NCBI RefSeq assembly: GCF_002113885.1
Contig: NW_018408648.1
Span: 260,423-324,422, forward strand
DNA from: Mizuhopecten yessoensis
Taxonomy: Eukaryota
Reading direction: 5' to 3'
DNA length: 64,000 bases
Part shown: piece by piece, positions 1-64,000 of the stretch
Layout of the letters: the number at the start of each line of letters is the position of its first letter
How positions within the stretch are numbered: position 1 is the stretch's first letter
The notes under the pieces: model-generated
What the model was told of the DNA's origin: nothing
What the model saw: only the letters and a program-made list of their open reading frames with translations
Database searches by the model: none
Made by a program: the position numbers and the translations under genes

Positions 1-107
1 GGATGCAAAGGCCTTATAACCACGGATAACAATTTGTGAACCGCTTTGAGCTGACCTACAAACTATAGGTTGTGATAAAGCAGTATATAAGAACCTCAAA
101 TTATTAT
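1..107 (+). mobile_element. 3' tail of a CORE-type SINE (same family as 29220-29573)
   Basis: Near-identical to the reverse complement of 29230-29330 (ataaccacggataa..tttgtgaac..gttgtgataaagcagtatataagaacctcaaattattat). Confidence 0.75.
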
Positions 108-527
108 GACCAGGGGTATTAATATTAATAACCTCAACCAGGAATTGATCAGATATAAGGGAAAACATAGTTGAAATATCGAATGTAGTAAATATGCAAT
201 ATATAATTAATAATCTACCAAAGCAGGAAAATAAAATTGCATCAATATTTTTTTTTCAAATTTGAAAATGTACCTGGATATTAAATTGAGTAAAAAAAAA
301 TTCATTTAAAATAGGAATGGGCTTGATTATTTAAGGGTAACCAGTTCTAGGAATGTAATTGTACAATTTACACTTAAGGATGCCCATACCACTGGCAAAA
401 GACTGTCACTAAGTATTGGAAACTGTATTATCCGGCATAACTATTATAGCTTTGATCGATAAATCATTTCCTTGAAGCAGGACTTTCATGAGATGAAATA
501 AACAATCAATAGCAGTGTAAAATTTCA

Positions 528-630
528 GCAAGGCTGGGATTCAAACCTGAACTTCAGATTTTAATACTATTGCTCTAACCAATTGAGCTACCTGGTCAAC
601 AGAACTATCCTGGCCCGATTGTGCTACAGA
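528..630 (-). repeat. tRNA-derived repeat head (not a functional tRNA)
   Basis: Minus strand ggtagctcaattggttagagca...ggtttgaatccc gives A- and B-box-like motifs, but the cloverleaf is degenerate. A related fragment lies near 62555-62600. Confidence 0.55.
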
Positions 631-1549
631 GTACAGTTATGTGACCAAGGCCCAGTCGGGTTCGGATGCTGACTGAGGTGAATTGTGATAGCTAGTTCAT
701 GTTGTCCCAGTCAGGTGGTCACATAATAAGTTCACTGGTCAAGAACGGGAAATTAGCATTTGGTCAAGAAATGTAACAAGTCATTGTAAATGATGTGAAT
801 GTTTTTTTACAGAGTAAAGAAATACATTATACATGTAGATAATCCAATGGTACACAATATAGTCACAAATATATACAAGAATTGAATACGTCAAGGAAAT
901 AGTCAAGTCACCATATTTAAAACTGTAATCCACACTATGTAAATTTCATCTGTGCCATGTTAGTATTTAAAGGTTCCGAATATATTTAGAAATAAATCCA
1001 AGTTAAGGGTTCAAGGTGAGACCAAGACTGAGGGTTAGACTGAGACAGTAACTGGGACTGACTGTGAGTAAGACCTAATTCAGACTCCCCTTACATAAAT
1101 GAGTAACCTATATTTATAGTCAAAAAGTACAAAATTCTTTCCTACTAAAACAATAGTGACAGCTAGGTGACAATTGCTTTAAACTCAAAGTTCTTCTGAC
1201 AATAAAGTGATAGGTGACACATATGATAGACCTGGATTGTTACAATTAAAATGACTACTATTTAGGGAGTTAAGTGACAGCCAAATCTTTTCCTGTTGAC
1301 ACCAGGAAGTTAGGGATTATCTCTGGCACCTAATGGTAATCCATATAACAATAGATACTTAATTACAGGTAAGGTCATTTTACTTTCAGATTATATGATA
1401 CAAAGGTACATTAAGAAATGGTTCAGTAAGAAATGATTTTGTTTTAATTTCAAATGAATTAATTAAATTCTTAGAATAAAGTTTCAGTAGAGGAAATATT
1501 TTAAATTGTGCAAATGTAGTATCTGCACTGGTGAAAGTTATACCAAAAT

Positions 1550-1877
1550 GGAAGTTAAAGGGAGATTACTGTGTATAGGAAAATCTACATTGTAGTGGGA
1601 CAGGGATCCTGAAGGAAGTTAAGGGGAGACTACTGTGTATAGGAAAATCTATGGGTAGTACGTGGGACAGGGATCCTTAGGGAAGTTAAGGGGAGATTAC
1701 TGTGTATAGGAAAATCTATGGGTAGTACGTGGTACAGGGATACTTAAGGAAGTTAAGGGGAGATTACTGTGTATAGGAAAATCTATGGGTAGTACGTGGG
1801 ACAGGGATCCTTAAGGAAGTTAAGGGGAGATTACTGTGTACAGGAAAATCTACAGTGCAGTGAGACAGGGATCCTTC
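1550..1877. repeat. ~67-bp tandem minisatellite, ~5 copies
   Basis: Unit ggaagttaaggggagattactgtgtataggaaaatctatgggtagtacgtgggacagggatcctt recurs near 1550, 1614, 1682, 1748 and 1815. Confidence 0.95.
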
Positions 1878-2321
1878 AGACAGCAAATTCACAGGAAGAA
1901 GCGATTAGTATATAAGATGTATTGCATCTATCTATTTTTGTTCCCTGTGATAGTATACATGTGTTATGGCATTTTTTTTAAAGAAGGTGTTAAATTGACT
2001 CTGTAGAATATTCTTTACAACAGAGTAAAGACTTAGGACTCATCCATTTATTTTCTAATGTTTACAGTCCTTGAAACGTTATTTGTCTCGTACATTATTG
2101 CTATTTACTCAAATATCTTCACCTGGCACAAACAAGTATAGACAAGTGCAGGCTGCGGGCCCCTTTATTATTAATGTACAAAAGTATCAACGAAACAAAT
2201 ACTACAAATATACGATAAAATCATGTTCAGTAGTGTAACGGACAAACTACTGTCTGTTTAAAGTCAAGGGGTTCAAGGTTTTAATCTCAGTCATGGAGAT
2301 GTTTTTGTGAAAAAGGATATT

Positions 2322-3647
2322 ACAAGAGGCCCAATGGGCCTGAATCGCTCACCTGGTATTAATCTCACAAATAATCTTTAAAGTGGACTAAAATACAGCT
2401 ACAGGCAGAATATCAGTGTTTGACTCATAAGAACCTATTAAAAGATTTAAACATATGACGCCTGTGACCTTGAATGTCGAACAAGGACATAAGGTTGAAC
2501 TGAGTTTTTAGTCTTCCAACCCAGCATGCTTCTGGCAAAATATCATTACCCTGGACCTTTTGGTTATACAGAACAAGTCATTTAAAGATGTAATCATATA
2601 TTGACCACTGTGACCTTCGTATGGGCGAAGGTCATTCATTTGAAAAAACCTGGTAGTCCTTAATCCAGGCATGTTAATGGCCAATTACCATTACCCTTGG
2701 CCTTTTGCTTATTGTGAAGAGGTCGTTTTTAGGTTTTAAACATATTTGACCCCTGTGACCTTGGATATGAGCGAAGTTCATTCATTTGAACATCATCCAA
2801 GGCCTTTTGGTTATTGAGAAGAAGTTGTTTAAAGGTTTTTAACATGTTTGAACCCTGTGACCTTGAAAATAGATGAAGGTCATTCGTTTGAACAAACTTG
2901 GTAGCCCTTCATCCCAGCATGTTACTGGCCAAATAACATTATCCTTTCCCTCTTGGGTATTCAGAAGAAGTTGTTTAAAGATTTTAAACATATTTGATCC
3001 CTGTGACCTTGAAAATGGGTGATGGTCATTTGTTTGAAAAAAACTTGGTAGCCCTTCATTTCAGCATGTTACTGGCCAAATATCATCACCTGAGGCCTTT
3101 TGGTTATTCAGAATAAGTCGTTCAAAGATTTTAACATATTTGACCTATGTGACCTTGAAAATGGGTTAAGGTCATTTATTTTAACAAACCTGGTAGCTCT
3201 TTATCCCAGCATGTCACTGGCCAAATATCATCACCCTAGGCCTCTTGGTTCTTCAGAAGAAGTCATTCAAAGATTTTAACATATTTGACCCCTGTGACCT
3301 TGCAAATGGGTGAAGGTCATTCATTTGAACAAACTTGGTAGCCCTTTATCCCTGCATGTTACTGGCCAAATATCATCATTCTAGGCCTCTTGGTTATTCA
3401 GAAGTCATTAAAAGATTTTAACATATTTTACCCCTGTGACCTTGAAAATGAATGAAGGTCATTATTTGAATAAACTTGGTAGCCTTTCATCCCAGCATTT
3501 TACTGGCCAAATATGATCATCTTAGGCCTTTTGGTTACTGAGAAGAAGTTGTTTAAAGTAAAAAGTTGACGCCGGACGGGCGCTGGATGCCGGACGTTGC
3601 ACCATGGCATAAGCTCACTAATGCCCTTCGGGCAGGTGAGCTTAAAA
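2322..3647. mobile_element. Helentron-associated (HINE/pearl-like) non-autonomous element with internal ~146-bp tandem repeats
   Basis: Starts acaagaggcccaatgggcct..tcgctcacctgg. Contains ~8 internal units with ccctgtgaccttga and a ggacg-rich tract. Ends in the hairpin agctcac..gtgagct (3612-3642) followed by A's. Confidence 0.75.
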
Positions 3648-6600
3648 TTAGAACTCTTCTTTGTTGGAGGATGAAATGTAATGCTAGACTTTCTACCTTA
3701 ACTCATAGGATCGATGGATATAAATCATAATTGATTGTCGTAACTAAAATATTTTGTTTCTTTCATATTTGTAAGTAAATACAGTCTGTATAATATCATA
3801 ATGTAATTAGTTTAATCACAAAACAAATATACCAAAAAAAAAACATGAGCTGGGATGAAACCTATCTAAGTACAAATTAGTGGCAGGTATATTGGCGACA
3901 TTTCACTTTCTCAGACCAAGTGAGAAAATATAAAGATCTGAGTGTAAAGGCAGGTAAGCCTCCAGAACGTTTTCCAGATAATTCTAAAATTTAGAATTCA
4001 TTAGGATTGACAGAATAAATTAAAAGTTGACTCAAAGAACCGTCCATTCAGGTGAGCTAAACAATCTCAACATACACACATATATAATTATACAGCATAC
4101 ACATGCCAGTAAATTAAATTTACATTTAGATTAGAAACATGCCTTAAAATTACAGACACAATTTAATTGAATCTAATTTCTAATTCAAGCCATTTTGAAA
4201 ATTAAAATAACAATTTTGGAAACAATTAGATAGACGGAGTTTCAACGATTATAGACAAATAATTGTTCACAGAACTAAGTGTGAAACAAGCGTGCAGTGT
4301 ATTAAATTACTTCTGCACTTTGAAAGAATACATATCCACCAACACTGAATGGGTATAACCCGGTTTCCCACGATTCCCTAAGGAGATTGAGGGTGTGACC
4401 GTTTACTGAAAGAGTCATGACATGAAATAATGGATTGGTAATTGTAAAATGTTTATCAATTTACACATAAATAACTTCACAGATCGAAGAAGACATGCAT
4501 GAATTAAGTTTAGAATTAGTCAACATTACATACATGCCATCAAGTATACACCCACAGAAGGTAAACTGTTAAGTGAATGAATATATTAAGGACATGCAAG
4601 AAAAATCACTAAAAATTCCATTACTGAAAGTTATTTTAAAGTTATTTTCCCAAGAATATTATCTTATAATAGTCCCAATCAAGAAACGATGAATCTATAG
4701 TTGTTTATTTAGGGGTGTAAGCTAGCTCAGATTACATTAACCGTGACATACCTTAGATCTGAGATTGTCTGTAAGAAGTACTATTTCTGTTTAGCATGAC
4801 AAAATACTTCTGTCGCGTCACGCCCCAATGAACCTCATAATATTCAAACTACCTGGGGACAATAACATTACCTATTTCAGATAAGGAAACAAATTACCTC
4901 TAAACTGTATCTCAATCACCATGTCAGCTTAACCTTTCTGTTGGTGAAATATGACCTAAACAGAAAACTGTCTGTTCATTGTATAATGCACTACTAAATA
5001 TATTTTTTTCATACAGATTAAACAATTTTACCGTGATTGCCAATGAAGTACAATTTTCATTATGGCATATATTTTAAAATTTTGAGTTTTAGAAAATCCT
5101 TTTTTAATATTTATTAAGTTGACAAGTCTTTGCCTACAGTGTCGCTCGCCTCTATTGTAGTAGTACCGAATGCTAAAGGTAGGGCCATTGATTGGAAGGC
5201 TGCGCTCCACTGAACAAATAGAAGAGAATTAAATTTCGCTTTTGTAGTACTTGCTGTGTGTACACCCCTGTTTTCTGTATTATCTCATCCGGTGTAACTC
5301 TAATATTCTAGTGTCACAACTAAGGTAAACTTCGCTATGACTGGTGATACACTCAAGCAGATCCTCGCGGTAAGCTTCAAGGTACATACTCGCAGTAAAC
5401 TCGGGTAGATTCTAAAGTGTATTTCCCAATGCCTTGCCTGCTCTATAGCTGGTCGTGATCAGGACCATGTGTTAGCTCTGGAAGCTAGGAGTGACTCGTT
5501 TCGCTTGACTGGAACTGTTTTATAGGAACCCAATAGTTTAATATATATAAACCAGTAATTACAGGTAGCATTACAGGTAACTTCACATCTGTAATAGGTG
5601 TGAACTGTGGCGGGGTAGACATATAAGGTGACGGGGTATAGACTGGCCAGCTTTAACACTGGATGTGTCGTACTACAGAGGAAAACATGACCAGTAATCC
5701 TTTGTCGTAGTGGGTTAATGCTGTGCAGTTCTAGTTCCGACTGGATTAATACCAACATGTTCCAAACATGGGAATGGATGACCAGACATCAGGCCACAAC
5801 AGAAATATCTTCATATTAGCAGAGTAAGTATGGGTTGTATTATCATTATGTGATTTATTGTGATTAAGAAGTATCGTCAACGTCGGTTCTGGTAGTGGCT
5901 GGTTAAGCAATCAAACCAACACATTAAGTCTTGACAGTATATACATGTATATATAAACAGAAATGCATGGTTAGTCCAGAATAAACTCGCATCTGAGACA
6001 AAAATCACAAAATACAATATAAACATAATGCTGATTGCCATAATTATAGATTTAGATCAAATTTACACACTGTAAAAAGCCAATATTTTCATCTAATATT
6101 TTAAATAATTTTCAAAAAGTTTGTTTTCATATCAGGCACTTTAATTGGTTTCTGATAGACACTTCCAATACATCCTTGGTAATGTTACCATGAGAACGGC
6201 GGCCATTGTTTTATCCCATATCAAAACCTGTCTTTTGAAATGCTGTGTGCAAATTACAGCTGTAATAAGTGCCGAGACTTATATACACTGAAAAACCTTT
6301 ATGGGAGTGTGGTGTGATTTTACAGTGAAATCTGGATACAGAACAAATCAAGGATTCTTAGTAACATACCCTTTCAGGTGTGAATGTGAGTGATGTCTAC
6401 CTTGATGTTAGCAGGACTTTCATTTCATGTGGGAAACATGGACCTATAGTCATGTGAATTCAAAGTTACCTAAGGCAGCGTGTGATGGATGACAAAACTG
6501 TTACGGCCTACATTGTTACAAATTTAGATATATGTTTACCTTCAACTGAGGCGAAAGGTGAGAAAAGTTACCTTGTATAACACACCTTTAATGTAAATTC

Positions 6601-6950
6601 AGCAAAAAAGGAGTTAGCCACATAGAGTTTAAAGGTTTTGATATGTAAATGCAAATTGGTAAAAAATTATAAAGTTCCTGGAATTCATTAATTCTGTATA
6701 TATTATCATGAAACCTAAACTGTTTTAAACATTTGTATAGATATTCAACCTGATAAATATGTAAAATATTGACAAAATTTCAACAGTGAATAAATTAAAC
6801 ATTCTGAACTGATTAAATAGTACACCCTGTTCTTGATCAAACCCGATAAGCAAACATTTCATAAATACTGAATAAATAAATACAAGGAAGATTCTATGAA
6901 TCATTCATTGGTCTCCCACGTATGTGACTGTCACAAAAGATTCACAAATT

Positions 6951-9900
6951 AGTCACTGTCGTACAGGGGTGAAACGCCTAAAGTCACTGACATACAGGGG
7001 TCTAACACCAGTCACTGTTGTACAGGGGTGAAACGCCTAAAGTCACTGTCATACAGTGGTCTAACACCAGTCACTGTCGTACAGGGGTGAAACGGCTAAA
7101 GTCACTGTCATACAGGGTCTAACACCAGTCACTGTCATACAGGGTCTAACACCAGTCACTGTCATACAGGGGTCTAACACCAGTCATTGTCACACAGGGG
7201 TCTAGTACCAGTCTCTGTCGTACAGGTGTGAAATGCCTAAAGTCACTGTCATACAGGGTCTAACACCAGTCACTGACATACAGGGGTCTAACACCAGTCA
7301 CTGTTGTACAGGGTCTAACACCAGTCACTGTCATACAGGGGTCTAACCCCAGTCACTGTCATACAGGGGTCTAACACCAGTCGCTGTCATACAGGGGTCT
7401 AACACCAGTCACTGTCATACATGGGTCTAACACCAGTCAATGTCATACAGGGTCTAACACCAGTCATTGTCATACAGGGTCTAACAACAGTCACTGTCAT
7501 ACAGGGGTCTAACACCAGTCACTGTCATTCAGGGTCTACCACCAGTGGCTGTCATACAGGGGTCTAAAACCAGTCACTGTCATACATGGGTCTACCACCA
7601 GTCACTGTCATACAGCAGTCTAACACCAGTCATTGTCACACACGGGTCTAACATCAGTCCCTGTCATACAGGGGTTTAACACCAGTCACTGTCATTCAGG
7701 GTCTAACACCAGTGTCTGTCATACAGGGGTCTAAAACCAGTCACTGTCATACAGGGGTCTAACACCAGTCGCTGTCATACAGGGGTCTAACACCAGTCAC
7801 TGCCATACATGGGTCTAACACCAGTCACTGTCATACGGCAGTCTAACACCAGTCATTGTCACACACGGGTCTAACATCAGTCACTGTCATACAGGGGTTT
7901 AACACCAGTCACTGTCATTCAGGGTCTAACACCAGTGACTGTCATACAGGGCATACAGGGTCTAACAACAGTCACTGTCATACAGGGGCCTAACACCAGT
8001 CACTGTCATTCAGGGACTAACACCAGTGGCTGTCATACAGGGGTCTAACACCAGTCACTGCCATACATGGGTCTAACACCAGTCACTGTCATACAGAAGT
8101 CTAACACCAGTCATTGTCACACACGGGTCTAACATCAGTCCCTGTCATACAGGGGTTTAACACCAGTCACTGTCATTCAGGGTCTAACACCAGTCACTGT
8201 CATTCAGGGTCTAACACCAGTGGCTGTCATACAGGGGTCTAACACCAGTCACTGTTATACATGGGTCTAACACCAGTCACTGTCATACAGGGTCTAACAC
8301 CAGTCATTGTCATACGGGGTCTAACAACAGTCACTGTCATACAGGGGCCTAACACCAGTCACTGTCATACAGGGGCCTAACACCAGTCACTGTCATTCAG
8401 GGACTAACACCAGTGGCTGTCATACAGGGGTCTAACACCAGTCACTGCCATACATGGGTCTAACACCAGTCACTGTCATACGGCAGTCTAACACCAGTCA
8501 TTGTCACACACGGGTCTAACATCAGTCCCTGTCATACAGGGGTTTAACACCAGTCACTGTCGTACAGGAGTTTAACACCAGTCACTGTCACACAGGGGTC
8601 TAACACCAGTCACTGTCGTACAGGGGGGAAACGCCTAAAGTCACTGTCATACAGGGTCTAACACCAGTCATTGTCATACGGGGTCTAACAACAGTCACTG
8701 TCATACAGGGGTCTACCACCAGTCACTGTCATTCAGGGTCTAACACCAGTCACTGTCATACAGGGTCTAACACCAGTCACTGTCAAACAGGGTCTAACAC
8801 CAGTCACTGTCATTCAGGGTCTAACACCAGTCACTGTCATTCAGGGTCTAACACCAGTGGCTGTCATACAGGGGTCTAAAACCAGTCACTGTCATACATG
8901 GGTCTAACACCAGTCACTGTCATACATGGGTATATCACCAGTCACTGTCATACAGGCTAACACCAGTGGCTGTCATACAGGGGTCTAACACCAGTCATTG
9001 TCATACAGGGGTCTAACATCAGTCAATGTCATACAGGGTCTAACACCAGTCACTTTCATACAGGGTCAAACACCAGTCATTGTCATACAGGGTCTAACAA
9101 CGGTCACTGTCATACAGGGGTCTAACACCTGTCACTGTCATACAGGGGTCTAACACCAGTCAATGTCATACCGGGGTCTAACACCAGTCACTGTCATTCA
9201 GGGGCTAACACCAGTCACTGTCATTCAGGGTCTACCACCAGTGGCTGTCATACAGGGGTCTAAAACCAGTCACTGTCATACATGGGTCTAACGCCAGTCA
9301 CTGTCATACAGCAGTCTAACACCAGTCATTGTCACACACCGGTATATCACCAGTCACTGTCATACAGGGGTCTAACATCAGTCAATGTCATACAGGGTCT
9401 AACACCAGTCACTGTCCTACAGGGGGTCTAACACCAGTCACTGTCATACACCGGTATATCACCAGTCACTGTCATACAGGCTAACACCAGTGGCTGTCAT
9501 ACAGGGGTCTAACACCAGTCATTGTGGTACAGGGGTCTAGCACCAGTCACTGTCATACAGGAGTCTATCACCAGTCACTGTCATACAGGGGTCTAGCACC
9601 AGTCACTGTCATACAGGGAGTAACACCAGTCACTGTCATACAGGGGTCTAACGCCAGTCATTGCCATACAGGGGTCTAACACCATCTAACACCAGTCACT
9701 GTCATACAGGGGTGTAACACCAGTCACTGTCCTACAGGGGCCTAACACCAGTCCCTGTCATACAGGGTCTATTACCAGTCACTGTCATACTGGAGTCACT
9801 GTCATACAGGGTCTATTACCAGTCACTGTCACTAACACCAGTCAATGTCATACAGGGTCTAACACCAGTCACTTTCATACAGGGTCAAACACCAGTCATT

Positions 9901-12900
9901 GTCATACAGGGTCTAACACCAGTCACTTTCATACAGGGTCAAACACCAGTCATTGTCATACAGGGTCTAACAACGGTCACTGTCATACAGGGGTCTAACA
10001 CCCGTCACTGTCATACAGGGTCTAACACCAGTCACTTTCATACAGGGTCAAACACCAGTCATTGTCATACAGGGTCTAACAACGGTCACTGTCATACAGG
10101 GGTCTAACACCCGTCACTGTCATACAGGGTCTAACACCAGTCACTTTCATACAGGGTCAAACACCAGTCATTGTCATACAGGGTCTAACAACGGTCACTG
10201 TCATACAGGGGTCTAACACCATTCACTGTCATACAGGGGTCTAACACCATTCACTGTCATACAGGGGTCTAACACCAGTCATTGTGGTACAGGGGTCTAG
10301 CACCAGTCACTGTCATACAGGAGTCTATCACCAGTCACTGTCATACAGGGTCTAACCCCAGTCACTGTCATACAGGGTCTAACAGCAGTCACTGACATAC
10401 AGGGGTCTAACACCAGTCACTGCCAGTCACTGTTGTACAGGGTCTAACACCAGTCACTGTCAAACAGGGTCTAACACCATTCACTGTCATACAGGGGTCT
10501 AACACCAGTCATTGTCATACAGGGGTCTAACATTGTCATGAAGGGGTCTAACACCAGTCACTGTCATACAAGGGTCTAACACCAGTCACTGTCATTCAGG
10601 GTCTACCACCAGTGGCTGTCATACAGGGGTCTAACACCAGTCATTGTCATACAGGGGTCTAACATTGTCATGAAGGGGTCTAACACCAGTCACTGTCATA
10701 CAGCAGTCTAACACCAGTCATTGTCACACACCGGTATATCACCAGTCACTGTCATACAGGCTAACACCAGTGGCTGTCATACAGGGGTCTAACACCAGTC
10801 ACTGTCATACAGGGTCTATTACCAGTCACTGTCATACTGGAGTCTAACACCAGTCACTGTCATACAGGGGTCTAACACCAGTCACTGTCCTACAGGGGTC
10901 TAACACCAGTCACTGTCATACAGGGGTCTAACACCAGTCATTGTCATACAGGGGTCTAACATCAGTCACTGTCATACAGGGGTCTAACATCAGTCACTGT
11001 CACACAGGGGTCTAACACCAGTCACTGTCATACAGGGTCTAACATCAGTCACTGTCTTACAGGGGTCTAGCAACAGTCACTGACGTACAGGGGTCTAACA
11101 CCAGTCATTATCATACAGGGTCTATTACCAGTCACTGTCATACAGGGGTCTAACACCAGTCATTGTGGTACAGGGGTCTAGCACCAGTCACTCATACAGG
11201 GTGTAACAACAGTCACTGTCATACAGGGGTCTAACATCAGTCACTGTCATACAGGAGTCTAACACCAGTCACTGTCCTACAGGGGTCTAACACCAGTCAC
11301 TGTCCTACAGGGGTCTAACACCAGTCACTCTCGTACAGGGGTCTAGCACCAGTCACTGTCATACAGGGGTTTAACACCAGTCACAATCATACAGGGTCTA
11401 TCACCAGTGGCTGTCATACAGGGGTCTAACACCAGTCACTGTCATATAGGGGTCTATCACCAGTCACTGTCACACAGGGGTCTAACATCAGTCACTGACT
11501 TACAGGGGTCTAGCATCAGTCAATGACATACAGGAATTTAACACCAGTTACTGTCACACAGGGGTCTAACATCAGTCAATGACATACAGGAATCTAACAC
11601 CAGTCACTGTCATACAGGGGTCTAACACCAGTCACTGTCATACAGGGGTCTAACACCAGTCATTGCCATACAGGGGTCTAACACCAGTCACTGTCGTACA
11701 GGGTCTAACACCAGTCACTGTCGTACAGGGTCTTACACCAGTCACTGTCGTACAGGGTCTTACACCAGTCATTGTCATACAGGGGTTTAACACCAGTCAC
11801 TGTCATACAGGGGTCTAACACCAGTCACTGTCACACAGGGGTCTAACACCAGTCACTGTCATACAGGGGTCTAACACCAGTCACTGTCATACAGGGGTCT
11901 AACACCAGTCACTGTCATACAGGGGTCTAACACCAGTCACTGTCATACAGGGTCTAACACCAGTCACTGGCACACAGTGATCTAACACCAGTCACTGTCA
12001 TAAAGGGGTCTAACACCAGTCACTGTCATACAGGGGTCTAACACCAGTCACTGTCATACAGGGGTCTAACACCAGTCACTGTCATACAGGGGTCTAACAC
12101 CAGTCACTGTCATACAGGGGTCTAACACCAGTCACTGTCATACAGGGGTCTAACACCAGTCACTGTCATACAGGGGTCTAACACCAGTCACTGTCATACA
12201 GGGGTCTAACACCAGTCACTGTCATACAGGGGTCTAACACCAGTCACTGTCATACAGGGGTCTAACACCAGTCACTGTCATACAGGGGTCTAACACCAGT
12301 CACTGTCATACAGGGGTCTAACACCAGTCACTGTCATACAGGGGTCTAACACCAGTCACTGTCATACAGGGGTCTAACACCAGTCACTGTCATACAGGGG
12401 TCTAACACCAGTCACTGTCATACAGGGGTCTAACACCAGTCACTGTCATACAGGGGTCTAACACCAGTCACTGTCATACAGGGGTCTAACACCAGTCACT
12501 GTCATACAGGGGTCTAACACCAGTCACTGTCATACAGGGGTCTAACACCAGTCACTGTCATACAGGGGTCTAACACCAGTCACTGTCATACAGGGGTCTA
12601 ACACCAGTCACTGTCATACAGGGGTCTAACACCAGTCACTGTCATACAGGGGTCTAACACCAGTCACTGTCATACAGGGGTCTAACACCAGTCACTGTCA
12701 TACAGGGGTCTAACACCAGTCACTGTCATACAGGGGTCTAACACCAGTCACTGTCATACAGGGGTCTAACACCAGTCACTGTCATACAGGGGTCTAACAC
12801 CAGTCACTGTCATACAGGGGTCTAACACCAGTCACTGTCATACAGGGGTCTAACACCAGTCACTGTCATACAGGGGTCTAACACCAGTCACTGTCATACA

Positions 12901-15900
12901 GGGGTCTAACACCAGTCACTGTCATACAGGGGTCTAACACCAGTCACTGTCATACAGGGGTCTAACACCAGTCACTGTCATACAGGGGTCTAACACCAGT
13001 CACTGTCATACAGGGGTCTAACACCAGTCACTGTCATACAGGGGTCTAACACCAGTCACTGTCATACAGGGGTCTAACACCAGTCACTGTCATACAGGGG
13101 TCTAACACCAGTCACTGTCATACAGGGGTCTAACACCAGTCACTGTCATACAGGGGTCTAACACCAGTCACTGTCATACAGGGGTCTAACACCAGTCACT
13201 GTCATACAGGGGTCTAACACCAGTCACTGTCATACAGGGGTCTAACACCAGTCACTGTCATACAGGGGTCTAACACCAGTCACTGTCATACAGGGGTCTA
13301 ACACCAGTCACTGTCATACAGGGGTCTAACACCAGTCACTGTCATACAGGGGTCTAACACCAGTCACTGTCATACAGGGGTCTAACACCAGTCACTGTCA
13401 TACAGGGGTCTAACACCAGTCACTGTCATACAGGGGTCTAACACCAGTCACTGTCATACAGGGGTCTAACACCAGTCACTGTCATACAGGGGTCTAACAC
13501 CAGTCACTGTCATACAGGGGTCTAACACCAGTCACTGTCATACAGGGGTCTAACACCAGTCACTGTCATACAGGGTCTATTACCAGTCACTGTCATACAG
13601 GAGTCTAACACCAGTCACTGTCATACAGGGGTCTAACACCAGTCACTGTCCTACAGGGGTCTAACACCAGTCACTGTCATACAGGGGTCTAACACCAGTC
13701 ATTGTCATACAGGGGTCTAACATCAGTCACTGTCATACAGGGGTCTAACATCAGTCACTGTCACACAGGGGTCTAACACCAGTCACTGTCATACAGGGTC
13801 TAACATCAGTCACTGTCTTACAGGGGTCTAGCAACAGTCACTGACGTACAGGGGTCTAACACCAGTCATTATCATACAGGGTCTATTACCAGTCACTGTC
13901 ATACAGGGGTCTAACACCAGTCATTGTGGTACAGGGGTCTAGCACCAGTCACTCATACAGGGTGTAACAACAGTCACTGTCATACAGGGGTCTAACATCA
14001 GTCACTGTCATACAGGAGTCTAACACCAGTCACTGTCCTACAGGGGTCTAACACCAGTCACTGTCCTACAGGGGTCTAACACCAGTCACTCTCGTACAGG
14101 GGTCTAGCACCAGTCACTGTCATACAGGGGTTTAACACCAGTCACAATCATACAGGGTCTATCACCAGTGACTGTCATACAGGGGTCTAACACCAGTCAC
14201 TGTCATATAGGGGTCTATCACCAGTCACTGTCACACAGGGGTCTAACATCAGTCACTGACTTACAGGGGTCTAGCATCAGTCAATGACATACAGGAATTT
14301 AACACCAGTTACTGTCACACAGGGGTCTAACATCAGTCAATGACATACAGGAATCTAACACTACTCACTGTCATACAGGGGACTAACACCAGTCACTGTC
14401 GTACATAAGTTTAACACCAGTCGCTGTCATACAGGGGTCTACTAACACCAGTGGCTGTCATACAGGGGTTTAACACCAGTCACAATCATACAGGGTCTAT
14501 TCCCAGTCACTGTCATATAGGGGTCTATCGCCAGTCACTGTCACAGAGGGGACTAACATCAGTCACTGTCATATAGGGGCCTATCACCAGTCACTGTCAC
14601 ACAGGGTCTAACTCCAGTCACTGTCATAGAGGGGTCTAGCACCAGTGACTGTCACACAGGGGGCTAACATCAGTCACTGTCACACAGGGTCTAACTCCAG
14701 TCACTGTCATAGAGGGGTCTAGCACCAGTGACTGTCATACAGGGGTCGGACACCAGTCACTCTCATACAGGGGTCTAACACCAGTGACTGTCATACAGGG
14801 GTCTAACACCAGTCACTCTCGTACAGGGGTCTAGAACCAGTCACTGTCATACAGGGGTCTAACACCAGTCACTCTCGTACAGGGGTCTAGAACCAGTCAC
14901 TGTCATACAGGGGTCTATCACCAGTCACTGTCACACAGGGGTCTAACATCAGTCACTGACTTACAGGGGTCTAGCATCAGTCAATGACATACAGGAATCT
15001 AACACCAGTCTATGTCACACAGGGGTCTAACATCAGTCACTGACTTACAGGGGTCTAGCATCAGTCAATGACATACACGAATCTAACACCAGTCACTGTC
15101 ACACAGGGGTCTAACACCAGTCACTGTCATACATTGATCTAACTCCAGTCAATGTCATACAGGGTCTAACACCAGTCACTGTCATACAGGGTCTAACACC
15201 AGTCACTGTCCTACAGGGGTCTAACACCATTCACTGTCATACAGGGGTCTAACACCAGTGGCTGTCATACAGGGGTCTAACACCAGTCACTGTCATACAG
15301 GGTCTAACACCAGTCACTGTCATACAGGGGTCTAACCCTAGTCACTGTCCTACAGGGGTCTAACACCATTCAATGTCATACATGGGTCTAACACCAGTGG
15401 CTGTCATACAGGGGTCTAACACCAGTCACTGTCATACATGGGTCTAACACCAGTCAATGTCATACAGGGTCTAACACCAGTCACTGTCATACAGGAGTCT
15501 AACACCAGTCACTGTCACACATGGGTCTAACATCAGTCACTGTCATACAGGGGTTTAACACCAGTCACTGTCATACAGGAGTCTAACACCAGCCACTGTC
15601 ACACATGGGTCTAACATCAGTCACTGTCATACCGGGGTTTAACACCAGTCACTGTCGTACAGAAGTTTAACACCAGTCACTGTCACACAGGGGTTGTCAT
15701 ACAGGAGTCTAACACCAGTCACTGTCATACAGGGGTCACACTGTCGTCACTGTCACACACGGGTCTAACATCAGTCACTGTCATACAGGGGTCTATCACC
15801 GGTCACTGTCACACAGGGTCTAACACCAGTCACTGTCATACAGGGGTCTAACACCAGACACTGTCATACAGGGGTCTAACACCAGTCATTGCCATACAGG

Positions 15901-17030
15901 GGTCTAACCCCAGTCACTGTCGTACAGGGTCTTACACCAGTCATTGTCATACAGGGGCTTTACACCAGTCACTGTCATACAGGGGTCTTACACCAGTCAC
16001 TGTCATACAGGGTCTAACACCAGTCACTTTCATACAGGGGTCTAACACCAGTCACTGTCATACAGGCTCTTACACCAGTCATTGTCATACAGGGGCTTTA
16101 CACCAGTCACTGTCATACAGGGGTCTAACCCCAGTCACTGTCATACAGGGTCTAACCCCAGTCACTGTCATACAGGGGTCTAACACCAGTCCCTGTCATA
16201 CATGGTCTTACACCAGTCATTTTCATACAGGGGCCTAACCCCAGTCACTGTCATACAGGGCTCTAACACCAGTCACTGTCATACAGGCGTCTAACACCAG
16301 TCACTGTCATACAGGGTCTAACACCAGTCACTTTCATACAGGGGTCTAACACCAGTCACTGTCATACATGTCATTCAGGGTCTAACACCAGTGACTGTCA
16401 TACAGGGGTCTAACACCAGTCACTGTCTTACATGGTCTTACACCAGTCATTGTCATACAGGGGATTAACACCAGTCACTGTCATACAGGGCTCTAACACC
16501 AGTCACTGTCATACATGGTCTAACAACAGTCACTGTCATACATGGGTCTAACACCAGTCACTGTCATACAGGGTCAAACACCAGTCACTGTCATACAGGG
16601 CTCTAACACCAGTCACTGTCATACAGGGGTCTAAAACCAGTCACTGTCATACAGGGTCTAACACCAGTCCCTTTCATACAGGGGTCTAACACCAGTCACT
16701 GTCATACATGTCATTCAGGGTCTAACACCAGTGACTGTCATACAGGGGTCTAACACCAGTCACTGTCCTACAGGGGTGTAACACCAGTCACTGTCCTACA
16801 GGGGTCTAACACCAGTCACTGTCATACATGTCATTCAGGGTCTAACACCAGTGACTGTCATACAGGGGTCTAACACCAGTCACTGTCATACAGGGTCTTA
16901 CACCAGTCATTGTCATACAGGGGCTTTACACCAGTCACTGTCATACAGGGGTCTAACACCAGTCACTGTCATACAGGGTCTTACACCAGTCATTGTCATA
17001 CAGGGGTTTAACACCAGTCACTGTCATACT
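6951..17030. repeat. ~10 kb tandem satellite, 27-28 bp unit GTCTAACACCAGTCACTGTCATACAGGG
   Basis: Directly visible, roughly 360 units. Perfect 28-mer core at ~12006-13570 with diverged flanks. Confidence 0.99.
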
Positions 17031-17637
17031 GTGATCTAGATATTTTCCTGCTGTCTTTACTTTTAATTTTGATGTGAAGCCTCCTGGACAGTTTTCCCAC
17101 ATACTAACTTCAGAAATGGTCCAATGTTATACAACAGCCTTATATGCAATACTTCTTTTTAATCAGAATAGCTTCAAGACAAAACTAGACGTAAGTTTAT
17201 ATGTAATATTACCTTCTGTCGACATTTAAGGAAGGTGTCACATTTGCCATAAAGTTTTAAATACACTGCTGAACTGGGTGATGTCCCCTATACACATCCA
17301 ATCATCTTGCCTTCCTTATCAGAATAAAAATAAATTGGCAACCTCAAACTTAATATGCATGCCTATTAAGACATTGAGTGAGTAACGATTTTGTATCCTA
17401 CGTACTGAGAAAGGCTTGAAATATTGATAGAAAAAAACATTTCATAAGCAGATTATGTATAGAAATATATAAAGAGCTTAGGTCTATTGAATTCTGACTC
17501 TGGTTCAAGGCGAAATATTTTAATTTAAAGTAGATTTCATAAACATGAGAAATTGTCAATAGTATGTATCTTTTCAACCATTAGAAAACTGCTGATGCAA
17601 AAGGCTTTGATCAACAGAACTATGTATACATATATCT

Positions 17638-18505
17638 AACAAGAGGCCAAGGGGGCCTGTATCGCTTACCTGGTTATTTAAGCAATCATGGCACAATATT
17701 TACATTTGCTCTGTAATGCCAATTTGTAACCACTTCAGACATGTAGGGTAAGAACTTGGAAGCGTTACTATGGAGACTTTATAATTCATAAAGAATTAAG
17801 GTTGTTACTATTACTATCACATTAGTTGGGTTGGAGATAAAAAGTATGTGATGGCTGTTCATTTGTCGAATTGTCTATATAAACAATACTAAACTTAACC
17901 CCCTCCCCAAAGGCAAATAAGGGACCTGGGGCACTTGAAAATCACAAAGTACATAAACCACTCGAAGGCCTTTACAACTATGAGTAGTATTTGATACTAA
18001 CATTTCTGGAACTGCAGAAGAAGATTTTTGAAATTCGCTTCATTTTTCACCCCTAACTCAGCCCCCTAGGGGGTCAGACTAATAAATATTACACCAGCAG
18101 ACCTCCCTCCCCTAACAAGTATTTCTGTCAAATATGAGCAAATTCCGTTCGTAACATTGGAAGATTTATTAGTATTGCCTATTATGTCTATTTCATATAT
18201 AAACTATACTAGGAGACATGAAAATCACAATTTTTATAAACCACCCAAAGGCCTTTACAACTATGAGTAGTATTTGGTTTTAGCATTTCTGGAAATGGAG
18301 AAGAAGATTTTTTTGATTTTTTTCTACATTTTCCCCTTTTTGGCCTCTAACTAAACCCCCTAGGGGGCCACACCCTTATGTCATAAATCCATTGAGCCCC
18401 TGGTCCCAAGGATGCTTCATATCAAATTTAGTTAAAATCCAATCAGTCGTTCAGGAGATAAAGGCTTTTTTTTAAAGGGAAAAGTTTTGGGTAGGTGAGC
18501 TAAAA
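17638..18505. mobile_element. HINE-like element (second family)
   Basis: Same terminal motifs as 2322-3647: aacaagaggccaagggggcct..tcgcttacctgg at the start and ggtgagctaaaa at the end. Two internal ~275-bp diverged repeats. Confidence 0.65.
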
Positions 18506-18594
18506 ATAAAATATAACATTAAACCTTTCTTTTACACCAATTATTAGACAAGTTATTTGAACTTAAATTTTTCACTCGTTGGCCAGAATGTTAG

Positions 18595-18763
18595 TGTGTG
18601 GGTGTCTTATTGCGAGAGAAAACAGGGGTACCCAGAGTAAACCCACAAGGTCAGGCAGCTATTTATATGACACCATAACTAAAATGTCACGTCTGATTGG
18701 TGAATTGAACCCCGGCTGCCTTGTTGAAAGGCAAGTGTGTTATCCGCTGCACCACCCAACCAC
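18595..18763 (-). mobile_element. tRNA-derived SINE with V-domain-like core
   Basis: gagaaaacaggggtacccagagtaaacccac core and ttgaaccc...gtgtgttatccgctgcaccacc head. Related copies at 30715-30864 and 53650-53772. Confidence 0.6.
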
Positions 18764-21501
18764 ATAGATTTTACTGTAGTTCATTTACCCACAATCCTTG
18801 TCTCCAATTGTTGGAAATCGTTATCAATATAATAAGTATCAATTACATATCACATATGACCCAACAACATCCCCCATCCCCTTGTATTAGTATATCTCAA
18901 ACCTTTTTCTGGTCCACTTTTACCCATATATCTATGATAATTTGTTGAAAGCATTCACAGGTAATTTTTAAATACAGCTGAGATTCTTTAAAAGAGCCAA
19001 CAATTAGATCTAGTTGTCACCCTTTTTAATCCAGCAAGTACAGACTGGATATTTTCTCTACAAAACTCTTCCAGTAAAATCCTGCCATCTCATGGTACCG
19101 TACACATATATATATATATATATATAGTTTAAGTCTTGCTGGAAACACAGACAGCTGGATCATTGAAAAACTACATTTACCATCAATATTATAAGGAGAT
19201 ATAGTGTGTAAATACAGGCTTCAATATAAACACCTATCAAATTTTATTTTGTCGACACAACTACTTACAAGTGTTAATAATTAATGTCTTCGTACAATTG
19301 TATACATGTACCACTAAATATGAAAATCAACATGTTTCGCCCCTGGCATCTTAATTACACTGTAGATAAGGCAATATCTGCAGTAATCTTCAGACACACT
19401 TCAACAACAAATAGAAATTCCTTTCTATATACAACAGTGCTGGTCTAACCAAAGCCTACAGCTAAATACGGGATCTAAAAATAAAGAACAGGTTTGTTCA
19501 ACAAGTTATATTTAACGTCTGGCAACAGTGTCAGTTTACTGAGCATAGTCAACTGACCACAACATTGTTTCGTTTCCTTTAATCATAACATATATTGAGA
19601 ACTGCTATGTAAACATTATTGAATAATGTTCATATTCGATACATATTTTCCAAATTAATAGCAAAGGTTATTTTGATACATTTTTAACCTGATCTTTAAA
19701 AGGTTAAATGATGATAAAAAGTCATTAAAAATTGTCTATGAAGCTGTTAATGCTTTGATATTTTAAATTAAAAAGAAAACTTAGAAGGTAAATAGAGTGT
19801 AGGTAAAAACTAGCCAGGTATATAAACTTTAGTCAGATTATAAACACTCCCAAAAAACACTCCCATGCTGCATACAAATGAGTGATGGAAACTGAGCACT
19901 TCAGGTGAACATAAATGTTATTTTCACAGGAGTTAAGTTACAAGTTTCTGACACTAAATCTGTCTCAGAAGTTGACAACTAACATGTGGCTTTGCTACAG
20001 CCTTTTTACATAGATTTTAACGAGTTAAAAAGCCATAGACATGCAGAACTAAAAAAAATATTTTTCACTTTGAAATATTTTGTTCAAATGTGGTTAAGTT
20101 GGGCTTTATATAAACTTACCATAAATACATGTACAACTGAAAGTGTCAATTCTGAATAATATCTAAATTTTGACTTATTTTTCTTTTGCATACCGGTAAT
20201 CAAACATTTACATAATTATGCATAACAGAAGATGTCACCACTGTTGGAGTTCAAAACACATTAGTAAGATCAGATGAGTACATAATTAGCTTGTTTAAAA
20301 TAAGCCCGGATCCTCTTAAATTTTAGTAAGATTTTAAGGATATTGAAGGAATTTTCTATGATTTGATAAATTTGTTATTCTTCAATATTCTCATTTTAAG
20401 CTTTCCTTAAATAATTGGCAAAATAATGAAACATTTCTTTCCAGCTACATTGTATAATGTGAGAGTGCTGGGAAATTGTGTAACACATACAGCTAGGAAG
20501 CCTCCCTATACTCTGTTAATTAAGGAACAGGCTGTCCGACTACAACAGGCATATAACACTAGAGAGTTACACTGTACTCTTTTATACATATAGTTGTTAC
20601 CTCCCCTTAATTTTGTTGTGCATATTACTGCAGTGGATTTTTGGCTAGGATACTACTGCTTATCAGGTAGATCAATTAGAGTGACCATACTGCTGTATCT
20701 GAGGTTGAATCTTAGTCTCAGGCCCGAGTTGCACTTTTACTTTTAGACCAATAGGCTACTGATCTTTCATTCTATTTCATCTTAATTACCTTTCAGAAAA
20801 CTTCCACTTCTTATGAGTTCCTTGCCAGAAATGATTTATTAAAGCAGCTATTTTTTATAATAACCAGCAAAAAAGTTTCCGATCCATAGTTACAATTGTT
20901 GGCAGTGGAACGGAGATCCTGAAGTAATATTACTTCTAGGCATTCTAGCTGCTAGCTGGCATGCAATGTTATCACTGCACAATATTCCCAGGCCTGGTGT
21001 CTATAATTGTTCATTGATTACCCAGTATAGTGCAGAATATATATGTCCTCCCCCACCTTATCAACCGATATATTACAATGTCATAGCCCTCCAGGTTACA
21101 GAAAAACACCATTCCGACGGATCGCTGTCATTAACAATGCATGTGCTTAGATGAATCAATAACAATCACCTAAATTTATGGTTGCAGGACCAGCGTAGCG
21201 TGGGATATTCCACAATAATCACAGAGAAACTATTCAGCTGTTTAAATGTTAAATGTCACTTGTAAGTTAAGCGATAAGAAGTCACCACGTAATGATTGTG
21301 TCTGTGATTACACCTTAACTCATCCACCCCTGAAGACACATCTGAACTCTTCCAATTCAAAGGTTGGAATAGTTCATTATGATATTTCAGGGGTGAATGG
21401 GTAAACAAACTTAAACTTACCACTACTATTAGCAAACACCTTTAATTTTGAAAGCTTTTTGTAGCTTTTCAAAGAATATTATCTTTCAGTTGTTTAATCT
21501 C

Positions 21502-21720
21502 AACTTTTTGCTTCAAACAACTGAAAAAGTAGATTTGAATTTGGGGTGTCAACACTTTTGCTAGAAACCATATATACAGTTGTACTCTGAACTTTTTGCT
21601 CCAAACAGCTGAAAAAATAGATTTGAATTTGGGGTGTCAACACTTTTGCTAGAAACCATATATACAGTTGTACTCTGAACTTTTTGCTTCAAACAGCTGA
21701 AAAAGTAGATTTGAATTTGA
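21502..21720. repeat. 88-bp tandem duplication, ~2.5 copies
   Basis: aactttttgcttcaaacaactgaaaaagtagatttgaatttg recurs at ~21502, 21590 and 21678. Confidence 0.9.
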
Positions 21721-22371
21721 TGTTGGATCGAAGATATCATGCAGAGTCCTAGAAATTCTGAGGCAGACTCCAGGCTGTAGGTGCTTTGATATTTTATAAA
21801 CTAGAAACAATTATGAAAGCAATTTGAAACTTCATACACCAAGGCTACCATACAGATATGTAAAGACATGAAATATAGATGCATAGACAGAGGGCCGGGT
21901 ACAAAAACTTAACCTTCTTAAAACTGTGTTATTAGTACATGTACTAGGTTTCTATGATTTTGTTCCATTATATCAGGATGAACATTTTCGAAAAGACAAA
22001 AAATATTCCTCAACATTTGTGATATTTCTTATAAGGAAGTGACCATGTTGGAATATATGACAAATATATGTGTTTTCTTTTTGAATTATTTAAGATGCTC
22101 AATACGGCCGGGATGCATTTTTAAGGATTATACTCTGGAGATCCCATTTTTCCCCCAGGGTCTTAGTGTGATAATATATTCATCTACACATTTTTTTTCA
22201 AAATAGAGATTTCCAAATATTTATGTAGCGCTACTGTACATGTAGACTGTTAAGAAAAACATTCCACTGATGATTTCTTTCTTTGTTTCAGTTGAAGACA
22301 ATGAGATGCAAGGTACAAGGTGACCAGAAGAACCATAGTTGAGCGAGGACAGATTATAACGACTTAAAAAA

Positions 22372-24261
22372 ATGCAGCCAGTAGGAAGATATGAACAAAC
22401 AAATGCCAGAATGGCACGTTATCGTCAATCCCATAATTCCTATGAAGAGGAAGATCCCAACAGTCCACGATCCATGAACAGCGAGCTATTTCAGGATCTG
22501 GATGTTCATATCACCCATCTTGATTCTGTGTCACAAAACAACTTGGGTTTTAATTTTCAAGAAACAGAGCAAGTGCATCACCATTACATACAAAACAAGG
22601 CATTTCAGGACACAGAAGAAGTGCGCCGACATTACATACAGAACAACAGTAATGGCAATAACAAGAGTCCACGTGGAGCGAAATTTCGCACGGAGTCGTC
22701 ATCTGCCAAGGCTAAACTTGCCAAGATCATCACAGTGCCAGGGGCTGAAGATCCAAACCATTTAAAGTACCAACCTTCTACTCCGAAGACTGGTGAAAAT
22801 CATAAAGGAGGACAATCCATCAAGGGCCCTGTTCAAGGTATACCGGTACCCCAGGGGACCGTAAGGGGAGTACCAGTATCCCCGAGGACAATGAAGGCTG
22901 TTCCTCACTCCCATGGGACAGTGCAAGCAAGTGCCACCTATCCAGGAAGTATGCGTGGTTATCCAAAGACCAATGGTCATTTAACGCAGAGCCGACGCAG
23001 AACCCCCAGTGCCGAGACCAAGACTGGTTCTATAGCATTTCGCAGACAACGGCCAGAACGAAAAGAATATTATGTCACACAATTCGACATAGAATTTGAC
23101 AAACATGAACGCCACCGATTTCTACCAGGAGAGGAGCTCACTGGGAAGATAATATTTGACGTAAGTAACGAAATGGACATTCGTTTTATTGAACTATTGA
23201 TAATTGGCCAGACCACAGCAACTCTTGTACAGCCGGAGTCTGGTGTATCGACCACAAAACGAGACGTGTTTCTTAGTAAACGCTCTTACATCATTGGTTC
23301 CCCTGACGGACGTTGGACATCACTCGTCACCCCGGGACACTATGTCTCCAATTTCCGTTTACAGTTGCCTGAAGGCATCCCCACATCCATCACTTATCAG
23401 GACAAAATCAACGGCTTCAACATGGAAACCACGTACCTTGTGAAAGCCCGGATTTGTGATGATGTAGGGTCGTCATCCTCAGCACGAAGTACACACTCCA
23501 TGAACAATTTTGTCAAAGTGTTGGTATCACGCAAACAAGTGTTCCATGTAAAAAGACCTTTTGACATTCATTCTGTTCCTATGGCGATGACGCCTGTGAA
23601 CCATGTTGAAGATGTTCCCATAACATGCTCTGTGTTCTCGGTTAAGGAACCTGCAAACATTCACATGTCTCTGGATCGGTCCTGCTTTCTTGCCGGTGAC
23701 GACATAAAAATCCACCTCGAGACCGAAAACCGCTATGCAAATAGAATTAAAAAGATTACATGTGTTCTGAGGCAGACAGTTACTGTCAAAGGAGTCCGCT
23801 CCAAAGCCCAATTCAACATCGCCAATGTTGAAGAGAAATATCCGGAGGGCACCATCACAAAGACAAACAAGAGTAACATCATTTTCTATGACATCCATCT
23901 CCCAACCCACACAAACTTTTTACCTAGTGTCATGCCTGGATGTCGTCTCGCAACAATTCGCTACAGCCTCATTATGGGTGTCAGTTTCAAGACATGTGGC
24001 GGAAAGCTCGTGCTGGACATCCCGATAAATCTCGGCCCTTGTACTGATCCTGTACGCCTAGACAAGACTAATTCGGTCCCCTTCTTCAATCGGCCACTTC
24101 GGTTCCCATACTTCTCCCCACATTCGAATGGGACTGCCAATGGAGACGTACCCCAAGTCCTGAAGAGCCCCAAGTCAGGGCCACCAATAACATCCAAGTT
24201 CTCATACGGAGCATGTTCTAGCCGATTCTGCTGTTGTTGGGGAGACAACACATTGATATGA
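22372..24261 (+). CDS. Arrestin-domain-containing protein (alpha-arrestin-like), 629 aa, CDS in one exon
   Basis: Arrestin_N motifs (FDIEFD..FLPGEELTGKI..; PGHY..F.LQLPEGIPTS; Y.VKA.I) and Arrestin_C motifs (LDRSCFLAGDDIKI.L..EN; PS.MPGC.L..IRYSL; LDIPI.LG). In-frame TAA at 22357-22359 fixes the start. Splice acceptor tttgtttcag ends at 22291; AATAAA follows the stop. Confidence 0.9.
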   Translation: MQPVGRYEQTNARMARYRQSHNSYEEEDPNSPRSMNSELFQDLDVHITHLDSVSQNNLGFNFQETEQVHHHYIQNKAFQDTEEVRRHYIQNNSNGNNKSPRGAKFRTESSSAKAKLAKIITVPGAEDPNHLKYQPSTPKTGENHKGGQSIKGPVQGIPVPQGTVRGVPVSPRTMKAVPHSHGTVQASATYPGSMRGYPKTNGHLTQSRRRTPSAETKTGSIAFRRQRPERKEYYVTQFDIEFDKHERHRFLPGEELTGKIIFDVSNEMDIRFIELLIIGQTTATLVQPESGVSTTKRDVFLSKRSYIIGSPDGRWTSLVTPGHYVSNFRLQLPEGIPTSITYQDKINGFNMETTYLVKARICDDVGSSSSARSTHSMNNFVKVLVSRKQVFHVKRPFDIHSVPMAMTPVNHVEDVPITCSVFSVKEPANIHMSLDRSCFLAGDDIKIHLETENRYANRIKKITCVLRQTVTVKGVRSKAQFNIANVEEKYPEGTITKTNKSNIIFYDIHLPTHTNFLPSVMPGCRLATIRYSLIMGVSFKTCGGKLVLDIPINLGPCTDPVRLDKTNSVPFFNRPLRFPYFSPHSNGTANGDVPQVLKSPKSGPPITSKFSYGACSSRFCCCWGDNTLI

Positions 24262-24827
24262 ATTTCTTCAATAAACATGAAATCAATTTTTAATTATCAC
24301 GAACCTTACCTGGATTAGTGTTTCGTTTTTCAAGATTTTATTCAAGGGATCACCAAAGTATCAATCAAGCTTTCAAAGTCTGCTTAAATATTTTATAAAT
24401 TTTCACAAAATGTCTTTTTTGGAAAGAATACATTGCATTGCATTTGATGTATACGGATATATATATATATATATAAATATAAAGCTCTATATAATTTACT
24501 GAACGTTGTTAACATAAATATATTTATACATTAGTGACATAAATTAATTGCCCGCTTTTTAAGATGTACCAAGCTTTCTTCAGCTACCAGTGAATAATTC
24601 ATTAAATCAAATTTATTTAAAATATGTATAGAAAATTGAGTACTTTTGAATCTATTCATTTGAAGGCGATTTTATTGAATCTCAGGACATTTCCCATATC
24701 TGTTCAGTAATAAGTCTGAGTCTGGTAACAGGTCCATGTTGTGTAGATATTACAAAGACCAACGCCCATACTGTGAGTCAGAGATAACGCATATGTCACT
24801 TGACTTATTGCAGGACAAACTAAATAA

Positions 24828-25391
24828 TTAACCCTTTCACCCATATGTAGCTTCAGTCAACTCTACCATGCATTGATCTGGTTGAGTCCATTATGGTCTA
24901 CAGTTATGAAAGGGTTAAGCACCCCTATGTAACTTCAGTAAACTCTACCATGCATTGATCTGGTTGAGTCCACCATGGACTACAGTTATGAAAGGGTTAA
25001 GATTACTGTATACATTTTTGCCAAGTCAAATTTTCGCCCATGGACAAAATACCCATTTTCAACCAATATTGAACTTGCCCTTCACATTTAGTTGCTATGT
25101 ATATTATGTTGTTTACAAATGTTCGCTGTGATGATAAATCCTCCCTCATTATGGAGGGTGAAAAAGGTGAAAATTAAACTCAGCGAAAAATTGGTACATT
25201 TGTATACAGTATAACGGCTACATTGATTCAATTTTCCTGTAATGCATCAAAGTTTATTAATTTTATGAAACCTGATACAGCCAGGTCTGAGTATATTAAT
25301 TAACCGTTTCACCACTGTAGACCATAAATGGACTCATCAAGATCAATGCATGGCAGACTCTACTAAAGTTACATAGGGGTGAAAGGGTTAA
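24828..25391. mobile_element. Cluster of three ~85-bp piggyBac-type MITEs
   Basis: TTAA-CCCT...AGGG-TTAA at 24828-24918, a tandem partial copy to 25000, and an inverted copy at 25300-25391. Related copies near 21315-21403 and 60686-60765. Confidence 0.7.
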
Positions 25392-27040
25392 ATATCTTGG
25401 AACTATGACTGGACATGCAGTATACATGAAATATATCTTATGTTCCTTATTCTGATGACACAGTGGGTAATCCTACATATGAGACCTGCAAAAAAATGAT
25501 ATAGGTGCACGTGTATATTCATTCTGAAGTAAACACAGTTAGTAGTCATGTGACATAACAGTACAAACAGTCATGGAGAGGGATATAGATATTATTTAGT
25601 ACTCATCTTAGGTTCACAAGGTTCAATTAAGCTTGCAACAATCTTGCAGGGACTATATAGCTTGCTGAAAGTTTCAGAAACAAATCCCTCGCAAGCTTGC
25701 AACACAGATTCATTTATGGCTTTACTAGTTTATTAAGCTTGCTGCAATTTCAAAGGGACTAGCTCGCTGTAAGCTTGCAGGATGAAGTTGCTGCAATACT
25801 TTACAAGCTGGTTACTTCCTTGCTGCAAGCTTGCAGCAAAGTTCAATTACCAGCTTGCTGCAAGGTTCCAATTTCTTGCTTGCAGATTAATCTTGTACAA
25901 AAGGAAAATGCAAGCTTCCCATTTCTGTTTGGGATGTTATTGGTACTCATTACCTATAAGTTTGACTCTATAAATAATTGTGAAATACAGTAAAAAAAAA
26001 ATCACTCAAAACTATATTGAAGCAATATTATAGGTATATGAAATAATGCACTTTATATTTTCCATATATTTGAATATTATTTTTCACATTCTTAATTAGT
26101 AAATTAATTTCTAATCTGTGTATCATTTAAAATCTCAGCAATAAAATACAATGTTAATTCAGTCTTATGAACACTAATAATGATATTTTTTGGCAGAAAG
26201 TTAAAAAAGGTAAAAAAAAATAATTAAAAAATCAAGTGGTGTATAATCTACATAAAATTACAGAATTTATCATCATTTGTTCAACATACTTTACGTACAT
26301 GATATAGTTAATTGGTAGGGGAGTAGACCAATACACATTATTTACCATTCTGGATACACATATCAAGGAGGTTATTTGAAACTGAACACATTGGATTTGT
26401 GTGTGTATGCAAACTGGTCATTTTCTTTAAGAAATGGTGGTGACTACGGTATCTGTCTGCGCTTCATGTCGCTCCACATACAAACACAGCCATTAATCTG
26501 ATGATTCTTAATAAAATAAAGTATAATCTGACACACTTTAGTTATTCTTAAGATTGATCACAATGTACCTGGTATATGTATGTGCACATATAAATAAAAA
26601 AGAAAACGAATTGTGTCCTGATTTTTTTCTCTCTGCTACTTGATGGATATCACCTGTACACAGTGATATACACTGTACACTCACATAAAATTTGTCCTAC
26701 TATGAAAGCAAATCTAATAATTTACTAAATGAAATATAAGTGATATGCAAGGTCTTCAGTGGGGCCAGGAATGTTGATTCATAAACAAAACAAAATCACA
26801 GCTGCAGATATTATTCTTGTGTATCAGTAATTCACAACAAAAAGGAATTAGTCACAAAAATAATGGACTTACAGCTGGTACTCTTGTCTGAATACAATAA
26901 TTTTCCTAATAGTTTAGTTAAGTGCTCTGTGTCCTAAGGCTAACAGCAGGTACATTGAGCCAAACAGTACATAGGCATGAGGACTAAATTCCCTGTTTAT
27001 CAGCTACAAGAATTACCATAAAATGCATGATTATATATTA

Positions 27041-27664
27041 GTCTGACCAGTGGCTATCTTGCTGTATTTCTGACCAGTGGCTAACTTACTGTATTTCTTA
27101 CTAGTGTCTATATTGCTTTATTTCTGACCAGTGGCTATCTTAATTACTGTATTTCTGACCAGTAGCTATCTTACTGTATTTCTGACCAGTGGTTATCTTG
27201 CTGTATTTCTGACCAATGGCTATCTTACTCTATTTCTGACCAGTGGCTATCTTACTGTATTTCTGACCAGTAGATATCTTACTCTATTTCTGACCAGTGG
27301 CTATCTTACTCTATTTCTGACCAGTGGCTATCTTACTGTATTTCTGACCAGTAGATATCTTACTCTATTTCTGACCAGTGGCTATCTTACTCTATTTCTG
27401 ACCAGTGGCTATCTTACTGTATTTCTGACCAGTAGATATCTTACTCTATTTCTGACCAGTGGCTATCTTACTCTATTTCTGACCAGTGGCTATCTTACTG
27501 TATTTCTGACCAGTAGATATCTTACTCTATTTCTGACCAGTGGCTATCTTACTCTATTTCTGACCAGTGGCTATCTTACTGTATTTCTGACCAGTGGATA
27601 TATTGTTGTTTTTCTGATCAGTGGATATCTTGCTGTATTTCTGACCCGTGGCTATCTTGCTGTA
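27041..27664. repeat. 27-bp minisatellite (CTGACCAGTGGCTATCTTACTSTATTT) with 81-bp higher-order repeat
   Basis: ~23 units directly visible, with a three-unit variant cycle in the centre. Confidence 0.97.
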
Positions 27665-27704
27665 CTATGTACTAAAATAAGTTAAATTAAGCAACAGACA
27701 AAAA

Positions 27705-28312
27705 TTATCACCACCCTGGGCCTTTTGGTTATTTAGAAAAAAATATGTTTATATTAGCATTTGATCCCTGTGACCTTGAAAGGTGATTCAGATCATATTT
27801 GAACAAACTTTAGCCCTTCATCCCAGCATGCTGCTGACCAGATACCATCACCCTAGTTTTTTTTAGTACTGAGAAGAAGTTGTTCAAACATTTTAACATA
27901 TTTCACCTGTGTGAACTAGAAAGTGGGCTAAGGTCATTTATTTGAACAAAATTGGAGCTTTTTCTCCCAGCATTTCCCCCCCAGACTTTTTGGTTAATCA
28001 GAGGAAGTTGTTAACACATTTGACCACTGTGACTTTGAAAATCTGTTAAGGTCATTCATTTCAACAATTTTTGTAACCCTTCATCCCTGCATGCTACTGG
28101 CAAAATATCAGCACCCTGGGCTTTCAGTTATTAAGAAAAAATATTTGAGATATTTAACACATTTGACCCTAGTGACCTTCAAAGTAGGTCAATAATTATA
28201 AACTTTGTAGCCCTTCATCCCATTATGCTACAGGCCAAATTCAGAAGAAATTGTTTAAAGATCTTAATATATTTGAACCCTGTGACCTTAAAATGGGCCA
28301 GTTGAGCTAAAA
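27705..28312. mobile_element. Truncated HINE, same internal repeat as 2322-3647
   Basis: ccctgtgaccttgaa / tagcccttcatcccagcatg units; ends ..gttgagctaaaa. Confidence 0.7.
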
Positions 28313-29219
28313 ATCTATCTCTTTGCATTTCACTTCAACAGAAAAGTAAAGAGAAGCATATTTGAAAAGAATAACAAAGGTATGGCATTCCGTTTTGAAT
28401 TGTAAAGGAACAATAGAGTATATTGTGGGTAGGAATGTTATACAATTTGAAATTCACTCAACCAGAACAGTTAGACAAACAGTAACAGCAATTAAAATAT
28501 ATCATCCAGAATACTCAAAGTCTCATCAAGTAAAACACATTGTACTTGTATAGAAGATAAGATTTTCTGGCACTGTTCCAATATATATCTAGGTACATTT
28601 CTCTCAAAGTGGGTTTAAACTCGCCATTAAATATAAACCTTAATAGCACAGTTTATGTGATCAGCATGTTTGAATATCTTAAAAGACGCCACAGTACACA
28701 AAATAGCACAAAAAACAGTAGTTACAGCCTTTATAATGCACTCAATCACTTTTACTCTCAAATTTGTCAGTGGGGGGAAAGCAAAATTAATCCACATGAA
28801 ATATATTGTCATTGGTTTTCTACGTACATGGCAAAGTGTGAGCAATAAAATGGTCTTTAATTCCAGGAAGAAGTAGTCAAGAATAGTAGAAGAGTATAAA
28901 ACTCGATATCACTCCTATGTGTTGTAAAACGAGACATCTCAACCAGAGATAAAGATTATTTAACTTGAGTATATGTAACTTTGCTGAAACCTGGCACATC
29001 CTTAAATGACCATAGCTGTTAATAGGACGTAAAACTCAATTAAACAAACCAAACTTTGCTGAGTGAAAATCTTTAATAAACCTTATCTCAATTGTTCAGA
29101 TTTCTATGTCCGCATCACACAGGACTAAACAAGCATTTGTAATGGTGAACCCAATGCACATCACTGGTACTGCTGTGTAAGGTGATGACAGGATGGTGAC
29201 ATCTTTAGATATTAAAAAA

Positions 29220-29573
29220 ATAATAATAATAATAATTTGAGGTTCTTATATACTGCTTTATCACAACCTAGTTTGTAGGTCGTCTCAAAGCAGTTCACAA
29301 ATTATTATCCGTGGTTATAGGACCTTTGCAACCAGCCAATATCTTTCTCAACTCCCTGGGGAGCATACAGCCGGTGCTGCCATTTCGGCGCTAACAGCTA
29401 GCATTCAACAATTCTAGCGCTGCCCAACCACGTACTCATTTACAGCTGAGTAGACTGGAACAAACGGAGTAAAGTATCTTGCTCTAAGATACAACACATT
29501 GCCGTGCCGTGACTCGAACCCGCAACCCTTTGGTCACGAGCCTGGCATCCTACCACTAGACTACCGTGCCTCC
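29220..29573 (-). mobile_element. Full-length tRNA-derived CORE-type SINE
   Basis: Minus strand: A box tagtctagtgg, B box gggttcgagtc, CORE-like gagcaagatacttta..cagctgtaaatgagtac, and an (ATT)n tail. Confidence 0.75.
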
Positions 29574-30120
29574 ACAATAGAAAATATCATGCTGTGTGAG
29601 CTGTCTTTCCCTCACTTAGTAAAGATGTTTTTCTGAATTTTCCTAGCTAAAATGGGAGTGCAACTGTGAAGTTAGGTTATAACCAATACATATATTTGAT
29701 GGTTACTTATTTCACCTTGACCTAAAAGTAAAGGTGATGTTGACCAATATCAAGTACATGCTATACAGCACAATGTTCTTTTGGTGATGCAGAAAATTTT
29801 GTGATTTATCGAGACATCTTTAAAGGTAGAAGAAATATAAAAGACTGCACTTATCAAATTTCCCTTTCACCTATAGAGATGAAGGTCACAGTGACCTAAT
29901 TACTATACACTTCTGTGGGTGACGCAGATACAACCTAAGTTTCATCAAGACAGGTGACCATTAATGATGCATTATTCACACCTTCAGGGGACGACAAAGT
30001 TACTGTTCATTCAAGTTTTATTCTGATTTCATTGATGGTAAACAGCTAGCCTGGACAATATTCTGCTGAAAATATGCTCTTATTTGATTTTTGATCTTGA
30101 AATGAAGGTCACATGAGGTG

Positions 30121-30430
30121 CATCCTCGATATCCAGAGGTTACGCTCACTTTCACTCTCTGTACCCCTGGAATATGTCATAGCAAAATTGAAGGCACGAA
30201 GATAGCTGTTTGATTGGTCTCAGGTGAAAAAAACTGAACAATCGCTACTTCAAAGCCTGTCAATTTTTACCGTTACGTGACCGCAAGATTCTTTTGATGT
30301 ACATCAAAGGATCGAACTAGTCTTCTCGTCTCGTCCACAAGGTGCTGCATATTGAGTCTTCAATTTTGCTATGACATATTTCAGGGGTGTAGAGAGCGAA
30401 AGTGAGCGTAAACCCTGAATATCGAGGATG
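30121..30430. mobile_element. MITE with ~75-bp TIRs (MULE-like)
   Basis: catcctcgatatcc...gaatatcgaggatg with a near-TSD acatgaggtg/acagaggtg. Sister copy at 62080-62367. Confidence 0.85.
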
Positions 30431-30714
30431 ACAGAGGTGAATCTGATTCAGGTATTCATAAAATTTCATAAAGATGTCTTTTAGGGTTGAAAAGCTACTG
30501 CACAGACAAGATTGCATAAGAAGAAATCAAACCACTCGGAAGAAGAACTGTGTTAATAGACTATGTCTCCCTTTATTTTAGGGGGATGCATAATAAGGGT
30601 CAAATAAGAATATAAATATAAACTTGATTTATTTTACAACATTTGTGAAACAAATTACTTCAACTTGCATTAATCACTCTTGTTGACCCGGATGTTAGCT
30701 CATGGGGGCTTAAT

Positions 30715-30864
30715 GCAGGGGGAAACTTGAGTATATGGAGAAAAGTCAGAAAACCTTCATGGTCGGGCAGCTGACCCCATACCTTTTCATGCAGGTTCGG
30801 GGAGTGGAACCTCAGCCATCTTGTTAAAAGGCGAATGTGTTATCCATTGAACCACCTAACCACT
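30715..30864 (-). mobile_element. V-type SINE copy
   Basis: Similar to 18595-18763. Confidence 0.55.
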
Positions 30865-32744
30865 ACGTGTGGTGTAGCAGATAACACTATAATTATAAAT
30901 TTTGATGCAAGTACTACCTCTGCTGAACACAAGCAACTGAAGTGTAGAGAAAGCTATCACGAAAGAGACAACTTAAGTGATACTATATGTTTTTGAACAT
31001 TGTACAAAGGGAGACAATCCACTCTATAGAATCATAGAAACATTGTACACTTTTAATTAGTTGATCAGAGGGCCGGGAGTGCCACCATTTACATGGAACT
31101 GTGCTATTGTGATTTCTGATAAATGGTATTTTGATCCTTTTTCCAACAATTTCTTCATTTTTTTATGGGAACGACATAAAAACAGATATACCTACAGTAT
31201 GGCATTTTCAAGACATTTACCAACACTTCTAGTTAAAGCAGGGAAAAGAAAATGATACTGGAAAATGGTAAGAAAAACATTAAAACAACTTACTCAAAAT
31301 ATACTCATGACGCTTGGAAGAATTGCCCTACAAATTGATGATCATTCTAATACATTTACATTTGCTCTGCATTGCCACTATATAACACTACTAGCAGAAA
31401 TGCATTTCATTTGAGTATGAAAGCAAAAACTCTCGTGACGTTACACGTGGTTTACTTATGACGTCATAGATTTAAACCTTGTTCAATGAGAGTCTTGTTG
31501 CTTCGCCTCGAATAACATGGACAATGCCCCCATGTCAAACGCTCAAATGATTACGGTTAATTTATAATTGGCGCCAATGTCGTTTAAAGGACGATGCATA
31601 TACAGGGCGCAGTTAATAAATAAATTATTATGAACAAATAAATTAAATTAAACTGTTCTTTAGTAGAAATGTAAATATATGGATTGAACTGCGTTTTTGA
31701 AATTTTCATGCCGGTATGCCGTTCGATCCCTATAAAATTACCATTCTTTAATCTTAACGTAACAGAGGTGATTATTTTTTCAAAGCCTCTGCTAGGAGTC
31801 GAACCCGGGCTGTCTGGTTTACTAGTCTTACGGTCTATCGAATGAGCTGAAGAGAAATTCTCCCTAGCCGAGTCGGTAAGGAATTCCAATTGGTTAGTAT
31901 TTTCCAGGGTGACATAAATCTACAAAATGATGACTTTTTTTTTCTTACTTTTTTTTTTGTATGTGACATTACCAGGTACACAAGGACAGCAATTTTCTGA
32001 CAAACTGATTATATAGTAATAAATGCTTAATATTTTCTCAATGAACCTCTCATGAATTTTATTTTTGCATTCATAATTTCATTCATGCATCTGTACGTGT
32101 ACTTTATGTACATATTTCATGAACCTATAATTGCAATTTAGTTACAGGTATTTGCATACTCCAAATCATTCAATGCCTCACTAGCCATGATAACTATAAT
32201 TAGCCATTTTAGCATGAGCTTCAGACCATATGCTTTGGACCTCAATTCTAAGATTTGAATATATTACCTGCAGCAGGGTAAAATTGACTTCATGTCAAAC
32301 ACAATGTTAGGTCAGACACCATGATATGGCTACAATATCAGCAATGTCTTTTCTTAAAAAACAGTCAGAATTAAGGAAACAGTTTCTGTAGATTGCATCC
32401 AATATCCAGAATAAACATATGGAAATTGTGTGTAGGAATTCAAATAATTAATCCCTCTTTTAAGAGTCAGATATTTGATGGGTAAGCTGTGACAAAAACT
32501 GTAAAAAAAAATCTTGTTTCCATAATTTTATATTGGAAATATCTTACATTTCCATTTTATGGTTACTGCTATATTTTTTGTGTTTTTTTTTCTGTTGATA
32601 CTGTGATTTCACATGCTATAAACTAAGGATTGAAAATGGATTAAAAATATTGTCTCAGTGTCTGACTTAAGTTCACATTTTATGCATCCATCCATCTTAT
32701 GGCTGAACTTAAAAAGTTGTTGGATTTCCCATTATGGAATGATA

Positions 32745-33595
32745 GTGGGCTTCAGTGTCGGAATGGATAAGGCGTCTGACCATCTACAGTCACTAGCCCT
32801 TTGGGATGGCACGATTTACCCAAAAAGACCCCTAACCCCTCAAAAGACCCCAAATACACCCAAAGAACACCCTAAAAACATCCAGATAAGCTTAAGACCA
32901 CAAAAAAAACACAAACGACACTAAAAATAATATTCAGTTAATATTTTAATGTAGTAACCTAATTTTCTGCATCAACTGTCAACTCCTCCAATCGAAATTA
33001 CGAGAGTATGTTATATGTGAAAACGCAAAATAGATTGAAATAATCAGAACCTTAAAAAAACAAGTACAAATTTAACACATCAAACAATATCCTCTTAACA
33101 GCAAATGCACTTATCAAATCAAAATAAACATAGGCTACCTATGTCAAATAATGTGGAAAGAGTGAGAAAAATACAATTTTATATAACAAATATCGATCTT
33201 CTGTGAAGAGGCAAACGTGTAAACTTGTTTGCAGGGGAAGTAACTCAGATACATATAGTTAATATTACTCACGTCACTATAACTATCCAATTAACGGGAA
33301 ACATCATTATGTTACATAACGTCAGGTAGCAGAAATATAAATACCTATGTATAGTTAATGTTTTTGTGTGTTTTGGGGGTATTTTTGGGTATTTTTGGGG
33401 TATTTTTGGGTAAATCGTGCTGCTGCTCTACCACTGGGTCGAGGGTTCAAGGCCCTACATGCCCGGGACTGAACATTGCCTTGTACTGTCTGTAGGTTGA
33501 AGGTTTCTCTACAGGCGCTCTGGTTAACATCCACCACCAAAACCTGGCACTTCCTTAAATGGCCATAGCTGTTAGTAGGACGTTAAAAAATCTCA
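32745..33595 (+). mobile_element. tRNA-derived SINE interrupted by a TIR element
   Basis: A-box-like gtcggaatgg at ~32756 and B-box-like gggttcaag at ~33442. Tail aaacctggcac..gctgtta.taggacgt is also seen at 28988-29050. Confidence 0.65.
32809..33420. mobile_element. MITE with TIR GCACGATTTACCCAAAAA and low-complexity subterminal repeats
   Basis: gcacgatttacccaaaaa at 32809 and tttttgggtaaatcgtgc ending at 33420. Confidence 0.8.
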
Positions 33596-33814
33596 AACAC
33601 ATTGTGGAATGTTATGATGAAACCTTCCAAAGAGTTCTAAGCCTATAAATTAAAGATAATTTCTTGTCTCTGTCTGACAATGTCCCTTCCAATGCTTAAT
33701 CGCAGGAGTTTTACGTCTGTACAAAAATAAACAAAACCGAATCAACTTCTGTGATTTAATACCGCTGTGGCTATCTCAATGGAACAGTTGCCAGACCTAC
33801 CATCAGTTCACTAT

Positions 33815-34255
33815 CAGGTTGGGGAAAACCACCAACTTGCGTATAATACGCAAACTCGCCTTTTATACGCCAGTTGCAGTATGGATTTGTTACTAAAAAT
33901 AACCCAAATCGCTTTAAGAGTAACTTTTGCAAGATATTATTAAAAATCGCATTAATTTACGACAAGGTAAATTATATTTTGCTACAAGATGTTTACTGAA
34001 AGCATTGCTTAGAAACTTGATGTAACTTTACCGGAAATATTGCATCTATTTTTGGTACTTTCCCACAGGCAAATAAAGTTTATTTTTGCATTTGTATTAT
34101 GTTTCATGACTGAATAAATGCGACTTTGACAAACAATTTGAAAAAGTTTAGATTAAAGTGATTTTGGCTATTTTTAGTAGCAAATCCATACCCCTTTTGG
34201 CCTATAATAGGCGAGTTTGCGTATTATACGCAAGTTAGTGGTTTTCCCCGACCTG
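33815..34255. mobile_element. MITE with ~100-bp TIRs (CAGG...CCTG)
   Basis: caggttggggaaaaccaccaacttgcgtataatacgcaaactcgcc pairs with ggcgagtttgcgtattatacgcaagttagtggttttccccgacctg. Confidence 0.85.
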
Positions 34256-35112
34256 GCTGGAAATACGGAGTGATGTCGATGTTGCTGTGAGCTGTTATGC
34301 AATCAATCAGTGATATTTTCAGTTCAGCTGTTTGTCAGATTGTCCTGGCTTTCTCTCACTCTGACAACTGCGGCTACAACATCATTCATCCAATTCCCGA
34401 TACATGTATTGTACTTTAGGGAAGAGAATTAGATTATTAAAAAAGACTCGATACGATATTTTTTATCTGCTTCCGAGTTCCCAGTAACCCTATCAAATTT
34501 TGACAGAGAATTAAAAAAATATCAAAATGTAATTACCGTTCTTTTGAAAACTCCATTCTTGACTTGTGGACACCCCTAACACCATGTACATCTAGTTAAG
34601 AAGCTGATAACATTTCTGTATGGCGAAAGACTTTGGACTGTTGGACGAGGAACTCTTGTTATGGGCGCCGCCATTGTTGTTGATACTTAGGTCATTTCTA
34701 AATCCGGATATTGACTCTGTACCTCAAATCCGGTATTTATGTCGTGGGTTTATTTTTGAATGCAATCTCTAAAATGCAGTTGAATGTTAAGTTAAAATCT
34801 GTGAGTAAACATAAAAATAGTTTTAACGAAAGAAAAAAAAGGTTTTTTTTAGCTAACTTGAAAGCTCCAAGACCCCAGATTTTAATTTTCCTTAATTATA
34901 ACCAACTTAATTTATATGTAATTTGAATGTATTGTCAGACGTAGTATTGTTTAAATTTATACTTAAGTCATTGATGCAATGGACATGGCTTAATCGAAAG
35001 AAAATCGTCAGAATGAATTACTAATTATGTGGTTATATTCCAACCCCTTATATAGTACTTTCATACCAACTTTAACCATATTAGTTATGCCACCATATTT
35101 TATCGCCACGTG

Positions 35113-35472
35113 GTTTGGCTTTATTTTGTTTAACGTCCTATCGTGTGTTGTGTATGCGTGCTAGGGTGTGTGTGTGTGTGTGTGTGTGTGCTGGGTTTAC
35201 AGAAGGCAGGGTGTGTTGGTGTATCGCCTCCTTGTGATAGCGCGTAACTGATGCCTACTTGTTAGTGCTATCTCACTGAAATATCATGCCAAAGGCACCC
35301 ATCACAGCATTCCACCCGATCACATTATACTGACAACGGGTTACCAGTTGTTGCTATTCCCCTAAATGCTGCATGTGAAGCAGGGAATAACAACTACCAT
35401 TTTTAAGGACTTTGGTATGTCCCGGCCTGGGGGCAGAACCCAGGCTGCCTTCCTCATCTGGGCGAACGTTCA
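35113..35472 (-). mobile_element. MetaSINE-like element containing a (GT)n tract
   Basis: cacattatactgacaacggg...actaccattttt..tttggtatgtcccggcc..gaaccc resembles the Meta domain. (GT)n at ~35166-35190. Confidence 0.6.
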
Positions 35473-35769
35473 ATATTAAAGCCAAAAATGAATCGTTGCT
35501 AAGCAAGGTGCTAGGAAATAAAAGGTAGTTAGAAGTAGAAATATATAGATACCAAATATTGCAATGGGTTCATCAGATTTATTTCGGTCGCTTTTGTGTC
35601 CCAAGTAGAGGGCATAAAAGGAAATCCACAATTCTGCCGGGGGTTCCCTCATTAGTCGCCTCTTACGATGCATATATAACATATACTGCCTTACTGGCAA
35701 GCTAGCTTTTCCAGTGATGCGGTATAACCCGGCGAACTAGTTTAGCAACGTCGAGCGTGGTCAGTTGCT

Positions 35770-37660
35770 TTTAACTGTGGTCTTAGTGACTGGCATCATA
35801 TGATTGGGACTGTTTTTAAAGGGAAATGTAAACCAGTTGTGAAAGAAAAGAGGAAATTTAGATGTTTTAAATATTTTGATGAAAAAACTTTCAGTGATGA
35901 TATAAGTAAAATCCCTTTCCATGCAACTTATGCTTTTGATGGTATTTATTGGGCCCATGAAAAACTTATCACTGATATTATTGATGAACATCCTCTTGTA
36001 AAAGAAAAAGTTGTAAAGCAAAAAAAGTGTCCATTTTTTAATTCAAACTTGCGTAAAGCTTTGTATAAGACACGTATGCTTTTTAACAAATATATTGGTT
36101 GCAAATCAGCCTCTAATTGGGAGGCATTTCGTAACCATAGAAATTATGTGTCTAAAGGCCCACCATTAAACCATTTTTATCAAATAAGGGCTCTGCACAA
36201 TGCAATATGTAATTTTAAAGGAAAAATGGCGAAAATGAGGCCATCATCAGTGACCAAAAAGTGGTCAGCAATGTTTTTATTATTTTTAACGTAAATGTTG
36301 CTTCTAATATTTGCGGAAGTCCTGGAGGGACATTTTTAGTTACCACTTATTTATTATTACTTTTTTGTTATTCCTTATTTGTTATTATTTAGTTGAACTT
36401 TGATTCATTTTTAAACTTTGAAGCTCATTTTTTCTGAAATTTGTAGGAAAGCCTCAATGCAATTGTCCATTTTAAAGCAAATTGGGAGTATTTTTGAACC
36501 AAACAAGGTAGACTTGTAATTCATAATTCTTTTATTGTTTCAAATTTTAACTACTGTTCTTTAGTCTGGCACTCTTGTTCCATGAAGAGTGTCAGAAAGC
36601 TAGAAAAGATACAAGAAAGAGCTTTAGATTTATGCAAAATGATCACAACTCATCATTCAGACACTTACTCAGTATTACCAACAGCGACAGGCTTCATGTA
36701 AGGCATCTAATGGATATCGGTTGTGAGGTTTTTTAGAATTATAAACAAAATGTCTCCTGAAAATAATTATTCATAACCTTGTAAATATTAAGATGTCTAA
36801 TTATGACTACATGAAAGAAAACACTGCAGAGGTGTCCAGGGTCAACACTGAAGTATGGGCATAAATCGTTTTCTTTTGAGGCCGCCCGGTTGTGGCAGTC
36901 TTCCGAAAAGTTGAAAATTTCAAAGAATTCAGGAGGCTGATCCATTCCTGGGATGGCCCCATCTGCCTTTGCAATATCTGCAAAATGCGATACTTCATAC
37001 TGTGCCCCGATTACCTCTGCCACCTGACATTTTGAATTGTGTGATACTTTTATTATCTTATTTGATTTCGTATATGTTTTAATTCTATTCTATATTTTTG
37101 CAGCATCTTATTTGTATTTTAATGTTACATATTCTAAAATATATTTTTTTACAAAACTTGATACATTTTGTTAATTGATTTCGGTATCGTTTTTTAATTC
37201 AATTCTTTGCTATATTAGCATTGTATGTATATTCCACTTCATAGTGTTTTAATCCTAAGTCCTAAGTAATTCTTGTGTGATATACAAGTATTCATTCACT
37301 ATTAACTATGTCTTTTATTTACTTATTCTGAATACTACTTATCTGTGATCACATTTAATGCTTTTCACATAATAACACTATTTTTATATATCTATTGTTT
37401 CAATGGGGTCATATCCCGGGGGTCTTTGTAGGTAGGGGACTCTCAATCACCTAGGAACCTGGGATATGATACTTTCTTTTTCTGCGATAATTTTTACTGC
37501 TTTTTATTTACATATATATGTGATTATCTCCCTTTACTCGTAATATAATGTGTTATTGTTATTTTACATATGTTTGTCGTAATAATAGCTCTCACGATTT
37601 TATGTTCCTTGTTTACCTGTATGCGACGTTTAAAAAGGTGTCTTGTGTCTTGTATTCTTG
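35770..37660 (+). mobile_element. Decayed CR1/L2-like LINE (ORF2 fragments plus 3' UTR and tail)
   Basis: ORF 35800 (RCFKYFDEKTFSDDISKIPF..IIDEHPL..PFFN) resembles the EN-RT linker. Downstream remnants read as N.C.LVWH..KLEKIQERAL. 3' tail is shared with 60030-60100. Confidence 0.75.
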
Positions 37661-37888
37661 TTGTATGGTGGTCTTTTAGTCCCGGAGGTTTGTAGCCTCA
37701 ACGGCCACAGTTATATCTCTAGAAATATGAGTAGCGACATGGTTCCTAGCAATTAACCAGTGCTCCTCTAACTTTGAAATTAATAAATGAAGGGGTTTTA
37801 TCACGGAATTATGCTATCTTAGTCCGTGGTTTTATGAATATCACCTTCTGTTTCAACTGTAGTTTAGACAAATGTGGGTTGGCCCCTA

Positions 37889-37932
37889 CCATCCCCGATG
37901 AGTCCTAGAAGGACGAAACAGTTGTATGATGC
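37889..37932 (+). ncRNA. Degenerate minimal type I hammerhead ribozyme motif
   Basis: catcc CCGAUGA gucc-uagaa-ggac GAAAC aguu GUA ugaug. Core has U4->C; stem II is perfect; stem III is short; stem I is catc/gatg with one mismatch at the base. Confidence 0.7.
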
Positions 37933-38092
37933 AGTGTAATTCATTTTTGGCCTACTGTATATCACCCATTGCTTATGGTGTGATCACCAGTGTAAGTGTT
38001 ACGCTCGTCTTGTAATGGCGATGAAAATGTATAACAGTATTAAGATGTATGTCAATCCTTAAATACAAAAACATGAAGCACAACGTATCAAC

Positions 38093-38281
38093 TATTCCGT
38101 CTTTGCGTATTGCAGAGTTATCTTCTCTTTGGAGCAGGTATTGATTGTTACGTCACTTGTTTGTGAGAGTAACGTCATCAATTTTTGAGAAAACGACGTA
38201 ATTTTCCGCACAAACCAATGACGTAACAATCACTACCTGCTCCCAAGAGAAGATAACTCTGCAATACTCACAGACGGAATA
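38093..38281. mobile_element. ~190-bp foldback MITE
   Basis: tattccgtc..gcagagttatc..gagcaggta..attgttacgtca pairs with tgacgtaacaat..tacctgctc..gataactctgc..gacggaata. Confidence 0.85.
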
Positions 38282-40089
38282 CATTGATAATGACAGTTAC
38301 AACTAATCCACACACACCTCGTCTGGAGGCGATTATATTTATTCAGCATCAGTGTCTGATTTAACAATGTCAACAATACTAGTGTGGTGAGAGGAGTAAT
38401 GCTGACATGTTTGGTAAGTACAATGCACATAATATGCGGACAAGATAATCATATGAATGATTAAGTTGAAATGCAATTTTTTAAACAAAAGTCATAAATT
38501 GTAACATGAAACTGTCTACAATGTTTCAATAACATCCATTGGAGTACAATTCACATCGACAATTATATCTTTTTTTCTGGTTTATATTAATCCGAACAAG
38601 AAGGTTAAACAAACCCTGAATAAGTTGTAAATTGTAAATATATAAAATGTTAACAATATACGCATGTTCGAGGTTAAATTCGGTAAGCAAGTATTTTGAG
38701 AATAAATAAAAGCTGTTGCCAGTTGAAGGCGCTTTATGTATAAGTAAGACATCATTTTCTGTCAGTAATTGGCCCTATCCACCATTTAAGACGAGAGGAA
38801 AAAACGACCAATGAAATAATGTAGTTTATAGAAAATATGGACAGCCTACAAAATCTATTATTGATGAAATTTTGAATGAAAAATATTCTTAAAACATATG
38901 AAATATTTCTTATGTTCCAGAAATCTGTTTTTGATTATCACAAAACAACATGAAAAGAAAATCCTATTTTTACTACTAAAATATTGAAACTGAAATAAAA
39001 TTGAGCCGTTAAAATAATGTGGATAAAAAAGATCTAAAGCATCTTTTGGTACGCACAAGTCTTGAATAGATTGAAGACCATAACATCAATATACTTATTT
39101 ATCAAACTGGATCTTGTTTGCGATTCCATCCATCTTATTTTTGTTATCAAAACAGTGCACAATATTGACGATATTTCTTAATGTATAGTAGCTGCTGTCT
39201 TTTAAACTGTTTGGAGGTCATTGAGCCATATTTAATAATAATTATTATATACTGACATTAAAGGTTTAACTGAACCTTAAAGTAAGATATTATAATTGAA
39301 AGATGTGATGAAAATAAACATGAAACAACATAAACGTATATACAAGTATCAGGTTTAACTGATTAGAACAAACAAAAAAGCGAAAAGGAATAAAAACTTT
39401 ATGATTAAATATCAAAATATATGAAAAAAGACAAAAAAGCATATTGCAGAATATTGAATGAAGCTTTTAAGCGATAATGTTTTTATGCATTCAAATCACA
39501 GGTGACTGGACAATCAGGTTCATGTCAGTGGCCAATTAATCGTAAACTTAACGAGCAATCGTATATCATAGGTGTTTGTATGAGATATATTGTTAATTGA
39601 ATTAAAAATGTTATTGGCTAATTACAATCTGCCAGATACAGGAATAAACTTTTTCACTTATATTCTTCGGTGACCCCTGTTCATTGATCAATTTTAGACA
39701 GATTTGCAGGTTATGAGAACTGAAATCTAGTGACTCATCTGATTTCGGCTCACACCGCGGCCAGCCGCCGTATACTATCTAGGCATATTCTTTGTGCTTG
39801 GAGACATAACACATACATAAAATAGAAACATACAGAACAATCAGGAAATAATTGAAGATAATTTAGAATGTATATACCCTTTATAGGAATTTCATTAAAA
39901 CTGTGCCATTTAAGAAAAAAATGCATTTCTGTTATGATCGTATTTAACCAGCGAAATTGATATCTGTTTTGACAATAATATCATGTGGTTGTGATGATGA
40001 GAAATTTTCTGTTATCCATCAGTATTCACTGGTACTTGTGGTATATGAAGAAAAAATAGCAAAACTAGAGATCTGGGAACCCTATCTGC

Positions 40090-43000
40090 TTAACAATGAG
40101 TTTCGTCGTAACATGTCTTTGCTTCAGTGTTTTCATTGATATGCATTTCCCCTGCATAGATATCCCAAAATTGGTCAGATGTAGATGTTGTTGGTTCCAT
40201 TTGCCTGTGGTATTGTACCAGCGGTACATCACAGCCTTCCATAGAAACCTGAATGGAAACTCCGCCATCGTTTCCAGTTTCTGAACGAAATTGTTCCGAT
40301 GAGTTATCGCTGTGCGAGACTTCTTCGTTGATATCTGATGCACAATCTAACGGCTGTACTTTATCTGTGTCGATGACATTATTAGTCTGAAAATAAATAG
40401 CAATAAGTTAGATAAGAGTATGATTGTATGTTCGAAATTCATTCACCACTTGTTCACATATATTATCTTGTTTGTATAAAATTATGAACAAAATCGTTTA
40501 TATTTTAAGTGTTTAGTAATGACATACTGATTTGAAATATGTCTATACGTAATAAGTAAGTATAAATAGGTTAAGGTATATTGTTATTGAATATTGCACT
40601 ATTACTAGGCGTATTTATAACCTACTAAAACACATATCGATGTTTTTGCCTTTTAATTAAGATTTACCTGTCCGGAGTATATATGTTTTTGTCTTAAAAT
40701 GTCAAATCGACTAGCAATTTTTAACCCCAAAAGTAATACTGTATTAAGACCTTACCTAAATAAGTGTTACAATATTTATCAGGTGTATACCTCAGTAGTA
40801 TATATTCAAACATGCACTCCTTCAATTTCAGCAGATAATTGACGAAGGATTGAATATTGAACATTCTTCTTAACGTTTCGGGATGTTCTCGCATTAAATT
40901 GCCACACTAGAAACGTAAAACTTACCTTTAAACCAGAACTGTTAGATTTGATGATGAAACAGACACACACAAACACTAAGACGCTGACCGCCATTAAGAT
41001 AGGTGCAACGATCAGAGAGACAGCAGTAGGCGATATGCAATGCTTCTTTGTCGTATCAAGGACGGTATTTTCGGGGCATTGGTTTACACATTGGTTATCA
41101 TAAACAAGAAGATCGTTCGATTCATAGCATTTTGATTTCAGTATACAGGATGTATTATTGTATACCATTGACAAAGCCGTGCACTTTTTAACACACATAA
41201 AATTAAATATTTCGCTTCTGAATGGATGCGATGCCGGACATTGATGAACACAAGTGTTGTCTTCTGTATATAACATACTATCACAAACCATGACACATTT
41301 CAGTCCATCAGTAAATCTTGAAGCAGGACATTTTGTGTGGCATTCTGTATCCTTATTATTAAAGAGTTTTGTTTCTGTGAATTGGTGTGTTGCTGGGCAC
41401 TTTTCAACACATTCTTTGTTAACAAAATAGCTATCACATGTGGTCACACATTCAAAGTTCTTAATAAATTGACTGTCTAGACACGCTTTTCTACAAATCT
41501 TTCCTTTAAGAGACTGTTCAAAAAAGCTGTACTCGGGTGGACAAGAGAATGAATTAATGCATATATTATTCACGATAGCGTTATGGTTAGAACAAGAGGG
41601 CACACAAGTTGCATTTTCCTGGACATAGCGATCTATGCATGTGCTTCCACAAATGTTTGCTTTTGGTAATGGTGAAGACAAGTTCACGTCTTTTGGACAT
41701 GCTTTAGTGCACTCATTATTTACCAGAAAACGTGAATCTGATGGACACGTCTGAACACATGTGTTGTTTGATATGACATCCGGTTGTGTGCAATTAAAAA
41801 GGCATTTTCTCGTTTGTGGGTCCAGGAGTTTGTGTATGCCATCACATTTATGCACACATGTTTGACCGATTGAATACGGATTAGATTTAGGACACTTTGG
41901 TATGCATTGATCTTCAAAAACAAACCGCGGTTTAAAACACGACTCTTCGCAACGGAACAAATTCTTACGTTTTGGGTACGCATTGTACAAAAAGCGAAAC
42001 TTGTGTGATGAGGGACATCGGTGTAAACATGAACGGTTTCCATAGAAAGATGCAAGTGGCTCTGGGCATTCAATGTAGCATTTATTATCCAACTTATATG
42101 TGTTATCTGGACACCGACTGACACAGTGTTGAAGCCAAGTCCCATCTGCCTCCTCGTTGTAAATAAACATGTAAGATACCGGGCAATGTGTGACACATGT
42201 AAAGTTGTGTGACAATATTGGACAGTGATCAACACATTGATCATCCAAAGAGAACTGTTGATATTCTTTGCAACTAGACACGCATCGGAAGCCAGTTGAT
42301 GATCCTGCTTTGACAGTATAGTTAAATCTGTGTGTCATTGGACACTCATCGACACATGTTTCATTGAAGTAACTCGTAAGCAAAGGACAGGTGTCAACGC
42401 ATGTCATATTAAATTCCAGTTTTCCCGATTGTTCTCCTGTATTCTTGCAAGTGTCAACGCAATATACTGGATTCTGTCCATTTCGTTGCGTCGATGTATC
42501 GACGAAATGCAACGCATGTGTCAATGGGCATACGTGGTGACATGTTTCATTGTATATATATGCTGCTTGTCTAGGACAGATAAACACACAAGAACCGTCA
42601 AAACTGTAATAATCATTCGGACAACTCGCAAAACACCTTCGCTGAAAATTAAACCTGCTAACATCAGGACACTTTTCAACACACGTGTTATTATATGTGA
42701 ACAGATTGGATGGACAGGTGCTACGGCACGTCATATTATACAGAATAGTGCCTGGGCTTTTACCTCGCTCCTCACATGAATTGACACAGTAGTTCAAAAC
42801 AGAAAAACGATACTTTCTTGCTGTTAATGGGTGTGTTTCCGGGCACGTGTTTCGGCATTGCTCGTCGAAAAGATATTTAGCTTCTTCCGGACAGCGAAGG
42901 AGACAGGAACCGTGAAAATTCACATACGGATAATTACACCGAGGGAAACATTCCCCACGGAATAGATAATGTTTAGAAGGGCATGCGTCAACACATTCGT

Positions 43001-46000
43001 CCTTTAACACTTTATATCCAGAGGGGCAACTTCCCATGCATGTCATATTGAACATATATCTAGCATTAATTGGACAACTTTGTAGGCAGGATGTATCGTT
43101 AAATATAAAGGAATTTGTTGGACAAGCCGAAACGCATATCTGTTGATAAGTATATTTATGTTTTTCTGGACATTCTTTAACGCAAGTCCGATTAAAGATG
43201 TTCATTTCCGTAATACATCTGTGAACACATACAGTGCCATCTGTATAAGTTTGGTCAGGGCAGTAGGGTAGACACACAGGAGTTTTGTACGGGGGCAACC
43301 GCCTCGACAGGACATAGACAAAGGGCACATAATCTGGGCATTTTTGAACACATGACATATTCCAAAGAAAACTCAATTCTCTAGGGCATTGAATCTGACA
43401 TTTACTTTCGTTGATATTTGTAAACATTGGGCATCTGTCCAAACAAAGGCTTGTATTCCAAACAGTAAATTCGTACTTGTTTTTCGGCAGGCAGGAATCT
43501 ATGCAAGTCGCACTGGTTCTATACTTGCCTTGGGGGCATGTTTTAGTGCATTCAGATTCTGAAAGAACATATCCTGTAGAACAATTTGCAACGCACTTAT
43601 TAGCTTCGATGAAAGGATACTCTTTAGGGCAATCTTCTACACACGTGTTGTTGAAAATGTATGGGCTTAATTTTGAGCAGGTATAAACACAGGAAAAGTC
43701 TTCAATCACAGTTCCCAATGGACAAGTAGTGTGGCATTGGTAGTTAACGCAAAACGGCCTCACATTTGGACAAAACCCTTTCTGACAAAGCAAATTTGCT
43801 CCAGCATTTTGGCGTTCAGATGATGCAGTTGTTTGAACTGTTTTCGAACAAACCCCAAACTTCGTTGCTTCATAACCATTCGGACAAAAGGTTAGACACA
43901 AATTTTCGAATAAAAATGGTGCGAATTCCGGACATTTCCTCGTGCAATTTGAGGCGAACTCAATTTGGAAGTCATTCGATGGACATTCTACTATAGTTTG
44001 ACCGTTGTAATGAAAAAACATGCTGTCTGCTGACTCATCCAGGTTTTGCTGTGGAAATTCAAAAAAACATGTGTTATTTTGAGTTAAAAAATGGTTTTTC
44101 GACTCATCAACAGTCAACAATTGAAATGTTGATGTCTAAAACGTTCGATCAGGGCATCTATGTGCTACGCAAATAGTGCTGAGGTATTGCGGAATACTGA
44201 TATTCTTAAATGCATTTTCATACTTGATGTTTGGATAAACTTTGATCAATGTGTGCCTAAATGAAGTTGCTAGAGCGATGCCACTGAATTATTTTGACAA
44301 ACAGTACTTGACCGTTGTGTACACATTCTGATTGAAATACGATACGAAGTGAAGTCGCGAGAGCTATGAAACTGAATATCGGAGACATCAAAATATAATC
44401 AATCGCCACTACATAAGGTAATTTTCTGATCTCAAACTCGATGCAAAAAGGAACCTGTTAGATTTTGGGATACAACTTTCTCCCAACACCTGTAATTATA
44501 TTAAGGCGAATGGCTAGGGAGACACTGTCGAACACATGTTGATTTGCAGGGACCCAGGTCAATCACCTATTATGATAGCATACAGTGGAATGCAATAAGC
44601 CTATTCTTTCTTCGAACCTGCACAGGCTGTCAGAAAAGGAAAAGAAATCTAGACAAACAGAAAAATACCATGAGCCCTCAATAACACCGAATTGTCCTTC
44701 TGTATTACAGTCTTTCCGAAAAGAGATAAATAATAAGGATATGGGCTTACTTCGTTTATATTTGTTTCCAAACTTCGAAAGGATTGCCAGTTCTACTAGT
44801 TGCTGAACCAAGCTTTTTTCAAAATTTACTGCCATTTTTTGTACAAACACTCAGGGTTACAGACTATTTGTTACACTGTATAATAAAGAAGTGGATGAGT
44901 GTGAAGAGATTTAACGTTTGTTTCATTAATAATTAAAAAACAGGAGAATAACAAATGACAAAAAAAACTATAAATCGAAATCGAAATTGATAAAACTAAG
45001 GGATAATATGAACAAAGAACAAATTTACACTGCAGACAATGAAAAGTACAAGGAAAAGGAAACCTGGTGTTCATTAAAGATATTTGTCTTTTGCTTCATT
45101 GATGACACCCGCTTTGTAAATCTACGTCAGGAACAACTAATGGCATGTCCTCAAATTAAAAAATCGGGTAGTGAAAACAAAATGCAATATAATCAAAAGC
45201 ATCGACATTCATCGAGCTTGCTCTGAATATCAAAACTTCCGTGATTGATGTCGACTGCTGCAAACGAACAATACAGGGTTTTAAAAGATGCAGGTTGAAG
45301 AAGACTATGAGCATGTTTTATGTTCATCATTGTTGATTTCTACGAGAGTATTTCTTTGGATGCTCTGAAGGTCGACGTTTCTGATTCTTTCCTTATAGAT
45401 AAGTAAAATCTTTGTATTCCTCGTATTTATTATGCTAACTAGAGTACTTTAGAGTGTTTTTTTCATTGTGAATTACCCGGTTCTCGCTTAGAAGAGTAAC
45501 TTAAGTTAAATTTGGCATAGATTTACATGACGAGTGTCGTCGATGAAGCAGAGGACGCTTACCCTTCCGGAACACCTGATCTTAATCTCCTTTGACACTT
45601 CAACATTCTCTTGTTGGTTTATTGGTAAAAGTTTCAGCAACTCCTGATATTGATCCAATACCTAATATCATCATCTCATGTTCTCAAATAAATATAATAG
45701 CTGTATTTATACTACTAAACGGACTGTTTTAAATAGATTATTGTCTGTTTTATAGATAGATTTTACAAAATTTTTGTTCATGATCTCCATATGGTTATCT
45801 TGGCAGGTAGCAGTAAACCTATAAGAGTTTTCTATCATTACGGGAAACGAAAGTGCGGATCGTTTTACACAGGACGACGCTTGAGTCAACTTTTCACGAC
45901 CTACTGTGTGGGGAATGCATGTGCCATTGTCTGTGACGTTACATTCAAATCAGGTGACACTTTCGAAAAGGTGCCGTTAGAAGCATTGTCGCATCGTAAT

Positions 46001-47075
46001 ATAGATCACAAATTTGTCTTTAGCATACCCGCGTATATGTAGAGGTATTAAGCACGGTGGCATATTACTAGTAGTAAGTTAAGACAGTTTCTGCCAAATC
46101 CTCAGATGGTATTCATTTTAGGAATGGTATTATTTTGTATTGTATAACGCCCTCGATTGGCTTGTTATAGCCGGAAAGTGCGCTATATCGGATGTCGTGT
46201 TATATAGGTTTCCTTATTGACTATTTATAATGAAAAGTTCCTTGACGTTTCGATGACAAGTACGATATGTACACTGTCACCTTCATCAGGTAAATGACCA
46301 GTGAAGCGTATGCAGTGTAAAATATGAACGAGTTGTCGACAAAATCGAAGTCGATTTCGGCTACGCTGTAAGCGTATGTACACTAGTTGTTATATATGTA
46401 TCAAAATGACTCGATCCAGCTACGCTTATACTTACCAATCTGAAGAAAATGTTTAGAAATATCCTTATTGACTAGTCTGTACAAATACAGTGGTATGAAT
46501 TAAAACAGAAAAAAATATTTATATATATATATATACATACAAGTGCGTCACTTCAGTATCCATGGACAAAAATCAAACTCGCAGTCGTGTCATGATTCAA
46601 AACCCTTATGCGCAAATATATATGTGTATACACGGAACAATTCAAAACCTTTAAATAAAACCGATCACATGCCTCATTGAAATGCAGCGGTGCAGCTGTA
46701 TTGTCTTCAACAATACGTTGTCGGTCGTCACAACACACAAGAGTGAGCCCACTTCATAAATATACACATTATAGCAGCTTTTCAGAATGTGTGACGGAAG
46801 TATTGTTACAATTAAAGGAATAGTGGCTGGATGACACATTCAAAGGTAAGCACGTTGCCGCATATTAATAATTCACAATAGATAAACAACCGCTACTATG
46901 TGTATTTATTTTGAATAAATCAATCATATACACATATCAATATTTATTACTTGTATAAATAATGTTTATATTCCAAAGAAACAAATGGTATCTGTTATAA
47001 TTGACTTCTTACCTGTGTAACTAGGAACGAAGCTATAAAAACAAACACACAGAGCTGATGTCTATCCATGATCAT
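40090..47075 (-). CDS. Cys-rich furin-like-repeat type I transmembrane protein (PCSK5-CRD-like, no protease domain)
   Basis: Exon 1 47075/47069-47013 encodes signal peptide MIMDRHQLCVFVFIASFLVTQ (donor gtaaga). Exon 2 44135 (or ancestrally 44489)-40926 has dozens of CxxxCP repeats and TM AVSLIVAPILMAVSVLVFVCVCFII (donor gtaagt). Exon 3 40386-40090 is an open acidic tail TNNVIDTDKV...CYDETHC*. All junctions are phase 0. Confidence 0.8.
40926..44135 (-). CDS. Main exon of Cys-rich membrane protein (ectodomain + TM)
   Basis: 1104-aa ORF in the track. The part after ...SSGLK is read-through of the donor at 40925. Confidence 0.88.
45515..45590. mobile_element. Possible Penelope-like element remnant
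   Basis: gcagaggacgcttacccttccggaacacctgatc resembles, from memory only, a motif common in bivalve PLE-related repeats. A hammerhead motif lies ~650 bp away. Confidence 0.35.
46238..46294 (-). ncRNA. Minimal hammerhead-like motif (Penelope type)
   Basis: Minus strand: c CUGAUGA a GGUGACA-guguac auauc guac u-UGUCAUC GAAACGUC aagg. Core is intact, stem II is long, stem III is palindromic ACGU, stem I is poor. Confidence 0.55.
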
Positions 47076-47681
47076 AACTGTTCGTCATATAGCATACGGT
47101 GTTGAATAGCACATTGCAAAACTTCCTGTTTCTAAATATATCGCTTTGTCCATGCAGTCACGCACCCAAGGTTGCTTAGCTTCCTTTGTATATTATAATC
47201 AATTTACGAATCGAATAGGGGATCTTTTAAAACGACATCTCAAACTCAAGTTTTCGCTAGATTGTAGGTTGAGTATAAGAAAAATAACTTATCGACAATG
47301 TTTTGTTCAACAGTTCTCCATACTATGCAGGGGAGATAAGAAGAGATTTTATTCTCGACACTTACCCAAGATTTTGCCGTGGCTCAGGCACTCTGAGATT
47401 TCTCTGTTACTGCCTCAAGGTAGGTGGCAATTATGTTTCTCCCATCTATTAGTCACACAACTCCATGGACAGTAGCTTTAAAAAAGCATGACAGAATATA
47501 AATAATAAAAACTAATACACATTTATTAATTCATCACTTGCAAAATAACGAATAAATCAATATTGGATCTACACAGGCATTCCTACAGTAACCATTTGTT
47601 TAGCTAACAGATTTCCCTGTCTAATTTTCAGCTTATTTTGATATTATAAAGAGGTTTGTCGACAAATGAAAGAGTTAATAG

Positions 47682-48560
47682 CACAAGAGGCCTAGGGGAC
47701 TTAACGTTTACCTCAGTGAGATTGACAAAGCAAAACTCGTGAGAGCGATACATCAGGTTGTAATCTTTTGTAAAGCTAAACCACACAGACAAATTAATTC
47801 TTCATACGACACACAGATAGTTCACTTAAACGAAAAATACACTAGAAAAAGTATATAAAACTACAAAGTTATGAGGTTTTAACATATTTCAAAATACACG
47901 TGTATCAGCACGGTAGGATATATCACGTTGGTTTCCCTTTCGGTATTAAAAGATTCGTGTGACTATTGCTACTACTACTGTCATCGAGAAATTAACTTCG
48001 TTTCCATGAACTTGATAAAACAAACACCATTGTAGCATAAGCTGAATGTTAAACCAATATGAAAAAGCATAGTCGCTTGTACATACAAGCGGTCGAAAGT
48101 ATGAACGGGATGGCAACATAAACAAAGTAGCGTAATATCGACGTTAAAAGAAAGCATAAATGAATAAAATAGTTGTTTGTAAAATGTTTGAAACCTCTAA
48201 CTCATAATATTTGGCTGAAATTGTGTGTCTGTTCAAAACATGGAGCTGCTATTTTACCTTGACTTCCGGAAGCGATGACATTGCTGAATGCAATTGATTA
48301 AATTGAGAAGGTGTGTTTTGAAGATTTTGCACACAGTTCCCCCTTATGGCCCCAATCCTCAGGCACCTAAGGCGTCAGCCCCTTCTCGAGTATAAATTCT
48401 GATCTTCATCATCTAAGGATCATTTCATGAAATGTTGCTCAAAATGCACTGGTAAGTTTCAGAGATGTTTTTTGAAGATTCTGCACTCAATGACCCTGTA
48501 TAGCCCCACAACTCAGCCCCCAGTGGTGTCAGCCCTATCTTGAGTACACCTTTATTTCGT
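47682..48560. mobile_element. Degenerate HINE-like element
   Basis: Starts acaagaggcctagggga..tttacct; two diverged internal units (tttgaagatt..cccc..gtcagccc). Confidence 0.45.
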
Positions 48561-49105
48561 CAGAAATTGAAAGGCAAACAATTGGTAACCTCACAATATA
48601 TTGCATGTTGTTCTTTGGTCTGGTTGAAGCATTATACGTGTCACTAAGAGAAAAGAAAAACTGCTGTGTTAACCAGGAATTGATTTTTGGATCATTGTTA
48701 GTAATCATAAACAAAAGAGAAAGAAAAGAGAAAAGAATAGGAAAGAAAAAACATATACATCTATCTGTCCCTGCTGGTCGTCGAGCCTTTTACCTTTATA
48801 TTTCGAGTTACATGTCGTGTTTAGTACCCAATATTCGACAATAAATGAGCGCTTTAAGGTTTTCATTGACACTATTCTAGCACAGGAAGTCGTGATTCCT
48901 TGTCATCTCTGTCTTCCCACAAGATAATATAGTAAACAAACAAAAACAAATAGCGATATATAATACAAATTGTCATATGCCGCTTCAAACCACAAAATAC
49001 ATAAAACTCAGTAACAACCGTACTAACGGCTTCTTCTTACTCTGTACTACCCCGAATACTGCTCCGAACTGGCCTGATCCTCTTATGAGATCATACCGCA
49101 GCTTT

Positions 49106-49221
49106 AAAGTGAAACTTTATAGTTTCACCTTGCTTTAAGCTCGCAGATAGAGTAATAAAAGTACACACTATGTATTATTTTAACATGATTTCAGATAGTT
49201 TATTGGATATGGCTATATAAA
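49106..49221 (+). promoter_or_regulatory. Putative promoter of the TIR gene: inverted IRF-like pair, CCAAT and TATA
   Basis: AAAGTGAAACT-ttat-AGTTTCAC (49106-49128), ATTGG at 49202, TATATAAA at 49214-49221. A downstream donor G|GTGAGT at 49359 implies a non-coding first exon. Confidence 0.5.
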
Positions 49222-49762
49222 CGACAGATTTTTTTTAATAAACTGGCGAATTGGTCCATTTGAGTGACAAAAATTCACTTGATCATCAAAAAATATCAGC
49301 AATTTTTTGTTTAATATTATGATACTGTAGTAAACAATATTCTTCTACATACATTTCTGGTGAGTTTTTTAACCGCTATGTCAGACAAAAATAAGATTTT
49401 ACTACAGAAAACATTTCAGCTGACTTTGATCCACACCATCCGGATTACTGCGTGCCGCTTGTATCGGGGTACCGAAACAAATTCTTCGTCAGTCAATCAT
49501 TTAATTTTTAATGTCTAGAGTGAATATCATTCGAACCTATAGATGGGTTGTGTTTGGAATCATCGATGGGTTTTTTCAAGATGGACATAAGTTATAGATG
49601 TTGAAAGACAATGGTTAAGTTGCCATATAAAATCAAATACATCATCTTAAGTTAATTAAAACATAAGGCAAATTTACATCAGAATACCAGTTTTATAAAC
49701 AAAATACAATGCAACTCAATTAGTAATCTCTTGTTCTAAAGGTAATAACTTGTATAAGGAAT

Positions 49763-52700
49763 ATGCTTGAGGAAGCGGTACCACTCCTTGCCGATGAAAA
49801 TGAGGCCACAGAACACAGGGATTCCATAGACGAGATTCAGAGCAGATACTTGTCAGCTGATAACGAATATCATGTCTTCATATCATACAGCTCAAACGAC
49901 GCTGATTTCGTCGAACAACTAAGAAGACATCTTGAAGAAGACCTGAAATTTAAGTAAGAATTTTTAGGACAAATGCAAAATAATATTCACAAAGGCTGAG
50001 CTTTTATTTTCTAATTTAGAACATCAAATACCAAACTTCTTATTTTTGACATACCGGTATGAAAGAAATCTTTTAATATGAAAAATATAAATATTCCTTA
50101 TAGTTACTTTTCTGGCCACGGAATTGCATGCTAGTTAAAGATAACTTTAACATGAGAATGTGATAACTAACAGTAAATAACGTATCAATACAACTGGCAG
50201 AAGAATGAGACTGATGATGGGTGTATTATAATATGAATGAAAAATAGAAGTAATCTAAATAGCGAGATTTAATCATGTAATATAATACTGTAATGAGAAA
50301 ATGAAGTATAATTTATTATTATGATGACAAGTGTGATTATTTCTAACTGTCATTTTTAAGAATATGGTCACATTGTATATCACCTATGTCTGCGTTTTGT
50401 TCGTCATGCAATAGGTCCATGCTGGATGCACACTTTACACCGGGCAAATCAGTTATAGACAATATGTCCAACTCGTACGACAAATGTGAAAAAGTGCTCT
50501 TCGTCGTGTCAGAACATTTCTTGGGTAGTGGATTCTGTGAGGAGGAGGTGAATCTTGCATACCAATATGCAATGGAGAAAAAACGGAGGGATTACATAGT
50601 TGTACTGAAAATAGATGAAAGCCAACTAGACAGAAAACTTCGCACATATACATACATCGATGGAGTCGACCGCGATATTGACAAAATCGGGAGGAAATTT
50701 CAAATGGCATATGCTAGATGCGGTAAGCTTTTGTGAAAGATATAGAACTACCTGTGATGTGTTTTAAATTTTAAAGCATCTTCTACCTTAATTGATAGTA
50801 TCATTTTAACAAAATTCTTTTATTACTTCATTACTGATGTCAATACTCAATATTTTAGGTTCAGCTGCTGTTGACGAAGAGAATAGTAATGGAACCACAA
50901 TACTGGTTAAATATCCAGTGGAAGAGTCGCCCAACCTGTTTGGGGGGATGAACTATGTGTTCCCTGACCTTTCTGAGGATGAAATGGAAAAGCTAAGATC
51001 TTCTGACATAGAGGTAGGTAGATCTTCTAACATTTTCGTGAGACAATTATCTACATTATTCAAAGGCGCATTTCTATCAATTGATAATTATTAAGAGTAT
51101 TTATAACTGCCCTTTATTCGATCTGAAATTGATAAAACTATGGCAACTATGACAAATAGATTTCATGAATGAAGTTCTTTCATAAGAAGAAGTTTAAAAC
51201 TTGGGAAGCGTTTTCTGATTCATCGACGACATTCATCGTGTATACTTAGTTCAAATTCAAGACAAACAGCACCTCCAAAGTCTAAATGGTAAAAAGACAT
51301 CGAAACCATAAAGCACACAAATGAGCATAACCAAAATCGTTATTAACTAATTGCAAAATATTTATAAACGTATACACAATTACATGTACATATATACAGG
51401 TGTCTATGCATAACTTGATACGAAAAAGCAAAGTTTGGAAAAAAAAACCCGTAGCTTTTGTTAATCTGTGATATTTTAAGGATTCGGAATTTTTGAATTG
51501 TAGATGATTGATATTCACAAAATAAGTTTACAACAGCATAACAAAACATAACAAAAACAATTACACGTTTAAAGAAATTTACATTTTATTTTTTTGGTGT
51601 CTACGAAGCATTCAGCGACTTGCTACAAAGCTATTCAAACAGAAATCAACCGGACTAGGCTACTAAATCGATACTCAATGGTTGATGGATGTACAGTGAT
51701 GAAAAAACGGTGTGTTTTTTGTGGAATGTTCACGGGATGTTTAGCGTTTCTATGTTCCATTTTGGCCATCACGTATTGGGCAAACGGTTTTCTCAGAAGC
51801 CACTGGTTCTGGTTCGCGGGTGTGGTTGTGGTATTAGTTTTATCCTTGTCTTGCTCTGCTGGAATCGCCATAATATGGACCCAAAGGATTCTGAAAAAGG
51901 TTAGTTACATAATTACAAATCAAAGTAGGGGTGCTAAATCAACACTGAAGTTCAGTTACCTTGTTATGGTCAACATATAAGACCAATAACGCTTGTGTGT
52001 AGAGAGCACCGCTTAAATTATATTCACCTAATAAGAACATGGAATGCGTCTGTTGATATAAAGACAGCAGATACAGTTAAGTACAAAACTTACGACCCTA
52101 GTGTTGAATGTTATAAGAAATGCGTTGACTTTCATATGGCAGTATACATGCAGTAAAACCGTTTATAACATTGTTCGGGTAATTGAGTGGTATCTGAAAC
52201 ATTTGTTATGTCAAATATATTTATAGTCGCCACACAGTGGAAACTGTAATATTATTATACTGTACCAACTTTATTTTTCAGATATGCGACGGGTTGAGAT
52301 CCATTGCCAATACCAACATGAACTTGAAAAGTAACAAATACATCCTTTTGTCAAGGAAGGATTTTAACGGTTTCCATGTATCCTCAATCACAAAGATTTT
52401 TCCAACTCAATAAGGATGAGTGTCTACGAGGCCCTTTTTGGGCCCCGGTATATCCAGATTTTCACCTCCTTTATTTGATCAAAGGTGTCCTATTGTATCA
52501 CATGTGCAAAAACTAAGGCGAAAGTGGGTTTTTTGGGGTACCAAAAAGGGGAAGAATAAATCACAAATATAAATTGCTGTTTTCAAAATGAGCTAAAACA
52601 ACCAAAACAATACCATTTCTGTTTTTGAAAACACATGTAAATTAAATCCGGATATACCAGGGCCCAAAAAAAGGGCCTTATAGTCACTCATTCAAAATTG

Positions 52701-55700
52701 AAAACACATATCATTTTATAATTCACGAAGAATCATGGGATTCAGAATTGGTCCAAATGTCATACAGCAATGTAAGCATCCGTCTAAAAACCTTGAATCT
52801 AAACCTATAAAGTTATACATTATAATCAAAGGATTCCTCATAGTTAAAATAGTACGATTCTTGACATGTTAAACAGCTGATGTTTATTTACTACGACATC
52901 GCCCCTTGCTGGGTAAGTAAATACCTTTATTATGTAACATGTGATATTCCAAAATGTTTCCCTAAAATGGGTGTGTCATTTCTAGACAGTATACGTATTT
53001 ATACTGCAGAGTCTAAGGAAGTTCAGTTTTTTTAATTAGACTTTCAATTAGAAATTCATTTAATATCTTCTACGAAAAAAATCAACTTACACGGACTTTG
53101 ACAAAAACAAATCGCTTCTTTATAGTCTACGTACACTGTCTGGCGATTTTTCATGTACATTGCCTGCAGCAGACGTAATTTAATGCGATTGTTCTTATTT
53201 TTTTTTAAAGCATTTCATTTCGCTCTACCCTGTATGTAAGTGTGAAAAATATCAGAAATAATATTTTCTAAGAAAACCTCTTTTAAATGGCGCTATCAGG
53301 GGTCACGTGGTTTAGATTCATGCCCGCTCAGCGGTTAACCGGTCTGGTGCATGTTTATCAGTTTTTATTAGTTGTTTTCCACTAAAAATCTGCTATCAAA
53401 ACATGTTTTGTTTACCTTTTACGGATGATTTTGAACGATTTCTTAGGTCAGTATATAATCTATATGAGACGTTATAACACCAGGTCAATCAATTTTGAAC
53501 ACCTTATTTTAAATCAAATTGAAATTTGTTTATTTCCCTTTTCTATAAATTTATAAACATTTTTAACAACAATTAGGACAATAAAATCAACCAATATTAA
53601 TCATTCTTCGTGGCTTGGACAGTAGCGCACAAGTGTTTTTTTTTTGTGGCAGGAAATCTGAGTACCCGGGGAAAACCGAAGTGGTGACCTTGTACTTGTT
53701 CACGTCCAATCGGGGAAGCGAACACCAGCCGTTTGGTGAAAGACGAGTGCGCTAACCACTGCAAATCTGACTATACCCTAAAGATTCGAATTTTAATGTA
53801 ACATTGCCATACTGAAAAGCGGTTGTCCAGGCGATGTTGTTCAGCAACGTAGGTAGTGGTCAGTGACTGGATAGGTGTCCACCCGCTCATTACACAATAT
53901 TAAACACATGTACATAATATTTCATACTCAATGTTAAAGTCTTATATGATCATGTTAATACTGTAATCTTCATTGTTTAGGAATTCTTTAAAGGACATGT
54001 GGAGTGGTCGGATACTTCTCAAGAATATACAAATGTAAGTCATCATCATTTGGTTCAATATGTCTCATCAATGCACATGTCTTTAGATTTTTTTTTATTA
54101 ATCTTTAGCCAATTGAAAAATAAAATATTATCTCAAATATTAATTAGATGATCAGGAATCAAATCTTCACTTGGTAAACGGCTCGCTAATGGTAAGTCAA
54201 AATCTTGGATATTTTCATATTTATGTTTCAAACTGAAAACATTTTGAAAAATAATTTATATACATATACATGTCAACACGCAAATTCTTCTATATCTTCA
54301 TAAATGTGATTAAAGACCATGAAATAGGAATGTTCTTCCCGTAATTCTATGTCAGATTTATTTTTCAATGCCCTATTCGGTTATTGATTACCCAATTGAG
54401 CAACAGTAGTTACAATGATAAGCAAAATTTTCAAGAAATTTTCCTGGCCGATCAGTTAGACTCCGCATGAAGCGCCTGCATTGCCTTCAGCATTACAAAG
54501 GGGAATACTAACGAGTGACCTCACTGAACATGATCAACATCCTTTATACCAACTATAAGTGGTCATTTTGCTTTTTATGTAACTTTTCTTTTTCACTTAC
54601 TCGTGGGCCAGTTTTTAATATTTTGTTTTTATTGGCACCCCACTTTTCAATCCTTATTGAACATTTATTTAGATCTCACAGTTCTTCACTATTCACTATT
54701 TATTTATATGACAATAACGATGCTATTTTCTAGTCCGCCGTCATTAATAAATTACCTATTCACAAAATTCATAGTTTCTTTTTGAGCAGCCAACACATTT
54801 TTTACTGTTAACTTTATTTTTTGTATTGCTAGAAAATGTGCAGGTGGATATTCACGCAGGCCATTGTGTTATATTACGGTGGCCAACACAATAATATCAC
54901 GGTGACAAATAACCCAAGGCATCCGATGGGGACATTTCATAGCTGCCTCTGTCAACTGTTAGACATCACAAGGACAGAAATTAATGAATCTGAAAGACTT
55001 AAAGCGGTAAGAATATTGCGAATAGTATACTCTAAATCTAAATATGTGTACAATGTTGTGCAGAGGAGTGTGTGAGGAGTCAAAGTGGATATGAGATTGT
55101 TGAATGTTGTGGGTTGCAAAAACCTATTTGACTGCAAATTATGTAATAATATACACTAATTGACAGAAATATCGTTATTAATTTGACCTAAAATGCTTTA
55201 AAATAGGGCAACGACGACTAGGTTAGGGTCACAGAAACCGTGTTTAATTTTTTTATGAAATACCTTCGTAAAATATGCAAGCTCACACTTATTATGTATT
55301 TATCATACCTTGTTTACGTCTTGGAATACAATTTTTTGTATTTGTAAGCATTATGATCTAAACTACACAACAGTTTAGCAACACCAACAAAAAAATCAAA
55401 ATACCCCATGAGATTCATATTATTTACAGCTGACAAAATAACAAAGTTATATCAAACATTAAAAGAGGGTGAGTTGGCTGGGTATAACAAAATCACAGGG
55501 CGATGCTTTTTTCTACTGGGTATGCTTAAGATGGGAGTGTCAAGTACAGGAACTATTGACAGTTTTAAAGCATTGTTGATCGATATACCTCTGTTGGACT
55601 ACCAATGCCGCTCAATGTGGGGTTTCCCTAATTTATGATACATAGTAATATACTGACGACTAGGGACACTATTACGGTAAGTAATACGGGACACCACAGT

Positions 55701-56287
55701 CCATTGCTACCGCCTACCTTACCTACATACATAAACGTTATACCGTCATATCTGTCATGGTCAAAATCAATAATACGGTACATAGTCATAGTCATACCCT
55801 CATCATAAATCGGTCGCGGTTTATTTAGAGTACCCTCCGTTTTTTTGTGTTATATCTCCATAACATGAAAAATATATTCAAGTTAATCCTTAAATATTTA
55901 CTAATGTTATCAGTTATCTAAAGAAACTTGTAACACGTATTTTTTGTTTGAGTCGTTTGGAAACGCAATGCTTATACGGTGTAAAACGGAAAAACAAACC
56001 AATCAGAGGTCATCTACACACGATATTTTTAAGGAACAGATATTTTATTGTCCACACGATATAAGTTGCCTAGTATGAGATCTAAAAACTCCCTGGTTGT
56101 CAGACTGTTTGTCTCCGTCCATGATATTGTAGACAATCCGATTTTGTCGTAATTAATATGTATTTCATTTGTTTTACAGAAAACCCTGAAGAGTCACACC
56201 GAGGATGAAGAGACGTGTGTAATGAAAATCGTTGGATCAGAACCAGCTGACAACGTGTCGTGTGCAGAAGAAACGGTTGAAATATGA
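49763..56287 (+). CDS. TIR-domain protein with C-terminal two-TM TMEM268-like region
   Basis: Exons: 49763-49953, 50415-50722, 50859-51013, 51609(or 51597)-51899, 52282-52377, 52877-52912, 53981-54034, (54156-54191 uncertain), 54833-55006, 56180-56287; phases are compatible. TIR box1 YHVFISYS, FTPG, VLFVVSEHFLGSGFCEEE. Two hydrophobic segments in exon 4; FIYYDIAPC and RH..CLCQ motifs. Confidence 0.82.
52416..52691. mobile_element. MITE in TIR-gene intron
   Basis: atgagtgtcta..gggccctttttgggccccggtatatccagattt pairs with aaatccggatataccagggcccaaaaaaagggccttatagtcactcat. Confidence 0.8.
53650..53772 (-). mobile_element. V-type SINE copy
   Basis: ggaaatctgagtacccggggaaaacc...gtgcgctaaccactgc. 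Confidence 0.55.
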
Positions 56288-57315
56288 AACGGCAGTCAGT
56301 GACAAGATAGTGACGTCCTACAATTGAAATGTGTGGACCTTAAATGTAGTTCAGTAGAGATGCTTCATTATAAAAGTTCGCTAATAACAGTCACTGTTTG
56401 AGGTCTGTTGAAATTGCCACAAGCTATACTCCGGCTTAAAACTTAAAAACTAGCACGAGTACTTGATTTCCACTACTGGTCGTGTTGTAGGGAAATACGA
56501 ACGTTTGTTTCCCTATCACAAGGGCAATACAAAGTTTATTATGCCGACATAAAACAATAATACAAATATCAAAGATGATCAGGTTAACGCGCCGTTGTTG
56601 TCATCTACTTCAGCCGTCAGTCGGAACTCAGATGTGGCGACCCCGTACACAGTCTCGCATTAATATTCCTGCTTCCGTTATTGTCTTGACGATACAAAAC
56701 GAGCACAAGCCATATCACAATTGACTCGCCACTCCAGACCCTGTGGTATCACGATTTTCTTGATAGATGTCTTTGTCGCCAATTAACTTTCTGACTGTTT
56801 TGGTTGTTAACAAGCTGTTGTCACCACATGAAGGATATGAACTTTTTTTTCCGTATAATTTCACACAATTCTGTTAAATATTACATGTATTTGTTGATTA
56901 TTACATACGTTTGAAGCATATGGCCGAGAACCATTTTTGTATGAGTGTGAAGCAAAAAATGATGGTAATACCATACGCAACTGGCATTGGTCACGATAGT
57001 GTCATTTACTCGATTGATGGTATTTTGCTCGGATAATATGGCCAGGTTTTAAAACAATATTGGTAACCAAAAGTAATATGGGTTTGAAGTAGTGCATGTA
57101 CTAAAAAATCTGCCTTCCTTTCAAATGCAAATAGTCATGTAGAATATTGAACTAGCTTACCCTGATCCTTGGTAAAAAGAAAACTATTCTGTCTCACCTA
57201 TATAACAGCGTATCTGATTGGAATTTGTGAATTACATGACGGTAAAATAAAACATTTAGTCGTTTTCACGCGCTCAAGATTCCCTGGTCATATTGTTATT
57301 CGGAGCCTCTCTAAG

Positions 57316-57409
57316 ATCGACTTTCGGTAAAAATGACACCCCAATTATCATATATTATCATATACTCGAATATATGAACCTTGGGGTTTCATTTTTACCG
57401 AAAGTCGAT
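57316..57409. repeat. 94-bp inverted repeat (mini-MITE hairpin)
   Basis: atcgactttcggtaaaaatga.acccc pairs with ggggtttcatttttaccgaaagtcgat. Confidence 0.8.
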
Positions 57410-57599
57410 ATAAACCCCTAAACATGTAGAATTACTCTGAACACCTAGTTAAGGTCCAAATATAGCTGTAACAAATTATCAGGTTCCTGTGGTCACGATC
57501 TCTTCGGTCGGAGACAAAATCCTTGTTAAGTGTACCAAAATCTGCAAAAGACCTATGGAATCCGGATTTTTGGAAATGTACCTGTATTTTTGTATAGTT

Positions 57600-60100
57600 T
57601 TCCTGCTAGACTTGAAGAGGTCCAGGTCGTTCCTGGGTTTTTTTATAAAGAAGATGCATCGGACGAACAAAATTTTGGACTGGTCAGCATTTTACCTATA
57701 TCCAAATTATTTGAAAGATCCGTGTGTGATCAGCTGACATCATATTTCAGTTATATTTTTAATCCCTCCCTATCAGCCTTCCAGTCAGGATTTCGATGTC
57801 GGTCTACTCTGCCACGACTGGTCGAGGACTGGCGTAAGGCCCTGGACAACCATGCATATCAATGGATTTGTCCAAGGCTTTTGATTGTCTTCCTCACAGC
57901 CTACTGATCCGGAAGCTGGATGCCTATGGTCTGAGCAGTCGCTCTGTAGACCTGGTGTCCAGCTACCTGAGCAGCAGGATACAGCCGGTTAGACTAGGCC
58001 CCAAATGCAGCGACTGCTTGTAGGTGCTGAAGGGGTACAGCAAGGATCTATACTGGGTCCTCTACTTTTTAACATATTTGTAAATTACAAACATGTTTTA
58101 TATTACGCTGATGACAATACTACTGTAAGTGATACAAACAGAGATCCTCAAGTTTTAAAATCAAATCTAGAAAAAAAGTACATATAATTGAATGGTTTGA
58201 ATCAAATCATATGAGGGTTAATCCTGAAAATGTTCAAGCAATATGCTTGGGAAAGAGATCTGTTGATGTTTCAAAATATTTTAATATTGGAAATGAAAGC
58301 ATTGAGCCTGGAGCAGTAGTTACACTCCTCGAAATACATTTTGATTCCATGTTAAATTTATAATTTCACATCTCTAAATTTTATTTTTTTTAAATCCTCA
58401 CGACAACTAGCTGTTCTGAAGCGCTTAGGATTTTTTTTTTACGAGACAAGGTAGGAGTGTGATATACAACTCTTTTATTGTCTAAAATTTCAATTACTGC
58501 CCTCTAGTTTGGCATATAAACTGTACGGGGAGTATTAAGAAACTTGATACACGAGCAACCCCCGGCGACGACACTATCGTTATCACTATTCCTCGTCCTA
58601 CTAGACATTTCTCGTTTTGAGGCAGACCTACCACGAAGCCAGAGACGGACACTGAGAGTAATAAAATCAGGGAACATCTCAAAACTGTTTTTCATTTCAT
58701 CTGTATTCAGGATTTGTGTCCCCTGCTTGCGACAAAACACCAGAGAACGATCTTTTAGATTATGGTTTATATTGAAAACAAAGACTCGGTGCATGCTAGA
58801 GTTGATTGCAATAGTATAGAAATCCGAAAATTCACTCCCTGAAATGATCCCTAGAACAAGTATAAAATGATAAAATGATAGAACTGAGTCAAAAATAGCA
58901 GAAAACTGAATAAATTTCTACTTTTCTTCTGTTGTTATTTTTATCAGGAAAATAAACAAGAATATATGTCAATACAGAAAAACACTCCTTTTGTGGCTAA
59001 TAGTGTAGCTTATCTAGTGTGAAAACAGATGACAGAATAATAAAGGTCGGAACATTCATAAACGTTACTTTGCCACGAAGGGATGCTAATAAACGTCCTT
59101 TTGTTCAACAACCTCTATACAAAAATGCAAAGGAGTGACGAAAATGTGTGAACAAGTACCTTCAGCTTAACGCTATTATCAAAAGACAACGTGTTAGCGT
59201 TAAACATTTCTTTCTAAATATGGAAATATCGTGTCATCAGAAGTTTGTGGATGGTAAATTTAATCTACAAATGTATATGTGATTCCTGTCACTCTGGTAA
59301 AATACAAACTTCTTCCAACTGATTATTTTGGCTCCGGATTTTTTTTTAACTCAATCGACGACAGAAACATACAAAAGACGTCCCGGATGAGATCCTTAAC
59401 GGAGATATTGAAATATCACTTACGTACCAAGGTCACATACCTGCATTGACTATAACGACTGTGGTTACCGGTTACGTAATTTCTTACCTGTGTCTCCATA
59501 TGATGTTACCTGTTCGCTTACCTGTAGTCACTTACACGTGCGTCTTCACCCTCTGACATGCCATATACGCTACGTTCCATATAAAATTATCTTTGAAATG
59601 ACCCCTGTATTTGCTTGTCTGGGTCTCTGTCTCCACGCTCCGTGCTAGGTCTACCCCAAAATGAGAAAGGTCTACTTCATGTATATTACATGTGTACAGA
59701 TTATGCTTTACATTCACAGAGGTAACACATCGTTCATTAATATGTGTGAAAAAACACATATTAATAACCAAAGTGTTATGCCTCTGGGGCCTCTGTTGGT
59801 AGGCGATTCCCAATCACCTGGGGTTTGAAACTTGGTTTTTGTTCTTTTTTTTCTCGGTGATATTATGATATTTTGTGCAAAATATTAATTATATTAATTA
59901 TCTTACTTGCATGTGACACTTCAGTGCTTTTTCTGTAAGTGTAAACGATTGTCAGTGATAATGCACGCATCTATATAACTCATTACTTCTATTTCTTTAT
60001 GTTATTGTTATTCTATATACTTGTATTGGTCCCAATAGCTCTCAAGAGCTACTGTTCCGTGTTGGTATGTATGCGACTTTAAATTAAGCTTCTTGTATCT
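57600..60100 (+). mobile_element. Decayed CR1/L2-like LINE reverse transcriptase with 3' tail, interrupted by unrelated sequence (~58560-59780)
   Basis: RT motifs SILPISKLFER, QSGFR, LSKAFDC (frameshifted), GVQQGSILGPLLFNIF, YADD and NYCPLVWH; multiple frameshifts. Confidence 0.88.
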
Positions 60101-60937
60101 AATGAACAGACTATTTATAGACTGCAACGCGCTTTCGCAGTTTAACTAGGGCGACAAATAAATGTTGTATAATATTCCTATTGTAATAAAAGAATACATT
60201 TCTAAACATGACTTCTAGTTTTCTTACACATCACATGCACATGTATATGTTATACATACAGCAAACACTTCATTCTGTACTATAGACAAGTACTAAGTGT
60301 ACATAATTATATACATGTATACAGATTTGATTTTGTGCAAAGTAACTTTGACATTTATGTAAATATAAAAATGTGTACAATATTGATTACTTAAAAGTTT
60401 TACTAATAATGAGTCGTAATTTCCTTTGTAACATTCTCGAGCTAATGTGACGGATAAAAAGATCAACAGTTGAAACCAATAGATGATTAATCAGGTCGGC
60501 AGTATACACAACTAGAAAATGTCCGCAATTTGCCTTTTTATCCTAAATGAATATTCTCAGCAAAACTATATGGTTTTGATCTTGAATTACTTAATTCAGA
60601 GGCTTATATTTCAGTGTAATTTATGTCTCTGCTTCATTATGCTTTTTAGTAGTTTTAGATAAATAGACTGAAACACTGGATGATTTAACCTTTGTCCACT
60701 GTAGACCATAATGGACTCATCCAGATGAATGTATATGGTCTGCTCAAGTTACCTCACTAGGGGTAAAAACGGACTACTACAAAGCCTCGACATAGTTACA
60801 TATAAATTATCTTCCCGTCAGCATTACATAGGTCTACATCGTGTAAAAACATTGGAATGTGTAAATAGACAGCACATCAAAATAGGGAAATTGATGTTGT
60901 TCTTCAGGCATGCTGATGTCTGATTTTAACTTTTGAA

Positions 60938-61016
60938 TATCCGGAATACCGGACTTGTCGGGACCATATTTTAGTTTGAGCAATATATATAAACTTCCGG
61001 TTTATTGGCGCCAAAT
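60938..61016 (+). promoter_or_regulatory. PRIM1 proximal promoter motifs (ETS and E2F-like)
   Basis: ccggaa, acttccgg and ttggcgccaaa immediately upstream of ATG 61027. Confidence 0.55.
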
Positions 61017-61026
61017 TTGTTCTAAA

Positions 61027-63948
61027 ATGGGTGATAAAAGTGATTCAGGCTACGACCCGGCTTCGTTGCCGGATCTGTTACCGATGTATTATAGGAAACT
61101 GTTTCCATACGGACCCTACTTTCGCTGGCTGAATTATGGAGGAGGTAATCGTATTACATATGTGAATTGTACCGATCAGACTGATCGGACTAACAGCTGA
61201 TCGCCCCCCCCCCGCACTTTATGCTTTTCTATTTATCTATCTATCGCTATCTGTTATACTCCAAAAAGTCAAAAATGGTTTTAATGCGAAGTATCAGGCA
61301 ATCCCTCGCAACGCATGAAGATGAAGTGTGTGTTATAAAGTATCGATGACAACAAGATATAGGACAGTCTCACAAGTCGTGAAGTCGAAGACTTACTATG
61401 CAACCAGGTCCAGTACACTCTGCCGATTGAGCTATATAGCTATAAAGACCTATATAGCTATGTTCACCTATAAATTATAGCTGTATTGAGCTATATTTTC
61501 TAATACTTAAATTTTCATTAAATTAAAGCAAAGTCGCATAAAACAATAAGGTTTATGGTAATGTTGACTACAAAAAGCATATATAAATAGATGTTTATTT
61601 TCATTTTTCATAAATGTTAAATTTCCTTTTTTTTCATCATTTAAAAAAAAAAAAAAATGCTTATATTTAATGTCTTTCACCTTTGTGTTATCAACCTAAT
61701 GATAAAATCTTCTTTTAATAACGACTTTCTTTCGTTTTTCCTTAAAAAGGAAAATCACATGAAAATAGCTCAAAAGACCTATTTCAGATAGGTCAATACA
61801 GCTAGTATAGGTCTTTACAGCTATATAGCTCAATCAGAGTGTACTGGACCTGACAACTACTGGAAGAACAGTGCGAATTTATATCTTGACAGCTACGACG
61901 ATCTGGTATCCCTTCGCCCTTCCTCTTAATCCATATAGGTTATCTGTCAAAATTCTGGCGTCGAGGCAAGAGGAAATCCGGACTAAGACTAATTCTGGTG
62001 ACGTTGTCCATTTTCATTGTTGCTTCCCTTAATTTACAGAGAAGGGTAACGGAAGAGATTACCAGGAACGAAAAGACCCCATCCTCGATATCCAGGGGTT
62101 ACATTCACTTTTGCTCTCTACACCTATGAAATACGTCATAGCAAAATTGAAGGCTAGCTTTCTGATCGGTATCGGGTAAAATAACACCTGACCATTGAAT
62201 CACCAGACTGAAGATTCTGCGAGATCCTTTTGATGTACACCAAAAGATCAATCTAGTCATCTTGTCTTGTCTAAAAGGTACTGCACACTGAGCCTTCAAT
62301 TTTGCCATGACATATTCCCTGAGTGCATAGAGCGAAAGTGAGCGTAGCCCCCTGGATATTGAGGATGAAAAGACCCCGACATTGAAATCTCTTTAAACTG
62401 ACACTTCATCTGACATTCTAACCCAACTGAACTACTGAGTAAATCACCAGAGGGAGATAACCCAGTCCTGTTTGGCCTCATTCCTTGAGTATTCAACCCC
62501 AGTTATGTACAACTTGACAAGGCCCTATATATATAACAGGAAAGATAAAAATGCAACTGAGCTACCTGGTCACCGACAATCGCCCCAGCCCAGTTCCACC
62601 ACACTGATGTGCATTGAAATAGTTTCAATATGGTAGGCTAAAAATGAATTGAAATATGACTGTGTCCCTTTCTATAGAATTGAAAAAAAGGATTCTTTTA
62701 GGTATCTTTTTTTTTATCTGCATGTAACATGCTCACGACAGACAATTAGATATTAGAAGGCTACTTCAGATAGGTTGATGACAGTGATAAAAGATAGCAA
62801 TTAACCCTTAAAGTGCTAAGTTAAAATAACATACGGTAACCAATCAGTGCTGAATTTATTAGGAAAATTTAATTTTCACTGCAGTTCAAATTTAGATACG
62901 ACTTCATAAGTCACAATTTTAGTAAAAATATTGCAAAAATAATACTTGTGTTAATATTAAAACATATTAATACCAATGGAAATTGGTTATTTGATATGTT
63001 TGATTAAATTTGAATCAACACGATTAGCTGTTGACCATATAAAATACCATTTTATAGAATGTGCAACTATAGTTGTGACTAGCAGTGGTGGCCACAGACA
63101 TACAGCGCAACTATACTGTTTTGTCAGGTGTTTTTTCAGTATATATATATATGTAACTTTGAGATCTATATCAGTTAGAAACATAAGTAAGTCACTAACA
63201 CGGGCTAGTATAATAGCATGCTTGTATTTTGTTACTTGACCAGCCCAGGCAGTACACATGATAACTCCAGACATTGAGGTTGTGGACTTTAACATCCTAG
63301 CTCAGCCATAGCCTTATATAGTTACCATTACAACTAGTGATCAATCACGTAAAAAACAAACCTATTTGCACAACTATACAATATTGCCATCCAGTGATCC
63401 ATTTACATTTTATTTTAATGAGTCTTTTTCAACTGTATTGCTAAAATTAATGAGTCCCACAATGTTAAATTCAGCTAATTCCAAAAATTCTGTGAGTACA
63501 GGACTCAGGACTCGCATATAGATTTATCACTGGCCATCACGTTGGAAAAAACAGATCATTTTGAACATATACATGCAATGTCCATCCATATTTCTTTGAT
63601 AGGAAATTATAAATTTAACAGATATAGTTATTGCTAATGTTGTAGTGTTGTGAACAAATTGTAATTGTTGATTCTGTAAGAAGTTTATACAGGATAAATG
63701 ATCAAAATACAACTTTAATTCTGTTCCTGTTTTGTTAGAACAAAAACAAGATATTTTATAATATAGTGTGAATGTTTTACCTCTTTTCAGCTCCAAAAAG
63801 TTACTTCACAAACCGAGAATTTTCGTTCACCTTAAAAGATGACGTGTACATCCGCTATCAGTCATTTTCTGACAAACAGGAGATGGAGAAGGAGATACAG
63901 AAGCGATGTCCTTACAAAATAGATATTGGTGCTGTATTTTCACACAGG
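61027..63948 (+). CDS. PRIM1: DNA primase small (catalytic) subunit, exons 1-2; gene continues beyond the window
   Basis: Exon 1 61027-61144 (MGDKSDSGYDPASLPDLLPMYYRKLFPYGPYFRWLNYGG, phase 1). Exon 2 63791-63948 (APKSYFTNREFSFTLKDDVYIRYQSF..CPYKIDIGAVFSHR). These are diagnostic eukaryotic primase motifs. Confidence 0.97.
61405..61852. mobile_element. MITE in PRIM1 intron 1 (CAGG...CCTG TIRs)
   Basis: caggtccagtacactctg..gattgagctatatagct pairs with agctatatagctcaatcagagtgtactggacctg. Confidence 0.85.
62080..62367. mobile_element. MULE-like MITE with 9-bp TSD
   Basis: TIR catcctcgatatcc / ggatattgaggatg with exact TSD AAAAGACCC at 62071-62079 and 62368-62376. Confidence 0.9.
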
Positions 63949-64000
63949 GTAGGTATGAAGTAAGACAGATAAGTCCGTACTGAGTATTGGGTGTTCATTT

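What the first reader, a model, noticed from the sequence alone, without database searches (positions are those of the whole stretch)
40090..56287. Head-to-head pair: orphan Cys-rich receptor and TIR-membrane protein (candidate split immune receptor system)
Seen: the two start codons (47075 -, 49763 +) face away from each other ~2.7 kb apart. One protein has a huge ectodomain and no recognisable signalling domain; the other has a signalling domain and almost no ectodomain. Known: divergently transcribed sensor/executor pairs occur among plant NLRs. Inference: the pair may be co-regulated and work together as sensor plus TIR signalling subunit. Adjacency alone is weak evidence.
Basis: inference. 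Interest (0 to 1): 0.7.

Follow-up and report, generated by a model that had tools for sequence, protein, structure and literature searches.

The report
Conserved mollusc receptor–TIR divergent gene pair
In the Yesso scallop, a giant cysteine-rich surface protein with no signalling domain lies head-to-head with a membrane-anchored TIR signalling protein; the same two-gene arrangement is kept from scallops to oysters, clams and abalone, so it looks like one unit and may be a two-part Toll-like receptor.

Summary
Gene A (minus strand, 47075 to 40090) encodes a 1,160-aa type I membrane protein. Its ectodomain is about 1,030 aa of furin-like Cys repeats, and its 100-aa tail has no recognisable domain. 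Gene B (plus strand, 49763 to 56287) is P0042, 470 aa: a TLR1/2/6-like TIR, a two-helix membrane hairpin and a C-terminal module resembling TMEM268/DUF4481.

The linkage is far beyond chance. The Mizuhopecten yessoensis genome has four head-to-head A/B pairs on four contigs. The same arrangement turned up in all 8 informative look-ups in other molluscs: Pecten, Argopecten, Ylistrum, Saccostrea, Ostrea, Pinctada, Mercenaria and Haliotis. Gaps run from 0.2 to 8 kb. A and B subfamilies match across pairs (Mantel r = 0.92), so the pair duplicates as a unit.

RNA contigs place B's 5' non-coding exons at 47314-47419 and at or before 46727-46845, so A's exon 1 sits inside B's first intron and the two transcription units interleave.

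A physical sensor/TIR partnership, an immune role and correlated expression were not tested. The closest analogues are Hydra's split TLR (HyLRR/HyTRR) and plant paired NLRs. I found no paper describing this pair. This scan has one other note on gene B alone (TIR plus TMEM268-like module), none on the pair.

The parts
47013..47075 (-). Gene A exon 1: start codon at 47075 and a 21-codon signal peptide
   Evidence: Read directly. The GT donor is verified. The peptide is conserved at the matching place in Pecten maximus (57% over 21 aa) and in the C76620 paralogue (68% over 19 aa). One to a few raw reads cover it in X24.
40926..44048 (-). Gene A exon 2: 1,041 codons. About 1,011 aa of furin-like Cys-rich repeats (114 Cys, 23 N-glycosylation sequons), then a single TM helix at about 40950-41015
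   Evidence: ORF. Pfam Furin-like E 9.6e-26. Composition. AG acceptor and GT donor. An RNA contig covers 43960-44048 and splices at 44048.
40090..40386 (-). Gene A exon 3: 98-aa acidic cytoplasmic tail with no Pfam domain, then the stop codon
   Evidence: The tail is 51% identical to Pecten maximus over 71 aa and 44% identical to Argopecten over 50 aa. Tails of more distant family members are unrelated in sequence.
46436..46496 (-). Alternative 5' exon of gene A seen in one RNA contig. It carries an in-frame TAG and abuts a MITE-like repeat
   Evidence: joint 44048/46436 (CT..AC on the plus strand, i.e. GT..AG on the minus strand). GT donor. The repeat is shown.
46727..46845 (+). Gene B upstream non-coding exon. 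It lies inside gene A's intron 1, and its 5' end is not defined
   Evidence: X3 contig record 12, plus the loose end of the X1 contig. GT donor at 46846.
47314..47419 (+). Gene B second non-coding exon, 239 bp beyond gene A's start codon
   Evidence: joints in X1, X3 and X24. AG acceptor and GT donor.
49742..49953 (+). Gene B coding exon 1: 21 nt of 5' UTR, ATG at 49763, and the first part of the TIR domain
   Evidence: TIR_2 match.
50415..50722 (+). Gene B coding exon 2: main part of the TIR domain, including the BB-loop 'FTPGKSVIDN' and the 'FCEEEV' glutamate
   Evidence: TIR_2 E 1.4e-11. Best solved relatives are the TLR2, TLR6 and TLR1 TIR domains, E about 1e-11. Exon mapping.
50859..51013 (+). 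Gene B coding exon 3: linker between the TIR and the membrane hairpin
   Evidence: It is 69% identical in Pecten maximus.
51609..51899 (+). Gene B coding exon 4: two TM helices (P0042 residues 252-310, about 51708-51884) joined by a loop of about 8 aa
   Evidence: The same hairpin is present in homologues from Pinctada, Mercenaria, Mya, Ostrea, Saccostrea and Saccoglossus.
52282..55006 (+). Gene B coding exons 5-8 (52282-52377, 52877-52912, 53981-54034, 54833-55006): cytosolic C-terminal module with the motifs YYDxxPCW and RHx(7)CLCQ
   Evidence: Exon mapping. Motifs. The TMEM268/DUF4481 resemblance is covered.
56180..56287 (+). Gene B last coding exon and stop codon
46243..46428 (.). High-copy MITE-like dispersed repeat inside gene A's intron 1. 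It is not part of the system but explains the RNA depth spike
   Evidence: at least 2,300 first-look candidates at about 88% identity; depth 110-250 with joints on opposite strands.

Best explanation
Genes A and B form one conserved, divergently transcribed two-gene unit that most likely encodes the two halves of a non-LRR, Toll-like surface receptor.

Shown:
- A is a type I membrane protein. Its roughly 1,000-aa ectodomain is made of furin-like Cys repeats, and its short, fast-evolving tail has no signalling domain.
- B is a cytosol-facing TLR1/2/6-type TIR held at the membrane by a two-helix hairpin, followed by a C-terminal module resembling TMEM268/DUF4481.
- The 5' exons of the two genes interleave.
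- The pair is kept head-to-head across bivalves and a gastropod, and it duplicates as a unit.

Inferred:
- An overlapping promoter region co-regulates the two genes.
- B's membrane/TMEM268-like part binds the TM or tail region of its neighbouring A. Human TMEM268 binds the cytoplasmic ends of integrin beta4 and CD11b in a comparable way.
- Ligand-driven clustering of A brings B's TIR domains together, and they then recruit MyD88-type adaptors.

My odds: about 0.9 that this is a conserved, co-inherited unit, and about 0.5 that it is a sensor-plus-TIR receptor complex.
For: Gene models and domains.

Own-genome pairs: window; C2292; C76620 at 113-125 kb; C4782.

Other species, starting from an A homologue:
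- Pecten maximus: B exons 1-4 found by tblastn.
- Argopecten irradians.
- Ylistrum balloti.
- Saccostrea echinata: 277 bp between the gene ends, and the neighbour has the 2-TM exon and the 'RH..CLCQ' motif.
- Mercenaria mercenaria.
- Haliotis rufescens.

Other species, starting from a B homologue:
- Pinctada imbricata.
- Ostrea edulis: 200 bp gap.

Co-divergence: the A and B identity matrices correlate at r = 0.92 (0 of 10,000 permutations as high), and at r = 0.93 within pectinids (2 of 720). The trees show matching clades: window with Pecten, and C76620 with Ylistrum.

Interleaved 5' exons.

Both genes are seen in runs X1 and X24, and neither in X19.

TIR type: the best solved relatives are the TLR2, TLR6 and TLR1 TIRs, and the BB-loop PG is kept.

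TMEM268 link: language-model feature hits to DUF4481 clusters score 0.88/0.85/0.84 with 188/182/181 shared features. The Saccoglossus homologue P0123 has the same architecture and C-terminal motif and scores 27.8 bits on DUF4481 against a cut-off of 25. hhalign E = 2e-4.

TMEM268 binds the cytoplasmic parts of ITGB4 and CD11b and stabilises them (PMC6748091, PMC11169502).
Against: - No direct evidence of physical association, ligand binding or an immune role.
- The expression evidence is four runs of unknown tissue with low depth for A. In X3, B is present and A is not seen.
- The one A transcript contig uses an alternative 5' exon with an in-frame stop.
- Unpaired copies exist: A at C1993 and at C76620 15 kb and 84 kb; B at C76620 30-42 kb.
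- The scallop B module itself is below the DUF4481 threshold (9.5 bits). The structure search gave nothing with TM above 0.35.
- The TM helices of A and B carry no complementary charged residues.
- No single-chain furin-like+TIR fusion was found among the long TIR relatives checked.
- For Haliotis and Mercenaria, the neighbour's C-terminal module lies outside the fetched DNA and was not verified.
- The intergenic DNA shows no conserved block between scallop genera.
Confidence: 0.5

Rival explanations
1. The two genes are locked together only by an overlapping or bidirectional promoter. Interleaved 5' exons make the pair hard to separate by rearrangement, so it is inherited and duplicated as a block. 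The two proteins then act in unrelated processes, or only loosely in the same tissue.
For: Interleaved 5' exons and very short gaps of 0.2-0.7 kb in Ostrea, Saccostrea and Ylistrum give a purely structural reason for retention. There is no interaction evidence. Unpaired A and B copies exist.
Against: Retention through at least four old duplications (30-35% identity between A subfamilies) and across two mollusc classes is more than most bidirectional pairs show. The gaps reach 4-8 kb in Haliotis, Pinctada and Pecten without the pair breaking. The domain logic is complementary: an ectodomain with no signalling part beside a signalling part with no ectodomain.
Confidence: 0.3
2. B works mainly as a TMEM268-like stabiliser or trafficking partner of A, which is an adhesion or matrix receptor rather than a pathogen sensor. 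B's TIR modulates or dampens Toll signalling, as SIGIRR does, rather than relaying a signal from A. The pair would then serve adhesion, development or tissue homeostasis, not pattern recognition.
For: TMEM268's known role is stabilising integrin subunits through their cytoplasmic ends. SIGIRR is among the TIR matches (E 2.4e-5). Nothing here shows an immune role, and TIR pathways also act in development.
Against: B's TIR is closest to signalling-competent TLR1/2/6 TIRs and keeps the BB-loop PG. The lineage-specific expansion and fast divergence of A ectodomains and tails look more like recognition receptors than housekeeping adhesion proteins.
Confidence: 0.15
3. The adjacency is chance or neutral leftover synteny between members of two large, expanded gene families.
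Against: There are only 7 B-type loci in 988 Mb, and 4 of them sit head-to-head with A-type genes. All 8 informative look-ups in other molluscs show the same orientation. The subfamilies match across pairs.
Confidence: 0.03

Closest known systems
Hydra bipartite Toll-like receptors (HyLRR-1/2 with HyTRR-1/2)
   Same: Recognition and signalling sit on two separate membrane proteins. One has an ectodomain and no TIR; the other has a TIR and almost no ectodomain. The two interact to form a receptor (PMC3367398; PMC6321704).
   Different: Here the ectodomain is furin-like Cys repeats, not LRR. The TIR lies N-terminal to a two-pass hairpin plus a TMEM268-like module, not C-terminal to a single TM. 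The two genes form a conserved head-to-head pair. Interaction is untested here.
Plant paired NLR immune receptors (for example RRS1/RPS4-type pairs, melon Fom-1/Prv)
   Same: Head-to-head genes share a promoter region, split the work between sensor and executor, and are inherited as a unit (PMC10883720 and PMC13360266, listed; otherwise my own knowledge).
   Different: Those proteins are cytosolic NB-ARC/LRR proteins. Here neither gene has an NB-ARC or LRR domain, and both products are membrane proteins of an animal. This is an analogy of genome logic only.
TMEM268 (DUF4481, PF14800) with integrin beta4 / CD11b
   Same: A two-TM hairpin protein whose cytosolic parts bind the cytoplasmic end of a type I receptor and protect it from degradation. 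B's C-terminal half resembles DUF4481 by language-model features, and its hemichordate homologue passes the Pfam threshold.
   Different: TMEM268 has no TIR. The scallop module itself is below the Pfam threshold. Its partner here would be a furin-repeat protein, not an integrin.
Toll-like receptors of the TLR1/2/6/10 group
   Same: B's TIR is most similar to theirs (E about 1e-11) and has the BB-loop Pro-Gly. UniRef even names P0042 'Toll-like receptor 1' and P0063 'Toll-like receptor 6'.
   Different: There is no LRR ectodomain or signal peptide, and the TIR precedes the membrane segments, so B is not a TLR.
PCSK5 (proprotein convertase 5/6) Cys-rich domain
   Same: The furin-like Cys repeat type (PF00757) is the same. 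Databases call the whole A family 'PCSK5-like'.
   Different: A has no subtilisin-like catalytic domain or P domain, so it is not a convertase. The name is an annotation artefact.

Membership tests
Furin-like cysteine-rich repeat proteins (Pfam PF00757) | Match to the Furin-like profile above the gathering score | tested here: met
   Gene A exon 2 scores 90.9 bits against a cut-off of 26.8, E 9.6e-26, in 4 stretches.
Proprotein convertase PCSK5 | Subtilisin-like Peptidase_S8 catalytic domain and P domain | tested here: not met
   Pfam finds only Furin-like on gene A. No solved-structure relative at E <= 0.001.
TIR-domain proteins (PF13676 / PF01582) | Match to a TIR profile above the gathering score | tested here: met
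   P0042 scores 74.7 bits on TIR_2 (cut-off 28) and 34.4 bits on TIR (cut-off 21.3).
Toll-like receptors | LRR ectodomain, a single TM, and a C-terminal TIR in one chain | tested here: not met
   B has no LRR, no signal peptide, and its TIR lies N-terminal to two TM helices. A has no TIR.
TMEM268 / DUF4481 (PF14800) | Match to DUF4481 above 25 bits | tested here: inconclusive
   Scallop B scores 9.5 bits (E 0.74) and P0044 scores 11.9 bits, both below the cut-off. The Saccoglossus homologue P0123 scores 27.8 bits (E 2e-6). Language-model hits to DUF4481 clusters score 0.88 with 188 shared features. hhalign of the mollusc profile against P0123 gives E 2e-4, probability 46%. The structure search was uninformative.
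TMEM268 / DUF4481 (PF14800) | Two adjacent TM helices followed by a cytosolic C-terminal region | tested here: met
   P0042 has helices at 252-274 and 282-310, then 160 aa. The human TMEM268 layout is given in PMC6748091.
Bipartite (split) TIR receptor, Hydra type | A separate ectodomain-only membrane protein and a TIR-only membrane protein | tested here: met
   Domain content of A and B.
Bipartite (split) TIR receptor, Hydra type | The two proteins physically interact and signal together | not testable with these tools
Bidirectional / head-to-head gene pair | Opposite strands with 5' ends within about 1 kb or overlapping | tested here: met
   B's non-coding exons at 47314-47419 and at or before 46727-46845 flank A's exon 1 at 47013-47075.
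Bidirectional / head-to-head gene pair | The arrangement is conserved in other genomes | tested here: met
   8 of 8 informative look-ups in other molluscs, plus 4 pairs in the same genome.
Plant-type paired NLRs | NB-ARC and LRR domains in both partners | tested here: not met
   Neither domain is found in A or B. The resemblance is an analogy only.

The most novel reading that the evidence does not exclude
Molluscs, and perhaps a wider set of animals, carry an ancient two-gene pattern-recognition module. Furin-repeat ectodomain receptors diversify by duplicating together with their own dedicated TLR-type TIR-TMEM268 adaptor. This would be a non-LRR parallel to Toll-like receptors, with partner specificity kept by genomic linkage, as in plant paired NLRs.
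Probability: 0.35. Interest if true: 0.85.

Novelty: new variant of a known kind. Interest (0 to 1): 0.72.

Why it matters
Bivalves have very large innate immune gene repertoires, but most of their TIR proteins and Cys-rich surface proteins have no assigned partners or ligands. A two-gene unit kept head-to-head since before bivalves and gastropods split, and copied as a unit, gives a concrete and testable pairing rule: each furin-repeat receptor with its neighbouring TIR protein.

It also suggests that split Toll-like receptors are not a Hydra oddity. The result corrects the misleading 'PCSK5-like' and 'Toll-like receptor 1/6' database names. It also links the poorly understood TMEM268/DUF4481 fold to TIR signalling, since a TIR-DUF4481 fusion exists in a hemichordate as well.

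Tried and rejected
- Word-index protein searches with P0042 and with a three-sequence B alignment returned only scallop paralogues. B-family members came instead from the exhaustive search with the TIR exon.
- AlphaFold2 model of B's C-terminal half: pLDDT 65. The Atlas fold search gave no match with TM above 0.35, so there is no structural support for or against TMEM268.
- A sequence search of A's ectodomain against solved structures found nothing.
- Rosetta-stone test: the long TIR relatives checked are LRR-type TLRs or have no other domain. None is a furin-like+TIR fusion.
- blastn of the window's intron 1 and intergenic region against Pecten and Argopecten found only one weak 43-bp hit.
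- Rfam scan of 44000-50000 found nothing.
- Saccoglossus locus L028: no furin-like gene in the 8.7 kb upstream of the TIR-DUF4481 gene, but the locus holds 8,157 N and the contig ends there, so this is inconclusive. I did not try to fill the N.
- I could not confirm the 2-TM and C-terminal exons of the Haliotis and Mercenaria neighbours, because those genes run off the fetched loci.
- Three exact look-ups found no record: P0019 Dreissena, P0170 Mya, P0131 Mercenaria.
- Paper searches for the LOC identifiers, for TIR with DUF4481, and for head-to-head TIR pairs in molluscs found no description of this pair. One search was mis-set and wasted.
- My first guess of an extra B exon at about 55431 was wrong. 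It is not in P0042.
- Joined spliced model: I sent no joined exon model of gene A to any tool. A was searched exon by exon by reference. For B I used the database protein P0042 and checked it against the window exon by exon.
Full report
**What is there**

The window comes from the Yesso scallop, Mizuhopecten yessoensis. Two things show this. The genome has 987.6 Mb in 82,659 contigs. Contig C76620 is 163,588 bp, the length recorded for the contig carrying the M. yessoensis protein P0005, and protein P0042, encoded in the window, is M. yessoensis LOC110461612.

Gene A lies on the minus strand.
- Exon 1 (47075-47013) encodes a 21-residue signal peptide.
- Exon 2 (44048-40926) has 1,041 codons.
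- Exon 3 (40386-40090) encodes a 98-residue tail and the stop.
- All splice sites are GT-AG.
- The ectodomain part of exon 2 is 1,011 aa with 114 cysteines (11.3%), 23 N-glycosylation sequons and 38 'CP' motifs at a 15-16 residue spacing.
- Pfam sees only the Furin-like Cys-rich region (E 9.6e-26). No solved structure matches by sequence.
- One TM helix follows. The tail has no domain.

Gene B lies on the plus strand.
- It has nine coding exons from 49763 to 56287, which map exon by exon onto the 470-aa database protein P0042.
- It starts with a TIR domain at residues 36-150 (TIR_2, E 1.1e-20).
- After a linker of about 100 residues come two TM helices (252-274 and 282-310) separated by about 8 residues.
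- The remaining 160 cytosolic residues carry the motifs YYDxxPCW and RHx(7)CLCQ.

**Transcripts**

I laid two contig-type RNA runs and two raw-read RNA runs on 43960-49959.

- In X1, X3 and X24, B's coding exon 1 is spliced to a non-coding exon at 47314-47419.
- In X3, and by a loose end in X1, that exon is spliced in turn to an exon at or before 46727-46845. All sites are GT-AG.
- Gene A's exon 1 (47013-47075, opposite strand) therefore lies inside B's first intron. The start codons are 2.7 kb apart, but the transcription units interleave at their 5' ends.
- Gene A is weakly expressed. One X1 contig (depth 6) and a few X24 reads cover it.
- B reaches depth 16 in X1, 9 in X3 and about 4 in X24. 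Neither gene is seen in X19.
- Both genes are thus seen together in two runs, B alone in one, and neither in one. This agrees with co-expression but is far from a test.
- The X1 contig for A uses an alternative 5' exon (46436-46496) that has an in-frame stop. That exon abuts a high-copy MITE-like repeat at 46243-46428, which causes the large depth spike there.

**Linkage in the same genome**

Six-frame searches of the whole genome found 7 loci with a B-type TIR exon (E below 1e-9) and about 10 loci with A-type repeats. After fetching the DNA, tblastn mapping shows four head-to-head pairs on four contigs:
- the window;
- C2292 (A minus strand to 1050276, B exon 1 plus strand at 1057826);
- C76620 (A exon 1 minus strand at 118842, B exon 1 plus strand at 120028);
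- C4782 (B exon 1 minus strand at 590572, A plus strand from 597156).

Unpaired copies also exist: A at C1993, and at C76620 15 kb and 84 kb (the last has an in-frame TGA); B at C76620 30-42 kb. Other copies sit at contig ends or on short contigs, where a partner cannot be judged (B on C4467 and C72783; A on C82305 and C76411). With 7 B-type loci in 988 Mb, the chance that a given locus has one within 15 kb is about 2e-4.

**Linkage in other species**

Starting from A homologues, the locus look-ups show a TIR gene on the opposite strand, immediately upstream, in:
- Argopecten irradians;
- Ylistrum balloti;
- Saccostrea echinata, 277 bp between gene ends;
- Mercenaria mercenaria;
- the gastropod Haliotis rufescens;
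- Pecten maximus, where no gene was called but tblastn finds B exons 1-4 in the right place and orientation.

Starting instead from B homologues, Pinctada imbricata and Ostrea edulis (200-bp gap) have a furin-like gene head-to-head.

That makes 8 of 8 informative look-ups in other molluscs, spanning two classes. Three look-ups had no record. One further look-up, in the hemichordate Saccoglossus, was uninformative, as described below.

The Saccostrea neighbour has the two-TM exon and an 'NRHNTWLKKQCLCQ' end, so it is B-type. The Pinctada and Ostrea B proteins have the same build. For Haliotis and Mercenaria only the TIR part lies in the fetched DNA, so their B-type identity is not fully verified.

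**Co-duplication**

Identity matrices for A (large exon) and B (TIR exon) over ten pairs correlate at r = 0.92 (0 of 10,000 permutations as high). Within pectinids r = 0.93 (2 of 720 permutations).

Maximum-likelihood trees give matching groups.
- The window's A groups with Pecten and Argopecten A (support 100), and the window's B groups with Pecten B (97).
- The C76620 A copies group with Ylistrum A (100). The C76620 and C4467 B copies form a clade (96), with Ylistrum B as their closest relative by identity (62-65%).

Between subfamilies A is only 29-35% identical, so these are old duplications that kept the arrangement each time. The correlation is what co-inheritance predicts. It shows that the pair behaves as a unit, not that the proteins touch.

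**What the parts look like**

B's TIR is closest to the TIR domains of TLR2, TLR6, TLR1 and TLR10 (E 2e-11 to 9e-9), then SIGIRR and MyD88. It keeps the BB-loop Pro-Gly ('FTPGKSVIDN' against TLR2 'FIPGKWIIDN').

An earlier first-reader note in this scan proposed that B's C-terminal half resembles TMEM268. I tested this in four ways.
- Language-model look-alikes are DUF4481/TMEM268 clusters (0.88, 0.85 and 0.84, with 188, 182 and 181 shared features).
- A Saccoglossus kowalevskii protein (P0123) has the same TIR, two-TM and 'RH..KCLCQ' build and passes the DUF4481 threshold (27.8 bits against 25). The scallop protein does not (9.5 bits).
- A profile of the mollusc modules aligns to P0123 with E 2e-4.
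- A model of the module (pLDDT 65) gave no useful fold match.

I treat the TMEM268 relationship as likely but not proven. A separate canonical DUF4481 exon exists elsewhere in the genome.

Human TMEM268 has the same two-TM layout. It binds the cytoplasmic ends of integrin beta4 and CD11b and protects them from degradation (PMC6748091, PMC11169502). That is a precedent for such a module docking on the tail of a type I receptor.

A-family proteins from nine species all have a single C-terminal TM helix and tails of 18-132 residues. Where the annotated N-terminus is complete they also have a signal peptide. The tails are acidic, unrelated between subfamilies, and conserved only among close orthologues.

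**Most likely mechanism**

A senses something outside the cell. B, made from the same promoter region, sits beside it through its membrane hairpin and TMEM268-like part. Clustering of A brings B's TLR-type TIRs together, and they recruit MyD88-type adaptors.

Shown here: the domain content, the topology logic, the interleaved transcription units, the conserved linkage and the co-duplication. Inferred: co-regulation, binding, signalling direction and an immune role.

Rivals:
- Linkage enforced only by the overlapping promoter (0.3).
- B as a stabiliser or modulator of a non-immune adhesion receptor (0.15).
- Chance (0.03).

**Comparison with what is known**

The nearest functional precedent is Hydra's split TLR, in which HyLRR and HyTRR proteins interact to form the receptor. 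The nearest genomic precedent is the head-to-head sensor/executor NLR pair of plants (otherwise my own knowledge).

This case differs in three ways: the ectodomain type (furin-like repeats), the TIR protein's architecture (TIR first, then a two-pass TMEM268-like anchor), and the fact that it is a conserved animal gene pair. A is not a proprotein convertase and B is not a TLR, despite their database names. Paper searches found no description of the pair.

**Limits**

- No multimer prediction was possible.
- No eukaryote-wide genome search was available, so absence in other phyla is unknown.
Gene A was handled exon by exon, and gene B through P0042.

Noticed in passing
window 6951-17029: A 10-kb satellite array with a 28-bp unit, about 360 copies at 85% match. 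It accounts for the 49% GC block in an otherwise 34-36% GC window.
   Followed up: partly
window 22372-24261 (+): A single-exon 629-aa ORF with Arrestin_N and Arrestin_C domains (E 2.5e-12 and 3.2e-16), i.e. an arrestin-domain-containing protein gene.
   Followed up: partly
window 46243-46428: A high-copy dispersed repeat of about 185 bp, with short inverted terminal pieces, inside gene A's intron 1. It has at least 2,300 first-look candidates genome-wide at about 88% identity and is abundant in RNA runs. An alternative gene A 5' exon (46436-46496, with an in-frame TAG) abuts it.
   Followed up: partly
G000:C76620 (loci L006-L015): A local cluster with three A copies (78-81% identical to one another) and two B copies (92% identical). 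Only one A/B couple is head-to-head at about 1.2 kb. The A copy at 84139-87261 has an in-frame TGA and may be a pseudogene or an assembly error.
   Followed up: partly
P0123 / L028 (Saccoglossus kowalevskii): A hemichordate protein with the same build as gene B: a TIR, two TM helices, a DUF4481 match above threshold, and the same C-terminal RH..KCLCQ motif. The TIR-TMEM268 fusion is therefore older than molluscs. The upstream 8.7 kb shows no furin-like gene but is full of N.
   Followed up: partly
G000:C5495:528529-528666: An exon matching the C-terminal end of DUF4481 at 25.4 bits, probably the scallop's canonical TIR-less TMEM268 gene.
   Followed up: no
P0001-P0027: [quoted passage not shown] UniRef calls B-family members 'Toll-like receptor 1' or 'Toll-like receptor 6'. 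Both names mislead.
   Followed up: yes

Follow-up and report, generated by a model that had tools for sequence, protein, structure and literature searches.

The window, a stretch of 64,000 nucleotides of Mizuhopecten yessoensis DNA, carries on its plus strand the gene LOC110461612, which encodes a protein of 470 amino acids (XP_021370826.1; UniProt A0A210Q012; database protein P0001). The exons were searched singly and the whole protein was searched as the database entry P0001, the sequence of which is identical to the translation of the window exons. An RNA check of the exon model, as proposed in the preliminary description, was run with transcript contigs of run X1 and gave nine coding exons and one non-coding 5'UTR exon, with GT..AG at every joint and compatible splice phases throughout. 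The start codon (ATG at 49763), the stop codon (TGA at 56285-56287) and the glutamate codon (GAG, 50545..50547) given in that description are exact in the sequence. Splicing indeed builds a single protein, of which the proposed length of about 480 residues is corrected to 470 by the RNA joints and the database protein.

The 3' end of the 5'UTR exon (47387..47419) is the sole match in the window of the 30 loose letters that precede exon 1, with a donor GT at 47420; the X1 contig extends 120 letters 5' of the exon 1 joint, and the frame of exon 1 read upstream of 49763 meets a stop and no in-frame ATG. Exon 1 (49742..49953), the joint of which lies in a contig of 798 nt, holds the ATG, 35 N-terminal residues and then TIR box 1 (YHVFISYS). 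Exon 2 (50415..50722) encodes the TIR core, with the BB-loop Pro73-Gly74 at 50440-50445, Cys105 and Glu108, the last being the third E of S-G-F-C-E-E-E, and exon 3 (50859..51013) encodes the post-TIR linker together with the conserved Y-V-F-P-D-L-S start of a TMEM268-like module. The two transmembrane helices and the 8-residue loop between them, flanked by KKR and QRILKK, are encoded by exon 4 (51609..51899). Exon 5 (52282..52377; 32 codons, ICDGLRS...NGFH), defined by its joints and translation, is present in P0001; exon 6 (52877..52912; 12 codons, LMFIYYDIAPCW) matches the DUF4481 profile at positions about 157-186; exon 7 (53981..54034) contributes 18 codons, EFFKGHVEWSDTSQEYTN. Exon 8 (54833..55006) carries R406-H407 and C415-x-C417 (RHPMGTFHSCLCQ), which are invariant in the family, and exon 9 (56180..56287), 100% identical in a tblastn search with P0001, carries an acidic tail with a conserved EETCVMKI motif and the stop.

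The joints in the X1 contigs are 49953>50415, 50722>50859, 51013>51609, 51899>52282 and 52377>52877, followed in the 3' part by 52912>53981 (alternative 53653) and 54034>54833, the last at a depth of 82.5; a loose contig end at 55006 is exactly the first 30 bases from 56180. Both small exons, 52282-52377 and 53981-54034, were recovered from RNA joints. Exons 1-3 lie together on the 798-nt contig, and the exon 3>4 joint, which connects the TIR to the membrane part, is found in one contig with 28 letters on its short side and in a single raw RNA read that has 73 letters, as well as in the RefSeq model and in the same fusion of the paralogues. The TIR and transmembrane exons thus belong to one transcript, as had been supposed. 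Two of the three raw RNA runs contained no reads of LOC110461612, which is a real gene expressed at a low level. An Rfam search of 47000-57000 returned no match.

The TIR domain occupies residues 35-163 of P0001. It matches Pfam PF13676 (TIR_2) with 74.7 bits (E 1.1e-20, residues 38-150; cut-off 28) and PF01582 (TIR) with 34.4 bits (cut-off 21.3). Searched singly, exon 1 covers TIR_2 profile positions 1-23 and exon 2 positions 28-111, and exon 2 alone, which can be aligned to the TIR domains of TLR2 and TLR6, scores E 1.4e-11 with TIR_2 and E 1e-5 with TIR. In a phmmer search of the PDB the closest solved TIRs of P0001 are those of TLR2, 6, 1, 15 and 10 (E 2e-11 to 1.5e-8), next come TLR5, SIGIRR (E 2e-5) and MyD88, Cat1 (E 1.3e-3) stands far behind the TLRs, and no SARM1, plant or ThsB chain appears at E<=10. 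A Foldseek search with the AlphaFold2 model of the domain, weak at pLDDT 56, also places the TIRs of TLR10, TLR6 and TLR2 on top, with a TM of about 0.5. Judged by these relatives of solved fold, the N-terminal TIR, which exceeds both Pfam cut-offs, is of the Toll-like-receptor kind, and the TIRs of SARM1, plants and bacteria are not among its closest solved kin.

Box 1, the Pro-Gly of the BB-loop and, in helix αC, the motif S-x-(W/F)-C-x-x-E are common to the scallop domain and the TIRs of TLR1/2/6/10, whereas the architecture of the protein is different. The TIR of a TLR is C-terminal, while here it starts at residue 35 downstream of a non-coding exon, Pfam finds no LRR, Ig or other domain N-terminal to it, and a hairpin follows, so that the proposed order, TIR first and no LRR or Ig, stands. 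The protein lacks a signal peptide, an LRR ectodomain and a single-pass helix, and has its hairpin after an N-terminal TIR, which makes "Toll-like receptor 1", the name assigned automatically in UniProt, misleading. Two identities were considered and set aside, that of a Toll-like receptor (no LRR ectodomain, the TIR N-terminal and two helices after it) and that of a SARM1-like TIR (no detectable SARM1 match at E<=10).

Glu108 aligns with the glutamate of WCKYEL in TLR2, the position of the catalytic glutamate of NAD+-cleaving TIRs and of E750 in TLR4. In the four family TIRs Glu108 and Cys105 are invariant and the residues between them vary, whereas the BB-loop proline is present in P0001 and replaced by Tyr or Ile in the other members. 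In TLRs the BB-loop proline is needed for MyD88 signalling. An invariant Glu108 beside a variable BB-loop proline is a pattern that leans towards an enzymatic role, in which TIRs clustered at the membrane would form composite active sites and a putative catalysis by Glu108 would yield cADPR or another ADPR product, or deplete NAD+.

Published data bear on this role from both sides. P0001 is listed in Table S2 of a 2026 preprint as TIR plus DUF4481 with "GLU 108, 2.3" as active-site residue (10.64898/2026.04.20.719644), the value 2.3 being the Cα distance in Å to E85 of ThsB, within the criterion of 3 Å (Methods, 10.64898/2026.04.20.719644). cADPR production is reported for the TIR of TLR4, where it depends on E750, and for several invertebrate TIRs, one of them from a mollusc (10.64898/2026.04.20.719644). 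On the other side, the closest solved relatives of the scallop TIR are TLR2, TLR6 and TLR1, and the TIR of TLR2, with the same glutamate, failed to produce cADPR and was inactive as an NADase in vitro, its glutamate pointing out of the pocket (10.64898/2026.04.20.719644). Only 12 of 61 glutamate-bearing animal TIRs were active in the assay of the preprint (10.64898/2026.04.20.719644). An αC glutamate at the catalytic position is necessary but not sufficient for a catalytic TIR, and as TLR2 carries it and is inactive, Glu108 is no proof of an enzyme; the glutamate three residues after the cysteine, taken in the preliminary description as the mark of NAD+ cleavage, loses that meaning. The catalytic TIRs (SARM1, plant TNL and TIR-only proteins, ThsB/AbTir and, according to the preprint, TLR4) have the αC glutamate and a BB-loop glycine in common with the scallop TIR, but those of SARM1, plants and Thoeris show no detectable sequence kinship to it (no SARM1 or plant match at E<=10), its nearest relative with data is the inactive TLR2, and the domain model is too weak for judging the pocket. 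We consider an enzymatic TIR possible, though on balance doubtful.

We see much less reason to regard the protein as a decoy or negative regulator. In this reading a TIR held at the membrane, with no surface competent for downstream signalling, would titrate the TIRs of TLRs or MyD88 and so damp the response in the manner of SIGIRR. That SIGIRR belongs to the solved relatives, that the protein is without an ectodomain and a death domain, and that the BB-loop is variable across the family would all suit such a role; nothing specific indicates inhibition, however, and the invariant glutamate and the recurrent company of a receptor-like gene (see below) better fit an active signalling unit, so that we rate a decoy as very unlikely.

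Past the TIR, the linker, the two-helix hairpin and the Cys/His-bearing tail described earlier are all found on one transcript. The hydrophobic helices span residues about 252-276 and 282-310, with Kyte-Doolittle maxima of 2.30 and 2.57, about 160 residues of P0001 lie C-terminal of the hairpin, and the FIYYDIAPCW and RHPMGTFHSCLCQ motifs are both in P0001, as the preliminary description had it. As positive charges flank both helices, the TIR and the tail are both expected on the cytosolic side, with the 8-residue loop outside and no ectodomain. An AlphaFold2 model of the membrane module built from four sequences reached a pLDDT of 45 and lends no support to the metal site or the oligomerisation role put forward earlier for the tail; the predicted topology and any metal site follow from sequence rules only. 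An exhaustive HMMER search with exon 4 matches P0001 and its Argopecten orthologue P0002 only, exon 4 by itself drew nothing but bacterial noise in a language-model search, and the profile of the membrane module has no match in the PDB.

The resemblance to TMEM268 that the preliminary description pointed out gained support from several directions. Against DUF4481 (PF14800), which has a gathering score of 25 bits, P0002 scores best of the family with 22.8 bits (E 6.7e-5), followed by P0004 with 12.9 bits, P0001 with 10.5 bits (E 0.38) and P0003 with 7.5 bits, and the matches are colinear in all four. When the soluble FIYYD..PCW pieces, free of the transmembrane helices, were searched, DUF4481 was the top match in four of four family proteins, at profile positions 152-198 (E 5.4e-4, 1.9e-3, 0.055 and 0.077), whereas pieces holding only the transmembrane helices did not match DUF4481. 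Single C-terminal exons are too short to find a match in Pfam and gave none. Among the language-model neighbours of P0002, the three best clusters that carry a name are all TMEM268/DUF4481 (0.90, 0.89 and 0.88, with 192-201 shared features), which we take as a lead only. Independently, HHblits/HHsearch placed DUF4481 at residues 177-368 of P0001 with at least 80% probability (10.64898/2026.04.20.719644).

TMEM268 (C9orf91) and the scallop proteins alike have two adjacent transmembrane helices, at 104-126 and 130-152 in the human protein (PMC6748091), a very short loop and, after the hairpin, an F-x-Y-Y/F-D..C segment at DUF4481 profile positions about 152-198, and the human protein of 342 aa is similar in size to the Argopecten module, modelled at 344 aa. 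They differ in that only the scallop proteins have an N-terminal TIR, score under the Pfam cut-off and end in an acidic tail of EETCVMK type, which some members have in repeated form. A half that is not kin to TMEM268, namely a lineage-specific hairpin anchor resembling DUF4481 by chance or convergence, would account for the scores below the gathering threshold in all members, for a profile word search that returned scallop proteins only, for the lack of a PDB match and the poor structure model, and for the RH..C.C motif, which in the Pfam search of soluble segments is not matched to the DUF4481 profile. Yet chance or convergence has little prospect of explaining why four proteins share DUF4481 as their top and nearly sole match, at the same positions of the profile, also when the helices are removed, nor the E value of P0002, the TMEM268 clusters among its language-model neighbours, the independent HHsearch result and the paired adjacent helices. 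That the C-terminal half is a divergent branch of the TMEM268/DUF4481 family is well supported by these sequence comparisons.

P0006 and P0007, both paralogues, show the fusion as well. The annotation of Argopecten divides the TIR and the module between two genes, which lie 5.4 kb from each other. The 3' half of exon 3 is 66% identical to the N-terminus of P0002, coding conservation of the Argopecten module reaches upstream of its annotated ATG, the phase-1 end of the TIR exon fits the acceptor phase of the module exon that follows, and in the gap lie reverse-transcriptase-like ORFs, with splice sites of matching phase kept on either side of the gap. P0002 was also considered as an ancestral TIR-less form, and was rejected since TIR exons lie upstream at its locus in matching phase. 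That the scallop fusion is an artefact of annotation or read-through, with a TIR-only gene and a TMEM268-like neighbour joined only in rare chimeric transcripts, is hardly credible: the split Argopecten annotation and the few molecules at the exon 3>4 joint of LOC110461612 would agree with it, but exon 3 holds both linker and module start and is joined to the TIR exons in the 798-nt contig, splice phases fit throughout, the paralogues are likewise fused and the Argopecten gap has kept its splice sites. Word searches with the module, as single sequence and as profile, returned scallop proteins only and missed the known P0002, thus the word index is incomplete. Judged by these sequences, the TIR-TMEM268 fusion family appears limited to scallops so far, and we suggest that a TMEM268-family gene of the scallop lineage acquired a TLR-type TIR by fusion and that the resulting gene may then have been duplicated together with its neighbour.

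This neighbour (40806..44120, minus strand) lies head-to-head with LOC110461612 and is a 1104-codon open frame with a Pfam Furin-like match (E 9.6e-26), Cys-rich repeats and one hydrophobic helix near the C-terminus. A Furin-like homologue adjoins the Argopecten gene (E 7e-106), there tail-to-tail and not head-to-head, and another is head-to-head with the paralogue P0007 (E 6e-156). Adjacency of genes is in itself circumstantial. The presence of the Furin-like neighbour at these three loci suggests that the TIR-TMEM268 gene of the family and this neighbour form a two-gene receptor.

The explanation we prefer, and hold to be somewhat on the probable side, is that of a membrane-tethered TLR-type TIR signalling subunit with a TMEM268-like module, a Furin-like candidate partner and an origin by fusion in the scallop lineage. 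The protein would work by a logic like that of TRAM/TIRAP or Hydra TRR. Anchoring of the TIR at the membrane and binding of a partner membrane protein would fall to the TMEM268-like module; mammalian TMEM268 binds ITGB4 (integrin β4) and CD11b and affects anti-bacterial defence (PMC6748091, PMC11169502). For the partner, the best candidate is the product of the neighbouring gene, a single-pass protein with Furin-like Cys-rich repeats, and its clustering might gather TIR domains and so lead to signalling via TIR-TIR assembly. Synthesis of cADPR from NAD+ by Glu108 might come on top of this or, with lower likelihood, take its place. Hydra HyLRR-2 with HyTRR-1/2, TRAM and TIRAP, like the scallop protein, have a membrane-held TIR without a sensing ectodomain, and the Hydra bipartite receptor shares the presumed dependence on a separate receptor chain, the scallop candidate being encoded next door. 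However, Hydra TRR crosses the membrane once and has its TIR at the C-terminus, TRAM and TIRAP are anchored by lipids, and the Hydra sensor HyLRR-2 has LRRs where the scallop candidate has Furin-like Cys-rich repeats, the scallop pairing being drawn from gene position.

A bolder version, in which a Furin-like sensor and a co-duplicated TIR-TMEM268 transducer form a two-gene innate immune receptor that makes cADPR via Glu108 when clustered, seems to us improbable. If it were true, the gene would be a "Rosetta stone" fusion indicating that TMEM268 proteins generally, those of vertebrates too, are membrane docks in TIR/TLR-type signalling.

The protein of LOC110461612 and its domain pair are already in the databases and in the preprint table (10.64898/2026.04.20.719644), hence we regard the membrane-tethered TIR subunit as an experimental lead and not as a new kind of system; of the papers that the literature search covered, none mentions TMEM268 and a TIR together. 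The TIR-hairpin architecture is an unusual design. The only phenotypes of TMEM268 are receptor stabilisation and, in mice, anti-bacterial defence, and a natural fusion to a TIR provides a testable hint that the TMEM268 family works at the membrane beside innate immune signalling. Being compact, anchored in the membrane and free of an ectodomain, this protein with a TLR-type TIR and an invariant glutamate at the active-site position is convenient for asking whether such a domain is enzyme or scaffold. Its repeated pairing with a Furin-like Cys-rich gene marks a candidate for a split receptor, in a bivalve of commercial importance.

The X1 contigs also contain a second form of the transcript, in which an alternative acceptor extends exon 7 upstream (53653..53980). 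The joint 52912>53653 has a depth of 9.5, compared with 17.4 for the productive joint 52912>53981, and as the extension brings a stop two codons after ...APCW, the 53653 isoform is truncated or non-productive.

Contigs of RNA run X1, which is stored in assembled form and behaves as a transcriptome, show that a TIR domain and a TMEM268-like membrane module are encoded by a single gene, LOC110461612, in the window. The base composition of the window is that of AT-rich eukaryotic DNA, and its plus strand at 49763-56287 holds short open frames that have good splice signals. The contigs join these by GT..AG splices, all on the plus strand, at 49953>50415, 50722>50859, 51013>51609, 51899>52282, 52377>52877, 52912>53981 and 54034>54833, and a loose end at 55006 consists of the first 30 bases from 56180 onward. 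Two small exons (52282-52377 and 53981-54034) were revealed by this RNA and had been missed when the sequence was read by itself. Exons 1, 2 and 3 share one 798-nt contig with a 5'UTR piece that maps to 47387-47419, and as the exon-1 frame traced back through this piece lacks an ATG and meets a stop, translation begins at 49763 with the TIR first. The joint of exons 3 and 4, by which the membrane part is attached to the TIR, is present in one contig with 28 letters on its short side and also in one raw read of run X24 (73 letters). The coding exons total 1410 nt (470 codons). Exon 4, used as query in an exhaustive HMMER search, returned a database protein of 470 aa that is 100% identical (P0001), and tblastn of P0001 against the window recovered all nine coding exons. 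The preliminary description, in which TIR and membrane exons were placed in one protein, is confirmed. Two other raw RNA runs contain no reads at the gene, which is therefore expressed at a low level or conditionally.

An alternative acceptor at 53653 yields a 382-nt version of exon 7 (53653-54034, plus strand), whose joint is read about half as deeply as the productive one. Its translation acquires stops and ends two codons past ...APCW, and this isoform may encode a truncated protein of 361 residues or be non-productive. A weak tblastn match to residues 322-360 (44% over 41 aa, E 0.003) lies at 48953-49075 on the plus strand, within the intron that separates the 5'UTR exon from exon 1. It crosses the exon 5/6 boundary with no intervening intron and may be the decayed remnant of a processed or ancestral copy, or a chance match. 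Elsewhere in the window, a block of ~8 kb (8000-16000) has 49% G+C compared with ~35% outside it, and its GC skew is steadily negative.

P0001 is listed as Mizuhopecten yessoensis 'uncharacterized protein LOC110461612' (XP_021370826.1) and as OWF42066.1 / UniProt A0A210Q012, where it bears the automatic name 'Toll-like receptor 1'. The name is wrong as a description, because the protein has no LRR and no signal peptide and its TIR is N-terminal. The gene is already annotated, and its TIR and DUF4481 pairing and active-site Glu are already tabulated in the supplement of Hurieva et al. 2026 (bioRxiv 10.64898/2026.04.20.719644), without being discussed in that preprint. The row in Table S2 gives TIR 35-163, active-site residue GLU 108 and an additional domain DUF4481 at 177-368, called by HHblits/HHsearch at a threshold of at least 80% probability. 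Three further Mizuhopecten proteins of the same TIR cluster carry the pair, and within the portion of the table examined DUF4481 occurs in these four rows only. Our literature search found no paper naming TMEM268 together with TIR.

Two hydrophobic stretches, at residues about 252-276 and 282-310, are encoded by exon 4, with 8 residues between them and with KKR and QRILKK on their flanks; by the positive-inside rule we infer that both protein ends are cytosolic. Human TMEM268 likewise has a pair of adjacent helices (PMC6748091). DUF4481, the Pfam family of TMEM268, is the only consistent Pfam match for the module, with every family score below the Pfam cut-off of 25 bits. The Argopecten irradians relative P0002 scored highest (22.8 bits, E 6.7e-5 for the whole protein; E 5.4e-4 for its TM-free soluble piece), and the corresponding whole-protein and soluble-piece E values were 0.072 and 1.9e-3 for the paralogue P0004, 0.38 and 0.077 for P0001, and 3.1 and 0.055 for the paralogue P0003. 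As the soluble pieces of all four proteins match profile positions 152-198 and TM-only pieces gave no match to DUF4481, the signal resides in the FIYYD..PCW segment. The preliminary description names this segment, and the TMEM268 similarity that it proposed is largely vindicated. The RH..C.C motif did not align to the profile. In a language-model search with P0002 the best three named neighbours were TMEM268/DUF4481 clusters (0.90, 0.89 and 0.88), sharing 192-201 features with it. AlphaFold2 reached pLDDT 45 on the module, and no relative of the module was found in the PDB.

The TIR is split between exon 1 (TIR_2 profile 1-23) and exon 2 (28-111, E 1.4e-11), P0001 scoring 74.7 bits with Pfam TIR_2 and 34.4 bits with TIR. 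Among solved chains its sequence matched TLR2, TLR6, TLR1, TLR15 and TLR10 (E 2e-11 to 1.5e-8), then TLR5 and SIGIRR (1.5e-5 to 6e-5), MyD88 and TLR3 (3e-4 to 1.6e-3) and the CRISPR-associated TIR Cat1 (1.3e-3); SARM1, plant TIRs and ThsB gave no match at E<=10. Foldseek with a weak AlphaFold2 model (pLDDT 56) ranked the relatives in the same order. By these comparisons the TIR is classed as TLR-type. The GAG codon at 50545-50547, which the preliminary description had named as the Glu codon, encodes residue 108, the last E in S-G-F-C-E-E-E. This Glu108 aligns with the Glu in WCKYEL of TLR2 and in WCHYEL of TLR6, and Pro73-Gly74 aligns with the BB-loop Pro-Gly. Phe71, Gly74, Cys105 and Glu108 are invariant across four family TIRs, and the BB-loop Pro is replaced by Tyr, Tyr and Ile in the other three.

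A gene for a single-pass membrane protein with Furin-like Cys-rich repeats (1104-codon frame, one C-terminal hydrophobic helix) lies on the minus strand at 40806-44120, head-to-head with LOC110461612. Its homologues lie on the minus strand at 4047-7124 of locus L003 (E 6e-156), head-to-head with the paralogue P0007, and at 24984-27818 of the Argopecten locus L001 (E 7e-106), 3.8 kb downstream of the Argopecten gene. The orientation is head-to-head in both Mizuhopecten loci and tail-to-tail in Argopecten. Homologues at all three loci indicate that the pair was kept and duplicated together, and the two genes seem to have duplicated as a unit.

These sequence comparisons show a TLR-type TIR joined to a TMEM268-like hairpin module, in a predicted cytosol-facing architecture, and a neighbouring gene that is conserved and receptor-like. 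We propose that the module would tether the TIR both to a membrane and to a partner protein, whose clustering would then drive TIR-TIR assembly. Mammalian TMEM268 binds ITGB4 and CD11b, and knockout of mouse Tmem268 worsens sepsis and raises bacterial burden (PMC6748091, PMC11169502). Alternatively, the TIR could act as a Glu108-dependent enzyme rather than a scaffold, which we consider rather unlikely. The catalytic role first suggested for Glu108 is plausible, as this residue is invariant in the family while the BB-loop Pro varies, lies within the 3 A criterion of 10.64898/2026.04.20.719644, and has counterparts in the TIR of TLR4 and in further animal TIRs that produce cADPR in a Glu-dependent manner (10.64898/2026.04.20.719644). 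The residue is nevertheless not discriminating, since TLR2, the closest relative with data, has the Glu and yet is inactive, and just 12 of 61 Glu-bearing animal TIRs are active (10.64898/2026.04.20.719644); enzyme activity in the TIR cluster of P0001 itself is putative.

The fusion of TIR and module is most likely old within scallops. In Argopecten a TIR gene is annotated separately, 5.4 kb upstream of the P0002 gene (XP_069108140.1) on the same strand, the TIR and module parts lying at L001 4242-4555 and 9936-10090 (CM084279.1). The TIR exon is 54% identical to window exon 2 and ends like it in phase 1 ('g|gtaaga'); for the first module exon, an acceptor (tttcag) of matching phase precedes the annotated ATG by 65 nt, and the stretch between acceptor and ATG is conserved as protein (N-x-N-G-x-x-I-L-x-K-Y-P-V). 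Reverse-transcriptase-like ORFs occupy the 5.4-kb gap (L001 5683-7867, minus strand). The two annotated genes are probably one gene split by annotation. As the more distant Mizuhopecten paralogues are likewise fused, these details indicate that the fusion most likely predates the split of Argopecten and Mizuhopecten.

The exhaustive search with exon 4 yielded P0001 and P0002 (344 aa, 36% identical) only, and word searches added the two Mizuhopecten paralogous genes (P0003/P0005/P0006 and P0004/P0007/P0008) and a Pecten maximus fragment, P0009. Invariant throughout the family are, among others, Y-x-x-x-D-L-S ahead of the hairpin and the motifs F-x-Y-Y-D-x-x-P-C-W, R-H, C-x-C and E-E-T-C-x-M. 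As a variation on known designs, this architecture has been seen so far in Pectinidae only, by searches that could miss more distant carriers. The paralogues P0003, P0004, P0006 and P0007 (loci L002 and L003) bear long C-terminal extensions, absent from the window gene, in which G-G-T-S-L-R-G-A-E/V repeats stand in tandem and the motif E-E-T-C-x-M-K recurs.
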